A stretch of DNA of 57,351 bases, taken from an uncultured bacterium (GTDB lineage: Bacteria > UBA8481). Shown one piece after another: positions 1-57,351 of this stretch; the first letter of the stretch is position 1, and each line of letters begins with the position of its first letter. The notes under the pieces were generated by a model. That model was not told where the DNA came from and did not search any database. It saw only the letters and a list, made by a program, of their open reading frames with translations. The stretch is taken from assembly GCA_964637705.1 (NCBI GenBank), contig CAZWVM010000003.1:1-57351 (forward strand). The letters run 5' to 3'. Position numbers and translations under genes: made by a program.

Positions 1-90
1 CCTTCTCCGCCGAGAGGTGCGCGACGCCGAAGAACTGGTTGTGGCCGAGGATGATCGGGTCGAGGGGGCGGGAGGCCGGGTTCTGTGCGC

Positions 91-1119
91 TCATGAATTC
101 ACCACCTTGAAGGCGCCTTTCTCGTCGGAGGATTCATAGATGGCCGAGATGATCTTCTGCACCTCGTAGGCCGTGTGCACGTTCGACTCCACCGGTCGCT
201 TCGCGGCGACACAGTTCAGGAAGTCGACGTCCTCGAGCGTGTACTGCGGGCCGCCGATGTCAATCTCGACCGTCTGAGGAAGGTCGGGCTTCGACCACGA
301 GGTCCAACCCTCGCCGAGTCTGGCCGCGGGCTCGTCGAGGAGAATCTTCACGTTGTCGTCGGTGACGATGAGCATCCCGCGCGAGCCGTGGACCTCGAAG
401 CGCGACTCCACGAGCCGCCGCCCCCTTACGCTCCAGGAGGAATCGAGCCAGCCCCGCACGCCCGACTTCATGTGGAAGATCGCGTGCAGGAAGTCCTCCG
501 TCGACTCGGAATAGGCGCTGAAGCAGTTGCCGTTCACGCCGTGGGTCGGGCCGAAGTACCAGGACATGAGGTCCACGACGTGCGAGGTCGGCCCCATCAT
601 GAGGCCTCCACCGGACTTGGCCTTGTCGTAGCGCCAGCCCTTGCCCGGCTTGAAGAGTTGCGAGACGTAGAGCGAGTAGTTGAAGGACTGGAGTTCACCC
701 AGCGCCCCGGAGGAGATGAGCTCCCGGCCCTTACGGAAGGGACCGATGTAGCGCATCATGTACCCGACCATGTTCACGGTCGGGGTCGCATCCAGCGCGG
801 CGACGAGACGCTCGGTGTCCTTCGCCGAGAGGGCGAGCGGCTTCTCGACGAAGAAGGGAATGCCGCGCTTGATGCAGTCGAGGCACATGTCGACGTGCGC
901 GAAGACGGGCGTGGTGATGAAGACCGCGTCGAGCTTCTCCTTCTCGAGCATCTCGACGTGGTCCGCATAGACCGCCAGGCCCGGCTTCAGGGCCTTCAGG
1001 GACTGGGCGAGGAAGTCGGAGTTCTCGGCGACGGCCGTGACCTCGTGGCCCGCCAGGCCGTTCACGATGCCGGCATGCAGCATCCCCATCTTTCCGAACC
1101 CGATCACCCCGACCTTCAT
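91..1119 (-). CDS. Gfo/Idh/MocA-family oxidoreductase
   Basis: Starts MKVGVIGFGKMG (Rossmann GxGxxG); has VFITTP and EKP motifs. The ATG at 1119 overlaps the upstream stop (TGATG), so the longer ORF-track start at 1362 is unlikely. Confidence 0.88.
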   Translation of the reverse strand: MKVGVIGFGKMGMLHAGIVNGLAGHEVTAVAENSDFLAQSLKALKPGLAVYADHVEMLEKEKLDAVFITTPVFAHVDMCLDCIKRGIPFFVEKPLALSAKDTERLVAALDATPTVNMVGYMMRYIGPFRKGRELISSGALGELQSFNYSLYVSQLFKPGKGWRYDKAKSGGGLMMGPTSHVVDLMSWYFGPTHGVNGNCFSAYSESTEDFLHAIFHMKSGVRGWLDSSWSVRGRRLVESRFEVHGSRGMLIVTDDNVKILLDEPAARLGEGWTSWSKPDLPQTVEIDIGGPQYTLEDVDFLNCVAAKRPVESNVHTAYEVQKIISAIYESSDEKGAFKVVNS

Positions 1120-2063
1120 CAGCCCTGTCTCCTTTCCGAGTGATGCACGGCTTTGTCCACTCGATACTTGATCGCCTTGAGCATCTGGAGCATGAATCCG
1201 AAGAAGAAAAACTGGACTCCTATTGTCACGAAGAGGCCGGCGAAAATCAGAGAAGGAACGCGATTGATGAGAGGTTCTCCGCAAAACCATCCCTCCCAGA
1301 GCGTCGCGCCGAAATACGCGAAAGCCGCGAGAGTCAGGAAGAGGCCCGCGCCATAGAGCCACTTGATATGCTGCTTGGATCGAAGTATCAGAACGGGGAG
1401 GGTGTAGAAGACGTAGATGGGGATCGAGGAGACGACGCGGGAACCGCCATGCTCACGCTTGAGCCATGCGCTGGGCAACTCGACGATCCGATATCCCTTT
1501 TCGTGAGCATCGATGATCGTTTCCTGCACGTAAGTGTGGAGCCCCAGCATCTCCAGTTCCTCCGCCACCTCCGGCCTCATCGCCCTGATTCCACCGTGGG
1601 AATCGGTGTGCTTGAGACCCGTGAATGCCGAAAGGATCCCCGAAAGCAAGATCGTGCCGAAGCGGTTCACGAAGGGATAGCGGTAATGGACGAGGCCGGG
1701 ACGGCAAAAGCGGGATGCCAGGACCAGATCCGCCCGGTCCTCAACGATTTCGCGAACGAACAGGGGAATCTCGTTCGGATCACACTGGCCGTCCGCGTCG
1801 TAGGTCACGATGACGTCCGGTTTATGCTCCAAGGCGGCTTTCAGCCCGAGATACATCGCGTATCCGAGGCCCTTCCCACCGCCATTGATGACCTCGGCGC
1901 CCAGGGAGCGCGCGATCAATCGCGTCGCGTCGCGTGAATCGTCTGTCAGGAGCACGAGAGGAGGATCCATCGACTCCCGCTCGAAGATCCGACGAATCTC
2001 CTCGATCGTTTTTTTGATCCTTTTCTCCTCGTTCTTCGAGGGGATGACGACGACGGTCTTCAT
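1119..2063 (-). CDS. GT2 glycosyltransferase, polyprenol-phosphate glycosyltransferase (DPM/ArnC-like) with C-terminal TM helices
   Basis: VVIPSKNEE, DDSRDAT, GKGLGYA, YDADGQCDP and ASRF motifs; two hydrophobic C-terminal helices; ATGA overlap with the upstream gene. Confidence 0.85.
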   Translation of the reverse strand: MKTVVVIPSKNEEKRIKKTIEEIRRIFERESMDPPLVLLTDDSRDATRLIARSLGAEVINGGGKGLGYAMYLGLKAALEHKPDVIVTYDADGQCDPNEIPLFVREIVEDRADLVLASRFCRPGLVHYRYPFVNRFGTILLSGILSAFTGLKHTDSHGGIRAMRPEVAEELEMLGLHTYVQETIIDAHEKGYRIVELPSAWLKREHGGSRVVSSIPIYVFYTLPVLILRSKQHIKWLYGAGLFLTLAAFAYFGATLWEGWFCGEPLINRVPSLIFAGLFVTIGVQFFFFGFMLQMLKAIKYRVDKAVHHSERRQG

Positions 2064-3343
2064 ACGAGCGAGTGGTATTTCTTCGAGCCGGTCAGCTTCG
2101 CGCCGTAGCGAAACCACTTGAGGTCGATGACCGGCTTTCCGCAACGCGCGAGGAGAGCTTCACCCTTCGCGTCGAGCTTGTACGGCCCGAGAACGATGAC
2201 GTTGCTCGCCTTGACCAGCGCCGCCAGGGAATCGACCGTGGTGAGCCCCCCCGCGTTCGTCGCGCGGATCTTCTCCGCGGCCTTCGGGTTGTCAAAGGTG
2301 AGTTGACGGATCTTGTGCGCGTAACTGCGCCCCTGCGACTGCACCAGTTCCACCGCCCTCATCACGGGACTTTCGCGCAGGTCGTCCGTGTTCGGCTTGA
2401 AGGTCACGCCCACGTAACCGACGGTGTCGGGCTTGAAGCGATAGATCAGCGAGACGAGGGAGCTGATGAGCCGCTCGTTGGCGCGAAGGATCGCCTCGAA
2501 GAGCACCGGCTCGTGATTCCTCGCCTGCATCATCGAACAGAGCCCGCGCAGTTCCTTCGGAAGGCAGGACCCTCCGAAGGCAAATCCCGGCTTCATGTAG
2601 TAGGGCGAGAGGTTAAGCTTGGTGTCCTTGCAGAAGAGTTCCATCACGCGGTCCGCGTCCGCCCCGCGCGCGCGGCAGAGGGTCGCGATCTCGTTGGTGA
2701 AAACGATCTTCAGGGCGTGGAAGCTGTTGTTCGCATACTTGATCGACTCCGCCGTCGATACGTCGACGACCTCCAGCGGCGCCTTCACCTTCGGTAAAAG
2801 CTTCTTCATGACGCTCACCGGGAATCCCGGCTTGCATCCCACGACATTCAAACTCGGCTCGAAGAAGTCGCGCAGGGCCGTCCCCTCCCGAAGGAACTCC
2901 GGCACGAAAGCCGTCAGCTTCCTCTGGGCGGGAGAGAGCAGGGGGAAGATCATCGACTCGTTCGTGCCCGGAGGACAGGTGCTGCGGATGAGGAGGACGT
3001 GGCGGGACTTCTTGGTCTTCAAAATCCGCGCGATCGTCGAAACGGTCTTCTTTAGGTAGGTGAGATCCACGTCGCCGTCGGGCCGCGAGGGGGTTCCCAC
3101 GCAGACAAGCGATATCTCGGTCTCCATGAGCGCCTTGCGGATTTCCTTCGTCGCCATGACGAGGCCCTTGCGGAAGAGGCCGAGCTCATCCAGACCCGGT
3201 TCGAAGATCGGCCAACGGCCGGCGTTGATGGAGTCGACCTTCTCGTCCACCACGTCGACGCCGATGACGCGGTGGCCCTGGGTGGCGAGGCACGCGGCCG
3301 TGACGCTTCCCACGTATCCGAGACCGAAAATACTGACCTTCAT
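2060..3343 (-). CDS. NDP-sugar 6-dehydrogenase (GDP-mannose/UDP-glucose dehydrogenase family, AlgD-like)
   Basis: MKVSIFGLGYVG, CVGTPS, PEFLREG, KYANNSFHALK, GFAFGGSCLPK (catalytic Cys), FKPNTDDLRESP. Confidence 0.92.
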   Translation of the reverse strand: MKVSIFGLGYVGSVTAACLATQGHRVIGVDVVDEKVDSINAGRWPIFEPGLDELGLFRKGLVMATKEIRKALMETEISLVCVGTPSRPDGDVDLTYLKKTVSTIARILKTKKSRHVLLIRSTCPPGTNESMIFPLLSPAQRKLTAFVPEFLREGTALRDFFEPSLNVVGCKPGFPVSVMKKLLPKVKAPLEVVDVSTAESIKYANNSFHALKIVFTNEIATLCRARGADADRVMELFCKDTKLNLSPYYMKPGFAFGGSCLPKELRGLCSMMQARNHEPVLFEAILRANERLISSLVSLIYRFKPDTVGYVGVTFKPNTDDLRESPVMRAVELVQSQGRSYAHKIRQLTFDNPKAAEKIRATNAGGLTTVDSLAALVKASNVIVLGPYKLDAKGEALLARCGKPVIDLKWFRYGAKLTGSKKYHSLV

Positions 3344-3415
3344 CGGGTTCCCTTCCTCATTCGTTTCGCGTTACCCGCCTGTACAACCTGTGGATAAAGG
3401 CGGACCGGAGCGGCG

Positions 3416-3424
3416 ATTATGGCA
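3416..3424 (-). promoter_or_regulatory. Putative extended -10 promoter (TGcCATAAT) for the dehydrogenase block
   Basis: The minus strand reads TGCCATAAT about 70 nt upstream of the ATG at 3343, which has a purine-rich SD-like stretch. Confidence 0.4.
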
Positions 3425-3464
3425 TGGAGGATGGGAGAAGGCAACGAGGAATCGGGTGACGGAG

Positions 3465-3544
3465 AGGAGTCAGGAGTGAGGAGTGAGAAGACCAGGGCTC
3501 GGTCGATTACGGAAGCGCTTCAGTTTCCTCCTTACTCCTCACTC
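3465..3544. repeat. AGGAGT(C/G) heptamer tandem repeats present as an imperfect inverted pair
   Basis: AGGAGTC-AGGAGTG-AGGAGTG-AG at 3465-3487. The reverse complement of 3531-3544 (GAGTGAGGAGTAAG) matches 3474-3487 at 13/14. Confidence 0.6.
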
Positions 3545-4296
3545 GCCCGTATACCACGATCGGATCCCGGTCCATCGTGTAGCGGAAGAAGTCGCGGTCG
3601 AAGGGTGGGTGCCCATAAGACGGCCGCGAAGAGGCCCGCGCCGTGGCTGTCGCGCACCAGGCGTCGCGCGAGGAGATAGAGCATGCAGGTCGAGAAGACG
3701 AAGGCCAGGGCGTTCACGAACTTCATGCCGAGGAAGATCCGCGAGAGGAGATCCGCGTTCCGGATGAAGACGGTGATGTCACCGAGGGGCGAGGAGGACA
3801 GTTCTCCCGTCGCGAAGGCCGGCAGAAGAAACGCGGCGATGGAGGCGGCACAAGGGTAGATGTAGGCCCCGCCGTACAGGAACCAGTGGGGATTGAAGTC
3901 CAGCCGCTGGGGCTTCATCGCGCGGATCGCGTCGATCGTCTTCGTCTCGTCCCCGAAGCTCGAGCCGAAGACGATGAGGCGCAGGTAATTGATGTGCGCG
4001 CGTGTCAGCTCGTACGAGCGCCCGAGGCTGTCGGAGACGGAGAAGACCGCCTCGTCCTTCTGGCGCTCGTTGTGCCGCCCGTAATCGAGATACCCGCTGT
4101 CCTGCAGCATCTCCTCGAAGAGCTTCCTCTCGTCCCGGATGACGACCGCCACGCTCTCGCGGAGCCCCGGGTCCGTCACCACCTTCTCGAACCGCGCGCG
4201 GCTCGGCACGCCGTCGCCGATGCCGGCGAGGGAGAAGAAGAGGGGGACGGCCACGAGAACGAAGAGGCCACCGAGACGCGATAGAATGCGATTCAT
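3507..4296 (-). pseudogene. GT-C (ArnT/PMT-like) membrane glycosyltransferase with an apparent internal deletion and frameshift
   Basis: The 254-aa frame 4296-3532 has an N-terminal TM, a GDE motif and LDFNPHWFLYGGAYIYP, then turns to non-protein-like sequence after AAVL. A second frame, YGHPPFDRDFFRYTMDRDPIVVYGRVRSKEETEALP*, has typical codon usage and stops at 3507. Confidence 0.6.
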
Positions 4297-4309
4297 GGGC
4301 GCCTGTGTA

Positions 4310-5386
4310 TCACGCGGGCCGGGGGCCGACAAGCGGTTCCGGGGCGAAGACGTCCAGGTCGGTCTCGCACCGGCGCCGCCGGTATCCGCGGCGCTCCAGC
4401 ACGCGCTCGACGGCCGCCCGCGTCCCCGCGAAGTGCATCGGCACGTCCTCCTCCTCGTCCGGCAGGCGCGAGAGGAAGAGCCGCGGTCCCGCGAGCGAGG
4501 CCAGCAGCCGCTCCGTCATCGCGCCCGGATCCGGCAGGTGCTCCAGGACGTCGAATCCGATCACGGCATCGAATCGATCGTCGTCCAACGAGGCGATCCG
4601 CAGCTCCAAGCCGCGGCGCCGGGCCTTGAAGAGCACGAAGTCGAGGAGACGCCGGTTGACGTCGTGCAGCGATACCGCGCAGCCGCGTCGCGCCAGTTCC
4701 AGCGCGACCTCGCCCACGCCGGGTCCGATCTCGATCACGCGCGTTCCCGGCGACAAAAAGCGCCAGGCGTCGTCGATATACTCGGTCCGGCCCCCGGACC
4801 AGAAGTTGGCCTTCGTGAGCTGGTAGAGATAGAAATCGTGGCGGCGGTAGAAGTCCTCGATCTCGGCGGGCGTCTTCGGACGGGCCTCGTTCCATGCGCG
4901 AAACCCCTCCTCCTCGGCCTGCGCGCACCTGCGTTCGACGGCGTCCAGGGGTTCGCCGGTGAAAGCCGCCAGTTCCTCCAGGCGCGCGCGTTTCCGCCCG
5001 GCCAGGGCGGCCGCCGAGGCTGCGTGGAAGCGCGCGACGTCCGCCGCGTCGGGCGCCGTTTCCTCCGCGAAGAAGTCGTTCGCGTAGAAGCGGAGGATCT
5101 CCCTCGCCCCGAGCGCCGCCGCGAACTCCTCCACGTTGGCATACTCGTGCCGCTCCGGATGGGAATGCGAATAGGGAATCGCCACGGCATCGAAGCGACC
5201 GGCGAAGGGCCGGGCCGCGTCGGCGGAGAAGCGGTCGCCGGGAAGGAGGAGGCTCGGAAGCGCCGCGAGAGAACCGGAAACGGGAAACCGCGCGGTGCGC
5301 ACCAGTTCCAGGGGAGCCCGTCCCTCGAGCCGGGCGACGAGCTTCTCCAGCCGCTTCGGCCGGGCCGACGCGAGAACGGCGATCAC
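4310..5386 (-). CDS. Class I SAM methyltransferase with uncharacterised N-terminal domain
   Basis: VIEIGPGVGE, HDVN and FDVLEHLPDP motifs. The GTG start overlaps the upstream TGA and is preceded by GAGGAAG. Confidence 0.82.
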   Translation of the reverse strand: MIAVLASARPKRLEKLVARLEGRAPLELVRTARFPVSGSLAALPSLLLPGDRFSADAARPFAGRFDAVAIPYSHSHPERHEYANVEEFAAALGAREILRFYANDFFAEETAPDAADVARFHAASAAALAGRKRARLEELAAFTGEPLDAVERRCAQAEEEGFRAWNEARPKTPAEIEDFYRRHDFYLYQLTKANFWSGGRTEYIDDAWRFLSPGTRVIEIGPGVGEVALELARRGCAVSLHDVNRRLLDFVLFKARRRGLELRIASLDDDRFDAVIGFDVLEHLPDPGAMTERLLASLAGPRLFLSRLPDEEEDVPMHFAGTRAAVERVLERRGYRRRRCETDLDVFAPEPLVGPRPA

Positions 5387-6153
5387 GGCTTCCTCAACGC
5401 GTAGAGGCGCGCCTGGTCCACGAACCGTCGCTCCGTCTCGAGCCCGAGGCCCAGCGACGCCGCCTCGTCGAGAAACGCCTCGGGCGTGAGTCCGAATGCC
5501 CCCGCGATGTGATCCACGGCGCGTTCCTCCTCGTAATCCACCTTCAGAACCAACACCCCTCCCGGGGACGCGAGGTTCCGCAGGTCGCGGAGCGTGCGCC
5601 GCCACTGGGGGATGTGCTCGAGCGTCGAGAGGCAGATCACGGTCTCGTAGGCGCCCTCCGGCAGCCCCTCGTCGAGGCGATGGCAGCGGATCTCCGGGGC
5701 ATGGCGCCGCACCCGGAACTCGGCGAAGCGGAAGGGCGGCGAATCGAGGTCCGCGAGCGTGACCTCGATCCCCCGTTCGCGCCTCGCGAAGAGCCCCATG
5801 CATCCGATGCCCGCCCCGAAATCGAGAAACCGCTCTCCCTCGATGTACGGGTCCACGAGATCCCGGTAGCGCGAGTAGCGGGCGCGGTCCGCGGTGGCAT
5901 GCGCGAAGAGATAGCACGAGGTGTCGCGGTAGAATTCCGCGGCGGCCGACGCATCGACGATCCCCCGACCCGCCCAGTCCCTCTCCTTCTCCTCCTCCCA
6001 GGCCTCGAACCGCCGCCGGATCTCGTCCCGGCCCAGCCCGGTGAAGGCCTCGAGGTCCTCGAGGATGGTGGGCAGCCGGAGCCGAGGCAGAACGCGGCCG
6101 ACGTACTCGTCGCGATCGATGAGCGCGTAGGATTCCAGGCCCGGTTCAGGCAT
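5383..6153 (-). CDS. Class I SAM methyltransferase
   Basis: FLDFGAGIG, LADLD and LSTLEHIP motifs. Confidence 0.85.
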   Translation of the reverse strand: MPEPGLESYALIDRDEYVGRVLPRLRLPTILEDLEAFTGLGRDEIRRRFEAWEEEKERDWAGRGIVDASAAAEFYRDTSCYLFAHATADRARYSRYRDLVDPYIEGERFLDFGAGIGCMGLFARRERGIEVTLADLDSPPFRFAEFRVRRHAPEIRCHRLDEGLPEGAYETVICLSTLEHIPQWRRTLRDLRNLASPGGVLVLKVDYEEERAVDHIAGAFGLTPEAFLDEAASLGLGLETERRFVDQARLYALRKP

Positions 6154-7315
6154 GCCCGGTCCGCGCGATCTTCCGGTACAGCTCCGCCATGCGGTCCATC
6201 TGCCGGCCCGCCTCGTAGCGGCCCACGGCGCGGCGATTCCGCTCGCCCATGCGGCGACGCCGTGAAGCGTCTCCCGCGATCCGCTCCATGGACTCCGCCA
6301 GGGCGGCGACGTCCATGACGGGAACGAGAAAGGCCTCGGCGCCGCGGTCCACCAGGGCCCGGTTCGCGGGAATGTCGGAAAGGATGAGGGGCCGCTTCAT
6401 CGCCATGGCCTCGAGCACCGAGACGCTCGTTCCGTCGGAATAGGGGACCGAGACGAAGGCCGAGGCCCGGGCATACCAGGACGGGAGCTTTGCGTGGTCG
6501 ATGTCCCGGACGATGAGCACGTCGGGAATCCGGTTCTTCCGAACGAGAGAGCGCAGTTCCGCGTCGGTCTCGGCCGTCGCGAAACGCCCGCCGAGGACGA
6601 GGGAGCAGCGTCTCCTCCGCCGGACGCGGGCGAAGGCCCGGAGCACCGTGTCGAGGCAGGAGTTCGGCACGGCGCTGCGGTTCGACAGGAAGAGCGGATC
6701 GGGCAGGGCGGCGAGCTCCGGGGCCGGGCCGGGCGCGCCTCCGAAAAGCGACAGGTCGACGCCCCAGTGGATCTCGTGGAACCGTTCCACGGGGCAGTCC
6801 CATCCCGCCAGGACCTCGGCCGCATGGGGCGTGTCCGCGGTCACGGCAGCGGCCGCGCGGAAGAGGTGGGTGGCGATCGAGTGCTCGTTGTAGTTCCAGC
6901 GGGCGTCGTCGTAGAGATCGGCGCCGAGGATCGAGACGACGAGCGGGCGGAAATCCGCGAGCGCGGCCCAGTAGCCCCGGTCCTTGAGGTTCACGTGGAC
7001 AAGATCGGGTTTCACGCGCGCGGCGATCTCCCGGTACTCGGCGACGCGACTCGACAACCCCTCGGGATTCTGGACGGGACCGAAGCGGCGCCAGGCGGGC
7101 GCTTCCTTGAGGAGGGCCGCCAGGGAACGACGCCCCCGGATCCTCACCGGGCTGGCGAGCGTGTGCATGACGGCGCCGGGGAGAACGAAACCGGGATCGC
7201 GGCGGATCATGTGACAATCGAATCCGCGCTCGAGCATCGCTCCGCACCACCTCAGGGTGTGCAGGCCGTCGCCCATGTCGAAGAGGATGCGGATCTTCTT
7301 CCCGGTGGCCTTCAT
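6146..7315 (-). CDS. GT4 glycosyltransferase
   Basis: SILGAD, DGTSVSVLEAMAM and ILSDIPANRALV (GT4 C-terminal signature). Confidence 0.88.
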   Translation of the reverse strand: MKATGKKIRILFDMGDGLHTLRWCGAMLERGFDCHMIRRDPGFVLPGAVMHTLASPVRIRGRRSLAALLKEAPAWRRFGPVQNPEGLSSRVAEYREIAARVKPDLVHVNLKDRGYWAALADFRPLVVSILGADLYDDARWNYNEHSIATHLFRAAAAVTADTPHAAEVLAGWDCPVERFHEIHWGVDLSLFGGAPGPAPELAALPDPLFLSNRSAVPNSCLDTVLRAFARVRRRRRCSLVLGGRFATAETDAELRSLVRKNRIPDVLIVRDIDHAKLPSWYARASAFVSVPYSDGTSVSVLEAMAMKRPLILSDIPANRALVDRGAEAFLVPVMDVAALAESMERIAGDASRRRRMGERNRRAVGRYEAGRQMDRMAELYRKIARTGHA

Positions 7316-7458
7316 GACGGGCCTATTCTGCGGTTCTTTGGGGCGGGGCGCAACCGGAGTCGAGAGCGGTGCCGGCGGAGATCGAGCCGGCCCCCATCGG
7401 CTCCCGCGCGCTCCTCCCCGTCCTTGCCCTCGGCTACCCCTGTTGCTACCCTTGATTC

Positions 7459-8427
7459 GTGGTCGAGAAATCCGAGAACCTGGTCACCATCGGCATCACC
7501 AGCTTTCGCGAGGGAGCCTGGTTGCGCGAATGCTGGGAGAGCGTCCTGGCGCAGGAGGACGACCGCTGGGAGGCCGTCATCGTCCAAGACGCGGGCGCCA
7601 GTCCCGAGACGCGCGAGGTGTTCGACTCGCTCGAGCACCCCCGCCTCCGCAAGCATCGCCTCGATAGGCGGGGTCTGAATTCCGGCACCCGCAACCAGGC
7701 CTTCGCGATGACGAGGACACCCTACCATTTCTATCTCGACGCCGACGACATGCTCTTCCCTTCCAGCGTCGGTCGGGCCATCACCGCCTTCGAGCGAAAC
7801 CCGGAGGCGGCCTTCGTCTACGGCGACCTGCAGATTTTCGGCAAGGAAGAGCGGATCATGGCGCTGCCGCGCGAATACTCTCTCGACGACTGGGGCGTAC
7901 GCCAGGTCATCACCGGGGCGGCCGTCTACCGGAAGGATGCCTGGGAGAAGGTGGGCGGTCTCGTCTCGGATCCGGACCTGGCCGAGAAGCTCTATCGCAA
8001 CAACGACTACGATTTCCACCTGGGCCTCGCCGAGGCGGGCTTCAAGGGGGTCCATTGCGGCGACGTCTACTACCGTTACCGGACCCACGGCCAGGAGCAG
8101 GTCTGCTCGGGCCCGGTCATCAACGAGACGATCTACCAGACCTATCCGCTGATGGTGGAGCGCCATCCCCGCTACTTCGCCGACGAGGCGCGCCGCGTGC
8201 GCTTCCTCATCATCGGTCACGTGCTTTCCTGGCGCGCCCTCCTGGCGCAGCGCGACGCGGATCGTTCCCGGGAGGTGGCGCGCTCCGCCTGGAGACACCT
8301 GGGGCCGACGCGCCTGGTGCGACTGGGCCGGCGGGGACGCCGCATGCTCCTGGCCGGCGCCCTGCCGCTCTCCGCCTGGCGAGCCCTGGTCCGGCGGGTG
8401 GATTTCGAACCATCGGCGAAATCGTGA
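7459..8427 (+). CDS. GT2 glycosyltransferase
   Basis: TIGITSFRE, VQDAG, FYLDADD and YDFHLGLA motifs; GTG start. Confidence 0.85.
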   Translation: MVEKSENLVTIGITSFREGAWLRECWESVLAQEDDRWEAVIVQDAGASPETREVFDSLEHPRLRKHRLDRRGLNSGTRNQAFAMTRTPYHFYLDADDMLFPSSVGRAITAFERNPEAAFVYGDLQIFGKEERIMALPREYSLDDWGVRQVITGAAVYRKDAWEKVGGLVSDPDLAEKLYRNNDYDFHLGLAEAGFKGVHCGDVYYRYRTHGQEQVCSGPVINETIYQTYPLMVERHPRYFADEARRVRFLIIGHVLSWRALLAQRDADRSREVARSAWRHLGPTRLVRLGRRGRRMLLAGALPLSAWRALVRRVDFEPSAKS

Positions 8428-9416
8428 CGGACCCGGCCTCCCGCGCCACGCCGCCTCTCCGGTGGGGCGTCCTGGGAACCGGCGGCATCCTGGCCGGCGT
8501 TCTGCCGGCCGTCGCGAAGCTGCCGGATCACGTCGTCCTCTCCGTCGCCGGCCGATCGCAGGCCAAGGCCGGCGCCGTCGCGTCCCGTTTCGGCCTGCCG
8601 CGTTGTCACGAGGATTTCGCCTCGCTGGTCTCCGATCCGGACATCGACGCCGTGTACGTGGCCCTGCCCAACTCCCTGCACGCGGAGTGGTGCATCCGCG
8701 CGCTGGAGGCCGGCAAGCACGTCCTGTGCGAGAAACCGCTCGCTCTCTCCGTCGCCGACGTGCGCGCCCTGTTCGGGGCGGCCCGGCGTTCGAGCCGGGT
8801 GCTCATGGAGGGATTCATGTACCGGCACCATCCGGTCATCGCCGAAACCCTGCGCATGGTTCGGACGGGTGTCATCGGTAAGATCCGCCGGATCGAGTGC
8901 CGCTTCACCTCCTACCTCCCGCCCGGCGACAATTACCGCTGGCGACCGGAGTGCGGCGGCGGCTCGGCCTGGGACCTGGGCTGCTACTGCCTCCACTTCG
9001 CGCGGCTCCTCGCCGGCGCGGAACCGCGGGAAAGCCGGTCGACGATCGCGTGGTCCGAGAGCGGAGTGGACGAGTCGATGCGCGCCGAGCACGTCTTCCC
9101 CGGGGGCATCGCCGCGTCATGGCAGTCGGGTTTCACGCGGCCCGGCCTGGCCGACGCCTCCATCGAGGGCGAATGCGGAACGATTCGCCTCGATTGGCCC
9201 TGGCTGCCGGAACTGGCCCGGAATCCCTTGAGGCTCGAGAAGGAGGGGAAAGACGAGTCTGTGCCCGTGCCCGCCGCCAATTCCTACGCCCGGGAGTTTC
9301 TCCACTTCGGCGCCTGCGTGCGGGGCGTCGAGGTTCCGCTCGGCGGCGAGGAGGACGCGGCGGGAAATTGCGAGGGACTCGTTCGCCTCCTCGAGGCGGG
9401 ACGCGCCGCCGCATGA
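8424..9416 (+). CDS. Gfo/Idh/MocA-family oxidoreductase
   Basis: LRWGVLGTGGI, AVYVALPNSLHAEW, HVLCEKP, EGFMYRHHP and DLGCY motifs; GTGA overlap with the GT2. Confidence 0.9.
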   Translation: MTDPASRATPPLRWGVLGTGGILAGVLPAVAKLPDHVVLSVAGRSQAKAGAVASRFGLPRCHEDFASLVSDPDIDAVYVALPNSLHAEWCIRALEAGKHVLCEKPLALSVADVRALFGAARRSSRVLMEGFMYRHHPVIAETLRMVRTGVIGKIRRIECRFTSYLPPGDNYRWRPECGGGSAWDLGCYCLHFARLLAGAEPRESRSTIAWSESGVDESMRAEHVFPGGIAASWQSGFTRPGLADASIEGECGTIRLDWPWLPELARNPLRLEKEGKDESVPVPAANSYAREFLHFGACVRGVEVPLGGEEDAAGNCEGLVRLLEAGRAAA

Positions 9417-9532
9417 ATCGCCGCCCTCGGACCCGCTCGCTCTTCGCTTGTCACCGCGACTTCGCGCATTATAGTTTTCCGGTGGAACTCATCGACGGCA
9501 GACGCATTTCCCGCGGCGCGGATCGCGCGTGA
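9413..9532 (+). CDS. Putative 39-aa small ORF, translationally coupled on both sides
   Basis: MNRRPRTRSLFACHRDFAHYSFPVELIDGRRISRGADRA; ATGA overlap with the upstream stop and GTGA overlap with the downstream start; mostly G/C-ending codons. Confidence 0.4.
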   Translation: MNRRPRTRSLFACHRDFAHYSFPVELIDGRRISRGADRA

Positions 9533-10590
9533 GCGACGGCACAGTGTCCGACCCCGCGGTCCCGCGGATCGAGCGGCCGGATTTCCTGCTCCACCTGGCC
9601 CGGCTCTTCGCCCGCGTGCGGTGCACCGAGCGTGAGCTGGATCTCTTCGGCGCGGCCGCGACGGCGCGCCTCGCCGTGGCCTTCTGCGCCCCGTCGGACA
9701 CCCGGATCGTGAACGTCTACGACGGCACCCGGCAGGGCGAAGACTTCCACGGCCGCGTGGTGCTCTCCCCCGACCGCCTCGCCGAGGGGCCGCGCGAGCG
9801 TCCGGTCGTCATCGCCAGTTCGCGCCTCCCTGCGGACCTGGAGTCGATCGCCGCTCTCATCGCTGCCCGTGGAAGAAAGCCCCGGTTCCTGCACGAGGTC
9901 TTCCAGGTCGAGGAGCCGGTCTTCTCAAGCGTCCTGGAGCTACTGCCCCCCGACATGAAGAAACACCTCATCGCGCGCTTTCCCGGCCGGATCTGGGACG
10001 AGGCGGGAACTCATTTCTACGACCGTGGCCAGTACCCCGCCGACCCCGTCCTGCGCGCGGAATTCGTCGCCCGCGACGAGGCCTTCGTCGGCCTGTATGC
10101 CGATACGGTCGCTTCCCTGGGCGTTTCGAGCGCCCTCGAGATCGGATGCGGAATGGGGCGGCACCTGCGCCGCCTGAGAACCTGTCCGGGACTCTCCCGC
10201 GTCGCCGGGATCGATCCGTCGATGAAGATGCTGAAGCGTTCCGGGGAGACGCTCGTCGGTTGCGCCGACGCGGTCCGTCTTCCCTTCCCGGACCGCAGCT
10301 TCGACCTCGTCTTCACGGCCGGGGGCGTGCTCCAGCACCTGCCTCACGAGAAGCAACTCCCCGCTCTCCGCGAGATGATCCGCGTCGCGCGACGGCACAT
10401 CCTCCTGTGGGAATCCGGCATTCCTTCCGGTCGAGAGGCCGAGGGATACAAGTTCCACCGGGACTGGGCGGCGCTGGCGCAGTCGACGGGATTGAGTTGC
10501 CGGCGGGTTCCCGTCTCCCCGGAAGCTCATCCGATGCCGGAGACGCCGGAACAGTTCTACTTCCTCAGGATCGACCTCGGCGGATCCTAG
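9529..10590 (+). CDS. Class I SAM methyltransferase with N-terminal Rossmann-like accessory domain
   Basis: ALEIGCGMG, GIDPS and LPFPDRSFDLVFT motifs; N-terminal LDLFGAAATA...VVLSPDRL...VVIASS segment. Confidence 0.85.
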   Translation: MSDGTVSDPAVPRIERPDFLLHLARLFARVRCTERELDLFGAAATARLAVAFCAPSDTRIVNVYDGTRQGEDFHGRVVLSPDRLAEGPRERPVVIASSRLPADLESIAALIAARGRKPRFLHEVFQVEEPVFSSVLELLPPDMKKHLIARFPGRIWDEAGTHFYDRGQYPADPVLRAEFVARDEAFVGLYADTVASLGVSSALEIGCGMGRHLRRLRTCPGLSRVAGIDPSMKMLKRSGETLVGCADAVRLPFPDRSFDLVFTAGGVLQHLPHEKQLPALREMIRVARRHILLWESGIPSGREAEGYKFHRDWAALAQSTGLSCRRVPVSPEAHPMPETPEQFYFLRIDLGGS

Positions 10591-11798
10591 TTCCCGTCGC
10601 CGGTCGATCCGCCCCGGCGCCCCGCGATTCGTTCCAGGTGAAACCGAGCTCCTCCGGAGTGGAGGCAGGAGGGAGGCTGGTCGAGGGCGAGGATGTGCCC
10701 GAAGAGCCTTCTTGCCTCGACCACGTCGCCCTGTTGCTCGTGCAGCGAGGCCCGGTAGTAGTCGGCCCAGAGCATGGCGCGCTCCGGCGCCTCGATCCTC
10801 GAGTCGCTCCGCGCCGCTTCGTGCGCCAGCTCATGCAGCCGCGACATTTCCGCCTCGTCGCGATCCCGCCACGCGAAACGCATCAGGTCGCGGACGGCGT
10901 CCAGCCGCACGGGGACGCTCGCGGCCGATGACGCCACGGTGCGCAGGAACTCGCGGCCCCGGTCCAGGTCTCCCGTCCTGATCGCCAGGAGTCCCTTGAT
11001 CCAGGTCACGATCTCCCGAGAAACCCGGGGTTCCTCGATCCGCGCGTCGATCAACGACCGCAGGACGTCCGGGTCGGGATTCTCGTCGTTGCCGAGCCGG
11101 TAGGACTCACCCAGCCAGGAACATCCCATGCTCAGGAGGCGCCCGCTCCATTCCCGGTGAAACATCCGGAGCCGCGATACGCTCTTGGACCCGGGATGCA
11201 GGCGGAAGTCGGTCCATGTCTCCGGGATGATGACCATGCGCGACGAAGCCAGGAGCCTCGTGTAGAGCTCCTGGTCCATGCAGTAATTCAACTCGGGCGC
11301 CAGGCCGCCGCAGCGCCGGAAAGACTCGAGCGTGAACCATGTCGAGGGCTGAGAGAGGTAGTAGCGGAAATAGACCATGGCCGCGTCCGTGGGCATGGCC
11401 TGGAGCCCGCCCGTCACGCGTCCCTCGGCGTCGATGTAGCGCCCGTCGCCGGCGACAACGTCCGCGTCCGGGTGGCGCGCGAAGGCCGCCGCGATCCGCT
11501 CGAGGCAACCCGAGAGGAGTCGCTCGTCGGCGTTGATCCAGTTGGCGTAGCGCCCGGAGACCCGGCTGAATCCCTTGACCAGGGCCTCGCCCTGCCCGCG
11601 GTCCGCGCCGGGCAGAAGGGTCAGCCCCTCCTGAGAAGAGAGGTACTCGAGCGTGCCGTCGGTCGAACCGCCGTCGCAGACGATGTGCTCGAGGGACACG
11701 CCCTGCGCCCGGATGCTCTCAACGCACTCCCGTATGAACGGCATGCCGTTGAGGACCGGCGTGACGATGGAGAAGAGAGGACTCTCCCCGGCCGTCAT
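10587..11798 (-). CDS. GT2 glycosyltransferase with helical (TPR-like) C-terminus
   Basis: FSIVTPVLN, CDGGSTDGT, WINADE, QPSTWF and MDQEL motifs; ATGA overlap at 11795-11798. Confidence 0.87.
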   Translation of the reverse strand: MTAGESPLFSIVTPVLNGMPFIRECVESIRAQGVSLEHIVCDGGSTDGTLEYLSSQEGLTLLPGADRGQGEALVKGFSRVSGRYANWINADERLLSGCLERIAAAFARHPDADVVAGDGRYIDAEGRVTGGLQAMPTDAAMVYFRYYLSQPSTWFTLESFRRCGGLAPELNYCMDQELYTRLLASSRMVIIPETWTDFRLHPGSKSVSRLRMFHREWSGRLLSMGCSWLGESYRLGNDENPDPDVLRSLIDARIEEPRVSREIVTWIKGLLAIRTGDLDRGREFLRTVASSAASVPVRLDAVRDLMRFAWRDRDEAEMSRLHELAHEAARSDSRIEAPERAMLWADYYRASLHEQQGDVVEARRLFGHILALDQPPSCLHSGGARFHLERIAGRRGGSTGDGN

Positions 11799-12505
11799 GC
11801 CGCTCCCTCCGCCAGCACGCGCGGGAGCGATTCGGCGACGTAACAGGCGAAGAGGTTCTCGCCCACCGCATTCGGATGCCGGTCCGCCGGCGAAACCTGG
11901 ACGTCCCGTTCCTGGTACACCGAGAGACGGTCGTTGAACCCGAGCAGCACCCGCGTGCGCTGCCCGTTCAGCGTCGCCAGCCGCCGCTCGAAGTGGCGGC
12001 GCAACCCGTACAGCCCGATGTCCCAGAAGACGCAAACGTAGCGATGTCCTCCCGCCTCGACGGCTTCCGCGAAGTCCCCCAGCAGGGCGAGGTCCTCTTC
12101 GATCCCCTCGCGGTAGCTCTTCTCGCCGAAGAAGAGCGCGCGGTAGATCCTCTCGAACGGGCCGGCCAGGGACGGCATCATCCCGCGAACCCAGGCGAGA
12201 CGCTCGAGAAAGACGGAGAATTCCTCCAAGGCCGCCGGGAGGGAATCCTTCAGCCTCCAGCGGCGCAAGGCGCTCCAGTGCCGAACCGCGTCGGCATCGG
12301 GGTAGACGTGGATGACGAGCGTCGGCGGAGCGCCGTCGAGCGCGGCCCGGGCCGGGGGCAGGATCTGCCGGAGGCCGCCCCCCGGGAAGCCGAGCCGTTC
12401 GACGGCCGGCGCGGCGGGCAGGATCTCGCGAATCCGCTCGCCGATCCTTTTCGCCAGGGATTCCGTCGCGAAGGAATCTCCGATGAAGAGGACCCGCCCG
12501 TGCAT
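11795..12505 (-). CDS. SGNH/GDSL hydrolase-family protein
   Basis: LFIGDSF (block I) and DRHPN (block V DxH). Start at 12505 preferred; 12538 is an alternative. Confidence 0.75.
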   Translation of the reverse strand: MHGRVLFIGDSFATESLAKRIGERIREILPAAPAVERLGFPGGGLRQILPPARAALDGAPPTLVIHVYPDADAVRHWSALRRWRLKDSLPAALEEFSVFLERLAWVRGMMPSLAGPFERIYRALFFGEKSYREGIEEDLALLGDFAEAVEAGGHRYVCVFWDIGLYGLRRHFERRLATLNGQRTRVLLGFNDRLSVYQERDVQVSPADRHPNAVGENLFACYVAESLPRVLAEGAA

Positions 12506-12524
12506 GAAGGCCCCGCGGACCGGA

Positions 12525-12656
12525 TCAGTCGATGTCATAGACGAAATCCTTGGGCTGCTCGGCGATGCGGCCGCGCCGCATCAGGAACCGGAACGGGAGG
12601 AGGAGAAGGAGAACCATGAAGATCGTCGCGCGCAGGATCATCTCCTTAGAGACCAT
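12525..12656 (-). CDS. Small membrane protein (43 aa), SxtJ/SxtK-like by context
   Basis: Translated manually: MVSKEMILRATIFMVLLLLPFRFLMRRGRIAEQPKDFVYDID. One hydrophobic helix followed by a basic patch; lies between a carbamoyltransferase and an SGNH gene. Confidence 0.6.
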   Translation of the reverse strand: MVSKEMILRATIFMVLLLLLPFRFLMRRGRIAEQPKDFVYDID

Positions 12657-12825
12657 CTACAAAACCCCTTCGTCGCGAGACCGAGCGAGATGCCGCCCGG
12701 CGAGGCCGCAGGGGCAAAACGCTCGGAAACGCAGTCTTGTCCTGCGTTGAGAACGTTTTGCCCCGAGAACGAAGTCGGGCGGCGTCATAGCCGGTCGCAG
12801 CAGAAGGGGTTTTGCAGATGGTCTC
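12649..12825. mobile_element. MITE-like element, 177 bp, with 23-bp terminal inverted repeats and a 3-bp TTA direct repeat
   Basis: Left end GAGACCATCTACAAAACCCCTTC; right end (reverse complement) GAGACCATCTGCAAAACCCCTTC, one mismatch. TTA at 12646-12648 and 12826-12828. Nested IR GGGGCAAAACG at 12711-12721/12754-12764. No transposase. Confidence 0.85.
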
Positions 12826-14583
12826 TTAATCCTCATAGAGCACCGGATCCGCGGATCGGGCCGCCGGGTGATCCCGGTTGGCCGCCTTCTCGACGAGGAT
12901 GCGGCCCATGACCAGGGCGTCGATGTCGGTCTTCATCAGGCAGCGGAAGGCGTCGTGGGGCACGCAGACGATCGGCTCGCCCCTCACGTTGAAGGAGGTG
13001 TTGATGACGACCGGCACGCCGGTTCGATCGGCGAACGATCGGATCAGGGCATGGAAGAGCGGGTTGCTCTCTTTCGTCACCGCGTGGAGGCGCCCCGTGC
13101 CGTCGACGTGCGTCACCGCGGGAATCTCCGCCCGCTTCTCCTCCCGCACGGGATAGACCATCAGCATGTACTCGCAGGGCTCGGTGACGGCCCCGGGAAT
13201 CTCGAAGTAGTCCGCGACGCGTTCGGCGAGGATCGAGGGGGCGAAGGGCCGAAAAGCCTCGCGGTGCTTCACCTTCTCGTTCAGGATCTCCTTCATCTCG
13301 GCGCGCCGAGGGTCGGCGAGGATGGAGCGGTAGCCGAGCGACCGCGGCCCCCACTCCATGCCGCCCTGGAACCACCCGACCACCTCGCCCTCCGCCAGTC
13401 GTCGCGCCGCCTCGGACGCCGCCGCGGCGTCGTCCGGCAGCACCCGGTGCGCGATCCCTTCGGCGCGGCAGTACGCGGCGACCTGTTCGTCGGTGAAGGC
13501 GGGGCCGAGCGGGATGCGCATGCGGTGGCGGGGACAGGAACGATCGAGCCGGTGGTTCAGGGCGAGCGCCGCGCCGATGGCGCCCCCGTCGTCGCCGGGA
13601 GCCGGCGGGACGAAGAGATCCCGGAACGGCGTCGCAGAGAGGATCCGGGCGTTGGCGACGCTGTTCAACGCCACGCCGCCCGCGAAGCAGAGATGCGCGA
13701 GCCCGGTCATCTCGTGGGCGCCGCGCGCCACGTGCAGGACGGCCCGCTCCAGCGCGCGCTGGAGGGAACAGGCGAGGTTCTGGTGGTACTCCGTCACCGG
13801 ATCAGCGGCGCGACGCGGCGGGCCGAACAGGGAGATCCACCGGTCGCCGTGCATCCTGTCCTCGCGGAAGAAATCGAAGTAATCGAGATCCAGCGTGAAC
13901 GAGCCGTCGGGATGGAGGGCGAGGATCCGGTCGATGCGATCGGCCTCCGTGTCGCGTCCGTACGCGGAGAGCCCCATCACCTTGTATTCCGCGTTGTTGG
14001 GGCGGAACCCGAGGAACTGCGTGAAGGTCGAGTAGAGGAGGCCGAGGGAGTGGGGAAAGCGGATCTCGCGCAACAATGAGATGGAGTTCTCCCGCGCGCG
14101 GCCGACCGCCGTTGTCGCATACTCGCCCACGCCGTCGATCGTGAGGATCGCGGACTCCCCGAACGCGGACGGGTAGTAGGCGCTGGCCGCGTGGGCCAGG
14201 TGATGGCGGACGGTGTGAACCGGGGCGCGCAGTTCGAGGCGCCGCAGCTCGCGACGGATCGTCCTCTCGATCGGCAGGCGCGTCAGCATCCAGGCCGGCA
14301 GGTTCCCGATGAACTTTCGCCGTCCGCGCGGGTAGGCCTCGAGGTGCTCCTTCAGGATCCGCTCGAACTTGACGTAAGGCGTCTCGTAGAAGGCGACGGC
14401 GTCGATCCCGTCGGCGTCCAGCCCGGCCTGGTCGAGGGAACGGAGGACTGCCTGGACGGGAAAGCGTATGTCGTGCTTCAGGCGCGAGTAGCGCTCCTCC
14501 ATGGAGGCGGCCACGATGCGACCGTCCTCCACGATCGCCGCGGCCGCGTCGTGGTAATAGCAGGAGATGCCGAGGATCCTCAC
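12826..14583 (-). CDS. NodU/CmcH/TobZ-family O-carbamoyltransferase
   Basis: ILGISCYYHDAAAA, EERYSRLKH, HHLAHAASAY, DGVGE, YKVMGL, AGGVALN, EWGPRSLGYRS, FRPFAP, HVDGTGR and NTSFNVRGEP motifs. Confidence 0.95.
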   Translation of the reverse strand: MRILGISCYYHDAAAAIVEDGRIVAASMEERYSRLKHDIRFPVQAVLRSLDQAGLDADGIDAVAFYETPYVKFERILKEHLEAYPRGRRKFIGNLPAWMLTRLPIERTIRRELRRLELRAPVHTVRHHLAHAASAYYPSAFGESAILTIDGVGEYATTAVGRARENSISLLREIRFPHSLGLLYSTFTQFLGFRPNNAEYKVMGLSAYGRDTEADRIDRILALHPDGSFTLDLDYFDFFREDRMHGDRWISLFGPPRRAADPVTEYHQNLACSLQRALERAVLHVARGAHEMTGLAHLCFAGGVALNSVANARILSATPFRDLFVPPAPGDDGGAIGAALALNHRLDRSCPRHRMRIPLGPAFTDEQVAAYCRAEGIAHRVLPDDAAAASEAARRLAEGEVVGWFQGGMEWGPRSLGYRSILADPRRAEMKEILNEKVKHREAFRPFAPSILAERVADYFEIPGAVTEPCEYMLMVYPVREEKRAEIPAVTHVDGTGRLHAVTKESNPLFHALIRSFADRTGVPVVINTSFNVRGEPIVCVPHDAFRCLMKTDIDALVMGRILVEKAANRDHPAARSADPVLYED

Positions 14584-15017
14584 CGGACGCGGTCCCAGCT
14601 CGATGACTTGAAGGCGGGCGTCGAGGGAAGAACGCGGAGAACCCGCAGGAGCCGCGCCGCCGTGCCGACGACGACGTCGTAGAACACGCCGATCGCACGG
14701 GCCTCCAGGGCGTCGAGGACCGCCGGGTTGAGGCGGAATCGCCGATAGGTCTCGGCATCGACGACGCGGAGGGGATCGACGCCGAGATCGGCGAGCTGCG
14801 CGCGGATCTCGGCGCCATGCTGGCTCGTGATCACGACGAGGTCGAATTCCCTCTCGAGGATCCCGCGGGGCGAGATCACGGGAATGCCCTCGACGACGCT
14901 CCCGGCCTTCGCGGAGTCCCCGTCGGCGAAGCAGACCACGCGGTCGCCACGGCGGATCCGGCCGAGCGCGGCGCGGCCGGCCGCGCCGGCGCCGTGGAGG
15001 ATCAGCCGTCGTCCCAT
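14580..15017 (-). CDS. Stand-alone Rossmann-like (PglD-N/CapD-N-like) domain protein
   Basis: ILHGAGAAG...FADGDSAKAG...GIPVISP...FDLVVITS; no catalytic partner domain. Confidence 0.7.
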   Translation of the reverse strand: MGRRLILHGAGAAGRAALGRIRRGDRVVCFADGDSAKAGSVVEGIPVISPRGILEREFDLVVITSQHGAEIRAQLADLGVDPLRVVDAETYRRFRLNPAVLDALEARAIGVFYDVVVGTAARLLRVLRVLPSTPAFKSSSWDRVR

Positions 15018-15026
15018 GACCGGGTC

Positions 15027-15710
15027 TTACGCCTTCCGGAAGACGGCGATCGAGTCGCGCTTCACGAGGTCGAGGTCGATCGAGAGGCACTCGTACCCGG
15101 CCGCGCGGATGATCTCCGCCATCCGGGCCTGGTCGTTCCGCGGCCACCAGATATCCGCGTCGGGCAGATCGCGGTAGTTCGCCGGGAGACCGCAATAGGT
15201 CGTCCCCTTCGAGGCCTCCATCTTCACCCAGTCGGCGTACTGGTGGACGCAGACGGCCCCGGCCACGAGCTTCGGGCGCGCGTTCGCGAGGATCTCCTTC
15301 ACATCCTCGGCGTTGTTGTGGCAGAGGACCCCGAACGACCAGAAGACGTCGAAATGATCATCGGGGAAATCGCGGAAGGTATTGTCCGTGACGCGGCGGC
15401 AGACGAGGCGCCCGCCGTAGTTCTCGGGCTTCAGCCACGGTGTCACGTCCTGGAAGTCCGCGGTCTGGACCTCGCCGCGCGCCACGTGCGTGAGGATCGC
15501 CCGCGTCCAGCTGCCGCGCCCCGGCCCCAGTTCCAGGACGCGGGAATCCTCGCGGAGATGAGGGAGGAGCCCCTTGAGGAAGACCTCGCGGTAGGAGCCG
15601 CCGATGACCTCCTCTTCCTTCCGACGGGCCTCGTCCGGCTCGAGCGCCAGCACGTCGCCGCTGTCGTACCCGTACTGAAATTCCTTTTTCAGCCACGACT
15701 GGTCGGGCAT
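15027..15710 (-). CDS. Class I SAM methyltransferase
   Basis: VLELGPGRGSWT and FDVFWSFGVLCH motifs; GGAGG SD before the ATG at 15710. Confidence 0.85.
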   Translation of the reverse strand: MPDQSWLKKEFQYGYDSGDVLALEPDEARRKEEEVIGGSYREVFLKGLLPHLREDSRVLELGPGRGSWTRAILTHVARGEVQTADFQDVTPWLKPENYGGRLVCRRVTDNTFRDFPDDHFDVFWSFGVLCHNNAEDVKEILANARPKLVAGAVCVHQYADWVKMEASKGTTYCGLPANYRDLPDADIWWPRNDQARMAEIIRAAGYECLSIDLDLVKRDSIAVFRKA

Positions 15711-15750
15711 CCCATCCTCCGATTCGATTCTATTCTTATCGGCAGATCCG

Positions 15751-16665
15751 TCATCCCCGTTTTCGGAATGAGGCGTAGAGCGTGTGTCCGCGGCACCGGC
15801 GGCGCACGATCTCGAAACGGAGAAGGGCCTTGAGAATCCTGATGCGGACGGCGCGCAGGCGCGAGGGCGCCGCCCCGGGTCGCCGCGTCCGGTTCGCGTG
15901 GGCCGTGATCCACTCCTCGACGTGATAGGAGGCGAGGGACTCGTGCTTGATCCGCCGCACATCGAGCGAAAAGATCCCGGCCACCGTTCTCATCGTTTTC
16001 TCGCTCCACCGCGTGACATGGTGCGGGGGAGCGTTCAGAAGCCCCCCGGCGGTTCCGGGGAAAGCATCGTTGTCCGGAACCGCGAGGACGAGTCGGCCCC
16101 CCGGTGCCAGGAGACCGAGGCAGGACTCGAGGAATCCCCGGGGGTCCGGCACGTGCTCCAGCACCTGGAAGGAGCAGACCGAGTCGTATTCTCCCGGCTC
16201 GAGAGCGACCTGCTCTTCGACGGAGAGCGTGCGCACGTCGAAACCCAGGGCCGCGGCGGCCGCCGCAGCCGCCGCGTTGGTTTCCAGGCCGTGGATCTCG
16301 TTCTGGTCTTCCCGCTTCAATCGCGCGAGAAACGCGCCGCGCCCGCAACCGATCTCCAGGACGCGCGCGGCCGGATGCAGATCGCGCACGGCCTCGCCGT
16401 ATTCCCACTTCTCGTCCATGTAGTACCAGGGAAAAGCCTGCAGGCAGGTATACAGCGCGGGCGAACCGGGGCACGGCGGATCGTGGAACTCCAGCGCGCA
16501 GTCGAGGCAGAGAAGCCTCTCGATGCGGGACGCGCCCGAGAGGTCGGCCGAGACGTCGATCCCGAATTCGCGATTCCAGCCGGCGACGACGGCCGCGGCC
16601 TCCGTCGAAGCGACGACGCGGGTCCTCTCGGACCGGCACAACGGGCAAGGGCGGGAAGAGCTCAT
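15751..16665 (-). CDS. Class I SAM methyltransferase with N-terminal Zn-binding CxxC pairs
   Basis: CPLC...CLDC, VLEIGCGRG, FQVLEHVPDP and PPHHVTRWS motifs. Confidence 0.88.
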   Translation of the reverse strand: MSSSRPCPLCRSERTRVVASTEAAAVVAGWNREFGIDVSADLSGASRIERLLCLDCALEFHDPPCPGSPALYTCLQAFPWYYMDEKWEYGEAVRDLHPAARVLEIGCGRGAFLARLKREDQNEIHGLETNAAAAAAAAALGFDVRTLSVEEQVALEPGEYDSVCSFQVLEHVPDPRGFLESCLGLLAPGGRLVLAVPDNDAFPGTAGGLLNAPPHHVTRWSEKTMRTVAGIFSLDVRRIKHESLASYHVEEWITAHANRTRRPGAAPSRLRAVRIRILKALLRFEIVRRRCRGHTLYASFRKRG

Positions 16666-16878
16666 ACGATCTTCCCGATGGTAATCGAGGTCGGGGAGAC
16701 TGTCAGGAAGGAATATGCCGGAGCTTTCCCGGGATTGCAGATTCTCTCTGTCGTTTCCGAAGTTCCCGGCGAGATCCCGCGCCCTCTTCGAAACCCTGAC
16801 AATCCTGAATTTTATTGAGAAAACCTGCCGATAACTGTACAAGGCTAAGGAGAGCTGGGAGGTCCACAAGGAGGTCCC

Positions 16879-18018
16879 ATGTCCGTTCAAAAGAAAAACG
16901 GCAGAATCCGCGTCGCCCTCGTGGGCGTCGGAAACTGCGCGTCATCTCTCGTCCAGGGAATCCAGTATTATCGCCGGAAGAGGAACCACGGGTCGGTCGG
17001 CCTGATGCACGAGGTCCTGGGCGGATACCGGCCGCAGGACATCCAGTTCGTCGCCGCCTTCGACATCGACAAGCGCAAGGTCACGAAGGACCTCTCGGAG
17101 GCGATCTTCCAGAAGCCGAACTGCACGACCGTCTTCCAGCCGGAGATCCCCTTTCTCCGGTGCCGCGTCGAGCGCGGTTTCCTCCTCGACGGCGTGGCGC
17201 GGCACATGCTCACCTATCCCGTGGACCGGACCTTCGTCGTGGACGAATTCCTGGACGATTTCTGCTCGAAGGAGGAGGAATCGGACGCGGAGAAGCGGAT
17301 CACGGCTCACCTGAAGGCGAAGCGCGCGGAGGTCCTCCTGAACTTCCTGCCCGTGGGCAGCCAGAAGGCGACGGAGTTCTACATGCGGTGCGCGCTGGCG
17401 GCCGGATGCGCCGTCGTCAACTGCATGCCGGTCTTCATCGCCTCGAACGTCGAGTGGGCGAAGCGATTCGAGAAGGCGGGGCTGCCGATCATCGGAGACG
17501 ACGTGAAGAGCCAGTTCGGCGCCACGATCCTCCACCGCACGATCGCTCGGCTGGTCTCCGAGCGCGGCGGCGCCGTGGACCGGACCTACCAGCTCAACAC
17601 CGGCGGCAACACGGATTTCCTGAACATGCTCAACCGTGACCGCCTCGCCTCGAAGAAGATCTCCAAGACCGAGTCGGTCCAGTCGCAGTTGCCCGTTCCC
17701 CTGGAGGCGGAGAAGATCCACGTCGGACCCTCGGACTACGTGCCGTGGCAGAACGACAACAAGGTCTGCTTCCTCCGCGTCGAGGGGCGTCTCTTCGGCG
17801 ACGTCCCCTTCAACCTCGAGGCGCGCCTCTCGGTCGAGGACTCCCCCAACTCGGCGGGCGTCATGATCGACGCGGTCCGCCTGCTGAAGATCGGCCTCGA
17901 CCGCCGGCTCAAGGGTCCGCTCCTGGCGGCCAGTTCCTACCTGATGAAGCACCCGCCCGTCCAGGCCCCGGACGACGAGGCACGCGAGGCGGTCGAGCGC
18001 TTCATCCGCGGCCGCTGA
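16879..18018 (+). CDS. ino1: myo-inositol-1-phosphate synthase
   Basis: VALVGVGNCASSLVQG, LNFLPVGS, GDDVKSQFGAT, YQLNTGGNTDFLNM, SKKISKT and EDSPNSAG motifs; AAGGAGG SD. Confidence 0.96.
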   Translation: MSVQKKNGRIRVALVGVGNCASSLVQGIQYYRRKRNHGSVGLMHEVLGGYRPQDIQFVAAFDIDKRKVTKDLSEAIFQKPNCTTVFQPEIPFLRCRVERGFLLDGVARHMLTYPVDRTFVVDEFLDDFCSKEEESDAEKRITAHLKAKRAEVLLNFLPVGSQKATEFYMRCALAAGCAVVNCMPVFIASNVEWAKRFEKAGLPIIGDDVKSQFGATILHRTIARLVSERGGAVDRTYQLNTGGNTDFLNMLNRDRLASKKISKTESVQSQLPVPLEAEKIHVGPSDYVPWQNDNKVCFLRVEGRLFGDVPFNLEARLSVEDSPNSAGVMIDAVRLLKIGLDRRLKGPLLAASSYLMKHPPVQAPDDEAREAVERFIRGR

Positions 18019-18049
18019 CGCGGCGGCAACCCGTGACGGTGAGCCCCCG

Positions 18050-20011
18050 ATGACGTCACCGCGCGTTCTTCTCGTCAATCCCGCCGAGCCCGGGGAACCC
18101 CTGGCCTACCTTCCCCTCTCGCTGATCGGGATCGCGGAGGTGCTCCGGCGGGACGGGGTCCACGTCGAGATTCTCGATGCGCGCCTCGATGATCTCCCCG
18201 TGCACGAGACGATCCGGCGCATCCGCAGCGGCGATTACGATGTCGTCGGGATCACGGGGCTCAACAAGTCCTACCGGTACATCAAGGACCTGGCCTTCGA
18301 GTTCAAGCGCCACTTTCCGGCGAAACCCCTCGTGGCCGGCGGCACCTTCATCGCCGCCGAACCCCGCATCATCCTCGAGAAGGTCCCCTTCGACGCGGCC
18401 TGCATCGGCGAGGGGGAACCGATCGTGGTCGAGCTCGTCAGGCGCCTCGCCGCCGGCGCATCCCTCGAGGGCCTGCAGGGGATCGCGTTCATGCGGAACG
18501 GCGTCTATGTCGAAACGGAGCGGGTGTATTGCGACGACATGGAATCCCTCCCCTTCCCCGCGTACGACCTCCTGGACATGCCCCGGTATCTGAGGAAGAT
18601 CGAGACCCTCAAGATCGACCGGGAGCATTTCATTCCGATCAACACGGGACGCGGCTGCGTCTACCACTGCTACTATTGCGGCCGGCGCGGCGTGGGCGTG
18701 CGCCGGACTTCACCCCGCCGCCTCCTCGAGCACATGGACTTGCTCCACGAGCGCTACGGCATCAAGGCCTTCATGTTCAGCGAGGACAATCCTCTGCACC
18801 CGAGGGAATGGATCCTCGAGTTCCTCGGGCTCGTCAAGGATTCGGGCCGGCCTTACAAGCTGGCCATGTCGGGTTGCCCGGACCAGATGGACGACGAGAT
18901 CATCGGCCGCGTCGCGGAGCTCGGCGTGGACATGAGCTACACCATCGAGCACCTCGACCCGGAGATCCAGAAGGGATTCCACCGGGTGAAGCAGAGCAAG
19001 CACATCATCCGGGCCATGGAGCTCCTCAAGAAGCACCGGGTGGTCAACGCGAGCTTCAACATGCTCTGGGGGCACCCGAAGGATACCGCGGCCCGCTTCC
19101 GGGCGGCCTTCCGGGACGCCATGAACCTCATGTACAAGTACGACATCCACTACATCGCCGCCGTCGGTCTCTGCGTCTACCAGAACAGCCGGATGTTCCA
19201 GGATGCGCGCCAGATGGGCAAGATCGTCGACTACGAGGACCACATGTACGCTTCCGACGGATTCGGCCCCTACGTCAACCTGACCGCGGAGAACGACGAC
19301 GTGTACCGCACCTTCATCGCCGAGCTGTACCAGCTCGGCATGCTCAAGATCCTCGCGGGCGCGGTCCAGTTTCACCGCCTGGCGAGCACGGAGGACGGGG
19401 GGGAACGCCTCGAATACTGGACGAAGCGCTTCACGATGTCGATGGAGCGCCTGCGGTTCCTCCAGGGCCTGTACACGATGCCGGACGAGGAGCGCGCAAG
19501 GCGGCGCGCGGAGATCGAGGACTGTCTTCCGTGCGCCATGTACGATCCGGGCCGGAATTACTACCGCGAGATCGCCTGCCTCGCGGAACTCCTCGATCTG
19601 CCCCGCGGCACGCGTCTCGTCGCCTTCGGTGCCGGATCCCTCGCGCCGCGCAACACCGCGCGGCTCTTCAACAGCGTCCGCGAGGGCGGACTCGTGCTCG
19701 AGGGCTTCGCGGAACTCGAGGCGACGGCGGGACGGCACGAGGGACTGCCGTTGAAGCCGCTCCGCGATTGGACCGCGTCCGCGCCCGGCGCGATCGTCAC
19801 GTGGGAAACGCACCCGGGTCTCGAACGGGCGCGCGACGAGTCCGCGCGACTCTTCCCCGGGACTCCGTTCCTCGTCGTCTCCGCCGCCACGCTCGATCCG
19901 CCCCGGAGATTCTCCGGCGTCCATCTCGCCACCTTTGCGAACGAGAAGTACTGGGAAGTTCACGTGAAGGACGGCAAGATGAGCTGGGAAGCCTGCTATG
20001 ACCGGTATTGA
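18050..20011 (+). CDS. B12-binding radical SAM enzyme with C-terminal Rossmann-like extension
   Basis: N-terminal B12 domain (PLSL...VVGITG...AGG...GEGE) and TGRGCVYHCYYC (CxxxCxxC). Confidence 0.9.
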   Translation: MTSPRVLLVNPAEPGEPLAYLPLSLIGIAEVLRRDGVHVEILDARLDDLPVHETIRRIRSGDYDVVGITGLNKSYRYIKDLAFEFKRHFPAKPLVAGGTFIAAEPRIILEKVPFDAACIGEGEPIVVELVRRLAAGASLEGLQGIAFMRNGVYVETERVYCDDMESLPFPAYDLLDMPRYLRKIETLKIDREHFIPINTGRGCVYHCYYCGRRGVGVRRTSPRRLLEHMDLLHERYGIKAFMFSEDNPLHPREWILEFLGLVKDSGRPYKLAMSGCPDQMDDEIIGRVAELGVDMSYTIEHLDPEIQKGFHRVKQSKHIIRAMELLKKHRVVNASFNMLWGHPKDTAARFRAAFRDAMNLMYKYDIHYIAAVGLCVYQNSRMFQDARQMGKIVDYEDHMYASDGFGPYVNLTAENDDVYRTFIAELYQLGMLKILAGAVQFHRLASTEDGGERLEYWTKRFTMSMERLRFLQGLYTMPDEERARRRAEIEDCLPCAMYDPGRNYYREIACLAELLDLPRGTRLVAFGAGSLAPRNTARLFNSVREGGLVLEGFAELEATAGRHEGLPLKPLRDWTASAPGAIVTWETHPGLERARDESARLFPGTPFLVVSAATLDPPRRFSGVHLATFANEKYWEVHVKDGKMSWEACYDRY

Positions 20012-21023
20012 GACAACCTCCCCGCCGCGCCTCGGTGCGGCCGTCGTAGGCCTGGGCGTCGGGGAACAGCACGCGCGGGCACTCCTGTCGGCCGGGTGCG
20101 AGCTCCGGTGGCTCTACGACCTCGACGAAGGACGGTCCCGCGAAGTGGCGACCCGGCTAGGCGCCGGCCGTCCGGCCCCGGATTTCGAAGCCCTTCTCGA
20201 GGATCCCGAGGTCCGGATCGTCTCCATCGCGTCTTTCGACGACGCCCATTTCGGCCAGGTCATAGAGTCTCTCGCCGCCCGGAAACATCTCTTCGTCGAG
20301 AAACCTCTCTGCCGCTCGCGGGAGGAGCTGGCCCGGGTTCGGGAGGCCTGGGAGAGAGCGGGGCGCCCCCATCTCGCCTCCAACCTCGTCCTGCGCGCTG
20401 CTCCCCTCTACCGGTGGCTCGGGGAGGAGATCCTCCGCGGGACGCTCGGCAGGATCTACGCGATCGACGGAGAGTATCTCTACGGCCGCCTCGCGAAGAT
20501 CACCGAGGGATGGCGGAAGGACGTGGAGAACTACTCCGTCGTCCAGGGCGGCGGCATCCACATGCTCGATCTCATGCTCGCGATCGCCGGCGAGGCGCCG
20601 GTCCGCGTCCACGCCGTCGGCAACCGGATGGCGACGGCGGGAACCTCCTTCCGCTACGACGACTTCGCCGCCGCGACCTTCACCTTCCCCTCGGGACTCG
20701 TCGGCCGCCTCACGGCGAACTTCGGCTGCGTGCATCGCCACCAGCACGTGCTGCGCGTCTACGGAACGAAGGGAACTTTCCTGTATGATGACGCGGGAGC
20801 GCGCCTTCATCTCAGCCGAGACCCCGGCGACGAGCCGCAGACCATTGACCTGGCCCCGAAACCGGCCGAAAAGGGCGCCCTCATCCCGGCTTTCGTCGCG
20901 GCGATCCGCGGCGGGGCCGATGCGCGGCCGGGCGCGGAGCGTGAATTCGAGTTGGTCAACGCGTGCCTGGCGGCGGACGAGGCCCGGGAACGCGGGGAGA
21001 TCATCGAGGTGACGAGACCGTGA
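19998..21023 (+). CDS. Gfo/Idh/MocA-family oxidoreductase
   Basis: AVVGLGVG, HLFVEKP and GGGIHMLDL motifs. Confidence 0.9.
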   Translation: MTGIETTSPPRLGAAVVGLGVGEQHARALLSAGCELRWLYDLDEGRSREVATRLGAGRPAPDFEALLEDPEVRIVSIASFDDAHFGQVIESLAARKHLFVEKPLCRSREELARVREAWERAGRPHLASNLVLRAAPLYRWLGEEILRGTLGRIYAIDGEYLYGRLAKITEGWRKDVENYSVVQGGGIHMLDLMLAIAGEAPVRVHAVGNRMATAGTSFRYDDFAAATFTFPSGLVGRLTANFGCVHRHQHVLRVYGTKGTFLYDDAGARLHLSRDPGDEPQTIDLAPKPAEKGALIPAFVAAIRGGADARPGAEREFELVNACLAADEARERGEIIEVTRP

Positions 21024-22180
21024 CGGCAAGTGAAACGATCCCCTTCGGCCGGCCCTGGATCACCGACGACGACATCGCCGCCGTCACGAAGGTTCTCTCC
21101 GGGCACATCCTGACCCACGGCCCCGAGGGCAAGGCCTTCGAGGCGGAGTTCGCCCGCTTCATGGGCGGGGACGCCCACTGCGTGACCGTCAGCTCCTGCA
21201 TGGCCGCCCTCCACCTCTCCTACCTTCACCTCGGCGTCGGCCCCGGCGACGAGGTGATCGTGCCCGCGCAGACCCATGTCGCGACCGTGCATGCCGTGGA
21301 GATGGTGGGCGCGCGGCCGGTCTTCGCGGACTGCGACCCGGCCACGGGCAACATGACGCCGGCCGCGATCCGCGCGGCGATCACGGAGCGGACGCGGGCG
21401 GTCGGCATCGTCCACTTCGCCGGCATTCCCTGCGACATGCCCGCGATTCTCGAGGTCACGGAACCGCGCGGGATCCCGGTCGTGGAGGACTGCGCCCTCG
21501 CGGTCGGGACGCGGATCGGGGGCCGCCATGCCGGCCTCTTCGGCGTCTCGGGCTGCTTCTCCTTCTACCCCGTCAAGCACATCACGACGGGCGAAGGCGG
21601 CCTCTTCGTGTCGAAGCACCGCGAGGTGGCGGAGGCCGTGGCGAAACTGAGGGCCTTCGGCGTCGACCGGTCCCACGGCGAGAGGAAGATCCCCGGGATG
21701 TACGACGTCGCCGGGCGGGGCCTCAACTACCGCATGAGCGAAATGCAGGCCGCGCTCGGGCGGACACAGCTGTCCCGGATCGACACCATCCTCGGGCGAA
21801 GGTCGGACAACTTCGCGGCCCTGGCGGCGGCCCTCGCGGACGAACCTCGAATCCGCGTTCTCGACGCATCGGCCCCCGGGACCACGAACGCGCATTACTG
21901 CCTCTCGGTCGTGCTCGCAGCCCCCCGCGAGGGAGAACGGGATCGGATCGTCCTCGGGCTCAGGGAACGCGGCGTCGAATCGAGCATCTACTATCCCCAC
22001 CCCGTGCCGCGCATGTCATACTATCGTTCGAAGTACGGTTACGAACCGGGCCGGTTCCCGGGAGCGGAAGCGTTGAGCGACCGTTCGATCGCCCTGCCCG
22101 TCGGGCCTCATCTCGGCGCGGCCGAGATGAAGCGGATCGCGGACACCCTTCGCGCGGTGCTCAAGGAGGAGAATTCATGA
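21020..22180 (+). CDS. DegT/DnrJ/EryC1/StrS PLP-dependent aminotransferase
   Basis: IPFGRPWI, VEDCA, FSFYPVKHITTGEGG (PLP Lys), GLNYRMSE and LPVGP motifs; GTGA overlap. Confidence 0.93.
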   Translation: MTASETIPFGRPWITDDDIAAVTKVLSGHILTHGPEGKAFEAEFARFMGGDAHCVTVSSCMAALHLSYLHLGVGPGDEVIVPAQTHVATVHAVEMVGARPVFADCDPATGNMTPAAIRAAITERTRAVGIVHFAGIPCDMPAILEVTEPRGIPVVEDCALAVGTRIGGRHAGLFGVSGCFSFYPVKHITTGEGGLFVSKHREVAEAVAKLRAFGVDRSHGERKIPGMYDVAGRGLNYRMSEMQAALGRTQLSRIDTILGRRSDNFAALAAALADEPRIRVLDASAPGTTNAHYCLSVVLAAPREGERDRIVLGLRERGVESSIYYPHPVPRMSYYRSKYGYEPGRFPGAEALSDRSIALPVGPHLGAAEMKRIADTLRAVLKEENS

Positions 22181-23181
22181 TATCCATGGAAGGACGCAAG
22201 ATCGTCCTGATCGGCGGGGCCGGCTTCATCGGGACCAACCTCGCGGTCGGCCTGGCCCGGCAGGGCGCCGAGGTTCACGTCATCGACGGCCTGCAGGTCA
22301 ACAATCTCCTCGCCTTCTCCTCTCACCGGCCCGACATGCCTCACCGCGAGTTGTACCTCAGGATGATCCAAGAGCGGCTGAAGCGCCTCCAGGACGCGGG
22401 CATCCCCCTCTACATCCAGGATGCGCGCGACTACCTCGCGCTCGGCCGGATCCTCAACGGCATCATGCCCCAGGTGATCATCCAGCTGGCCGCCGTCGCC
22501 CACGCGGACCGGTCGAACAAGGATCCCTTCAGCACCTTCGACCACAGCCTGAGGACCCTGGAGAACGCCCTCGATCACGCGCGCGACAACATCGAGCACT
22601 TCGTCTACTTCTCCTCCAGCATGGTCTACGGGAATTTCCGAACCCCTTCCGTCGACGAGAACCACCCCCTCGACTCGGTCGGGATCTATGGGGCCCTCAA
22701 GGCGGCCGGCGAGCGGATCGTGATCGCCTACCAGCAGGTCTTCGACCTGCCCTTCACGATCGTCAGGCCCTCCGCCCTGTACGGCCCGGGCTGCGTCAGC
22801 CGGCGCGTCGCGCAGGTTTTCATCGAGAGCGCGATGCGCGGTGAACCCCTGAGGATCTCCAACGGCGGCGCCGAGAAGCTCGACTTCACCTACGTCGACG
22901 ACCTCGTGGAAGGAGTCTCCCTCGCCCTTCGGGTGCCCGCGGCCCGCAACGAGGTCTTCAACCTCACCTACGGCGAGGGCCGCTCCATCCGCGAACTGGC
23001 CGACCTCGTCAAGGCCGCCTACCCGGGCACGACGGAACAATCGGTCCAGCGCGACAATCTCATCCCCGTGCGCGGCACCCTCTCGATCGAGAAGGCGCGG
23101 CGGCTCCTCGGTTACGCCCCGAAAACTCCGCTCGAAGCGGGTATCCCGAAATACATCGAGTGGTACAAGAACCTGGAGTAG
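22177..23181 (+). CDS. NAD-dependent epimerase/dehydratase (extended SDR)
   Basis: GGAGFIG, FSSSMVYG, YGALK (YxxxK), RPSALYGPG and DFTYVDD motifs. Confidence 0.92.
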   Translation: MISMEGRKIVLIGGAGFIGTNLAVGLARQGAEVHVIDGLQVNNLLAFSSHRPDMPHRELYLRMIQERLKRLQDAGIPLYIQDARDYLALGRILNGIMPQVIIQLAAVAHADRSNKDPFSTFDHSLRTLENALDHARDNIEHFVYFSSSMVYGNFRTPSVDENHPLDSVGIYGALKAAGERIVIAYQQVFDLPFTIVRPSALYGPGCVSRRVAQVFIESAMRGEPLRISNGGAEKLDFTYVDDLVEGVSLALRVPAARNEVFNLTYGEGRSIRELADLVKAAYPGTTEQSVQRDNLIPVRGTLSIEKARRLLGYAPKTPLEAGIPKYIEWYKNLE

Positions 23182-23186
23182 GAGGA

Positions 23187-23205
23187 ACCGGGCCTTCGCC
23201 CCGGT
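23187..23205. terminator. GC hairpin between convergent genes (possible terminator, no U-tract)
   Basis: ACCGGGC-CTTC-GCCCCGGT between the stops at 23181 and 23208. Confidence 0.3.
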
Positions 23206-23207
23206 GA

Positions 23208-24215
23208 TCAGGAACCGATCGAGGAATCCGGAAGCCGTTCCTGAGAATCGTGAATCGCTTCGATAAGCCGTTCCGTCCGGAGCGCCGAGTCGCCGGGACT
23301 GGCGAGCGGTTCCTTCCCGCCGAAAGCCGCCGCCAGGTTCTCGTATAACGCGTAGAGAGCCTCCCCGACGGTCGACTCCAGCTGCACCGGCGCATCCGCC
23401 GCGACCTCCCGTGCCGCCTCGAGGGCGCGGTGGGGCGCGCCGGGAGCGTGAAGGATCGTCAGGCCCTCGTTCAGGATCGAAAGCCTTCCCGTCGTGCCCC
23501 AGATATCGAGGGAGACCTCGCGGTAACGGCCGAAATCGAGGGGTTGCACCGCGACGAGAGAGCCGTTCCCGATCCGGAGCTGGAAAGGCGGCTCCGGGTC
23601 CGCCGGCGCGGCCGTTCGCGACGGCCCCGTCGCCGTCGCCTCGGTCACCTCCCCGAGGAGCATCCGGACGAAGTCCACGAGATGACTGCCGTTGTTGAGG
23701 AGGCCGTTGCCGTAGAGGCCGAAGGCCGCCTGGGGCTCACCGACGAGATCCCTCAGCCGTCCCGCCGCCAGGTCGCGGAAGAGCCGGTCGGCACGGCGCC
23801 AGTAATTCACCGCTACGAGGATCCCCCGCCCGCGGCAATGCTCGAGAAACCGTTCCGCCTCGGCGACCGTGCGGCCGAGAGGTTTCTCGACGAGGACCGC
23901 GCGCAGGGACGGCATCCTCTCCACGATCTCCAGGCGCGCCGCCGGCGGCGTGGCGATGACCGCCAGCGCGGGGCGAAGACTCTCCTCCAGTTCCTCGACG
24001 CGCGCGGCGACGGCCGGGACCTTCCATTCCGTCCTCGCCTCGATGCGGGCCTCCTCCGAGGCATCGACGACGGCCTCCCAGCGGAACGAGGGATGGGACG
24101 AGAGCACCTGGGCATGGGTCGCGAAGCGGTAGTGGCGGGCCGTCAGCGGGTCCGACGCGTAACCGGCCGCGATGCGCCCGAAGCCGACGAGGACGGTGCC
24201 GATCCTCCCGCTCAT
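23208..24215 (-). CDS. Gfo/Idh/MocA-family oxidoreductase (PtmF-like by context)
   Basis: VLVGFGRIA, IATPP, VLVEKPLG, VNYWRR and NNGSHLVD motifs; ATGA overlap. Confidence 0.87.
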   Translation of the reverse strand: MSGRIGTVLVGFGRIAAGYASDPLTARHYRFATHAQVLSSHPSFRWEAVVDASEEARIEARTEWKVPAVAARVEELEESLRPALAVIATPPAARLEIVERMPSLRAVLVEKPLGRTVAEAERFLEHCRGRGILVAVNYWRRADRLFRDLAAGRLRDLVGEPQAAFGLYGNGLLNNGSHLVDFVRMLLGEVTEATATGPSRTAAPADPEPPFQLRIGNGSLVAVQPLDFGRYREVSLDIWGTTGRLSILNEGLTILHAPGAPHRALEAAREVAADAPVQLESTVGEALYALYENLAAAFGGKEPLASPGDSALRTERLIEAIHDSQERLPDSSIGS

Positions 24216-24964
24216 CGCACAGCCTTCTCGACGCAGTCGCGGTTGAGCGCCGCGATGGCCGGGTGTTCCGCGAGCAGGTGCAGGATCTCGGCGGTGCCGA
24301 AGCCGTCGCCGTGGACGGGCCCGAGGCGCCCGTATACCTCGCGGATGAAGGCGAGATCCTCGGGATAATCGAGCTGGAAGCGCAGGTCCGGGCGGCGCAA
24401 TTCCGGCGGTGCGACGAGGTGGTGGATCCGGTAGCGCTCCGGGTGCTCGTAGAAGAAGAGCGAGACGTGCTCGCGCACGGCCGGGTCCGCCACCTCCCGC
24501 TCGACCGCCTCGAGGTCGGAAAGGCGAAAGACCTGGACGTCGGCTCCCTGGGGATACGTCAGGTGCCACGTGTTCGAGACGACGTCGATGTCGCCGGAGA
24601 GAAACGTCGCCACGCCGAGCTCGATCACCGCGGGATCGAGGAGCGTCGCATCGCCCGTGACCTCTACGATCACCTCGCTCTTCATCTTTCGGTGCGCCTC
24701 GACGACCCGCAGGAGCACGTCCTCCTCGCTCCCCCGGTGGCAGGCGATCCCCTCGGCCGAGGCCAGGGCCTCGAGGGGATCGTCGTCGCGGTTCACCGTC
24801 GTCGCCAGCACGATCCCGTCGAGCGAGGCGCACCGCTTCAGGCGCCGGACGAGCCGGGCCAGGGCTGGCGCGCCGTGCACGTCGGCGAGCACCTTGCCGG
24901 GCAGGCGCGAGGAGGTCATCCGCGCCTCGATGCTGGCCACGACCCTCGGATGCCCGTCGCTCAC
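24212..24964 (-). CDS. SpsF-like cytidylyltransferase
   Basis: IEARMTSSRLPGKVL, RGSEEDVL, VTGDA, REHVS and QLDYPED motifs. Confidence 0.9.
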   Translation of the reverse strand: MSDGHPRVVASIEARMTSSRLPGKVLADVHGAPALARLVRRLKRCASLDGIVLATTVNRDDDPLEALASAEGIACHRGSEEDVLLRVVEAHRKMKSEVIVEVTGDATLLDPAVIELGVATFLSGDIDVVSNTWHLTYPQGADVQVFRLSDLEAVEREVADPAVREHVSLFFYEHPERYRIHHLVAPPELRRPDLRFQLDYPEDLAFIREVYGRLGPVHGDGFGTAEILHLLAEHPAIAALNRDCVEKAVR

Positions 24965-26229
24965 GTGACCAGGTCCTCCCGCGCGGCATGAACCTTCCGG
25001 ACCGCCTCGACGAGGCGATCCGCGGTCTCGTCGCTCACGTCGTACTGGCACGTCTCGAATCCCAGCCACTCCTTCTCGTGCATGCGCTCCGCCACGGGAC
25101 AGAGTCCCTTGTCATAACGCACGTTCGCGAGGGTGAAAGGCCAGCCCTCCCGGCCGATCGCGATGCGCCGCTGGAATACCGGCAGGAGATACAGGGGCCT
25201 CACGTAACCCGTGAAATGGGGGAAACCCTCGGCGGCAAGCGCCGCGCCGAATCGTTCCCGCGGGATCCCGAGAATCGTCTCATCGACCTTCAAGGCCCAG
25301 ATGTACGAGACATGGCGGCAGCCGGGGCGGACGACGGGCGGTGTCAGTCCTTCGAGCCCGGTCGTTCCTTCGCTGAGCCTCCGGGCGAGCCCTTCCCTTC
25401 GCCCCACGTGCTCGTCGATCCGCTCCAGCTGGGCGATCCCGACCGCGGCGGACAGCTCCGTCATCCTGAGGTTCATTCCGACGAGATTGGAGATATCCCC
25501 GATGCCCAGCGGCTCCACGACGTTCTCACCGTGGTTGCGGATCAACTGCAGCCGCCGCGCAAGGTCGTCATCCCTCGTGACGCAGATCCCGCCCTCGCCC
25601 GTGTGCACGTGCTTGTGGTAATTCAGGCTGAAGACGCCGATGTCGCCGATGGTGCCGGCGAAAGCGCCTTTCTCCTCGGCCAGCGGGGCCTGCGCGTTGT
25701 CCTCGACGAGGCGCAACCCGTGGTCCCGGCAGAGGGCGGCTAGCTCGGAGAGGCGGGCCGGATGCCCGAAGAGGTTGACGGCGAGAACCGCCTTCGTGCG
25801 CGGCGTGATCGCGGCGCGCACGGCGGCCGGGTCGAGGCAGAACGTCTCCGGCTCGATGTCCGCGAAGACGGGGATGCCGCCGTAGAAGAGCGGCGCCATG
25901 GCCGAGGCCGACATCCCGTAGGGCGGCATGATGACTTCGTCCCCGGGGCCGATGCCGACAGCGCCCAGGGCCGCCATCAATCCCGACGTGGCGGAGTTCA
26001 CCGTGATGGCGTGGGGCACGCCGAAACGCGCCGCCCAGAGCCGCTCGTATTCCTTCACCCGAGGGCCGCCCCAGAACTCGTCGCACCAGCTTCCATAGAA
26101 GCCGGAGAGCTTCCCCGAACGCATGACCTCGACCACGGCCTCGATCTCCGCCTCGCCCATCGATGGATACGGGGCGAGGGGCGCGGAGATGACCGGGGAG
26201 CCCCCGAGAAGGGCGAGGTGATTCTTCAC
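24961..26229 (-). CDS. DegT-family PLP-dependent aminotransferase
   Basis: NSATSGL, VEDNAQA, FSLNYHKHVHTGEGG and GMNLRMTE motifs; GTGA overlap. Confidence 0.93.
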   Translation of the reverse strand: MKNHLALLGGSPVISAPLAPYPSMGEAEIEAVVEVMRSGKLSGFYGSWCDEFWGGPRVKEYERLWAARFGVPHAITVNSATSGLMAALGAVGIGPGDEVIMPPYGMSASAMAPLFYGGIPVFADIEPETFCLDPAAVRAAITPRTKAVLAVNLFGHPARLSELAALCRDHGLRLVEDNAQAPLAEEKGAFAGTIGDIGVFSLNYHKHVHTGEGGICVTRDDDLARRLQLIRNHGENVVEPLGIGDISNLVGMNLRMTELSAAVGIAQLERIDEHVGRREGLARRLSEGTTGLEGLTPPVVRPGCRHVSYIWALKVDETILGIPRERFGAALAAEGFPHFTGYVRPLYLLPVFQRRIAIGREGWPFTLANVRYDKGLCPVAERMHEKEWLGFETCQYDVSDETADRLVEAVRKVHAAREDLVT

Positions 26230-26768
26230 GCGTATCGTCCCGAGGCGAAGAGCGCACGGTGAACCATGTCCACCGCGCGCCCTTCCCAGACGACCTGCTT
26301 CCGGCGGATTCCGTCGTCGACCATCCCGGCCTTCTCCATGATCCTGAGCATGCCCGTGTTGACCTCGAGCGTTCCGGCCGTGACCTTGCGCATCCCGGCG
26401 CCCTGCAGGAGCCACGAGCAGACGGCGCTCCACGCCTCGAGCCCGTAGCCTCGGCCCCAGAGCGATTTTTCCCCGAGAAGGATTCCGACGTCCGCGACGC
26501 CGTTCGACTCGTCCACCCACGCGTTCATGTTGCCGATATGGCGGGCGCCTCCGCCGCGTTCCGTCAAGGCCCAGAAATGGTGCGGAGTCCCTTCGAAGGA
26601 ACTCCAGTAGGCGCGGCACGACTCGAGCGTGTGGCGGCGAAACCTCTGCTCGCTGTACCTCACGACCTCAGGGTCGTTGAGCCACTCGACGTAGGTCTCG
26701 GAAAGCAAAGACTCGGGGAACGGAGCGATCCGAAGCCGGGCGGTCTCGAGGACAGGCGACGTCGCCAT
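26226..26768 (-). CDS. GNAT (RimJ/RimL-like) N-acyltransferase
   Basis: YVEWLNDPEV, HIGN, VGILLGEKSLWGRGYG and NTGMLRIMEKAGM motifs. Confidence 0.88.
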   Translation of the reverse strand: MATSPVLETARLRIAPFPESLLSETYVEWLNDPEVVRYSEQRFRRHTLESCRAYWSSFEGTPHHFWALTERGGGARHIGNMNAWVDESNGVADVGILLGEKSLWGRGYGLEAWSAVCSWLLQGAGMRKVTAGTLEVNTGMLRIMEKAGMVDDGIRRKQVVWEGRAVDMVHRALFASGRYA

Positions 26769-26770
26769 GG

Positions 26771-27883
26771 CTAGGAGATGAGTCCTTCGAGGAAACGCGC
26801 CATCGTCTCGAGAGCTCCCGGCGGGCAAGCCGCATCAACGAGCGCCGCATCCGGTTGATCCGCACCGTCAATGAGGCGCGGCAGGCGCTCGCGAAGCTCC
26901 GCGCGGGTCGTGACGCACGGGATGAGATCGGCGATCTCGGCGGGGAACCATCCCCGTTCCTCCTCGCGCGGCACGATGGAGAGGACGGGGCGGCCCATGA
27001 CCAGGGCCTCGACGAGCAGCGTCGAGGTCATGCCGACCACGAGGTCCGCGGCGAAGATCCACTCCAGGGACGATCCCCCCTGGCTGATGCCGTCGAAGTC
27101 GCGGAGGTAGGACTGGAAATCCCCGGGAACGTTCTTGGGATGAATGCGCAGGACGTGCCAGGGACGCCGGGAAAGCAGGCGCGCGGCATCCAGGAACTCC
27201 TCCATGACGATCTCGGTGCGCCCATCCTGCACTCCTCTTCCCTCCAAAGTGTAGTCCGCGGACCGTCGGTATTGAAGGGGATTCAGGCCTCCCGAAAGCT
27301 CGGCGGCGAAGAGAACGACCGGGCGGTCGGCGGGCGCGGCGGGCAGGAGCCGACGCCGAACCTCCTCGCGCCCCTCGCGCTCCATCGCAGCACGGGATCG
27401 GCGGATCGCGTCGAAATGGGGATTCCCGCAGACGACGACCCGGTCTTCGGGATGACCGAGCGCGACGAAATTCCGGCGCGTCGTTCCGTCGGGAACGAGG
27501 ATCCAGCGCGGCGCGAAGGCCAGGCCGCTCTCGCCCCGCCCTCGAAATCGGTGGGGCGCATTCATGGGAGCGTCGACCAGGCCCGCCGTCACGATCCCGG
27601 CACGATGCGCTTCGGCGACGAGAGCGAGCCCGGGCTGGTCGGGATTCTCGGCCGTCCCCGTCACGACGATTCGCGGTCGGGCCTCGCGGACAAGTTCCCC
27701 GGGACTCAGGCCCGGGGGCCAGGTCTCGAACGGGGTGCCCGAGGCCGCCAGTCGCTCGACGGCCTGCCCGCCCGCGACGAGACGGACGCGACGGTCACGC
27801 AGACGCGACGGCAGGTCCGCCACGATATTCGCGGCTCCCGGATCCTCGACATAGATGAGAAGATCGACCGGGGCTTCTACCAT
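26771..27883 (-). CDS. GT-B-fold carbohydrate protein (glycerophosphotransferase/2-epimerase-like; function uncertain)
   Basis: EDPGAAN, VCGNPHFD, RIHPK and ADLVVGMTSTLLVEA segments are typical of GT-B-like proteins in nonulosonate clusters. Confidence 0.6.
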   Translation of the reverse strand: MVEAPVDLLIYVEDPGAANIVADLPSRLRDRRVRLVAGGQAVERLAASGTPFETWPPGLSPGELVREARPRIVVTGTAENPDQPGLALVAEAHRAGIVTAGLVDAPMNAPHRFRGRGESGLAFAPRWILVPDGTTRRNFVALGHPEDRVVVCGNPHFDAIRRSRAAMEREGREEVRRRLLPAAPADRPVVLFAAELSGGLNPLQYRRSADYTLEGRGVQDGRTEIVMEEFLDAARLLSRRPWHVLRIHPKNVPGDFQSYLRDFDGISQGGSSLEWIFAADLVVGMTSTLLVEALVMGRPVLSIVPREEERGWFPAEIADLIPCVTTRAELRERLPRLIDGADQPDAALVDAACPPGALETMARFLEGLIS

Positions 27884-28001
27884 AGCGGGTAGATGTTCTC
27901 CGACCGCGCGGGCGCGGCGGGTTCTCCGAGGGAACGTGCGCGCCGGGACCATCGAGCGACCCAGCGTCGCAAGGTCGCGCGGCAGAGGAGGAGCAGGATC
28001 C

Positions 28002-29924
28002 TCACGGGGCCGACACCGCGGCCGGGCACGCGGGCTGCCGGCGGGACAGCCGCCCGACCTCGTCCCCCAGCGCCGCGAGCCTCTCCCGCGCCCGGGTGCG
28101 CGTCGATTCCTCGTCCGCGATCGCGTCGATCATGACGAGCGACTCGGCGGCCGCGGCGATGCCCTCGCGGTCGAGGAAGATCCATTCCGACGAGGGGGTT
28201 CCGAACCAGAGCGCCTCGCGGAAGAACCACGAGCGGCTCGTGCGCCAGCGGTTTCCCGGCTGGTGCCCCTCGCCCAGCGCCCGCGCGATCCGCGCCTCGA
28301 TGCGATCGAATATCGCACCGCTCTTCAATCCGTCCTCCACCGCCTCCTTCAGGGCTCGCTTCTCGAGGCAGCACTCGGAAACGCCGATCGCGTGAATCCA
28401 CGACTCCAGTCGATCGGGACGCGGCAGGATCGGATCGAGGTTCGGAGCCGCCTTCACGGCGTTGTTTCTCGCCTCCCCGTCGGCCAGGACGGAGGCTCCC
28501 AGCCGCAGGCGGTAGAAGGAAGGCGCCGCGCCGAGATCGGTGGGCTCCTCCGGGGGCGCGAAGGCGAGCAGCCGGGACCATCCGAGAAACGGGTGGGCCA
28601 GGACATCGAGCCCGCCCCGGTCCACGCCGTCGGGAAGAGGCGCGAGTCCCGATTGCGCGGCGAGAATCCGTTCATACGGGACGGCGCGCGATCGATCGGC
28701 GAGCGAGGCCGGCCGCGGATCCGGCGGTGAGACCCTCAGGTGGAAATGATCGAAGAAGTCCTCGTCGCCCCCCAGGGCGTAATCGGGATTGCCGTAGCGG
28801 TACTCGACCAGGCTGGCGCATGGGTCACCGGTCGGCGAGGCCGATTCCCCCTGCGAAAGCCGTTCCTCGATCGCCTCCGCGATCTTGCCGTGGCCCGCGG
28901 GCGTCGGATGGCAATAGTCCATCACGTCATCAGGCTCGAGGAGCTCCGCGAGATCGAGGTAGGAAAGATCCGGCCCCGCGCATGCGTCGGCGACGCGGCG
29001 CGCGGCCTCCCGGTGCGCGGACGAGATGCGGTAGGAGCCCCGGTCGTCATCCAGGACGGCGGCCGCCGTGCGCTCCGCCGCATCGGCGAAGCCGAGCTTC
29101 CGCAAGGCCAGCGCCTTGTTGAATCGCGAGACCAGGGCGAGGGGTGTTTCTTCCGCCGCCGCGCGCCGGCAGAGACCCAGGGCTCTCTCGGCGTCCCCCC
29201 GCGAGAAGGCGATCTCCGCCTCGTTGTTCCAGGCGACGCAGCGGGCCGTCGGGCCGCCCTCCGCGCGGATCTTCCGGTAGAGCCACTGCGCCGCCTCCAG
29301 GTGGCCGGCCTGGTGCTCCGAGAGCGCGTGGGGCAATTCGGACCCGCCGGAGGCCGCGAAAGGATGATGCTCGGCGCCTCCGAAGACGCGCAGGAAGAGC
29401 GCGGAGGGAAAGTGGTTGGCCGGCGGAAACCAGCGCTGGCCGAAGGGATTCAGGAGGATGACGCGAAGGCGGCGGCGGCGCGCGCGGCGCACGAGGTCGC
29501 CCAGGTTCGCCTCGAACTCGTCAGGCGCGACGCAGGGCAGGGTCTCGACGAAGGAGGTCCGGGACGTGAATTCGTAGGGCGAGGAGCGAACGCTCCAGGG
29601 ATTGAGCGACTGGTACCACGGCTGGATCGCCCGCCGCAGGATCGGCGCGAGGAAAGGAAAACGCGGCTTCAAGGGTCCGAATCCGCTCGCGTCGCAATGA
29701 CCAAGGCAGATCACCACCGCGTCCCCGGGCTCCAGGTCGCGCGCGAGCCCGTCGAAGAGAGCGACGGCATCGGCCGATGTCATCCCGACGAGGGCGGCGT
29801 TGATCACGCGCCGGGGGAGTCGGCCTCGACCGAGAATTTCCGGGAACGTCTCCGCCACCACCCCGAGGCTCGCGGCGGCGGAATCGCCGATCACCATGAC
29901 GGCGGGCCGGCGAAGTCCCGTCAA
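28002..29924 (-). CDS. SGNH hydrolase-like protein with inserted TPR-like repeats
   Basis: VIGDSAA, LGHCD and DYCHPTPAGH blocks separated by helical repeats (AWNNEAEIA, FNKALALRKLG). TTG start inferred from a TTGA overlap; ATG at 29897 is an alternative. Confidence 0.7.
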   Translation of the reverse strand: MTGLRRPAVMVIGDSAAASLGVVAETFPEILGRGRLPRRVINAALVGMTSADAVALFDGLARDLEPGDAVVICLGHCDASGFGPLKPRFPFLAPILRRAIQPWYQSLNPWSVRSSPYEFTSRTSFVETLPCVAPDEFEANLGDLVRRARRRRLRVILLNPFGQRWFPPANHFPSALFLRVFGGAEHHPFAASGGSELPHALSEHQAGHLEAAQWLYRKIRAEGGPTARCVAWNNEAEIAFSRGDAERALGLCRRAAAEETPLALVSRFNKALALRKLGFADAAERTAAAVLDDDRGSYRISSAHREAARRVADACAGPDLSYLDLAELLEPDDVMDYCHPTPAGHGKIAEAIEERLSQGESASPTGDPCASLVEYRYGNPDYALGGDEDFFDHFHLRVSPPDPRPASLADRSRAVPYERILAAQSGLAPLPDGVDRGGLDVLAHPFLGWSRLLAFAPPEEPTDLGAAPSFYRLRLGASVLADGEARNNAVKAAPNLDPILPRPDRLESWIHAIGVSECCLEKRALKEAVEDGLKSGAIFDRIEARIARALGEGHQPGNRWRTSRSWFFREALWFGTPSSEWIFLDREGIAAAAESLVMIDAIADEESTRTRARERLAALGDEVGRLSRRQPACPAAVSAP

Positions 29925-30970
29925 GCCCGGATCCGTTCCGCGATGGCCCGGGCGAGGTCCTCGTTCCCGGCATCGGTCATGTGGAAATCGTCGATGAAAC
30001 AGGTCTCGTCGCGGAAGGGCACGGAGTTCCCGTCGAGGAAGGGGATTCCGCGGCGCGCGGCCAGGGCCGTCACATCGTCGCGCAGGCGCGGGTAGAGGGC
30101 CCCGATCACGAGTCGCTGGCACCGGCTCGCGGCCGGCATCCGCGCCAGCGCGATTTCGAAATACGCGTTCTCGGTCGCGTTTGCTTTCTTCGCCAGGGGA
30201 AGCCGCGGGTTGAAGACGTAGAGAAAGGAGGCGGGCGCGATCCGCGACCAGATCTCCATCTGCCGGTCGACGGCCTCGAGGCACCGCGCGTAACCCTCCG
30301 TGACGAGAGGCATCGCAACGAGGCGCTCGATCTCCGCCGCGGATGGTTCGGGGCCGAGCGACTCCGAGATCTCCTTGAACCCCTCCACGCGCTCCTCGAC
30401 TCCCTCGGGCGCGCCCGTCCAGTCCGCGAATCCGTTCTCCTTCTCGAAGGGGAACGGCAGGAGCGGGGTGAAACGGCGGGAACTGCCGAGGTGCAGGAGC
30501 AGGTCATTGGCGCCGGAGAGCGTCACCAGGTGATCGACGGTCCTGCCCGCGAAGAGATACATCAGGATCTCGACGAGACCGTTGCAGGCCCCCACCCCGC
30601 CGTTCCAGAAGAACGTGCCGGGCCGCAGCCGGTTCAGCGCGTTGTTCAGGGTTCCCTCGTCCGAGGCCGCTCCCGTCCCGAACACGACCGATCCGCCCGT
30701 CACCAGGCCCGTGCTCGCCGTGCGGGACCGGAACTCCTCGTACGTCACCCGCCTCCCGCCCTGGAAGCTGAAGCGAAAACCGTGCTCGTCGGTGTTGATC
30801 ATCGCCGAGGAGAAGGAAGGGGGCATCTGGCTCATGAGATACGGCAGGAAACGATACGTCTTTCCCATCTCGAGGTAAGGCTGGAAGAGGGACTGGAGAC
30901 GGGCCACGTCCTCGCGCTTGAAGCGACCCGGCGACTCGGGCGTGGGAATGCCCGCGCGCTCGCCGCTCAT
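29921..30970 (-). CDS. SGNH-like protein
   Basis: INTDEHGFR, GGSVVFG, SGAND and DDFHMTDAGN motifs; ATGA overlap. Confidence 0.7.
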   Translation of the reverse strand: MSGERAGIPTPESPGRFKREDVARLQSLFQPYLEMGKTYRFLPYLMSQMPPSFSSAMINTDEHGFRFSFQGGRRVTYEEFRSRTASTGLVTGGSVVFGTGAASDEGTLNNALNRLRPGTFFWNGGVGACNGLVEILMYLFAGRTVDHLVTLSGANDLLLHLGSSRRFTPLLPFPFEKENGFADWTGAPEGVEERVEGFKEISESLGPEPSAAEIERLVAMPLVTEGYARCLEAVDRQMEIWSRIAPASFLYVFNPRLPLAKKANATENAYFEIALARMPAASRCQRLVIGALYPRLRDDVTALAARRGIPFLDGNSVPFRDETCFIDDFHMTDAGNEDLARAIAERIRA

Positions 30971-32364
30971 CGCGCCGCCGCGTCGGCCCGGCGCGAGATC
31001 GGCCGACGGGGCAAGTCCACGGGGCGGGAGACGACCAGCCCCTTCTCCTCGAACCTCGCCAGGTAGTCGCGCAGGGGTCCAAAGGGCAGGCCGAAGCGCT
31101 CCGCGATATCGAGGCAGGTCGTCGTGCCGTCGAAGAGCCGGTAGAGCGCGTCGGACATGTGGCCCCAGGCGTCGGCATCGGGAGCGAGGTTCTTCTCGAT
31201 CGCGGGATCGAAGCGCTCGTAGTACAGCCGGTAGTCGGGGCTGGAGAGGCAGGGGAACCCGTCGAAGGTTCGCTCGAACGAGGCGTTTCGTTCGAGAATG
31301 TCGACGAACCGTTTGAGAACATCGAGAAACGCGGCGAGGTCCGTCGGATCGAGGCGGTCCGGCGTATCGAGGTTGGTGTGGTATTCGGGGAAATGCCCGG
31401 GCTGGCCGAGCGTGCAGGAGAGCTGGGCGAAGGGCACCTCGTGGCCCGGAGCCTCCCAGACCGTTTCGTCGTTCCCCACCCCGCCGCGGAACCCGGTGAT
31501 GCGCCAGCCTCGCGGATGGGCGCGAACGGCGTTCGCGAGGGCTGCATCGATGGGGTGGCCCCCGAAGAGCGTGGTGGAGGCCACGATGCCTCCTCCCGTC
31601 GATGGCATCTCCGTGAAAACTCCTCCCGCGATCCGCTCGATCTCCTCGCGGGGCCTGTCGCGCAGGTAGAAGACCGTGCCGACGTGTTCCGGGGCGACGA
31701 GCAACCGGTAGGTATAGCGCGTCGTTCTCGTCGCGAGCCACTGGAAGAGCCGGGTGAGCACGGCCACGCCGGCCATGCCGTCGTTGGCCATGCCGGGATG
31801 ACAGTTGTGCGCCTGGAAGACGATGGTGCGGTCGCTCGAACCGCGATGCTCGAAATCGCCGAGAAGCATCTCGCCGGCCTCGAAGGTCGTCTCCAGCCTC
31901 ACTTCGTAACGGCCCGGCCCGAGCGTCTCGTAGACCCGGTGCGGCACCGAGAGGGCCCAGTCCGCGTCCCAGGGCCGATACAGCCAGATGGCGTGATACA
32001 GGATCGCTTCGGGCTGGGCCGGCACGGTGACGAGATGAGCCTTCAGTTCCTCCCAGGAGATCTCCCCCGCGAAGGATTTCGAGTAGGCGGCGACGCCGAG
32101 CACGTGGGACGTTCCGTCGAAGAGGATCTCCCCGTCGCGCCGGATCTCGGCGCGGCGCACGCGCCAGAGGCGGGGCACTTCCCACCCCATGTGCTTCTCG
32201 CCTGAAGGATATCGTTGGATGCGAAGAGGTACCTCTCGGCCCAGCCGCTCGAAGAAAGCCGCGTTCTCCTCGGCCACGATGCTGGTGCGAAAAGAGCAGA
32301 GATCCCGGGTCAGCTCGAGGATCCCGATACCCTCGTCGCACTTCGTCTGTCGGTCGTCGCTCAC
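30967..32364 (-). CDS. DUF4910 peptidase-like protein with C-terminal winged helix
   Basis: WEVPRLW, HNCHPGMANDGMAG, YRLLVAPEHVG, EYHTNLD and C-terminal LDIAERFG. Start at GTG 32364 inferred; the ORF track starts at 32424. Confidence 0.82.
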   Translation of the reverse strand: MSDDRQTKCDEGIGILELTRDLCSFRTSIVAEENAAFFERLGREVPLRIQRYPSGEKHMGWEVPRLWRVRRAEIRRDGEILFDGTSHVLGVAAYSKSFAGEISWEELKAHLVTVPAQPEAILYHAIWLYRPWDADWALSVPHRVYETLGPGRYEVRLETTFEAGEMLLGDFEHRGSSDRTIVFQAHNCHPGMANDGMAGVAVLTRLFQWLATRTTRYTYRLLVAPEHVGTVFYLRDRPREEIERIAGGVFTEMPSTGGGIVASTTLFGGHPIDAALANAVRAHPRGWRITGFRGGVGNDETVWEAPGHEVPFAQLSCTLGQPGHFPEYHTNLDTPDRLDPTDLAAFLDVLKRFVDILERNASFERTFDGFPCLSSPDYRLYYERFDPAIEKNLAPDADAWGHMSDALYRLFDGTTTCLDIAERFGLPFGPLRDYLARFEEKGLVVSRPVDLPRRPISRRADAAAR

Positions 32365-32481
32365 GCTCTCGAAATGATACGCCCGTCCGGTATCCGCGAC
32401 AACATCGAGCGCAATTGAAAACACGTGGATCGGATCGTGATGGATTCAACTTCGGGGCTTCCGGGTGTAACATGGGCGCGC

Positions 32482-33810
32482 ATGAGGATCCTGCAAATCA
32501 GCACGTCCGATCGCACGGGAGGCGCCGCCCAGGTCGCCTGGCGACTGCACCGCTCCTTCCGCGCCCGGGGACACGACGCCTGGATGGTGGTCGGGACCAG
32601 GACCACGGACGACGGGAACGTCGTGCGCATCCCGAACCGGGAGAGCCGGTCGGCCTGGGCCCGCGGATGCTATGGTCTCCGGGATCTCCTCCGCGCGCGC
32701 GGCCTCGGCATCGATCCCGTCGGCCGGGCCCTCAAGTTCCTCGGCGAGCCGGCACGATGGTCCGCGAAGAGCGCGGGACGCGAGGACTTTTCCTATCCCG
32801 GCACGGCCTCGCTGGATCGCCTTCTTCCCTCCCCCGTCGACGTGATCCATGCACACAACCTGCACGGGGATTACTTCGACCTACGCTTCCTTCCCTCGCT
32901 CTCCCGCTCGCGCCCGTTCTTCATGACCCTCCACGACGCCTGGCTTCTCTCCGGCCACTGCGCCCACTCCTTCGCGTGCGAACGCTGGCGCACCGGGTGC
33001 GGATCCTGCCCGGACCTCTCGATCCCGCCCGCTGTTCCCCGCGACGGCACGGCCGAAAACTGGAGGGAGAAGGCGCGCATCTCCGCCGCCAGCCGGCTGC
33101 ACATCGCGACACCGAGTTCCTGGCTCATGGACAAGGTCAAGGATTCGCACCTGATGAGTGGTTCTCCCTCCCTGAGGGTGATTCCGAACGGGATCGACCT
33201 CGCGGTCTTCCGCCCCGGCTCCGGCCGCGACGAGGCACGGCGATCGCTCGGTCTTTCGCCCGACGCGCCGATCCTCCTCTTCACCGCCGACAGCATCCGC
33301 GACAATCCCTGGAAGGATTTCCGGATGCTCGGGGAGACGGTGGACCGCCTGGGCGCCCGGGGCCTGCCGATTCTCTGCCTCGCCGTCGGCGACACCGGCG
33401 CACCCGTCGTAACGGGATCCGCCGAGATCCGGTTCATCCCTCTCGTCGCCGATCCCGCGCTGATGGCCCGCTACTACGCCGCCGCCGACCTCTACCTGCA
33501 CCCCTCGCGCGCCGACACCTTTCCCACCTCGGTCATCGAGGCCCTGGCTTCGGGGACCCCGGTCATCGCCTCGCGGGTCGGCGGCATTCCCGAGCAGGTG
33601 AAGGAAGGCGTCACGGGACATCTCGTGACGCCGGGCGATGCGGAGGCGATGGCGGAATACGCGGCCCGGTTGCTCGGGGATCCGGCTCTCAAGCGGGGCT
33701 TGGGCGAAGAGGCGGCGCGCGATGCGGCCCGGCGTTTCTCCCTCGAGGACCATGTTCGAACGACGCTCGACTGGTACGCGGAGGTCCGCGCGGCATTCTC
33801 CGCGGGCTGA
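32482..33810 (+). CDS. GT4 glycosyltransferase (WcaC-like)
   Basis: MRILQISTSDRTGGAA, HNLHG, TLHDAW, ADTFPTSVIEALASGTPV and VGGIPE motifs. Confidence 0.92.
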   Translation: MRILQISTSDRTGGAAQVAWRLHRSFRARGHDAWMVVGTRTTDDGNVVRIPNRESRSAWARGCYGLRDLLRARGLGIDPVGRALKFLGEPARWSAKSAGREDFSYPGTASLDRLLPSPVDVIHAHNLHGDYFDLRFLPSLSRSRPFFMTLHDAWLLSGHCAHSFACERWRTGCGSCPDLSIPPAVPRDGTAENWREKARISAASRLHIATPSSWLMDKVKDSHLMSGSPSLRVIPNGIDLAVFRPGSGRDEARRSLGLSPDAPILLFTADSIRDNPWKDFRMLGETVDRLGARGLPILCLAVGDTGAPVVTGSAEIRFIPLVADPALMARYYAAADLYLHPSRADTFPTSVIEALASGTPVIASRVGGIPEQVKEGVTGHLVTPGDAEAMAEYAARLLGDPALKRGLGEEAARDAARRFSLEDHVRTTLDWYAEVRAAFSAG

Positions 33811-33819
33811 GTAGCGGCC

Positions 33820-34419
33820 CTACGCGTCCTTCTTGAGGGTCATGAACTGCACGTTCTTCTCCATCCACGCACCGGGATTCCATCGGCTGAACCCGTGCGT
33901 CTCCAGGAGCGGCGTGATGTCCTTTTCCGTGATCTCCAGCCCCCAATCGTGCCCGCTCAGGAGCGATCCCGGGGAGAGGAGCGGGCCGAACGTCCGCATC
34001 TCCCGCGGCTTGTCGCCGCCGTCGCAAAGCAGGTAGACAGGCGCATGGTCCGAGAGAAACCCGGCGATCCTCTTCCGGCTTTCCTCCGAGAAGCAGTCCT
34101 CCTCGTGGATCGAAACGCCGAGCGCGGAGAGCACCGGCCGGACCGGAGCGCTGCGTCCCATGTCGATGTCATAGGTCGCCACCGGGATGCCGAGCCTTCG
34201 GCCCCAGCAGCCGAGCAGCACCGTGAGAGCCCCGTTGCCGGTTCCGATCTCGAGAATGCCCCTCACCTGCGGATTCTCACCGAGCAGGCGGCCGATCACG
34301 TCGTATTGCCAGTAGTTGTGCTGCATCATCTGGCCGACGAAGTTCGTGTACCAGGGCCACGTCCCGTCCTCGCCCGACATCTTTCTCCGGTTCAGAAGAT
34401 CCGGATCGTCGATCGGCAT
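33820..34419 (-). CDS. Class I SAM methyltransferase (CmcI/Methyltransf_24-like)
   Basis: ILEIGTGNG, YDID, CDGG and GHDW motifs; GGAGGAGG SD. Confidence 0.75.
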   Translation of the reverse strand: MPIDDPDLLNRRKMSGEDGTWPWYTNFVGQMMQHNYWQYDVIGRLLGENPQVRGILEIGTGNGALTVLLGCWGRRLGIPVATYDIDMGRSAPVRPVLSALGVSIHEEDCFSEESRKRIAGFLSDHAPVYLLCDGGDKPREMRTFGPLLSPGSLLSGHDWGLEITEKDITPLLETHGFSRWNPGAWMEKNVQFMTLKKDA

Positions 34420-34430
34420 GAGTCCTCCTC

Positions 34431-37400
34431 CTATCCTTCCCAGGCCGTGCGGATCTTCCGGACCATCGCCCGGAAGTCGTGCGCGGAAAGCGTGCGCGCC
34501 TGTCCCGCGGCGGCGATGCGCCGGGCCTTTTCGGGGGCGGCCAGCAGTCCCTCTAGCGTCGAGGCCAGGTCTTCGCGGTCGCGGAACGTGAGGACTTCGG
34601 CGCCCGGTTCGAAGAGCGTCCCGAGATTCGGAGCCTCCTCCGTCAGGACGCAGGCTCCCATGCCCGTGGCCTCGAAGAGGCGATAATTCCCGGCGTTGCC
34701 CGCCGCGCAGTCGCCGTGGAAATCCAGGGTGACGGACGACTCGGCGAGGAACCGGTAATAGTCGAGGCCGAAGAGCGGGGGACGCAGGACCCCGCGGATC
34801 CTCTCGAGGGCGCGCGTGTATTCCGGGTCCCCGGGATCGGCGACGGCGTAGCCGTGGAGCCGGATGTCGAATCCCTGTTCCAGGAGCCAGGCGATCAGGG
34901 CGGCCCGGCGGCGATGCAACGGCGACAGGCCTCCCGCAAACGTGATCGCGTGCTTCTTCTCGACGCGCCCGAGCGCGGACAGGATCTCCGCGGCCCCGAA
35001 TCCCGGCGTCGTCACGACGACCTTCCCGAACTCGGAATGCATCGCCGAGAGCGTCGCGGGATTCTCGGTCAGGAGCGCGGCAATTCCGCGCGCCTCGATC
35101 CGCTCGTGGAGCGGCGAACCCATCCACATGAGGATCTTGCCCGCGTAGGGCCGGACACGGCGCAGGAATCCCTCCCCCAGGAGATCGAAGGGGAAGATCC
35201 AGAGGACGTCCGGCCGGAAGCGACGGACCCTCTCGGCCAGGATCTCCTCCCGCCACGCGTTCCACGGGTAGTCGCCCGCTCCGTTCTCCGCGGCCCAGGC
35301 GCGTTGCAGGGATTCAGCGTTCGTGACGACGACCTCCGCCTCGAATCCTTCCTCCCCGCGCATGTGGCGCGCCAGCCCCGCCGGCCAGGCGAAGTGATCG
35401 GCCTCGAGCGCCGCGCTCTGCTCGCGGAACGAGGCCCGTGAAAGGCCCGGGCGGTTCCGGTAGAAGGATCTCAGGTACTCCTCGTAGTAGCTGACGGCGA
35501 GAAGGATGCGCAGGGGCCGGGTTCCGGGCGTCGCCGGGCTGCCAGGCGCCTTCGGCGCCGCGGATTCCGCGAGGGCGGCGCGCAGGCCCGGAAGTTCTCC
35601 CGGGAGGCCGGAATCGCGGAGCTGGGCCGAGACGGCGGCGAGGCGTAAGGCCATCGGCGAAAACCGCTCGGTGGCCCCCTCGGCATCGAGGTAGACGGCC
35701 GTTCGATCGGTGCGCTCGAGGAGGACCTCCACGCCGCGAAGCAGCGGCGCGGAGCCGAGGCGCTCGATCCAGGACTCGGGGGAACCGTCCCACGCCGCGT
35801 GCACCAGGGTGAAATCCTCGGGGCGATATGTGCCCGTCAGGAGGAAGCGGACCAGCAGGCGGAGATGGCGCTTGAGAATCTCGGGCTCGGCGCCGACGGT
35901 GTCCGGGCCCTGGAGAGCCGAAAGCCTCTCGTATTGGATCTCGACCGGCTCGCGGCCTCCCACGATGATCTCCTCGATGGCCGTCGCCTCGCGGGGGAGG
36001 CGAAACGGCGGAAGCCCGGGATACTCGTAGTGGGGCACGACGTCGCCGAGATCGAGCGCGATGTTGAAGAGGTGGTGGGCGCGGTAGGCCCGGAGCAGAG
36101 TCGGGAGCTCAGGTTTCCGCGCCAGGATCTCCTCGAGCTTCTGGAAGTATCCCTCCGGCGTCGGCGACCATTCCACGAAGTCGTCCTGCGGAAACCCGCC
36201 GATGCCCGTCGTCGTCGCCAGGACCGGAACGCCCAGCCGCGCCATCTCCATTCCGACCGAGCTCCAGCTGACGAGCACGGCATCCGCGGCCTCGCCCAGG
36301 TCGTAGGTGGAGACCGGGTCCCGGGGCCAGACGAAGTGCACCCGGGGCGGAAGCGCGCCGAAGCGCTCGCGGAGCCGCGCGAGATGTTGCGTGCCCTCCC
36401 GCCCCTCGAAGGTGCCCGTGCCTTCGCGGGGATGGACTCGCACGACGAGCTGAAGATCGTCCCGGGCCGCGACGTGTTTCGCGAGCGCGGCAATCCACTC
36501 CGCCTGGTCGGGGAATGGCGGGGCCGGGAGCGAAAAGCTGTCGCCCATCCCGTCCGAGCAGAGTTGCATCGACATCATCTCGTCGAGGCTCGAGGTGTAG
36601 GCGACGAGAAGACGGCGCCCCGGGTCCAGCCCGAGCCGCTCGTGCACGCCGGTCCGCTCCGCGGATCGGCCGCGGGCGAAGCTGCGCGTGTAGACGCCGC
36701 GGAGAATCTTCAGCAGGTCACCCGTGCTGTACGCGATGCGGTCCTCGTCGAGGGCGAGGTCCCTCCATCGCGGCCAGTTCTTCCAGCCCAGGTACACGTA
36801 GGACTCGGAATTCTTGTGCAGCAGGATGTAGCGGCGCCGGTCCACGACGCCGCCCAGGGTCAGATTCAGCGAGGGAATGCCGAGGGAACGCGCCGCGAGG
36901 CGGGCTCCCACGAAGAGGGCGTAATTGTTGAAGACGAGCAGGCGGCTCGCCCCGATGTCCCGCCCGATCCTCTTGACCAGCTCGTAGCTGGTCAATGCGT
37001 TGCGCAGGTGCCTGAGCCACGTCCCGCGGACACGGCCGTCGATCGATGTCCTCTCGCAGACCCGCGTCGCGAGGATCGTGTCAGCCAGGGCGACGCGGCC
37101 GAAAGGCAGGTCCTCGTGGTGAAAGCCGGCCATGTCGTCCGGCGCCGCGGCGATGAGCTTATCCACGGTCTCCGCGACACCCGCCGCCATGAGCGGTTCC
37201 AGCTCGACGCCCTCGAGCCCGTATTCCCGGAGCATGCGGTCGGCGCCCTCACGGCAGCGCCGGCACACCTCCTCCCGCCGCCCCGGATCCGCCGGGTAGG
37301 TCAACCCGTGGGAATCGTGAACCGGGCAGCCCGTGAAAACACGGTCGCAGCGCGCAAAGAGGACGTCGTGTCCCCGTTCCTTGAGCGTGCGGGCCACGAG

Positions 37401-37484
37401 GCACTGGGCCGCGAAATGAGGTTCGAGGCCGCCCTCCGGGGTGAAGAAGAGGACCGGCCCCGCGAGGGCGGACCTACCGGTCAT
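34431..37484 (-). CDS. 1017-aa fusion: capsule-biosynthesis-like GT-B region plus CgeB-like glycosyltransferase
   Basis: N-terminal VAYTSS, VVRVHP and SSVGMEMA segments; C-terminal FAGGLS, GNYRLFEATGMGA and FEPGAEV (CgeB-type signature); one open frame, ATGA overlap. Confidence 0.75.
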   Translation of the reverse strand: MTGRSALAGPVLFFTPEGGLEPHFAAQCLVARTLKERGHDVLFARCDRVFTGCPVHDSHGLTYPADPGRREEVCRRCREGADRMLREYGLEGVELEPLMAAGVAETVDKLIAAAPDDMAGFHHEDLPFGRVALADTILATRVCERTSIDGRVRGTWLRHLRNALTSYELVKRIGRDIGASRLLVFNNYALFVGARLAARSLGIPSLNLTLGGVVDRRRYILLHKNSESYVYLGWKNWPRWRDLALDEDRIAYSTGDLLKILRGVYTRSFARGRSAERTGVHERLGLDPGRRLLVAYTSSLDEMMSMQLCSDGMGDSFSLPAPPFPDQAEWIAALAKHVAARDDLQLVVRVHPREGTGTFEGREGTQHLARLRERFGALPPRVHFVWPRDPVSTYDLGEAADAVLVSWSSVGMEMARLGVPVLATTTGIGGFPQDDFVEWSPTPEGYFQKLEEILARKPELPTLLRAYRAHHLFNIALDLGDVVPHYEYPGLPPFRLPREATAIEEIIVGGREPVEIQYERLSALQGPDTVGAEPEILKRHLRLLVRFLLTGTYRPEDFTLVHAAWDGSPESWIERLGSAPLLRGVEVLLERTDRTAVYLDAEGATERFSPMALRLAAVSAQLRDSGLPGELPGLRAALAESAAPKAPGSPATPGTRPLRILLAVSYYEEYLRSFYRNRPGLSRASFREQSAALEADHFAWPAGLARHMRGEEGFEAEVVVTNAESLQRAWAAENGAGDYPWNAWREEILAERVRRFRPDVLWIFPFDLLGEGFLRRVRPYAGKILMWMGSPLHERIEARGIAALLTENPATLSAMHSEFGKVVVTTPGFGAAEILSALGRVEKKHAITFAGGLSPLHRRRAALIAWLLEQGFDIRLHGYAVADPGDPEYTRALERIRGVLRPPLFGLDYYRFLAESSVTLDFHGDCAAGNAGNYRLFEATGMGACVLTEEAPNLGTLFEPGAEVLTFRDREDLASTLEGLLAAPEKARRIAAAGQARTLSAHDFRAMVRKIRTAWEG

Positions 37485-38152
37485 GACCGCCTTCGACCCA
37501 GGAGGATCCTCCAGCGGTGCTCGATGCCGCAGATCGTCTCGATCGCGCCCCCGCTGCGGCGGTCCGGGATCTCCTCGACCGCGAAACCATGGCCCTCCAT
37601 GAACGCGATGACCTCGGCGGCCGGGTACGTGTTGTGGTAGACGCGGATGTGGCGGCTCCCCTCGTCGAGGTTCGAATCCGGGGTGTAGTTCACGACGAGA
37701 TCGTCGCCCAGGCTCTCGCGCAGGAGTATCGTGCGGCGCGCGGCAATGAGCAGACGCTCCAGCGGGCGCGCGTAGTGGGGGGCGTTCGTCAGGGTATTGA
37801 AACAGAGAACGTGGTCGAAAGGCCGGTCGAGATCCTCGATGTCGCCCTCGATGAAACGCTCCGGGCCCGTCCCCGCGGCGGCCATCTCTGCGCGGGCCAG
37901 CTCGATCATCTCCGGGGTGTGATCGAGCCCGTGATACTCGACCGGGATGCCGCGCGCCGCGAAGGACCAGAGGTAGTACCCCCCGCCGCAACCGGCGTCG
38001 AGAAGGGTTTCGCCGGGAGAGACGAGCGGCGCGAGGATCTCCGCGGCCTGGGCCGCGCATGTCATCTCCTCGGCCTCGCGGCGACAACGGCGCCGGTAGA
38101 GGTCGAGAAGCCTCCGGTCGTTGGCCCAGGGATTCCAGAGGGGATGGGCCAT
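37481..38152 (-). CDS. Class I SAM methyltransferase
   Basis: LLDAGCGGGYY and GLDHTPEM motifs; GGAG before the ATG at 38152 (GTG 38167 is an alternative). Confidence 0.85.
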   Translation of the reverse strand: MAHPLWNPWANDRRLLDLYRRRCRREAEEMTCAAQAAEILAPLVSPGETLLDAGCGGGYYLWSFAARGIPVEYHGLDHTPEMIELARAEMAAAGTGPERFIEGDIEDLDRPFDHVLCFNTLTNAPHYARPLERLLIAARRTILLRESLGDDLVVNYTPDSNLDEGSRHIRVYHNTYPAAEVIAFMEGHGFAVEEIPDRRSGGAIETICGIEHRWRILLGRRRS

Positions 38153-38171
38153 CCGTTTCTCCGTCACGGGA

Positions 38172-38924
38172 TCACTTCACCGCGTAAACGGCCCACATGG
38201 CCTGGATGTATTCGTCGTAGCCGCGCTTCTTCGCCTCGAAACGGGGCAGGGCGTAGTGGATCGGGCAGGGATCGACGAGGGCGAAGCCGGCGAGCAGGTC
38301 GCGCAGTTCCTCCGCGCGGTAGAAATGGCAGGTCCCGAGGTTCGTGAGATAGATCTTCGAGAGGCCGTCCTCGAGCCGGAGCGTGCCCGGGTCGCCCGTC
38401 AGTTCCCGGCCCTTCTCCAGGCGATAGACCGTGTGCTCCGTGCCGAGCATGTAGCCGCAGAAAAGTCCTCCCGGCTTCAGGACGCGGCCGATCTCGGAGA
38501 AGGCCGCGATCCGTTCCTCGCGGTCCACGTGCTGCAGCACGCAGGCCTCGACCACGCCGTCGAGGGACCCGTCCGGAAAGGGAAGGTGTCCCGCCCGGCC
38601 CTCCCTCAACTCGACCACGCGATCCGCCAGTCCCGACGCGGCGAGCGTTTCGCGGGCGAGGGCGAGAGCCGAAGTCGAGACGTCGATGCCGCTCACCTTC
38701 AGGCCGCGCGCCGCGAGCCAGCGAAGGTTCGGCCCCGCGCCGCAGCCGATCTCGAGGAAGTGAAGGCCGGAAATCGCCGGGTCGTCCGCGTTCCCCGGAA
38801 AGCGGTCCCTCAGGTGGTAGGAGACGTTCCGGACCAGAGACTCCACCGGCGCCGTGTTGAAGGCCCGCCGGGCGGACTGCTCGGCAAAGGACTCGTTCCA
38901 GAAGGTGCCGGCGTCCCGGGTCAC
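38172..38924 (-). CDS. Class I SAM methyltransferase
   Basis: FLEIGCGAG, GIDVS, LPFPDGSLD and VLKPGG motifs; GTGA overlap. Confidence 0.87.
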   Translation of the reverse strand: MTRDAGTFWNESFAEQSARRAFNTAPVESLVRNVSYHLRDRFPGNADDPAISGLHFLEIGCGAGPNLRWLAARGLKVSGIDVSTSALALARETLAASGLADRVVELREGRAGHLPFPDGSLDGVVEACVLQHVDREERIAAFSEIGRVLKPGGLFCGYMLGTEHTVYRLEKGRELTGDPGTLRLEDGLSKIYLTNLGTCHFYRAEELRDLLAGFALVDPCPIHYALPRFEAKKRGYDEYIQAMWAVYAVK

Positions 38925-40120
38925 GGCGTTCTCCTCTCTTCCGGCTCGAGGAACGCGTAGAGCGTGAACTTGCCGCTCGGCTCGCGCAGCCGCTCGAGGC
39001 GCAGGACCCGGAAACCGGCGCGGCGCGCCAGGATCGCCAGGGACGTCGGGCTGAAGACGTGCAGATGATCGATGAAGAACTCCTCGCGGTCCTTCCCGCC
39101 GTCGGCCGCCGCCTCCCCGTCGGGCAACTCGACGTAGACCGTGCCGCCCCGTGCAAGGTTCTCCGCGGCCTTCGCCAGCATGGGCACCGGCTCGGCCACG
39201 TGCTCGAGCACCCGGTTGAAGGTGACGAGATCGAAGCGCGCCGGGACGGGACATCGGAGATAATCGCCGTGGATCGCCGAGACGCCCACGGTCGCGCGGG
39301 CATGCTCCACGGAGCGCGCATCGGGATCGAGGGCGGTCGCGGACCAGCCGAGCGCCTTCATCCCGTTGAGAAAGACGCAAAGGCCCGAGCCGACATCGAG
39401 AACGGAGGGGCCCGGCGACGACGCGCGCGGGAAGGCGAATTCGTGCACGCGTCGCACGCGTCCCGCATTGTCCGATCGCTCCGGGGGCAGGCCCGTGATC
39501 CTGTCGAAGCTGGCGCGCAGGCCGGCCGCCCCGTAATTCGAGTCGACGTAGTCGCCCTGGTAGAGCTTCGAGATGTCCATGATATGAACCGAGAGGAAAT
39601 GCCCGCAGGATCGGCACTCGACCACTTCGCGCCGATAGACCTGCCCCGCGGCGAAGGCGAAGCGGATCTCCCCGGCCGGCGGCTCGTCGTAACGGAACCG
39701 GGTCGAAAACGCCGTTCCGCCGCAGAGGCAAACCGGCCCCGGGGCCGGCGCGAGCCGCCGCTCGAGCGACTCGAGATCCTCGGTCGAGGAGATCCACGCG
39801 ACGACCGTGTGTTCCTCCACCGCGAGGTAAGCCTCGAACTCGGCCTCCCGGCCCTTCTCGAGGACGAAGACGTAGTACCTCTGCTGGGGACTCTTGACGA
39901 GGCAGGCCCGGAGTCCGAAGGAGGCGAGTCGGCCGTTCAGGGAGGGCGTGGCATAGAAGCCCCACGATTTCCGGGCCACGTCGTACTCGGCGCCGGACTC
40001 GGTCACGAAGGTGATCTGCTCGTCGGGAGCGAGGTGAAGGCGCCCGCAGTCGGCCAGCGTGATCTTCTCGCCGCGCCCGACCTCGAATCGCCGGGGCGGA
40101 TTCTTCTCCTCGAACTTCAT
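38921..40120 (-). CDS. Fusion of an uncharacterised ~120-aa domain to a Zn-finger class I methyltransferase
   Basis: N-terminal MKFEEKNPPRRFEVG...YATPSLNGRL; then CLC...CRSC, VLDVGSG, FNRVLEHV and FFIDHLHVF. Confidence 0.78.
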   Translation of the reverse strand: MKFEEKNPPRRFEVGRGEKITLADCGRLHLAPDEQITFVTESGAEYDVARKSWGFYATPSLNGRLASFGLRACLVKSPQQRYYVFVLEKGREAEFEAYLAVEEHTVVAWISSTEDLESLERRLAPAPGPVCLCGGTAFSTRFRYDEPPAGEIRFAFAAGQVYRREVVECRSCGHFLSVHIMDISKLYQGDYVDSNYGAAGLRASFDRITGLPPERSDNAGRVRRVHEFAFPRASSPGPSVLDVGSGLCVFLNGMKALGWSATALDPDARSVEHARATVGVSAIHGDYLRCPVPARFDLVTFNRVLEHVAEPVPMLAKAAENLARGGTVYVELPDGEAAADGGKDREEFFIDHLHVFSPTSLAILARRAGFRVLRLERLREPSGKFTLYAFLEPEERRTP

Positions 40121-41235
40121 GACCAGGTCCAGTCCGGAACGAGGAACCCGGGCATGACCCACCGGCCGTCGACCTTCTTCCAGATCGTGAGGTTGCGGAA
40201 TCTCTCGCAGACCGCGAAGAAGCGCTCGCGCGTCAGGCCGACGAAATCGCAGAACAGGTCGATCTCCGGGAGCGGCGTTTCGTCCCCGCGTCTCTTGAGA
40301 ATCCCGATCGCCTCGTCCCGCGTCATCCGACCGTTGCGGATCTCCAGCGACAGGTTGTCGAAGGTGCGCGTCATGCCGAACTTGTGCCACTTGAGGAAAT
40401 GGTGGATCGCGATGAAGTCGTCGTCGATGTCGGCGTAATCGTAATACCCCGTGAGCGGTCCCTCGGCGCGGGGCCTGAAGCCATGACTTACGGCGGACGC
40501 CAGCGTCGTCTCCGGATCCCAGGGGAAGTAGTAGCCGAGGAAGATCGCGAGCACCTTCTTCGCCTCCAGTTCCTCGTCCGAGGGGCCGAAATACGGCGTC
40601 AGTTCCGATGAGGTCAGTTCCTTTCCAACCCAGTCCCGGGCCGTCGTGCCGTGCGTCACGCCGAACTTCTCGCGCCACGCCCGGTCCATCCGGAAACCCA
40701 GCCGCTCCTCGCCCGTCCCGCCATACTCGAAGGCCGAGTTCTCTCCCCAGACGACCAGGGGAATGTCGAACCGGGCCGCGATCGCGGTTGGAATGTTGAA
40801 GAGGGCCATGTGCATCGGGATCCCGGTTGCGCCGTAACGCTCGAAGGCGAGCCGGAGGAACTTCCTCTCGACCTTCGGGCTGACCTGGTAGTCGATGTGA
40901 TCGACGCCGAGGGAGACGAGGTTTTCGAGGTTCGCGGCGCCGATCGCCGTGCGCGACGGCGCCTTCCAGGTCACGCAGAGGGGGTTGAGGCCGTGCTCGA
41001 GGCAGGTGACGACCTGCCACGTGCTGTCCTTGCCGCCCGAAACCGGGATCACGCAGTCGTAGCCCGTCGAACGTGACTTCGCGTTCCGCACGACATCGCG
41101 GAAGGCCTCGGCGCGGCTCGCCCAGTCGATGCCCGGCCGGGTCTCGTGGTTGCGGCACGCGCTGCAGACCCCCGACTCGTCGATGACGACCTGGGGCCGC
41201 GTGTCCGGCGTGATGCATCGCGTGCAGTATCTCAT
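40117..41235 (-). CDS. N-acetyl sugar amidotransferase (WbpG/WbuX-like)
   Basis: MRYCTRCI, CSAC, VSGGKDS (PP-loop), VWGEN, KFGMTR and IRNGRMTRDEA motifs. Confidence 0.92.
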   Translation of the reverse strand: MRYCTRCITPDTRPQVVIDESGVCSACRNHETRPGIDWASRAEAFRDVVRNAKSRSTGYDCVIPVSGGKDSTWQVVTCLEHGLNPLCVTWKAPSRTAIGAANLENLVSLGVDHIDYQVSPKVERKFLRLAFERYGATGIPMHMALFNIPTAIAARFDIPLVVWGENSAFEYGGTGEERLGFRMDRAWREKFGVTHGTTARDWVGKELTSSELTPYFGPSDEELEAKKVLAIFLGYYFPWDPETTLASAVSHGFRPRAEGPLTGYYDYADIDDDFIAIHHFLKWHKFGMTRTFDNLSLEIRNGRMTRDEAIGILKRRGDETPLPEIDLFCDFVGLTRERFFAVCERFRNLTIWKKVDGRWVMPGFLVPDWTWS

Positions 41236-41236
41236 C

Positions 41237-43066
41237 TCAGGCGGATTCCTCGAGAAAGAGCTTAGCGCAGAGGAAATAGAAGAGGAACTTGCTTTCGCTG
41301 TTGGGGAGATGGTCGCGGGAAAGGAGGACTTCCACGGCCGGCCTCTTCACAAGATCGTAGATCGGGCTCTCGTCCAGGACCGCCGCACGGACAGAGGGAT
41401 CCTTCACGTCGAGCAGGTCATGGATCGAGGCGTTGAACCCGACCTTCCGGGGATTGTCCAAGACCACGTCGGGCACCGTCCCGCGCACGGCATCACGCAG
41501 GAGCGCCTTGGCGAGGCCGTCCTTCACGAGGTGACGCGTGGGCACGCGGCCGCAGAAGTCGAAGAGGGCGCGATCGAGGTAGGGCGAGCGGTTTTCGACG
41601 GACCAGTACATCGCGTTCAGGTCGTCCTCGTGCAGGATGACGGGCACGTTCTCGTGGAAAAGCTCGTTGAGCATCCGGTTCCTCAGGAGTTCCGCGCCGT
41701 AATCCTGTTCGGAGTAGTCCTCGTTCCACCCGGCGTGCAGCGCGGCGGAGAACTCCTCCGCCCCCAGGAGGATGTGCCCGCGGAAGGCCGGGTCCCGGTC
41801 GAAGAGTTCCGGGTCCGAGAGGAACGGATTGCGGACGTGCGGCTTTACCTTTTCTTCCCAGTTCCGACGCGACCGGGCGTACAGCTCCGCGTCGCCCCGC
41901 ACCGCGTGCAGGTAGGCGAGGTGATGGTCGTAGTAGCCGCTCAGCAACTCGTCCGCCGCCGTTCCGCTCACCGAGATGCGGTAACCGCTCTCGGCGATAT
42001 TTCTCAGCAGCTGCCAGTGGGCGTAGTACGTGATCGTGTACACGGGCGCATCGTGGTAGCGAACGAGGGTGCGCAGGTTCTCGAGGAAGCCCGAGGTCTC
42101 GAGCGGCACGTAGGTGTGGCGGATGCCGAGTTCCCGCACGGCGGGATCGACCACCGGCCGCTCGTCGTAACGAGGATCCTCGGAGTAGATCGTGAACCCG
42201 TGGACGTCGTAGCCGAGGCGGCGGGCGGCCAGGCTGATGAGCGCATTCGAGTCGATGCCGCCGCTCATGCAGAAGGCCAGGGGCACGTCCGCGCGCAGTC
42301 TCAGCCTCATCGCGGACGTCAACCGCTCGCGGACGCCCTCGACCGCGGCGTCGTAGGACATCGATGAGTCGGGCACGAAGGCCGGAGTCCAGTACCGCAT
42401 CCTCGTCTCGCGCCCTTCGCCGTCCACGGAGAGGATCGTGGCCGGCGGCAGATCCTCGATCCCCCGGAAAAACCGCTCTTGTCCCTTGTACAGGGCCTTG
42501 TAACCGTGGACGAGGTAGCGGCAGAGGTGGTTCTCGTTGACCTCGAACGGGCGGCCCCGGAGCGCCGCGAGATCCTTCACCTCCGAGGCGAAATAGAGCC
42601 CGTCACCATCGCGCGCCAGGACGAGGGGCTTCTCCCCGAAGCGGTCACGACCGAGGAGAAGCGACCCGTCCGTCTCGTCGAAGACGGCGAAGGCCCACAT
42701 GCCCTCGCAGAAGTCGAGCGCCCCGACACCCGCGTGCTCGAGCGCGGCCAGGAGCACCTCGGTGTCCGACGAGGTCGCGAATCCCTGTCCCTCATCCTCG
42801 AGCCGCTTTCGCACCTCGAGGTAGTTGTACAGCTCGCCGTTGTACACCATCCACTTCGATCCGCGGCGGTAGGGCTGGTTCGCACGCGGGTCGAGGTCGA
42901 TGATGGAGAGACGGCTGTGAAGGAGATGGACGTGCGTGCCGCGCGCGGTCCGGAAGGACTTGTGGTCCGCGTGGTCCGGTCCGCGACGCCTCATGAGCGA
43001 GAGGCACGACTCGATCCGGTCCCGTGCGAGAGGCGACGGCCCGATGTAGCCCGCGATCCCGCACAT
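41237..43066 (-). CDS. asnB: Glutamine-hydrolysing asparagine synthase-family amidotransferase
   Basis: MCGIAG (catalytic Cys2), RRGPD, RLSIID, YNGELYN, RDRFGEKPL, SGGIDS and ENRSPYLD motifs. Confidence 0.93.
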   Translation of the reverse strand: MCGIAGYIGPSPLARDRIESCLSLMRRRGPDHADHKSFRTARGTHVHLLHSRLSIIDLDPRANQPYRRGSKWMVYNGELYNYLEVRKRLEDEGQGFATSSDTEVLLAALEHAGVGALDFCEGMWAFAVFDETDGSLLLGRDRFGEKPLVLARDGDGLYFASEVKDLAALRGRPFEVNENHLCRYLVHGYKALYKGQERFFRGIEDLPPATILSVDGEGRETRMRYWTPAFVPDSSMSYDAAVEGVRERLTSAMRLRLRADVPLAFCMSGGIDSNALISLAARRLGYDVHGFTIYSEDPRYDERPVVDPAVRELGIRHTYVPLETSGFLENLRTLVRYHDAPVYTITYYAHWQLLRNIAESGYRISVSGTAADELLSGYYDHHLAYLHAVRGDAELYARSRRNWEEKVKPHVRNPFLSDPELFDRDPAFRGHILLGAEEFSAALHAGWNEDYSEQDYGAELLRNRMLNELFHENVPVILHEDDLNAMYWSVENRSPYLDRALFDFCGRVPTRHLVKDGLAKALLRDAVRGTVPDVVLDNPRKVGFNASIHDLLDVKDPSVRAAVLDESPIYDLVKRPAVEVLLSRDHLPNSESKFLFYFLCAKLFLEESA

Positions 43067-43067
43067 C

Positions 43068-43973
43068 TCAGGTCACCATGACCCGGCGCAGGCGGAAGAG
43101 GTCGTCGCCGACGCGGTTCGCGCCGGGTTGTGCCGTGGGACAGCAGGCGATGCCCTTCGCCTTCAGCCGCGCGACCACGGGTTCCGCGTCGCAACCCGGG
43201 AGTCCCTCCGGGTAGGAGTAATGCTCGATCGGCCGGCCGAGGAGGGACGAGAGGATCCCGAAACTCGTGGCAATCTCCTCGTCAAGGTCCCGATCGTCGA
43301 GATGCTCGAGCATCCGGTGCGTGTGGCCGTGGCCGCCCACGGTCATCCCGGGCAGGGACGCGAGCGTACGAATCTCGGGACAGGTGAGCTTCCGATCGAG
43401 GTAGGGATCCTCGTCGCACGGGCCGCATCCCAGCTGTTTCCGAACCTCTTCGGCGAACCGGTAGGGATCACGCGCGCGGTCCCCCTTCACGACACGCCGG
43501 ATCTCCTCGAGAAGCGCGATCTTCTCCAGGCGCGTGACGGCCCGACGCGGTGCGCCGGGCAGGAGGTCGCGCAGTTCCACGACCGGGCGAACTTCGAAAG
43601 CTTCCTCTATCGCGTCGATCCAGGACCGGGACTTCCCGTCAAGGAAACCGGTCGTGACGTAGAAGGTCGCCGGAAGACCGCGAGCGGCGAGGAGCGGGGC
43701 GGCCACCGTGAGGTTGTTCGCGAAGCCGTCGTCGAAGGTGATCGCGAAGGCATGCGGCGGCAATGTCCCGCCTCCGCGCGACGCCTCCACGACCTCCTGC
43801 ATCCCGACGCACGTCCCGGCCGCCTTCAGGTCGTCGATCACCTCGATGAACCGGGCCGCCTCGAGATGCTTCGCCGTGTAGTTCCTCACCGTGTGCCGCT
43901 GCTCCGGGATGACCCCGTGGAAAAGGAAGACGACGTAGCCGTCGTCGCGGAGGAGGGAGGAATAATCCGTCAC
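43068..43973 (-). CDS. Polysaccharide deacetylase (NodB-like)
   Basis: FLFHG, ITFDDG, ATFYV, GGHGHTH and YSYPEG motifs; GTGA overlap. Confidence 0.88.
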   Translation of the reverse strand: MTDYSSLLRDDGYVVFLFHGVIPEQRHTVRNYTAKHLEAARFIEVIDDLKAAGTCVGMQEVVEASRGGGTLPPHAFAITFDDGFANNLTVAAPLLAARGLPATFYVTTGFLDGKSRSWIDAIEEAFEVRPVVELRDLLPGAPRRAVTRLEKIALLEEIRRVVKGDRARDPYRFAEEVRKQLGCGPCDEDPYLDRKLTCPEIRTLASLPGMTVGGHGHTHRMLEHLDDRDLDEEIATSFGILSSLLGRPIEHYSYPEGLPGCDAEPVVARLKAKGIACCPTAQPGANRVGDDLFRLRRVMVT

Positions 43974-44680
43974 AACGCGGTCACGTGCCTTCGGAAGATC
44001 GCGACGCACTCCTCCTTTCGCTCGGCCGGCATCGCCGAGAAGTACCGTCCACGGCGGGTCTGCGGCCGCGCCGGCAGGGTTCTTCCCCCGCGCAGGAGAT
44101 CGAGGGCCGAGACCGTCAGGGAGAGACAGGCGCTCGTGTTCATCGCGCGCAAATGTTCGATCCGGGTTTGCTGGGTCAACGGAAGAGTCTCCTGGGCCAC
44201 GATGGCGCCGGTGTCGAGGTCGCGGTCAACGTGATGAAGCGTCGTCACGAGCGCGTCGAACGTGCCGTCGAGAATGGCCCAGAGATGGGAATCGAGACCC
44301 CGGTAGCGCTCCGGGTCGCCGCCGTGCAGGTTGAGGCAGGCCCGGCTCGGGATCGCGATGAGCTCGGCGCCGAGCTTGCCCGTGCCGAAGACGAGGATGA
44401 CGTCGGGCTTCAATGCTCCCAGGACCGCGCGCGTTTCCGCATCGTTGACGGACACGGCCCGGCGCACGGGCGCAATCTCCTCGAAGACCGGCAAGCGCCC
44501 CCCGAAGAGTAACTCCTTCTCGTAATCGTCGCGCAACGTCTCGAAGGGATGCGCCGTGGGAAACGGGTGAACCGGTTTCGCCGTTTCCAGGAGAACCAGG
44601 GCCAGGGGATGGCGGGCATGGAGCTCGCGCGCGTAATAGACATGGTGCACGGTCTCCGTGGTGAGGAGCGCTACCTTCAC
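43970..44680 (-). CDS. Formyltransferase-family protein
   Basis: LNLHGG...YRGLDS, TLHHVDRDLDTGAI (N/H/D catalytic set); GTGA overlap. Confidence 0.87.
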   Translation of the reverse strand: MKVALLTTETVHHVYYARELHARHPLALVLLETAKPVHPFPTAHPFETLRDDYEKELLFGGRLPVFEEIAPVRRAVSVNDAETRAVLGALKPDVILVFGTGKLGAELIAIPSRACLNLHGGDPERYRGLDSHLWAILDGTFDALVTTLHHVDRDLDTGAIVAQETLPLTQQTRIEHLRAMNTSACLSLTVSALDLLRGGRTLPARPQTRRGRYFSAMPAERKEECVAIFRRHVTAL

Positions 44681-45696
44681 CCGTTTTCCTCGACGTCCCC
44701 GGCGCCGAGAATCTCTCCCGCGGCGACGTCCCTCGTCAATCGCCGGCCGACGAGACGATCCTCTTCGCCGGGAAGAAGCCCCGCCCGGGGGCGTATCCAC
44801 GTCAGGTCCGCGAGCCCGATCACGTCGCCGCGCCTGAGCGGCCGGGCGGTCGCGATGGAGCGGCGCAGGGCCGCGCGGTTTCCCTCCTCGCAGGGCTGGA
44901 TCCCCTTCTCGCCGCTTCCCAGGAGCCTCTCGGTCTCCCGCACGCGTTCCACCAGGCGGCGGAATTCCGCGGGATCGGCCGAGAGCTTGTGATCGCGGAA
45001 GGAGGAATAATCGTGATCCAGCGTGAAGTGCTTCTCCACGATGCGGGCGCCCGCGGCCACGGCCGCGACGGCCGCCTCGATCCCGAGGGTGTGATCCGAG
45101 TAGCCGATCGTCGCGCCGGGAAAACGCGCGCCGAGCGCGGCGATGTTCCCGAGGTGGACCTCCCCGATCGGGACCGGGTAGGCGGCGACACAGTGCAGGA
45201 GCGCCAGTCCCGCGGAGACGCCCGGCGGGCGAGACGAGCGAATGCACGCCACGGCACGATCGACTCCGGCCATGTCGGTGAGCCCCGTCGAAAGGATCAC
45301 GGGGCGGAAACCCGAAGCGATGCGCCGGATGAGCGGGTAGAAGTCGTTGTCACCCGAGGCGATCTTCACCGCGTCCGCGATCTCCTCCACGAGGGCCGCG
45401 CTCTCGAGGTCGAACGGCGTCGAGATGAAGAGAAGTCCCCGGGCGCGGGCCTGGTCCGACAGCCTTCGGAACTCGTCGGGGGAGAGCTGGAACGATTGCA
45501 GGCGGTGGAACCTCTCGGCGTCGGACGCGCTGACGTAGTGCTCAGCGCGGAACGTCTGGAACTTGACGGCGTCCGCCCCGGTCGTCGCGGCCTCCTCCAC
45601 CAACCTTGCCGCCGTCTCGAAACTCCCCTCGTGGTTGTTGCCGATCTCCGCGACGATGAGAACCCGGTTGTCCGTCTCGAGGGCGCCGACTTTCAT
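44677..45696 (-). CDS. neuB: NeuB/SpsE-family nonulosonic acid synthase with SAF domain
   Basis: IVAEIGNNHEG, DAVKFQ, STPFD, KIASGD, LHCVAAYP, GYSDHT, EKHFTLD and RRSI motifs. Product specificity (Neu/Leg/Pse) is not resolvable from sequence by eye. Confidence 0.92.
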   Translation of the reverse strand: MKVGALETDNRVLIVAEIGNNHEGSFETAARLVEEAATTGADAVKFQTFRAEHYVSASDAERFHRLQSFQLSPDEFRRLSDQARARGLLFISTPFDLESAALVEEIADAVKIASGDNDFYPLIRRIASGFRPVILSTGLTDMAGVDRAVACIRSSRPPGVSAGLALLHCVAAYPVPIGEVHLGNIAALGARFPGATIGYSDHTLGIEAAVAAVAAGARIVEKHFTLDHDYSSFRDHKLSADPAEFRRLVERVRETERLLGSGEKGIQPCEEGNRAALRRSIATARPLRRGDVIGLADLTWIRPRAGLLPGEEDRLVGRRLTRDVAAGEILGAGDVEENG

Positions 45697-46622
45697 CGGC
45701 CGTAGATGAGGGCGGCCGCTCCGCGCACGGTCGCGAAGGTGTCGTAGCGGCGGATCTCCCCGGTTTCCCCCTCGAACCGCCACTTCCGGATCCAGAGACA
45801 CCGATCCTTTGCGCAGGTGAGAAGCCCGTTCGCGCTCACCTCGTAGACCCGGCCCGGTTCTCCGAAGACGTTGCGCTTGGCCCGCCGCGACGCGAGCAGC
45901 CTGACGCGGCGGCCGTTGACGAAGCTGTGTGCGCCGGGATAGGGATCCGTCAATGCACGGATCCGGTTGTGGATCTCCTCGGCCGTCAGCTGGTCGAAGA
46001 GAACGAACCCGTCCTCGGGGAATCGCAGGGGATAGTAGCCGGCCCGGGCTTCGTCCTGGACGCGTTTCTCCAGGCGCCCATCCTTCATCCTCGCCAGCGT
46101 CTCGACGAGCATCGCCGGAAACTCACGGTTCGCGATCGCCTGCAGGTCCGCGATGGAATCATCCGGTCCGATCGGGAAGGTTCGATCGAGAAGGACGGGA
46201 CCGGAATCCACGCCCGCATCGACCTCGATGACCGAAAGCGTGAAGGAACTCCAACCGTGGATCAGGGCCCAGTTCATCGGGGAGGAGCCGCGGCACTCGG
46301 GAAGCTTCCCCGCGTGGGTGTTGATGCATCCCCGGGGGAAAAGCGCGATCGTTGAGGGCTCGAGGATCGGGCCGTACCCGGAGAGCACCATGAGATCGGC
46401 ACCTTGTCCCGCCAGGGCCCGGCACGATTCCTCCGCGTTGATGTCTGCGGGGGAAAGGACCGGGATCCCCTTAGCGAGCGCCGCGGCGGCAAAGGATCGA
46501 ACCGGGGGCGTCGCACCCGGGAAAGGGTGTGCCACGGCGGCGGCGACGTCGAAACCCGCATCGATCAGGGCCTCGAGACAGGCCGTTCCCCGTTCCTTGT
46601 TTCCCGCGACCAGGATCTTCAT
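45693..46622 (-). CDS. Formyltransferase (Fmt/ArnA-N-like)
   Basis: INTHAGKLPECRGSSP, VDSGP and IRALTDPYPGA motifs, with a C-terminal Fmt domain. Confidence 0.88.
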   Translation of the reverse strand: MKILVAGNKERGTACLEALIDAGFDVAAAVAHPFPGATPPVRSFAAAALAKGIPVLSPADINAEESCRALAGQGADLMVLSGYGPILEPSTIALFPRGCINTHAGKLPECRGSSPMNWALIHGWSSFTLSVIEVDAGVDSGPVLLDRTFPIGPDDSIADLQAIANREFPAMLVETLARMKDGRLEKRVQDEARAGYYPLRFPEDGFVLFDQLTAEEIHNRIRALTDPYPGAHSFVNGRRVRLLASRRAKRNVFGEPGRVYEVSANGLLTCAKDRCLWIRKWRFEGETGEIRRYDTFATVRGAAALIYGR

Positions 46623-46665
46623 GAACCGTCATTCTCGTCCGCCTGCCCTGATTCGTCAACACGGC

Positions 46666-46857
46666 CCCCGCGACAGGATGCATCCGTGGATCGTAGGTAA
46701 CGACATCCTGTGCCTCGCTCATTCTCATCGCGCCTCCTGCGCGATTCCGAGGCCTCGCCCGTCCCACCAGACCTCCGTGTCGTGGACCGGGCTCGGAATC
46801 CGCTCGGCACTAGAATGTCGTTACCTACGAATCGCGAACGCTCCCCGCGACAGGATG
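46666..46857. repeat. 15-bp direct repeat CCCCGCGACAGGATG flanking the IR element
   Basis: Identical copies at 46666-46680 and 46843-46857. The second copy is part of a hairpin with TCGCGGGG at 46859-46866. Confidence 0.75.
46691..46830. repeat. 140-bp element with perfect 16-bp terminal inverted repeats (MITE-like or invertible segment)
   Basis: TCGTAGGTAACGACAT at 46691-46706 and its exact reverse complement at 46815-46830; nested IR GATTCCGAG at 46743-46751/46792-46800. Confidence 0.8.
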
Positions 46858-46881
46858 ATCGCGGGGAACTAGAATCCCCCC

Positions 46882-48708
46882 ATGGCGCGCATCGCGGGCA
46901 TTCTCTCCGAAGAACCTCCCCTGACCGACGAACTCCGGTCCATGCTCGCCGCTGCCGCGCCCGGCGTCGAGGTGAAGTCGACCGACGGCCCGGGTCTTCT
47001 CATGGGATCCGCTGCAGGCAGCGTGACCCGCACCGCCGCCGGCATTTCGGTCGCTCTCGACGGAACCGTCTACAACCGGGCGGATTTCCCGCGCGCGGCC
47101 TCGGACGCTGAGCTCGTGGCGTTTCTCTACGAGAAGCACGGTCTCCTCGAAACCCTGCGCCGTCTCAACGGCGACTTCGCCCTTGCGCTCTTCGACGAGT
47201 CGTCCCGGACGCTCTGGATCGCCCGGGATCGCTTCGGCATCAAGCCGCTCTACTACCGCGACCGTCCCGGCCGTTTCCTCTTCGCCTCCCGCTGCGCCTC
47301 GCTCCTCGCTCTCCCCGAGGTACCTTCCGACGTCGACCGGGCGTTTGTTGCGCGATTCGCGGGTCTCCATTACCGCTGCATCGACAACGAGCCCGGTGCG
47401 TCTCCCTACGCCGCCATCGCTCAACTTCCCGCCGCGACCGCCCTCGAGGTCGTCCCGGGGAAGGAACCTCGGCTTCACGACTGGTGGACGCTCCGGGACG
47501 AGGGCGACTTCGTGAAGCCGGAGGAGGATCTCGCGGCTGAATACCGCGCGCTCCTCCTCGACGCCGTCCGGATCCGCCTGGAATCCGCGCCGCGCCGCGC
47601 CTTCACGCTCTCGGGCGGGATGGATTCCTCCTCCGTCCTCTCCTGCGCCGTCCATCTCTCCGGCCGGAAGGAACAGGCCTTCTCGACCGTTTACGAGGAC
47701 GCGACCTACGACGAATCCACGGACATCCGGAGCATCCTCGAGGCGGTGGTGGAGGAGTGGCGCCGCGTCCGGGTCGGAACGCCCGACGTCTTCTCCCTCG
47801 TCGACGAGATGGTGGCCGTTCATGACGAACCCGTCGCCACCGCCACCTGGCTCTCCCATTTCCTGCTCTGCCGCGCCGTCCGCGAGGCCGGCTTCACGGC
47901 CCTCTTCGGCGGCCTGGGCGGGGACGAGATCAACGCGGGCGAATACGAGCATTTCCTCTTCCACTTCGCCGACCTTCGCGCGAGCGGCCGCGGGGCGGAA
48001 CTGGAGCGAGAGACCGCGGGCTGGATCCGCCACCACGACCACCCGGTCTTCAGGAAAAGCGCCGCTGTCCGCGACGAGGCCCTCGCCCGCCTCGTCGATC
48101 TCACCCGCCCCGGAATCTGCCGACCCGACGACGCGCGCCTCGCGCGATACCGCGACGCCGTCGCCCGCGACTACTTCGACCTCGCATCCTTCGTGCCCCG
48201 CATGGATCACCCCTTCGCCAGCTACCTCAAGAACCGCACCTGGCAGGATTTGAGCCGCGAGACGATTCCATGCTGTCTCAGGGGCGAGGACCGGCAGGCG
48301 GAAGCTGCGGGAATCGAGAACCGCCTTCCCTTCTTCGACCATCGGCTGGCCGAGTTCATGTTCCGGGTTCCGGGAACCATGAAATTCCGTGACGGCGTCA
48401 GCAAGATCCTCCTGAGAAGGGCGATGAGGGAGATCGTGCCCGAGGAAACGCGGACACGTGTGAAGAAGACGGGATGGAACGCCCCCGCTCACGTCTGGTT
48501 CTCGGGTAACAGGCTCGCGCGGCTCCGTGACATCGTCGCCTCACCCGTTCTGGACGGCCTCTACGACAGGAAACGTGTCACGGCTCTCCTCGCGGATCAC
48601 GAGGCGATCGTCACCTCGGGGAGGCCCGCGGAAAATCACATGATGTTTTTCTGGCAACTGGTGAATCTCGAAGCGTGGCTGAGGCATCACGGTCTTCGCG
48701 GCCGCTGA
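46882..48708 (+). CDS. AsnB-like ATP-dependent amide synthetase lacking the N-terminal Cys
   Basis: Starts MARIAG instead of MCGIAG; keeps RDRFGIKPL, SGGMDSS, GLGGDE, ENRLPFFD and KKTGW. Confidence 0.88.
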   Translation: MARIAGILSEEPPLTDELRSMLAAAAPGVEVKSTDGPGLLMGSAAGSVTRTAAGISVALDGTVYNRADFPRAASDAELVAFLYEKHGLLETLRRLNGDFALALFDESSRTLWIARDRFGIKPLYYRDRPGRFLFASRCASLLALPEVPSDVDRAFVARFAGLHYRCIDNEPGASPYAAIAQLPAATALEVVPGKEPRLHDWWTLRDEGDFVKPEEDLAAEYRALLLDAVRIRLESAPRRAFTLSGGMDSSSVLSCAVHLSGRKEQAFSTVYEDATYDESTDIRSILEAVVEEWRRVRVGTPDVFSLVDEMVAVHDEPVATATWLSHFLLCRAVREAGFTALFGGLGGDEINAGEYEHFLFHFADLRASGRGAELERETAGWIRHHDHPVFRKSAAVRDEALARLVDLTRPGICRPDDARLARYRDAVARDYFDLASFVPRMDHPFASYLKNRTWQDLSRETIPCCLRGEDRQAEAAGIENRLPFFDHRLAEFMFRVPGTMKFRDGVSKILLRRAMREIVPEETRTRVKKTGWNAPAHVWFSGNRLARLRDIVASPVLDGLYDRKRVTALLADHEAIVTSGRPAENHMMFFWQLVNLEAWLRHHGLRGR

Positions 48709-48733
48709 CCGGCACGGTCGCTGACCGGCGCGA

Positions 48734-50776
48734 TCACGGGCCAGTTCGCGGTTCCGTCCTCGTCTTTCGCCAGAAGGTCTCGGCGCGATGCTCGAGCAGG
48801 GTTCTTGCCAGGCCAAACTCGCGGTCGGATCCGTAAAGAGTTCGAGCCTGTTCAACGAGGGTTCTCAACTTCGGCCCGTCTCGGCTCAGTCGGCACCGAA
48901 TCGGCCTCATGAATTCGGCCAGTTTCCGACCGTCTTCCGACTCGTACCAGCCGGCAACATCGTGCGACAGGTCGAGAACGATCTCGTCTTCCGTCCCCTC
49001 TCCCATGAACAACGGCGCGAAATCGCGGGCCGCCGTCATCCAGCGGAAACTGTCGCGGAGCGCGGCGCGGTCCGAAGCGGAAAGAGCCGGCTCGGCGCAC
49101 TCCTCCAGCGCGACGAAGCAAGTCTCCACGAACGGACCGAAGGAACGGCAGAGAATCTGCGTCCGGTATTTTCTCACAAGATTGTCCCCGATCTTCCCCT
49201 CGAGAAGATCCCGGTAGGTATCGGGCTCGGAGAACCGTCGCCGCAAGGGATCACGCGACTCCGCCAATTCGGCTTCGGTCTCACCGAGGAAGTCATGGTA
49301 GAGGGCGTGGCAGGGATGGTCCGTGTTCAGCAGGCGCCGCCGCAGGTTCTCGAGGAAGGCGGACCTGTCGATCCCGAGTTCCGTCATGTGCCGCCCCAAC
49401 AGGTCGTATTGCCGATCGGCGAGAACGACGCATAGGAAGGCGAAGCCCCGCGACTCCAGGTAATCCGCGAAGGGCATCGTCGTCGTCTCGACGCAAACCT
49501 CCTCGATCTCGAAGCATTTCTCTCCGCGATACTCGCCGAACTGGCGGGGAATGAGCCGGAACCGGGTTTTCATGCCGCGACGTGCCCGCCAATCCGGATC
49601 GGCAAAACAGGTGCCGGGCAGGACCATGAGAGTGAACGGCGTGATGCTGTCCGCTCCGGCCGCAAAGAACTCGCCGACGCCCTTCCGGAACGTTTCCAGG
49701 GTCTCCTCCGGCAGGGGCACGATCAGTTCCACGTCGGATTTCATGCGGTGCCTGCGGATCTCCCCCTGCACGCGGCGGTATTCATCGAGGCTCATGTTCC
49801 GCCGGTTGATGTCCTGGAGCGTTCGCGGGTTGAGCGATTGAAAGGAGCACGAGATGTTCATCCTCTTCTTCATGACTTCGGACATCCTCAACACGCGATC
49901 GTATTGGCGGCTGGTGTCAGCGATGATGGAGAGCGGCCAGCCGTGTTCGTCCTGGAGCCGCCCGATGTGCTCCGCGATCTCCTCGTCGCGATCGAGGATG
50001 CCGAAGTTGCTGTCCAGGATGTAAAGCGGCAGGTGAGGATGGCCGGCCATGCGTCGGGCGATATAGGCCAGTTCCTCTTTGACCCGTTCCAGGGGAAAGG
50101 GGACAACCCTGCTGTAAAGGGAATGGCTCGCGCGACAATAAGCGCAGTCATGGGGACATCCCCGGGCCGTCTGGATGGCGGGGGCGTAAGAGCCGTCGAA
50201 CCATCCGTCCATCAGCCCGGTCAGGTAGGGCGACGGGACTTCCCCCAGGTCCGGTATGCGGGGTGACGGCCCTTCGAAGAGCAGGTTTCCCTCCCGCGGA
50301 TCCAGAGTCATGATGCCGCTTCGCGCCGCGCTCCTGAGGCGCGCGCGATCCTCGTCGAGAATCCGGTCGCGAATAAGATCGGTGAAGACGACCTCTCCTT
50401 CGAGATAGGCGTAGAAGTCGATTTCGGGCCGCGCCCGCAGGAAATCCCGACAGGCCGCCGGTTCGACCGGAATGTCCGGGCCGCCCGCCACGCAGATCGT
50501 TCCGGGTTTTCTCTCCCGGCAGTAGGCAAAGGCGCGGCGGTTGAGATCGGCGTTCCACATGAAATTCGTCAACCCGACGACATCCGGTTTCCAGTCGTCC
50601 GCGTCGTCGAAGAACCGCGCTGGATCCTCGTAGAATCGAAGCTCCACCTGTTCACCGAGATGCTCGACGAGGTAGGCCCCGACGAAACCGATGCCCAAGG
50701 GCATGAGCGAGGAGTGGCGGCCGATCGTCCGATGGCGCAGTTCTCCCAGGGCGATCTTCAAGGGTCCTCCGGCCAT
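48734..50776 (-). CDS. B12-binding radical SAM enzyme
   Basis: PLGIGFVGAYL, VAGGP, EGE, SPYL, QTARGCPHDCAYC and DSNFG motifs. Confidence 0.9.
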   Translation of the reverse strand: MAGGPLKIALGELRHRTIGRHSSLMPLGIGFVGAYLVEHLGEQVELRFYEDPARFFDDADDWKPDVVGLTNFMWNADLNRRAFAYCRERKPGTICVAGGPDIPVEPAACRDFLRARPEIDFYAYLEGEVVFTDLIRDRILDEDRARLRSAARSGIMTLDPREGNLLFEGPSPRIPDLGEVPSPYLTGLMDGWFDGSYAPAIQTARGCPHDCAYCRASHSLYSRVVPFPLERVKEELAYIARRMAGHPHLPLYILDSNFGILDRDEEIAEHIGRLQDEHGWPLSIIADTSRQYDRVLRMSEVMKKRMNISCSFQSLNPRTLQDINRRNMSLDEYRRVQGEIRRHRMKSDVELIVPLPEETLETFRKGVGEFFAAGADSITPFTLMVLPGTCFADPDWRARRGMKTRFRLIPRQFGEYRGEKCFEIEEVCVETTTMPFADYLESRGFAFLCVVLADRQYDLLGRHMTELGIDRSAFLENLRRRLLNTDHPCHALYHDFLGETEAELAESRDPLRRRFSEPDTYRDLLEGKIGDNLVRKYRTQILCRSFGPFVETCFVALEECAEPALSASDRAALRDSFRWMTAARDFAPLFMGEGTEDEIVLDLSHDVAGWYESEDGRKLAEFMRPIRCRLSRDGPKLRTLVEQARTLYGSDREFGLARTLLEHRAETFWRKTRTEPRTGP

Positions 50777-50854
50777 CGCGTGACATCATAGTCGCGAACG
50801 ACCGTTTCTTGAATCCTGTTGTCAGGCCCGGGGGCCGGGGGTACTCTTCGCGCC
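50777..50854. promoter_or_regulatory. Back-to-back putative leaderless promoters
   Basis: Minus-strand TATGAT (50785-50790) 8 nt before ATG 50776; plus-strand TACTCT (50842-50847) 7 nt before ATG 50855; no SD in either case. Confidence 0.5.
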
Positions 50855-52492
50855 ATGAAGCCGCGCGTGCTCTTTCACCTCCATCCCCTCGTAGTTTTCG
50901 CCGGGCGCAGCCTTCACCTGCGAAGCATGGACCTGGCCGGGTCGACGCCGGCCGCCACGCATTTCGTGAGCCGATTGCGCTCCTTCGGTTATGACTCCAT
51001 CACCGTCTGCATCGAGAATTTCCGCCCGGCCTGGGCTTCCGAAAAGGATGTAGCCGAGGCACGGTCGAAGGCCGAGGCCTGGGCCCGCGGGGAGAACCTC
51101 TCCTTCTTCCACCATGACCTCCGGGAGGATGACCCGCGGGAGTACGGCGCCTCCATGCACGCGAATCTCTCGGGCGGGGAGGACGGCCTCTTCCTCGATC
51201 TGAGCCTCCGCTCGCTCTTCGTGCCGCGCGAGGAACTCGCGGCCCTCGAGGCTCCCCTCGCGGATGCCGCGGTCCTCGCGTGCTTCCGCATTCCCGCGTG
51301 GGAAGGCATGTGGCTCGCCCGGAAGAGCTATTACTCCGAGAGCGCGAAGCGCGAAGTCTACGGGACGAAATCCGCCTCGATCCTCCCCCCCGCCACCGAG
51401 TGCCCCCTCAAGTTCCCCGAGTGGGATCTCCGTCTCGCCTTCCTTCCCGTCGTCGAAAGGCTGTCGAAGACGGCCCCTCCCGAGGAGTGGTCCTACGACC
51501 ACCTGGTGAAGCTCAGGCAGGCCGAGCCTTCCCTCTTCCGCCCGTATTGTTCACACGTCGGCGTCGAGCTCACGAACGAGGACAACCTGCCCCGTCTCCG
51601 GCATCCGTCGAAGATTTCGAAACGGCCGACCGGATTCCTTTCCGACGATTCCTGGCAGGCCCTGCTCGAGTCCCTGCCGGTCGACATGACCCCGTTCTCG
51701 CTCGATTTCTGGGATTTCGGCGAGCCGCTCCTGCATCCCCGCGCGATCGACTTCGTCGAGCAGGCCGCCCGCAAGGGCGCCCGGGTCGATCTCTACACCA
51801 ACGGGATCCTCCTCGACGCGGAGAAGGCGGCGCGGCTCGCCTCCTCCGGACTCGACGCCCTCTTCTTCCGCCTCGACGCCGCCACGCCGGAGACCCATGC
51901 GCGCGTCGGCGGAAAAGCCGGTGATTTCGAGCGGGCGACGAAGAACCTGGCCGCCTTTCTCGCGGCCAAGAAATCCCGCTGCGCAGGCCAGGCGCCCCCG
52001 TGGTCGCCCCAGGTCGCCGTCCAGATCACCGAGATGCCGGAGACGGCTGCGGACATCGACGCCTTCTTCGATCGCTACGACCTCAGGACCGCGGCCGAGA
52101 ATCGCCTGAGGGAAAAACACGGGAGGCTCCCGATGGAGCACGAGGTTCTCGCGGAGGTCCTCTCCGGTCCGGAGCCGATCGAGCACGCGATGCTGAGGCA
52201 CGACAACCTCTTCCGGGGCCGCGTCTCCCGCCCTGACTCCGAGATGTGCCCCCTCTTCCGCTTCCCCTGCCGCCAGCTCCTCGAGGGGCCCCATGTTCTC
52301 TGGAACGGCGACATCGTGCCGTGCCGGGAGGATGTCGATGGTGAACACGTCGTCGGGCACGTGAGGGACGGCCTCACCGCCGCCTGGCGCGGGGCCCGCA
52401 TGGCTTCCGTCCTCCAGGTCCACGACACGGGTTCCTGGGACGCGTCCGCCTTCTGCGGCCCCTGCAAGGAATGGTACTACCCCTTCTCTTGA
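50855..52492 (+). CDS. Degenerate radical SAM/SPASM protein (spiro-SPASM-like architecture)
   Basis: VELTNEDNLPRLRHP aligns to ELTNxCNxxCxxC with all three Cys replaced; GEPLLHP and TNGILL are kept; C-terminal PC...VPC...CGPC cluster motif. Confidence 0.8.
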   Translation: MKPRVLFHLHPLVVFAGRSLHLRSMDLAGSTPAATHFVSRLRSFGYDSITVCIENFRPAWASEKDVAEARSKAEAWARGENLSFFHHDLREDDPREYGASMHANLSGGEDGLFLDLSLRSLFVPREELAALEAPLADAAVLACFRIPAWEGMWLARKSYYSESAKREVYGTKSASILPPATECPLKFPEWDLRLAFLPVVERLSKTAPPEEWSYDHLVKLRQAEPSLFRPYCSHVGVELTNEDNLPRLRHPSKISKRPTGFLSDDSWQALLESLPVDMTPFSLDFWDFGEPLLHPRAIDFVEQAARKGARVDLYTNGILLDAEKAARLASSGLDALFFRLDAATPETHARVGGKAGDFERATKNLAAFLAAKKSRCAGQAPPWSPQVAVQITEMPETAADIDAFFDRYDLRTAAENRLREKHGRLPMEHEVLAEVLSGPEPIEHAMLRHDNLFRGRVSRPDSEMCPLFRFPCRQLLEGPHVLWNGDIVPCREDVDGEHVVGHVRDGLTAAWRGARMASVLQVHDTGSWDASAFCGPCKEWYYPFS

Positions 52493-52508
52493 TCCGATTC
52501 GCGCGGCC

Positions 52509-53186
52509 GTGATGAACTCCACCGTCATCCTCCAGGCCCGTGTCGGCTCCTCGCGCCGCCCCGGCAAGGTGCTTGCGGAGATCGCGGGCCGGACACTCCT
52601 GGACCGCGTCATGGCCCGCCTGGAGGGCGCCTGCGGCGCGCCCCAGGTCCTCGCCATTCCCGACACGGCCGACAACGATCCCCTGGCGTCGATCGGCCGT
52701 CGGCGCGAGTGGCGCGTCTTCCGCGGCAGCGAGCGGGACGTGCTCGGTCGTTACGCGGCCGCCGCCCGTGCCTTCGGCCTGGAAAGGATCCTGCGCGCCA
52801 CCGGGGACAATCCCTTCGTGGATACCCGGCTCGTCGCGGACGTCGACTCGCTCCTTCCCGGCCATGACGTCGTGCGCGCGGTCGGCTACCCGAGGGGCAC
52901 CACCGTGGCCGGTGTCACGGCACGAGCCCTGCTCGAAGCCGAGAAGGAAGCGAGCGCCGAGGAGGATCGGGAACACGTCATGCCGTTCCTCTTCGCCCGC
53001 CCGGAGCGGTTTCGAATCCGCGTGATCGAGGCCCCGGTCGGAATCGCCGATCGCTACCGCCTCACCGTGGACACGGAAGAGGACCTGGAACGAGCGCGCA
53101 GAATCGTCGAGGCCCTGGGCGATGATCCGCCCGTGGAGAGGATCTACCGGTTTCTCGACGAAACACCCGGGGCTCGGCTCGGCTAG
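52509..53186 (+). CDS. SpsF-like cytidylyltransferase
   Basis: ILQARVGSSRRPGKVL, RGSERDVL, RATGDNP, REHVMP and RLTVDTEED motifs. Confidence 0.9.
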   Translation: MMNSTVILQARVGSSRRPGKVLAEIAGRTLLDRVMARLEGACGAPQVLAIPDTADNDPLASIGRRREWRVFRGSERDVLGRYAAAARAFGLERILRATGDNPFVDTRLVADVDSLLPGHDVVRAVGYPRGTTVAGVTARALLEAEKEASAEEDREHVMPFLFARPERFRIRVIEAPVGIADRYRLTVDTEEDLERARRIVEALGDDPPVERIYRFLDETPGARLG

Positions 53187-54325
53187 GAAGCGGACTCGCC
53201 CTCGACCGCCAACACGTAGCCCTCGGCCATCCGCTCGAGAGAATGCCTCGTCTCGACAAGCCGGCGAAGCGCTTCCCCCCGGGACCGGGCCGCCTCCCTG
53301 TCGTCGAGGCAGAGCCGGATCGCCCGGGTCAATCCCTCGGGATCCTCCGGGGAGACGAGCAGCCCGTTCTCGCCGTCCCGGATCAGTTCGGCGACGCCCC
53401 CGACGGCCGCGGCGACCACGGGAAGCCCGGCCGCGCCGAACTCAAGCAGCGTAAACGGCAATCCTTCCCACCGCGAGGGAAGAACCGCCACGTCGAGCGT
53501 CCGCAGGAACGCCGGCACGTCCGTCACCTCGCCCGCGAAACGCACCCGCGGGGACAAGCCGGTTTCCCGGACCTGTTCCTCGCAAGCGCCGCGCATCTCG
53601 CCGTCCCCGCCGACCAGGAGGATCCCGTCGCCGGCTATGCGAGAGAACGCGTCGATGAGGAGATCCGGCCCCTTCTGCCTCGAGAGACGGCCGAGGAAAC
53701 CGCAGACGTTGCGTTCGCCCAGTCCCAGGACTTCTCGCAGGTCCGGTCCGGGACCGTACTCGGCCGCGTCGATCCCGTTCGGAACCACGCGTTCCACGCG
53801 GGGTCGCGCGCCGCGTTCACGCGCCCGGTCCAGGTACTCGGACGAGACCGCGACCACGACCCGGGCCCGTTCCAGCACCTTCCGTTCCTCGGTGCGGAAC
53901 CATTCCCGTTCCGCGGATCCTTCCGCGAGGTTCCCCTTGCGAAGCTCGTCGTCCGAGCGGAACGCATGCAGGGTGAGAACGACGGGAATCTCGAGGGCGG
54001 GAACGGCCGAGAACTCGAGAGGCCCCTGCGCGAGGATCGCATCGTAGCGCGTCGTCGCGAGACGCGCGCGAACCGCGCCGGCCACGAGATCCCGCCGGCG
54101 ACGAAAGGTCTCCGCCACGCCCGCGGCTTTCCCGCGCTCACGGTAGGCCTCCGCCACGGCACGGCGATACGTCTCCCGATCCGCCCCGGGCGTGTCCGAG
54201 AAGGAAACCAGGTCGAGCCGGTGCCCCAGTCGCTCGAACCCGCGCTCCAGGCGGCGGAGATGCACGGCGACGCCGTCCGAGCGGAGGGCGTCCGTCTCGA
54301 GAAGGTGTACGGCGAGGAATCTCAT
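53183..54325 (-). CDS. GT4 glycosyltransferase
   Basis: VPNGID, GRLSRQKG, EGLPFTLLE and VGGVAE motifs. Confidence 0.9.
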   Translation of the reverse strand: MRFLAVHLLETDALRSDGVAVHLRRLERGFERLGHRLDLVSFSDTPGADRETYRRAVAEAYRERGKAAGVAETFRRRRDLVAGAVRARLATTRYDAILAQGPLEFSAVPALEIPVVLTLHAFRSDDELRKGNLAEGSAEREWFRTEERKVLERARVVVAVSSEYLDRARERGARPRVERVVPNGIDAAEYGPGPDLREVLGLGERNVCGFLGRLSRQKGPDLLIDAFSRIAGDGILLVGGDGEMRGACEEQVRETGLSPRVRFAGEVTDVPAFLRTLDVAVLPSRWEGLPFTLLEFGAAGLPVVAAAVGGVAELIRDGENGLLVSPEDPEGLTRAIRLCLDDREAARSRGEALRRLVETRHSLERMAEGYVLAVEGESAS

Positions 54326-54810
54326 TTGGACGCGCGGAGCTTCACGATGAGGTCCTTGACGATGTTCCAGTAGTGGCGCTTCGCCCAGGCGCGGTCATCG
54401 ACCCGGTCCGCGTCCGGCCACCACGTGAACTCGGTCGAGATCTCCTCGAAGCGGTAATCGATGCCGTAATCCGAGCATCCCGGATCGTGGCAGAAATAGC
54501 GGAAGGTCCCCTCCGTGAAGGCCCGGACGTGGGTGGGATCCGTCCATGCGGCCGAGGAGGTGTAGTAGGGAACCTCGATCGTGATGATCCCGCCGGGCTT
54601 GAGGCACCGGTGAACCTCTCCCATGCACGCGAGCAGGTCCCGGACGTGTTCCATGACGGAATGGCAGAAGAACTCGTCCACCGAGGAGGTCCTGAGCGGC
54701 AAGCGCCCCTCGAGGTCGCCGACGATCGCCGGTCTCACGCGCGGCGTCTTGTCGAGACCCCGGAAACCCTCCCGAGGATTCCGGCCGCAGCCGAGATCGA
54801 TCCGGATCAT
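54322..54810 (-). CDS. Small class I SAM methyltransferase (type 11-like)
   Basis: IDLGCG, HSVMEH, LKPGG and WTDPTH motifs; ATGA overlap. Confidence 0.85.
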   Translation of the reverse strand: MIRIDLGCGRNPREGFRGLDKTPRVRPAIVGDLEGRLPLRTSSVDEFFCHSVMEHVRDLLACMGEVHRCLKPGGIITIEVPYYTSSAAWTDPTHVRAFTEGTFRYFCHDPGCSDYGIDYRFEEISTEFTWWPDADRVDDRAWAKRHYWNIVKDLIVKLRASK

Positions 54811-56168
54811 GACAAGGCACCTCGTTCCGCCGCTCGATTCATCTCGCGGCCCAGGATCATCGATTGCAGGATGACATACGCGCCGCGTGCCGTCACCAGC
54901 AGGGGAAAGAAGATCTCGGGCCGGCCGGAAAGAGACAGGAGCGTCAGCGCGAAGAGGGCCACGTCGCGCCCGACCCAGGGCGCCACGCGCGGCAGGATCG
55001 TGCGCCCCGGCCGCCAGCGGTCGCCCAGGATCAGCCCGAGGGCGGTCAGGGTGTCCCCCGAGGCCACGTAGAGCACGTTGACGAGGAACGCCGCCCCGGC
55101 CCAGTTCCATGAGCCCGTGCCCAGAGCGATCCCGAGGAAGACCGCGTACTCGCCGGCCATGTCCCCGAGCCGGTCGTACCATCCCCCGCGATAGGATCCC
55201 CGGTGCTTGAGCCGCGCGATCTCGCCGTCGATGCCGTCCACCACGGAGTGCAGGTGGACCAGGAGCCCGCCGGCCGCGAAGTGCCCCGCGGCGAGAAGCG
55301 CGGCGCCGGCGGCGCCGAAGAGGAACGCGATGAGCGTCGCCGCGTCGGGCGAGAGCCCGGTGCGCGCGAGTCGCCTCGTGAGGGCGAGCGAAACGGGGCG
55401 GTTGAAAATCCTGGAGACGGGACCGTCTCTCCCCTTCCCGAGCCGCGCCAGGAGGCGCGCCTCGGCGATGGGCAGCATCTCCGGCGTGTCCACGTCGATC
55501 CAGGAGGCTCCATCGACGGAGAGCGTCCGCATCCGGTCCGCTTCGCAGAGAACCTGGTTTCCGGCCGAGAGCGACGTGTTGCCCCTCTTCTCGGCTTCCC
55601 GGAGGGCCGCGAAGATCCCCGAGGTCATCCGGAAGCAACCGGTATCGATGGCGTTGTATCGCTCGAGCTGCTTGCCGATCCGCACGATCCTTCCCGTCTC
55701 GCCGTCCTGTATCACCTCGACCTTGGTCGCATCGTCCAGGTCCGGACAGTCGTCGATTCGTCCATCCACGGCCAGGATCGCCCCTTCGGGTGGAGGGTTC
55801 GCGGCCGCCAGCCTGCGAAGAATCGCCGGTTCGACGAGGTGATCGGCCATGAGGACGAGGAAGTCCTCGGATCCGATCTCGTCCTCGGCCGCCAGGATCG
55901 AGAGCCCGTTGGCCTCCTCGTAGCGCGGGTTCTCCACGTAACGGACCCGGTCGAGAACCGGCGGCGGAAGCGCCGCGGCGAGACCGTCGCGGATTTCCGC
56001 CGCGCGATAGCCCACCACCACCACGACCGTCTCGAGCCCGGCCTCGAGCGCCGTAAGGATGACGCGGGCCAGGAGCGGCACGCCCAGCAAGGGGATCAGG
56101 GGCTTGGGAAGCCGGTCGTCGCTCGTGATCCTCGTGCCCTTGCCCGCCGCGATGACGACCGCCTTCAT
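54807..56168 (-). CDS. Bifunctional NTP-transferase / CDP-alcohol phosphotransferase (IPCT/DIPPS-like)
   Basis: N-terminal IAAGKGTR, PKPL, MADH and WIDVDTPE; linker DGPVSRIFNRPVS; C-terminal DGIDGEIARLKHRGSYRGGWYDRLGD (CDP-alcohol signature). Confidence 0.92.
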   Translation of the reverse strand: MKAVVIAAGKGTRITSDDRLPKPLIPLLGVPLLARVILTALEAGLETVVVVVGYRAAEIRDGLAAALPPPVLDRVRYVENPRYEEANGLSILAAEDEIGSEDFLVLMADHLVEPAILRRLAAANPPPEGAILAVDGRIDDCPDLDDATKVEVIQDGETGRIVRIGKQLERYNAIDTGCFRMTSGIFAALREAEKRGNTSLSAGNQVLCEADRMRTLSVDGASWIDVDTPEMLPIAEARLLARLGKGRDGPVSRIFNRPVSLALTRRLARTGLSPDAATLIAFLFGAAGAALLAAGHFAAGGLLVHLHSVVDGIDGEIARLKHRGSYRGGWYDRLGDMAGEYAVFLGIALGTGSWNWAGAAFLVNVLYVASGDTLTALGLILGDRWRPGRTILPRVAPWVGRDVALFALTLLSLSGRPEIFFPLLVTARGAYVILQSMILGREMNRAAERGALS

Positions 56169-56815
56169 CGCGTGCTCCTCCAGAAGGCGATCCACTGGGG
56201 GACAAGAAGGAGTGGTGAGGCGATGACGATCCAGAGCGCGGCCGCCTCGTGGCCGCTCGACAGTCCGGCGGCGAGAGCAAGCCACGCGAACTCCTCGCCC
56301 ACGGGCCAGGGATAGGGCGTCGCGAAAAAGAGCCGGTTCATCGCCTTCACGGTTTCCGGCGAGCTCTCCCGCCGGCGGGAGGGGATCTCGACGACGAGCG
56401 AGATCGCGGAGTAGGGAAAGACGTTGCAGGATATCGCGGCGCAGAGGCCCAGCGGCAGGTTTCCAGCCGCGTGACCGGCGAGGATCATGACGAGGGATTC
56501 GAGAACGCGGCGCATCAGGTAGAATCGGCGTTGCGCCAGGATCGATCCCGCCTCGTCCAGCGCCGCCGGAACGAGGACGAGGTACGCGACGATCGCGCCG
56601 GCGGCCAGAACCGCCTGGTGACGCAGCAGGGCTGCGGCCATCGTCAAGGCCGCCGCCAGGAAGAGAACCGACACGAGAGGGCGGGGCAGGAATCGGAGGG
56701 AGCGGCCCAGCGGCGCGAGCGCGAATCGCGAGAGGATCGATCCCCTCTCGAACAGGCCCATCACGCTCGACTCGGGTGATACCGGCACGGCCGCTCTGGC
56801 TTCGTCGTGAAGCAT
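56165..56815 (-). CDS. Integral membrane protein, possibly a degenerate CDP-alcohol phosphotransferase homologue
   Basis: About 5-6 hydrophobic segments; AALDEAGSILAQRR is loosely similar to DxxDGxxAR; ATGA overlap with the downstream gene. Confidence 0.6.
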   Translation of the reverse strand: MLHDEARAAVPVSPESSVMGLFERGSILSRFALAPLGRSLRFLPRPLVSVLFLAAALTMAAALLRHQAVLAAGAIVAYLVLVPAALDEAGSILAQRRFYLMRRVLESLVMILAGHAAGNLPLGLCAAISCNVFPYSAISLVVEIPSRRRESSPETVKAMNRLFFATPYPWPVGEEFAWLALAAGLSSGHEAAALWIVIASPLLLVPQWIAFWRSTR

Positions 56816-56891
56816 GCGATCATTATAGGCTTCGCGGGCGCTTCAGAAAGCGGGCTTTTCAGGCGGAGACTCACGCCATACTCTTTCCCTC
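56816..56891. promoter_or_regulatory. Back-to-back putative leaderless promoters
   Basis: Minus-strand TATAAT (56822-56827) 6 nt before ATG 56815; plus-strand CATACT (56877-56882) 9 nt before ATG 56892. Confidence 0.5.
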
Positions 56892-57351
56892 ATGACCGGC
56901 GGCCGCACCGACATCTCGATCTTCATCACCAACTGGAACGGCCTCTCGAACGGTTACATCCCCGAGGCTTTTCCCTCGATCCGTGACGCGGCGGCGGCCT
57001 ATACGAAGGGTGATTGCGAGGTCGTCGTCGTCGATGACTGCAGCCCGGACGGGAGCGTCGCGTGGATCCGGGAGAACTTCCCCGGGTTCCGGGTCGTCGT
57101 GCCCGAGAGAAATCTGGGGTACCAGGAGGCCTCGAACTTCGCCGTCCGGCACTGCCGCCACGGGATCCTCGTCTCCCTGAACAACGACATCAAGCTCGAG
57201 AAGGGTGTCCTGAATCGCATCGTCGAGCACTTCGCCGACCCCGAGGTCTTCGCCGTCAGCACCAAGGTCTTTCTCTGGGACGAGCGGACCTACCTCGCGG
57301 GGCGCCGCTACTTCACGCTCGAGCGCGGACTCTTCCAGCTCCACGACGCCG
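56892..57351 (+). CDS. GT2 glycosyltransferase (partial, runs off the window)
   Basis: Translated manually: MTGGRTDISIFITNWNG...VVVDDCSPDGS...RNLGYQEASN...LNNDI; not in the ORF track because it is truncated. Confidence 0.87.
   Translation, partial: MTGGRTDISIFITNWNGLSNGYIPEAFPSIRDAAAAYTKGDCEVVVVDDCSPDGSVAWIRENFPGFRVVVPERNLGYQEASNFAVRHCRHGILVSLNNDIKLEKGVLNRIVEHFADPEVFAVSTKVFLWDERTYLAGRRYFTLERGLFQLHDA

Follow-up and report, generated by a model that had tools for sequence, protein, structure and literature searches.

A MITE at the overlapping stop-start junction of a carbamoyltransferase gene and a conserved small gene, with a possible replacement start codon in its terminal repeat

How can a mobile element land in the overlap between two genes and leave both reading frames open? 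This question is raised by a junction in an uncultured bacterium (GTDB lineage Bacteria; UBA8481), within the window, that is, the whole stretch of 57,351 nt that was analysed (contig CAZWVM010000003.1 of assembly GCA_964637705.1). All genes at the junction are on the minus strand, and a palindromic element sits exactly on the TAA stop codon of a carbamoyltransferase gene, whose 3′ end reads ...CTC TAT GAG GAT TAA with the stop at 12828-12826. The genes and the parts of the element are the following.

12826..14583, minus strand: carbamoyltransferase gene, 585 aa, GTG start, ending ...LYED-TAA
12826..12828, minus strand: target-site duplication copy 1, TAA, which is the carbamoyltransferase stop codon
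12649..12825, no strand: MITE (palindromic, non-autonomous element with terminal inverted repeats), 177 bp, 62% GC, from an inverted-repeat search
12803..12825: terminal inverted repeat on the mRNA 5′ side, GAGACCATCTGCAAAACCCCTTC on the minus strand
12711..12764, no strand: core hairpin of the element, a 14-bp stem with an inner stem-loop (inverted repeat I3)
12649..12671: terminal inverted repeat on the mRNA 3′ side, GAAGGGGTTTTGTAGATGGTCTC on the minus strand, carrying a Shine-Dalgarno (SD)-like motif, TAG and ATG
12646..12648, minus strand: target-site duplication copy 2, TAA, now read ..T AA. within codons Ser3/Lys4
12525..12656, minus strand: small gene, 43 aa as now read (MVSKEMILRATIFMVLLLLLPFRFLMRRGRIAEQPKDFVYDID), with one hydrophobic segment and the C-terminus KDFVYDID
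11795..12538, minus strand: downstream gene, 247 aa, MTSTDP...LFIGDSFA..., no Pfam match

Analysis of the element revealed two terminal inverted repeats of 23 nt each, identical at 22 of 23 positions, and a 20-nt end motif that occurred twice in the window and not once in 100 shuffles. The trinucleotide TTA (TAA on the minus strand) directly borders the element on both sides. The 177 bp hold no transposase coding capacity, the ORFs being incidental read-through frames only, and the whole element, taken as RNA, was predicted to fold into a hairpin of −135.9 kcal/mol (z-score −9.5). The initial annotation had called it a MITE, and this identification held: the element is small and has terminal inverted repeats, its 3-bp target-site duplication comes with a consistent empty site, and copies with different flanks lie at several sites elsewhere. 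The junction is not an assembly artefact, because two separate runs (X1 and X2) assembled across it, element included; the element is single-copy in both, and the window contains no second copy. No MITE-free allele was detected in any run that holds the locus, and a search found no RNA run among them. Since neither promoter-like nor intrinsic-terminator-like sites were found in or near the element, the ideas that it acts as an outward promoter or as a Rho-independent terminator were dropped. Rfam searches of the region and of the whole window were negative, and no tRNA was detected.

The empty site was reconstructed by removing the element and one TTA in silico. The product read ATGAGGATTAAGGAGATG (MRIKEM...), starting inside the end of the carbamoyltransferase gene as the initial annotation had stated, and its ORF, MRIKEMILRATIF...DID, comprised 43 aa. 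With the element present, the terminal repeat yields ATGGTCTCTAAGGAGATG (MVSKEM...) without change of frame or length, the present ORF (MVSKEMIL...) also being 43 aa. The repeat's ATG at 12656, followed by GTC TCT AAG GAG, thus reads outward and in frame into the conserved small gene. The two ATGs, at 12836-12834 and 12656-12654, each lie 8 nt ahead of their own TAA copy, again in agreement with what had been noted, and element plus duplication add 180 nt, exactly 60 codons. A MITE-free junction is predicted to read ...TATGAGGATTAAGGAGATGATC..., and we infer that the ATG at 12836-12834 was the start of the small gene before the insertion.

No close MITE-free relative was found in databases, the best match of the carbamoyltransferase having 55% identity. 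The 585-aa product is identical to P0002 and matched the Pfam families Carbam_trans_N (E about 1e-74 to 6e-74) and Carbam_trans_C (E about 1e-72 to 1e-71); because it missed the NodU equivalog cut-off (156 vs 1000 bits), it was assigned to the superfamily only (NodU/CmcH-type). Seven distant MITE-free relatives have retained the gene trio: next to the carbamoyltransferase gene lie one for a protein of 42-43 aa that ends in KDFVYD[IL]D and one for a protein of 238-257 aa, and the genes as called on these contigs overlap by 8 nt and 14 nt. Five of them with syntenic small genes (L004, L005, L006, L009 and L017) were read directly as DNA. In these five the small-gene ATG lies 5 nt before the carbamoyltransferase stop, giving an 8-nt overlap, and the motif KDFVYD.D is invariant. 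Stop codons and small-gene bodies align without gaps between the window and the relatives. Anchored on the stop, the distance from stop to small-gene body is equal in the reconstructed empty site and in the five relatives, which supports the inferred element boundaries; TAA, 10 nt and then CTGCGCGC are common to the window and L005.

An exhaustive HMMER search identified two homologues of the small protein, P0122 (E 1e-5) and P0123 (E 2e-4). A word-indexed search returned only the protein itself, an exact-sequence look-up gave no match, and six members of the family had no Pfam match at E values up to 10. Their alignment (A1) contained 11 invariant columns, and the window ORF keeps every invariant residue; in five of the six, the sequence spanning the stop codon specifies a basic amino acid, mostly Lys or Arg. 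Judged by this conservation, the ORF split by the element is a genuine conserved gene, and we hold the insertion anatomy together with the authenticity of the small gene to be correct with high confidence. Its product is probably inserted in the membrane. In the window, as in every relative, the last 14 nt of the small gene also belong to the 247-aa gene, whose translation probably depends on ribosomes crossing the small gene. The junction brings to light a conserved, previously unannotated family of 42-43 aa, which in glycan clusters is closely coupled to a carbamoyltransferase and to a protein with a GDSF motif. In gene position it resembles DUF5989 (PF19451), a small hydrophobic membrane protein of 52-60 aa encoded immediately downstream of more distant carbamoyltransferases (L008, L010). 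Assignment of the small protein to this family was rejected, with no Pfam match in six members and an hhalign probability of 0.9%; the C-terminal motifs also differ, KDFVYDID in the small protein versus APF[IV]Y[TA]LF in DUF5989.

Comparison with the MITE-free relatives bore out only in part the expectation of the initial annotation for the ancestral N-terminus. The gene does start inside the carbamoyltransferase end, but where the relatives have their start codon the window has AGG, its ATG lying one codon upstream, so the start had already moved. Because the relatives' starts lie within the last carbamoyltransferase codons, the more parsimonious, and on alignment grounds a likely, solution is that the native start lay upstream of the TAA. 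The candidate starts and their surroundings are listed here.

12834..12836, minus strand: old ATG, within the Tyr-Glu codons of the carbamoyltransferase gene, today the start of a read-through ORF
12657..12836, minus strand: 59-codon read-through ORF, MRIKRPSAKPLL...DEGVL, from the old ATG through the whole element
12665..12671, minus strand: SD-like GAAGGGG in the terminal repeat, about 7-8 nt upstream of the terminal-repeat ATG
12654..12656, minus strand: terminal-repeat ATG, the proposed replacement start, directly after TAG 12659-12657 (UAGAUG)
12639..12647, minus strand: SD-like AAGGAG (Lys-Glu codons) abutting the internal ATG 12641-12639

In the predicted fold the terminal-repeat ATG is fully base-paired within the 23-bp stem of the element hairpin (P(unpaired) 0.00), and so is its GAAGGGG site (P(unpaired) 0.00). 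The duplex of GAAGGGG with the anti-SD sequence was calculated at −7.4 kcal/mol with a spacing of 7, relatives ranging from −5.9 to −8.9. AAGGAG gave −7.9 kcal/mol with a spacing of 0 to the internal AUG, which had a P(unpaired) of 0.72, and the old ATG at 12836 has a weak SD (−5.0 kcal/mol). The 59-codon ORF is in frame with the small gene and ends at TAG 12659-12657, adjoining the terminal-repeat ATG; this abutting TAG would be absent were it not for the one position at which the two terminal repeats differ. The proposal that the repeat's ATG rescues the small gene therefore stands as far as an in-frame ORF of identical length is concerned, but the restored start is one that the fold keeps base-paired. 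Its use as the start at present is a tentative assignment.

These data can be assembled into the following account, which as a whole we moderately favour from the sequence. A 177-bp non-autonomous transposon with 23-bp ends and a 3-bp duplication inserted at the TAA stop of the carbamoyltransferase gene, where that stop lay in an 11-nt overlap with a conserved 43-codon gene. The duplication recreates TAA on the upstream side, so that the carbamoyltransferase is unchanged. The small gene lost its first 2 2/3 codons, and the ATG 8 nt inside the terminal repeat reopens its frame, turning MRIKE into MVSKE at the same length. The stable mRNA hairpin of the whole element would bury both this ATG and the SD-like GAAGGGG, so its use would most likely depend on ribosomes coming from upstream. 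Such ribosomes could be delivered by the old ATG, which, still overlapping the carbamoyltransferase stop, would open the 59-codon frame across the element, ending at the UAG that abuts the terminal-repeat AUG. The hairpin would be melted by ribosomes translating this frame, which could stop at UAGAUG and start again there, a route by which, in the modelled fold, the small gene may be translated. If true, this relay mechanism offers a testable model for how hairpin MITEs avoid polarity in operons. The locus is a clean natural example of a mobile element in an overlapping stop-start junction with neither reading frame destroyed, the duplication rebuilding the stop and the terminal repeat rebuilding the start, and gene callers will report a chimeric N-terminus (MVSKE) after such an insertion.

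Although the element is real, the rescue geometry is not statistically remarkable, because, given an ATG in the terminal repeat, the chance of a frame match is 1 in 3, and an open frame through the element was seen in 39% of shuffles. We infer that the insertion was fortuitous, tolerated and survived selection, and is not a demonstrated adaptation of the element. Against the account as a whole, the ORF could be intact simply because the element arrived recently in a gene whose expression is now low.

Alternatively, the internal ATG at 12641-12639 might have been the start of the small gene all along, before the insertion as well as now. The element would then occupy a short leader, and neither the ATG in its terminal repeat nor the equal length would have a function, both being coincidences. 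This reading, which we consider unlikely, agrees with the presence of GAGGA 8 nt upstream of the internal ATG in the reconstructed empty site, since relatives use GAGGA as SD, 3-5 nt upstream of their ATG. It also agrees with the mostly unpaired internal AUG compared with the terminal-repeat AUG, and with the AGG at the position of the relatives' start codon, which means that the start moved somewhere. However, the protein would be one of 38 aa, short of 4-5 N-terminal residues that every one of the six family members has, among them the basic position kept in five of six; no relative has an ATG at that position, and AAGGAG, at zero spacing, would be the only SD left after the insertion. A different outcome, in our judgement improbable, is that the insertion shut the small gene down or left it with far lower output, its start being buried and its SD and coupling lost, and that the ORF is intact only since the insertion is recent and the gene dispensable in this lineage. 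Sequestration of the new start in a hairpin of −136 kcal/mol fits this, and near-identical terminal repeats (22/23) with a perfect duplication suggest a young insertion, at a locus where only one genome lineage carries the element. The retention of every invariant family residue speaks against it, as does the 14-nt overlap of the 247-aa gene with the small-gene end, here and in all relatives.

The initial annotation went further and suggested that the outward ATG could be a general property of the element family. Further copies with different flanks were found in soil, groundwater and sediment metagenomes, where contigs of runs X3-X10 match the element and then diverge, at or inside its boundaries, into unrelated flanks. 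Twenty-seven contigs of X9 match the element; copies in X5, X6, X9 and X10 end at 12648 and 12825/12826 with different flanks, and X4 matches 12703-12778 (75/76 identical). In other metagenomes no part of the family is as abundant or as well conserved as the core hairpin, whose word depth in X9 was 110-166, against 8-10 at the terminal repeats. The copies belong to an undescribed MITE family in which the core hairpin is more conserved than the ends. About five flanks were recovered, each of 30 nt or less, and X9 taken by itself gave no further ones. The duplication is TTA/TAA in the window, TAA in X10, TTA in X7 and apparently AAA in X6; after WAA, all three readable flanks start with GG (TAAGGAG, AAAGGAG and TAAGGCT).

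In its strong form the general claim holds that the terminal repeat is an evolved outward translation start which, with TAA targeting, renders insertion at the stops of overlapping genes systematically tolerable. We regard this as very unlikely, even though GAAGGGG-N8-ATG faces outward in both terminal repeats, the duplication is TAA or TTA in the window, X10 and X7, and the WAA-GG flanks resemble stop-plus-SD junctions. The frame on offer, in which the T of TAA occupies the third codon position, would suit overlaps of 8, 11 and 14 nt, the common long-overlap phase. Against the claim, the few short flanks do not give the gene context, and other ends read straight into a stop: ATG GTC TCT TAA at the opposite end of the window's copy and ATG GGC GCT TAG in the diverged copy X7. 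Moreover, terminal-repeat sequence is constrained primarily by the transposase, the hairpin of the element itself buries the start, and most genes downstream of a TAA retain their own start and need no rescue. In a genome of 67% GC, triplets made up of A and T alone seldom occur except in stops and ribosome-binding sites, so TAA targeting alone would explain such sites. Equally doubtful is the more elaborate joint reading of a family built for translationally coupled junctions, a translated relay MITE preserving operon translation. It would target WAA|GG, a stop followed by an SD, with the duplication regenerating the stop; its length would be a multiple of three and open in the downstream frame, ribosomes melting the hairpin; and each terminal repeat would present an outward SD-like motif and an ATG after a stop (UAGAUG).

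No transposase was found in the window, and scans of the collections did not reveal a parent IS with the same terminal repeats. Exact terminal-repeat scans of genome, metagenome and viral contigs returned isolated chance 18-20-mers only, with no further similarity; a core-hairpin pattern scan of viral contigs and BLAST of the element against plasmids gave no match, and nothing scored when the element, translated in six frames, was compared with a protein database for ORFs called in other copies. As to transposon family, the duplication of PIF/Harbinger elements is typically TTA/TAA (TNA), and short GAG....CAAAA-type terminal repeats are usual in the IS5 (IS1031-type)/PIF-Harbinger group. A 3-bp duplication is reported for PIF/Harbinger elements (PMC2213677). 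The duplications of the window (TTA), X10 (TAA) and X7 (TTA) would fit the IS5 family (IS1031-type) and the eukaryotic PIF/Harbinger-Tourist MITEs; the X6 copy apparently has AAA, not TNA. A reading as an IS630-type element, with a TA duplication and an asymmetric end, leads to the same empty site, and the AAA around X6 makes it the less likely one; the perfect terminal repeats and the duplication ruled out a palindromic element of the IS200/IS605 type.

Terminal-repeat-supplied N-terminal codons are a kind of insertion already described, and the word "undescribed" in the initial annotation has to be withdrawn for the principle. For MITEAba12 of Acinetobacter, three insertions are described in which the adjacent CDS begins with four residues (MQQS) read out from the terminal repeat (Adams and Brown 2019, PMC6382973). 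Both are short non-autonomous elements whose terminal repeats supply N-terminal codons, MVS.. in the window. MITEAba12 has 113 bp, a 9-bp AT-rich duplication, weak secondary structure, a parent (ISAba12) and an outward promoter (PMC6382973), whereas the window element has 177 bp, a 3-bp duplication and a very stable hairpin, with no parent or promoter found; unlike MITEAba12, the insertion here replaces a pre-existing start in a gene overlap at identical length. Neisseria REP2 (Delihas 2011, PMC3184786) differs from the window element in being without terminal inverted repeats and in carrying a promoter, and REP2 and the Borrelia IR repeats (PMC3184786) are 5′ regulatory cassettes rather than elements inserted where a stop and a start overlap.

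Correia elements (Neisseria) and Chunjie (Geobacter, a MITE inside an operon) resemble the window element as palindromic MITEs that overlap or adjoin protein genes and form long RNA hairpins. Chunjie has 178-235 bp and about −98 to −130 kcal/mol, with several copies overlapping protein genes; it differs in its 9-bp duplication, and its sequence is unrelated to that of the window element. Correia elements, also unrelated in sequence, duplicate TA. In the text consulted on these two elements no start-codon replacement is reported. Correia hairpins are transcribed together with the genes beside them and cleaved by RNase III, and the 23-bp stem between the terminal repeats of the window element could be cut by this enzyme as well.

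The genes surrounding the insertion all lie on the minus strand, where the carbamoyltransferase gene ends in ...CTC TAT GAG GAT TAA and is directly followed by the element (GAGACCATCTGCAAAACCCCTTC...GAAGGGGTTTTGTAGATGGTCTC), a second TAA and then GGAG ATG ATC CTG.... The relevant features are:

12826-14583, minus strand: carbamoyltransferase gene (stop codon 12828-12826)
12836-12834, minus strand: old ATG of the small gene
12825-12649, minus strand: 177-bp element
12656-12654, minus strand: ATG within the terminal inverted repeat (TIR)
12648-12646, minus strand: second TAA copy
12641-12639, minus strand: internal ATG of the small gene

The ends of the element are inverted repeats identical at 22 of 23 positions, and a 20-nt end motif occurred twice in the 57-kb window versus never in 100 shuffles. 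Deletion in silico of the element and one TTA gave ATG AGG ATT AAG GAG ATG ATC CTG, the beginning of a 43-codon ORF (MRIKEMIL...DID). With the element present, the ORF reads ATG GTC TCT AAG GAG ATG... and likewise has 43 codons, the old and the terminal-repeat ATG each being separated from its TAA by 8 nt. Assemblies from two independent public sequencing runs (X1 and X2) spanned both junctions with the element in place, and no run contained a MITE-free joint. The TIRs, the in silico removal and these assemblies bear out the sequence observation of the initial annotation, namely that a terminal repeat offers an in-frame ATG, at unchanged ORF length, to the overlapping gene that the element split; the interpretation placed upon it was supported only in part.

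The ORF split by the element is a real gene. Its product matched nothing in Pfam or NCBIfam and a word-indexed protein search returned no close relative, while an exhaustive HMMER search recovered two 42-aa homologues (P0122 and P0123). Identity between the carbamoyltransferase and its best homologues is only 49-55%, and in seven of the contigs encoding these homologues the gene calls contain the same triad: the carbamoyltransferase, a small gene (42-43 aa) overlapping its end by 8 nt, and a third gene (238-257 aa, MTST...FxGDSFA) that shares 14 nt with the small gene, as also found in the window (12525-12538). Junctions were read directly in the five of these contigs with DNA (L004, L005, L006, L009 and L017). 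The small-gene loci there and in the window are:

12525-12656, minus strand: window
3189-3320: L004
2352-2480: L005
2293-2421: L006
143-271: L009
2190-2318: L017

Six aligned small proteins have M1, F13, P21, G29 and KDFVYD.D in common. This unannotated family of 42-43 aa has a single hydrophobic segment and an invariant C-terminus, KDFVYD[IL]D, and its gene is always wedged, with the 8-nt and 14-nt overlaps, between the carbamoyltransferase and the protein with the N-terminal GDSF motif. In carbamoyltransferase loci that are more distant, this place is taken by DUF5989, and no homology between DUF5989 and the small protein was detectable.

When anchored on the carbamoyltransferase stop, the empty site of the window and the five relatives aligned without gaps downstream (window, TAA GGAGATGATC CTGCGCGCG; L005, TAA AGAATTCTTC CTGCGCGCC). 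This alignment independently supports the inferred empty site and identifies AAG GAG (Lys-Glu) as coding sequence native to the small gene, with AAA GAA or AAA GAG as its homologue in the relatives. The initial annotation had placed the start before insertion inside the carbamoyltransferase end. In agreement with this, all five relatives have the small-gene ATG at a distance of 5 nt from the stop (CGATGARTAR), with GAGGA 3-5 nt upstream; the matching triplet in the window is AGG, and an ATG is found in the codon just before it (TATGAGG). These sequences are most simply read as a migration of the start by one codon to give MRIKE..., as had been proposed, with MRIKEM as the predicted N-terminus. 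The internal ATG, which in the empty site is 8 nt downstream of GAGGA, could have been the original start instead, but no relative has an ATG at that position and initiation there would drop 4-5 residues found in every homologue. We regard the upstream start as the probable one before insertion; no close MITE-free relative was present in the searchable data. In L005, too, an ATG is found in frame within the Tyr-Glu codons (TATGAGGAG, locus ~2335-2359), upstream of the annotated small-gene start and at the same position as the old ATG of the window. The position of the start codon within this overlap seems to be evolutionarily fluid.

The insertion is unusual both in its site, an overlapping stop-start junction, and in keeping the two frames at identical length. 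Because the duplication recreates TAA beside its end, the carbamoyltransferase protein is unchanged. The small gene was severed after ATG AGG AT, and the TIR contributes ATG GTC TC in frame with the second TAA copy (TCT AAG). For a GAAGGGG sequence 7-8 nt upstream of the terminal-repeat ATG, the duplex with a generic anti-SD has an energy of -7.4 kcal/mol, within the range of the relatives' SD sites (-5.9 to -8.9 kcal/mol). The element is predicted to form a long single hairpin on either strand (mRNA strand, -135.9 kcal/mol, z -9.5), and both the terminal-repeat ATG and GAAGGGG lie inside its 23-bp TIR-TIR stem, with a computed unpaired probability of 0.00. The internal ATG is accessible (0.72), and its sole SD, AAGGAG, adjoins it at zero spacing. 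No promoter-like or terminator-like signal was detected. The chance that the terminal-repeat ATG is used for translation appears slightly below even.

Together with the duplication, the element is 180 nt or exactly 60 codons long. The old ATG is still present, overlapping the carbamoyltransferase stop, and now begins a 59-codon frame across the entire element (MRIKRPSAKPLL...DEGVL) that stops at TAG 12659-12657, immediately before the terminal-repeat ATG (UAGAUG). Termination beside a start is the classic geometry of reinitiation, and ribosomes from the old, coupled start would unwind the hairpin and terminate beside the new one. We do no more than infer reinitiation at the terminal-repeat ATG, because an open frame through the element is unremarkable (39% of core shuffles), the TAG is owed solely to the one position at which the terminal repeats differ, and the SD of the old ATG is weak.

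Rescue by the TIR had also been suggested as a general, undescribed property of the family. It is not undescribed: in three insertions of MITEAba12 (PMC6382973), the neighbouring CDS begins with four residues (MQQS) encoded by outward TIR nucleotides, the same principle as MVS... in the window. Repeat-ORF fusions at gene 5′ and 3′ ends have already been reviewed in the literature. The insertion is a tidy example of this known phenomenon, in which a host ORF receives its 5′ end from the terminus of a mobile element. A family-wide design of the TIR as a rescuing start would fit the outward GAAGGGG-N8-ATG in both terminal repeats and the GG after WAA in all three copies with a readable flank (TAAGGAG, AAAGGAG, TAAGGCT), which resemble stop-plus-SD junctions. 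However, the opposite end of the window copy reads ATG GTC TCT TAA and the X7 copy ATG GGC GCT TAG, and rescue would be restricted to genes overlapping by a length equal to 2 modulo 3. Moreover, A/T-only triplets in a 67%-GC genome concentrate at stops and ribosome-binding sites regardless, and survivorship accounts for the copy seen being a tolerated insertion. We consider such a design unlikely. Past the duplicated WAA (boundary marked by a slash), the outward flanks are TAA/GGAGAT in the window, AAA/GGAGAA in X6 and TAA/GGCTAA in X10; the family may insert preferentially at WAAGG sites, which look like a stop followed by a Shine-Dalgarno motif (n=3 flanks, a small sample).

Exact-TIR scans of genome, metagenome and viral collections gave isolated 18-20-mers only, and BLAST against plasmids gave no match. 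Alignment of public contigs to the element revealed relatives of it in metagenomes of other studies, from soil, groundwater and sediment, 27 matching contigs coming from run X9. In copies reaching an element end, the match breaks off at 12648 or 12825/12826 and gives way to unrelated sequence, as in X6 (...GGCCAA/A-GAGACC and GGTCTC/AAAGGAGAAGG), X10 (GGTCTCT/AAGGCTAAG) and the diverged copy X7 (...GTAGATGGGCGC/TTAGCATG). The element is small, has terminal repeats and a 3-bp duplication, occurs at several sites and lacks coding capacity, which makes it a MITE by definition, and it constitutes a new MITE family. No parent IS was found in the collections scanned, and the window (1-57351) contains no transposase, tRNA or Rfam match. 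The 3-bp TTA/TAA duplication suggests that the parent may be IS5/IS1031-like or PIF/Harbinger-like. In other metagenomes the core region (12701-12780) is far more abundant and better conserved than the terminal repeats, and contains a hairpin:

12711-12724 / 12751-12764: core hairpin
12728-12734 / 12742-12748: inner stem

Word depth in X9 was ~110-166 for the core versus 8-10 for the terminal repeats, and an X4 sequence matched the core at 75/76 nt with different arms. Core variants in X9 were transitions only, on both sides of predicted pairs 12723/12752, 12728/12748 and 12732/12744; these look compensatory, provided that they occur together on single contigs.

The contig as a whole is a cluster for the biosynthesis of a glycan or cell-surface polysaccharide (GC 67%). 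It encodes GT1, GT2 and GT4 glycosyltransferases, many SAM methyltransferases, three radical SAM enzymes (two with a B12-binding domain, one with a SPASM domain), DegT aminotransferase, UDP-glucose dehydrogenase, myo-inositol-1-phosphate synthase, two cytidylyltransferases, two asparagine synthases and a polysaccharide deacetylase. A 181-nt contig from X3, a soil metagenome of a different study, is identical to window 12300-12390 (91 nt), so that this organism, or one nearly identical to it, occurs there at low depth; the junction falls outside this contig, which is silent on a MITE-free allele. A formyltransferase gene on the minus strand (45693-46628) and an asparagine-synthase-like gene on the plus strand (46873-48708) are divergently oriented. 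The intergenic region between them (46667-46880) contains a 30-nt inverted repeat (46680-46709 / 46812-46841, 80% complementary), a direct repeat CCCGCGACAGGATG at ~46667 and ~46845, and two copies of CTAGAAT; an operator is one possibility for this region, a further small repeat element the other.

Follow-up and report, generated by a model that had tools for sequence, protein, structure and literature searches.

Judged by its sequence, the target gene is maintained by selection and specifies a full-length protein of three domains, in which a cytidylyltransferase-like domain is followed by a radical-SAM-type barrel that has lost its cysteine triad and by a Twitch domain that has kept its four cysteines; the protein falls into a distinct clade whose members all lack the triad and which is nested in a far broader superfamily of the same three-domain build. 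The explanation we favour, which is still tentative, is that it acts as an Fe-S protein without radical chemistry, has a remodelled pocket rich in Arg and Asp, and would work with a cytidylyltransferase (CT) on a CMP-activated sugar. The gene lies in the window, i.e. the whole stretch of 57,351 nucleotides that was analysed, and displays the following features:

50855–52492, + strand: target gene, three-domain protein of 545 aa (CT-like N-domain, Cys-less radical-SAM barrel, Twitch domain)
50855–51538, + strand: N-terminal domain, residues 1–228, with a predicted degenerate cytidylyltransferase-like fold (hhalign chain, Foldseek)
51539–52210, + strand: radical-SAM-type partial barrel, residues 229–452, without CxxxCxxC (PF04055, 43.7 bits; PDB matches)
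51572–51607, + strand: former cluster loop TNEDNLPRLRHP, defined by alignment to Cys-containing relatives
51716–51733, + strand: FGEPLL, the retained GGE AdoMet-binding motif (G301, E302, P303 and L304 in the 557-aa numbering), invariant in the clade
52211–52489, + strand: Twitch-type auxiliary Fe-S domain (PF13186, 25.9 bits), with four invariant Cys

The open reading frame (50819–52492, + strand) opens at a TTG at 50819, and the ATG at 50855 (M13, 545 aa) is the start best backed by the alignment of homologues; an ATG at 50927 (M37, 521 aa) is used as an alternative start in the public gene call. Where relatives display ELTNxCNLxCxxCP, the target reads ELTNEDNLPRLRHP. Aligned column by column with the relatives' TN-D-C-NL-x-C-x-x-C-P, the loop replaces C1 by D, C2 by R and C3 by H, which confirms the Cys-less motif that a preliminary description of this DNA had placed at about 51566–51607. 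The same Cys-less motif was found in all of 17 homologues (32–53% identity, full-length or nearly so) and hence in 18/18 clade members with the target included, and nearly all of the 18 conform to T-N-x-D-N-L-P-(x)-R-[LI]-R-x-P, apart from a few conservative exchanges. The aromatic phi residue preceding C3, which is F, M or Y in the Cys-containing relatives, is R in the target and an invariant Arg throughout the clade. Since the triad and phi are replaced by clade-invariant Asp/Arg/Arg, the barrel has lost the ability to bind the radical-SAM [4Fe-4S] cluster; the CxxxCxxC motif that ligates this AdoMet-cleaving cluster in the radical SAM superfamily (PF04055) is missing from the protein. Retention of the GGE motif and of the overall barrel could still speak for a radical SAM enzyme whose cluster sits on non-Cys ligands or is supplied in trans, and Asp and His are possible Fe-S cluster ligands in other proteins. 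However, Asp is the one conserved residue among the ligand positions, with Arg at C2 and phi, while the C3 column varies between S, A, H, R and K, and the clade alignment holds no conserved Cys beyond the Twitch four, so that we regard this reading as very improbable.

The canonical catalytic residues are gone from two of the three domains, as they would be in a decaying relic without function. This explanation is barely credible and was discarded: the ORF is intact, its GC3 of 0.86 is host-like and similar to that of the adjacent genes, and the 17 homologues keep the replacement motif as well as a total of 46 invariant columns across the barrel and Twitch domains. Thus the decay toward a pseudogene that the preliminary description had named as counter-evidence to its own proposal was not seen. 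Invariant columns were counted in an alignment of 16 clade sequences (A1), and mean pairwise identity within the clade is 48% for the barrel, 48% for the Twitch domain and 25% for the N-domain.

The barrel matches PF04055 above the gathering threshold of 29.5 bits, over profile positions 54–140 only. In the AlphaFold model of the protein (pLDDT 93.4, pTM 0.91) it has the partial TIM-barrel fold, with a Foldseek probability of 1.00 against BtrN, BlsE, DesII and MoaA, and its best PDB matches both by structure and by sequence are BtrN, BlsE and DesII. The substrates of these three enzymes are a sugar, an aminocyclitol or a nucleoside-sugar, and the ancestry of the target protein lies among radical-SAM sugar-modifying enzymes. 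BtrN, the butirosin 2-deoxy-scyllo-inosamine dehydrogenase (PDB 4M7T/4M7S) and prototype of the Twitch-domain radical SAM enzymes, is the best match among solved structures (Foldseek E 3.4e-11, TM 0.70 on BtrN length). By sequence profile it is matched at E 4.8e-15, with the GEPLL and YTNG motifs of both proteins in register and FGEPLL facing YGEPLL of BtrN. Unlike the target, BtrN carries CxxxCxxC and cleaves AdoMet (PMC9012708); it lacks a CT-like domain at the N-terminus and does not reach half the size of the target. The retained GGE and TNG residues suggest that AdoMet binding could persist in the target, which our preferred model does not require.

Thirty-one columns are invariant in the barrel domain. 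Seventeen invariant residues are specific to the clade, and 12 of these are charged or polar; D296, W298, D299, D324, R351, T404, E405, R460, H461 and D462 lie in or just past predicted barrel strands, a placement in the pocket that reflects predicted secondary-structure positions and not 3-D distances. In the model that we favour, the former active site would have been rebuilt, with invariant Arg, Asp and His lining a pocket where the barrel strands end C-terminally. A charged pocket of this kind could fit an anionic nucleotide-sugar, e.g. a CMP-nonulosonic acid or its precursor, and the barrel would either catalyse a polar step or merely bind the ligand.

The number and kind of these clade-specific residues at the strand ends could also be read as the mark of an autonomous enzyme, in which the barrel carries a new non-radical site, with H461/D462 as acid/base and the Asp binding a metal, and performs polar chemistry on AdoMet or acts directly on a nonulosonic acid, independently of any CT. 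Asp and Arg might then replace the unique iron and anchor the amino and carboxylate groups of the AdoMet methionine. Two further observations argue in the same direction: the clade retains the GGE Glu and T327/N328, positions at which other Cys-less lineages are less strict (E 52%, N 19%), and most clade loci have no adjacent CT while their neighbours change. Against it, a radical-SAM fold that performs polar chemistry on AdoMet is, to our knowledge, without precedent, and no catalytic motif from a known class of enzymes was recognised in the protein by the Pfam and NCBIfam profiles. Besides, phi, which packs on the AdoMet adenine in radical SAM enzymes (PMC6231123), is Arg in the clade. We consider this autonomous enzyme possible but doubtful. 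A broader proposal, which we find unlikely as a whole, is that the core function of the superfamily depends on the Twitch Fe-S domain and the CT partnership instead of radical chemistry, and that the barrel of this clade has become a new non-radical active site (Asp/Arg in place of the cluster, together with the invariant RHD) for a CMP-nonulosonic acid. If it were true, the clade would document for the first time that a radical-SAM fold can be turned to polar catalysis, and it would also be a natural knock-out of the radical-SAM cluster in which the auxiliary cluster can be studied in isolation.

By its sequence pattern, the third domain is a Twitch domain of the BtrN type, and none of the four Cys that ligate the cluster is missing. 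It scores above the PF13186 threshold of 21.5 bits, and its invariant Cys are C472, C490, C534 and C537 in the 545-aa numbering (codons at 52268–70, 52322–24, 52454–56 and 52463–65). They form the pattern Cx12Gx4C...CxxC, and the protein terminates 8 residues past the CxxC. The preliminary description was right, in a reduced sense only, that the auxiliary cysteines remain, while its assignment to SPASM did not hold: the two-cluster, seven-Cys motif CX9-15GX4C...CX2CX5CX3C...C is not found, and a full SPASM domain was excluded because there are only four Cys, in the pattern of one cluster. By profile, the four Cys align without gaps with those in the C-terminal (Twitch) region of BtrN (E 1.1e-15); a PDB search with the Twitch region as a single sequence gave no match. 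A hairpin and helices are predicted between the Cys in the AlphaFold model, and sequence and model together place the first Cys ahead of the beta-hairpin, the second behind it and the last two behind helix alpha-2', as in Twitch domains. In this layout the four Cys fully ligate one [4Fe-4S] cluster (PMC6231123, PMC9012708), and the four-Cys auxiliary cluster of BtrN survives a knock-out of the radical-SAM cluster (PMC9012708, PMC6231123). We infer that the target protein binds one [4Fe-4S] cluster and performs no radical chemistry. The four Twitch Cys are invariant in 107 superfamily sequences examined, bar one partial sequence, and comparison across the superfamily indicates that the triad was lost at least 7 times while the Twitch Cys were never lost. 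The role of auxiliary clusters in SPASM/Twitch radical SAM enzymes is still debated (PMC9012708), and a natural, well-conserved protein with the Twitch cluster only offers a clean system for that cluster's own role.

The long N-terminal domain announced in the preliminary description is indeed present, at about 230 aa, and AlphaFold, Foldseek and hhalign agree on the three-domain layout that had been attributed to the spiro-SPASM family. The domain appears to be a cytidylyltransferase-like fold devoid of the CTP-binding signature, and its homology to CTs is transitive. The core N-domain of the clade matches the tier-2 N-domain by hhalign (probability 85.6%, E 5.6e-6), which in turn matches SpsF-type CTs (probability 98%, E 1.8e-13); direct profile comparison of the clade N-domain with cytidylyltransferases by hhalign gave no match (probability 0.5%). 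Foldseek retrieves CMP-Kdo synthetases at a modest E of 3e-5 to 1e-4. Residues 1–230 have no Pfam match, PF02348 included, and the (Q)ARxxSxRxPGK signature is missing from the target N-domain and from nearly all three-domain proteins.

The genes around the target that bear on its function are the following:

52509–53186, + strand: SpsF/PseF-type cytidylyltransferase (CT) of 225 aa (PF02348; intact QARxGSSRRPGK)
48734–50776, − strand: divergent class-B (B12-binding) radical SAM gene, with B12-binding and Radical_SAM domains and an intact CPHDCAYC
50777–50854, no strand: divergent intergenic region of 78 bp between the target and the B12 radical SAM gene
44677–45696, − strand: NeuB-family nonulosonic acid synthase, the clade's most constant neighbour

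Both the cytidylyltransferase directly next to the target and the divergent, intact B12 radical SAM gene were thus found as first described. The CT gene starts 16 nt past the target stop and no terminator-like site was found on the + strand between the two, which are probably co-transcribed, as their spacing suggests. Its product matches PF02348 with 60.1 bits against a threshold of 22.6, over profile positions 2–205 of 217, and contains the nucleotide-binding signature QARVGSSRRPGK; no NCBIfam equivalog matched at its cut-off, and no sugar specificity is assigned. It is 31–36% identical to the CTs downstream of spirochaete spiro-SPASM genes. Enzymes of the SpsF-type CT family are dimers. In our preferred model, the degenerate CT-like N-domain would dock onto the genuine SpsF-type CT from the adjacent gene, a heterodimer that is pure conjecture, and the two proteins would make a CMP-activated sugar and hand it on or process it. 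This sugar would be destined for a surface glycan built by the 57-kb island. The preliminary description had suggested that the protein may serve the cytidylyltransferase as a scaffold or as a non-radical Fe-S partner, a plausible idea with which our preferred reading agrees. A scan of the 78-bp divergent region for sigma-70-like promoters gave no match.

Neighbours were counted within 10 kb in 10 distinct clade loci. NeuB is found in 7/10, and all loci are surrounded by amidotransferases, methyl-/sulfotransferases and glycosyltransferases; by gene content the clade loci are nonulosonic-acid/glycan clusters. A CT lies within 10 kb in three of the 10 and is adjacent in the window only; given this rarity, the CT partnership may be ancestral and not current in the clade. 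Elsewhere, the three-domain protein and an SpsF-type CT are adjacent in spirochaete loci, whether the triad is intact or lost, and near-adjacent in L014 and L017, a pairing that recurs across spirochaetes and a probable planctomycete. The clade ties TIGR04321 (spiro-SPASM) and its relatives to nonulosonic-acid/CMP-sugar metabolism, a tie that suggests a substrate class for the whole superfamily, intact radical members included, and an added step or partner for sialic-acid-like sugar pathways in candidate phyla. Our literature search found no paper on the spiro-SPASM/TIGR04321 family and no report that connects it with nonulosonic acids.

Radical SAM genes that are intact also occur within 10 kb in 6/10 clade loci, and in L007 as in the window such a gene is the divergent next neighbour, which raises the possibility that the target is a dead-paralogue accessory subunit of such enzymes (here the B12 enzyme), presenting substrate or relaying electrons through its Twitch cluster. 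However, the candidate partners are of differing classes (B12 class B, short rSAM-Twitch and others) and four clade loci have none; a specific heteromer is therefore unlikely. Besides, the B12 enzyme encoded at 48734–50776, whose best family is that of the KedN5-type C-methyltransferases, far under cut-off, is without counterpart in the other clade loci. We judge the accessory-subunit role quite unlikely. A second, Cys-containing rSAM-Twitch paralogue was sought in the window and was absent, the only two radical SAM enzymes there being of the B12 type, and a plasmid database search returned remote rSAM matches only.

As stated in the preliminary description, TIGR04321 is indeed spiro-SPASM, an NCBIfam subfamily model without a characterised member, and it is the best NCBIfam match of the target (74.1 bits, E 9e-21). 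The proposed membership was nevertheless ruled out, this score being below the cut-off of 250 bits. The match spans protein residues 212–553 and profile positions 200–506, so that only the last two domains are covered and the N-domain is unmatched. For comparison, the clade member P0006 scores 92 bits and the true member P0149 409 bits; stand-alone CTs match profile positions 17–226. Like the target, TIGR04321 proteins run from a CT-like N-domain through an rSAM barrel to a C-terminal four-Cys domain, keep the four Twitch Cys, and often lose the triad, a frequent loss that had been foreseen and is observed in 17/51 bona fide relatives. An SpsF-type CT gene immediately downstream is the standard arrangement in the spirochaete loci examined (L012 and L013). 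In contrast, the target clade is monophyletic and separate, and its nearest neighbours have intact triads; its triad replacement is fixed (D/R/R) and not variable as in spiro-SPASM, and its GGE Glu is kept where many Cys-less spirochaete members have Asp. Its genes sit in nonulosonic-acid/glycan islands, those of spirochaetes beside LeuA-like/SurA-like genes. The window holds no homologue of the protein of ~298 aa encoded next after the CT in spirochaetes, and NCBIfam gave no support to a PseG/SpsG-like identity of that protein.

The restriction to spirochaetes holds for all named TIGR04321-level proteins and fails for the named relatives of the target, which are non-spirochaete. The host of the target is very unlikely to be a spirochaete, the unusual one considered earlier included: the closest named relatives, taken for a pair of genes from the two ends of the contig, belong to Candidatus Hydrogenedentota/Lindowbacteria, and the clade probably comes from Hydrogenedentota-like bacteria. 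No tRNA or rRNA gene usable for placement was found in the window.

The modules of the target also occur as neighbouring genes. In L003/L004, separate short rSAM-Twitch genes (~300–350 aa) with an SpsF/PseF-type CT gene directly downstream, in nonulosonic-acid clusters, flank a clade member, which is Rosetta-stone evidence in favour of our preferred model. These short proteins are homologous to the barrel and Twitch domains of the target, with many matches at E 1e-33 to 1e-39, and match no NCBIfam family at its cut-off; unlike the target, they have an intact CxxxCxxC and no fused N-domain. The halobacterial pseudo-SAM/SPASM protein (TIGR04347), a radical-SAM/SPASM homologue named for its missing canonical site, embodies the same concept, although its barrel homology to the target is weak (E 3.5e-8, 33 bits over ~80 residues, cut-off 525) and the target is not a member. 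Pseudo-radical-SAM proteins are so far little more than database entries, and the fixed charged pocket of the clade points to a new function and not to a loss. Finally, the idea that this contig by itself extends the range of spiro-SPASM was not supported: the three-domain superfamily is already broad in metagenomes, and one member genome has a hydrazine-synthase-like gene.

The target ORF encodes a 545 aa protein (557 aa from its alternative start) in which TNEDNLPRLRHP, encoded at 51572–51607, occupies the columns where relatives show TN-D-C-NL-x-C-x-x-C-P. In a 46-sequence alignment, D, R and H stand at the three columns of the cysteines that ligate the radical SAM cluster, as the preliminary description had read from the DNA, and R takes the place of the aromatic 'phi' residue preceding the third cysteine. 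A search of 5.8 billion proteins returned 15 full-length or nearly full-length homologues (32–53% identity), and two more came from an exhaustive profile scan covering 1.84 billion representatives. The triad is absent in all 18 members of this clade, nearly all of which retain H-[VLI]-[GS]-[VI]-E-x-T-N-x-D-N-L-P-(x)-R-[LI]-R-x-P. Within the clade, N-domains share a mean pairwise identity of 25%, whereas the barrel (31 invariant columns) and the C-terminal domain (15 invariant columns) reach 48% each. The auxiliary cysteines do remain, although they are four and not seven; these are the only conserved cysteines (each in 16/16 sequences). Decay toward a pseudogene is excluded by the host-like GC3 (0.86, similar to adjoining genes), the motif shared by homologues and the barrel and C-terminal conservation; that the protein is a functionless relic has a negligible chance.

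The locus is organised as follows.

48734–50776 (−): B12 radical SAM gene, 680 aa, B12-binding and Radical_SAM domains, intact CPHDCAYC
78 bp: divergent spacer between this gene and the target ORF
50819/50855–52492 (+): target ORF, alternative starts at 50819 and 50855
52509–53186 (+): cytidylyltransferase (CT) gene, 225 aa, CTP_transf_3, QARxGSSRRPGK signature, 16 nt past the target stop codon

The divergent, intact B12 radical SAM gene and the SpsF-like gene directly after the target were thus correctly recognised from the start. The top NCBIfam family of the B12 product is the KedN5-type methylcobalamin C-methyltransferases (150 bits vs a cut-off of 700). Its gene has a GC of 0.626 and a GC3 of 0.78, below the 0.83–0.89 of its neighbours, and no homologue was found in the other clade loci compared; it may be a later acquisition.

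The AlphaFold2 model of the target (46 sequences; pLDDT 93.4, pTM 0.91) was compared with the PDB using Foldseek. For the barrel and C-terminal domain, BtrN ranked top (E 3.4e-11, TM 0.70 on BtrN's length), followed by BlsE, DesII, SkfB, SuiB and MoaA. BtrN also led a profile search of PDB sequences (E 4.8e-15, GEPLL and YTNG aligned), and with the C-terminal-domain profile alone it scored E 1.1e-15, the runner-up being SuiB at E 0.054. In BtrN four cysteines provide full ligation of the auxiliary cluster: one precedes a β-hairpin, another follows it and two come after helix α-2' (PMC6231123, PMC9012708). All four C-terminal cysteines of the target align to BtrN with no gap. The Pfam SPASM model also scores this domain; however, because it has exactly BtrN's four-Cys pattern and just 8 residues follow CxxC, we assign it by sequence to the Twitch type. 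The modelled N-domain matched CMP-Kdo synthetases (Foldseek, E 3e-5 to 1e-4). By hhalign, the clade N-domain matched those of related three-domain proteins (85.6%, E 5.6e-6), which in turn matched SpsF-type CTs (98% probability, E 1.8e-13), while a direct hhalign match of the clade N-domain to CTs was not obtained. Stand-alone CTs also match TIGR04321 profile positions 17–226 weakly. The three-domain layout with a long N-terminal domain, given for the family in the preliminary description, agrees with model, Foldseek and hhalign alike. The (Q)ARxxSxRxPGK nucleotide-binding signature is present in all genuine CTs examined and missing from nearly all three-domain proteins, and the target combines two domains lacking canonical catalytic signatures with an apparently intact Fe-S domain.

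TIGR04321, named as spiro-SPASM in the preliminary description, is indeed the best NCBIfam family for the target, but the match reaches 74 bits where the cut-off is 250, and it spans profile positions 200–506 only. The superfamily is graded in profile searches: against its own profile the clade scores >430 bits; next come proteins of 480–610 aa, mostly three-domain, with 100–209 bits to TIGR04321; and one representative, P0149, lies above the cut-off (409 bits). P0149 was examined with 50 retrieved relatives. All those with organism names belong to Spirochaetes/Spirochaetota, several labelled 'spiro-SPASM protein', and at least one triad cysteine is missing in 17 of the 51, in agreement with the restriction to spirochetes and frequent triad loss described earlier; every complete sequence keeps the four Twitch cysteines. 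A neighbour-joining tree of the barrel and Twitch region, built without support values, shows the window's clade as monophyletic, with proteins of intact triad as closest neighbours, and at least seven separate triad losses across the superfamily. Membership in TIGR04321 was rejected on the score, and the tree places the target on a separate branch. Among the spirochaete spiro-SPASM relatives (P0285–P0334), Cys-less lineages often have Asp in place of the GGE-motif Glu (GSGDPLL and similar), while Cys-containing members keep Glu, except P0326 (LWGDPSR); a correlated change at the AdoMet-binding site seems to be at work. In contrast, the window clade retains the GGE Glu.

Ten distinct clade loci were compared (the window, L001, L003, L005–L010 and L015). 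Seven carry a NeuB-family synthase gene no more than 10 kb away, and the genes around the ten loci encode WbuX-, HisH/HisF- or AsnB-like amidotransferases, methyl-, sulfo- and carbamoyl-transferases and glycosyltransferases. An SpsF-type CT adjoins the gene only in the window; in L003 and L010 one is found no more than 10 kb away. Intact radical SAM genes occur nearby in 6/10 loci with varying class, and a role as accessory to such enzymes seems improbable. Beyond the clade, pairing with a CT is striking.

L012 6226–11141 and L013 5341–11147: spirochaete module of SurA-like PPIase, three-domain radical SAM-like protein, SpsF/PseF-type CT and ~300-aa unannotated protein
L017 496–12783: module with the same components, including a ~300-aa protein

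Both spirochaete loci have the order LeuA-like, SurA-like, spiro-SPASM, CT, ~298-aa protein, although the spiro-SPASM protein is Cys-less in one and intact in the other. In L017, whose genome also encodes a hydrazine-synthase-like protein, the three-domain gene is followed by those for a 309-aa protein, a CT and a SurA-like protein; judged by HZS_alpha nearby, its source is probably an anammox planctomycete. The module is conserved in these loci, in a context of housekeeping type. The spirochaete 298-aa protein (N-terminus WGDSFGMGHIQR) looks PseG/SpsG-like by eye, has no NCBIfam match and is not homologous to its 309-aa counterpart in L017. L014 has a CT three genes downstream, and the window CT is 31–36% identical to the spirochaete partners. 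Since short intact radical SAM-Twitch genes directly precede CT genes in L003/L004, three-domain proteins look like fusions of such pairs.

Radical SAM enzymes anchor the AdoMet amino and carboxylate groups to the unique iron of the cluster (PMC6231123). As the alignment shows, this cluster site is absent from the target, so that AdoMet cannot be anchored in this way, and the adenine-packing phi is Arg. Comparison with 61 Cys-containing relatives gave 17 invariant clade-specific residues (557-aa numbering): F240, H246, R261, D296, W298, D299, D324, F349, R351, T404, E405, R460, H461, D462, R471, R485 and G490. By secondary-structure position, those from D296 to D462 lie within predicted strands β-2 to β-6 or directly behind them, which corresponds to the active-site face of a radical SAM barrel. 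The clade retains the GGE Glu and T327/N328, which are relaxed in other Cys-less lineages. We consider it very improbable that a cluster is ligated here unconventionally. The pocket may have been remodelled to take an anionic ligand, with a CMP-activated nonulosonic acid or its precursor as the most plausible candidate: the substrates of the closest structural relatives are sugars, aminocyclitols or nucleoside-sugars, and the family is associated with CTs and NeuB. An autonomous neo-enzyme using such a pocket is conceivable, if rather unlikely. The spirochaete neighbourhood is unchanged with or without the triad, so the function common to the superfamily seems to need no radical chemistry; its constant elements are the Twitch cluster site, the CT-like N-domain and the CT partner. 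We tentatively prefer, short of real confidence, a non-radical Fe-S protein that would be tethered to the genuine CT by pairing of its N-domain with it.

The family type is already catalogued (TIGR04321; pseudo-SAM TIGR04347) with no characterised member; we found no paper on it, nor, in a broader term search, literature linking it to nonulosonic acids. The clade fails the family cut-off, and it differs further by the fixed D/R/R replacement, the clade-specific charged pocket and its location in nonulosonic-acid islands of candidate phyla, as judged from sequence and model comparisons of few loci.

The contig holds glycan genes only and no tRNA genes. Named target homologues come from Candidatus Hydrogenedentota and Lindowbacteria, and only 4 of 185,579 species genomes encode a clade member, two of them named Hydrogenedentes/Hydrogenedentota. 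A nucleotide-sugar dehydrogenase encoded at the opposite end of the contig (2060–3343) has its best named matches in the same two phyla (55–56% identity). The unusual spirochete host, one of two options raised earlier, is therefore unsupported, and a Hydrogenedentota-like host is likely, if unproven.

Other genes of the glycan island are as follows.

16879–20011: myo-inositol-1-phosphate synthase, then a second B12-binding radical SAM gene (GCVYHCYYC)
20963–26828: nonulosonic-acid pathway genes (two DegT-type aminotransferases, epimerase/dehydratase, GNAT acetyltransferase, second CTP_transf_3)
24212–25069: this second CTP_transf_3 gene, SpsF/PseF-type
40117–43066: WbuX N-acetyl-sugar amidotransferase (328 bits, cut-off 203) adjoining an AsnB-like amidotransferase
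43970–45247: 425-aa ORF overlapping NeuB; real part the C-terminal ~236 aa (43970–44680), a short formyltransferase-like gene
46882–48708: second AsnB-like gene, adjoining the B12 radical SAM gene
54807–56285: bifunctional NTP-transferase/CDP-alcohol phosphatidyltransferase, IPCT/DIPPS-like (192 bits, cut-off 580)

The first and last entries suggest CDP-inositol chemistry supplying a surface glycan; the second B12 radical SAM protein is only 23% identical to the 48734–50776 product. The genes at 20963–26828 form a canonical nonulosonic-acid set ~20 kb from NeuB (44677–45696), and with 52509–53186 the island has two SpsF/PseF-type CTs, 36% identical to each other. The WbuX/AsnB-like genes hint at acetamidino or amide decoration of a sugar; WbuX homologues also occur in L005, L007 and L008. 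Long overlapping spurious ORFs, a product of high GC, occur at 43970–45801; the most likely NeuB start is ATG 45696, which abuts the stop codon of a formyltransferase gene (45693–46622). The 1218-aa ORF at 34431–38087 has Glyco_trans_1_2 at its C terminus as sole recognised domain, leaving ~1050 aa without a domain match, and a DUF4910/DUF2172 aminopeptidase-like protein with a C-terminal HTH is encoded within the island at 30967–32424.
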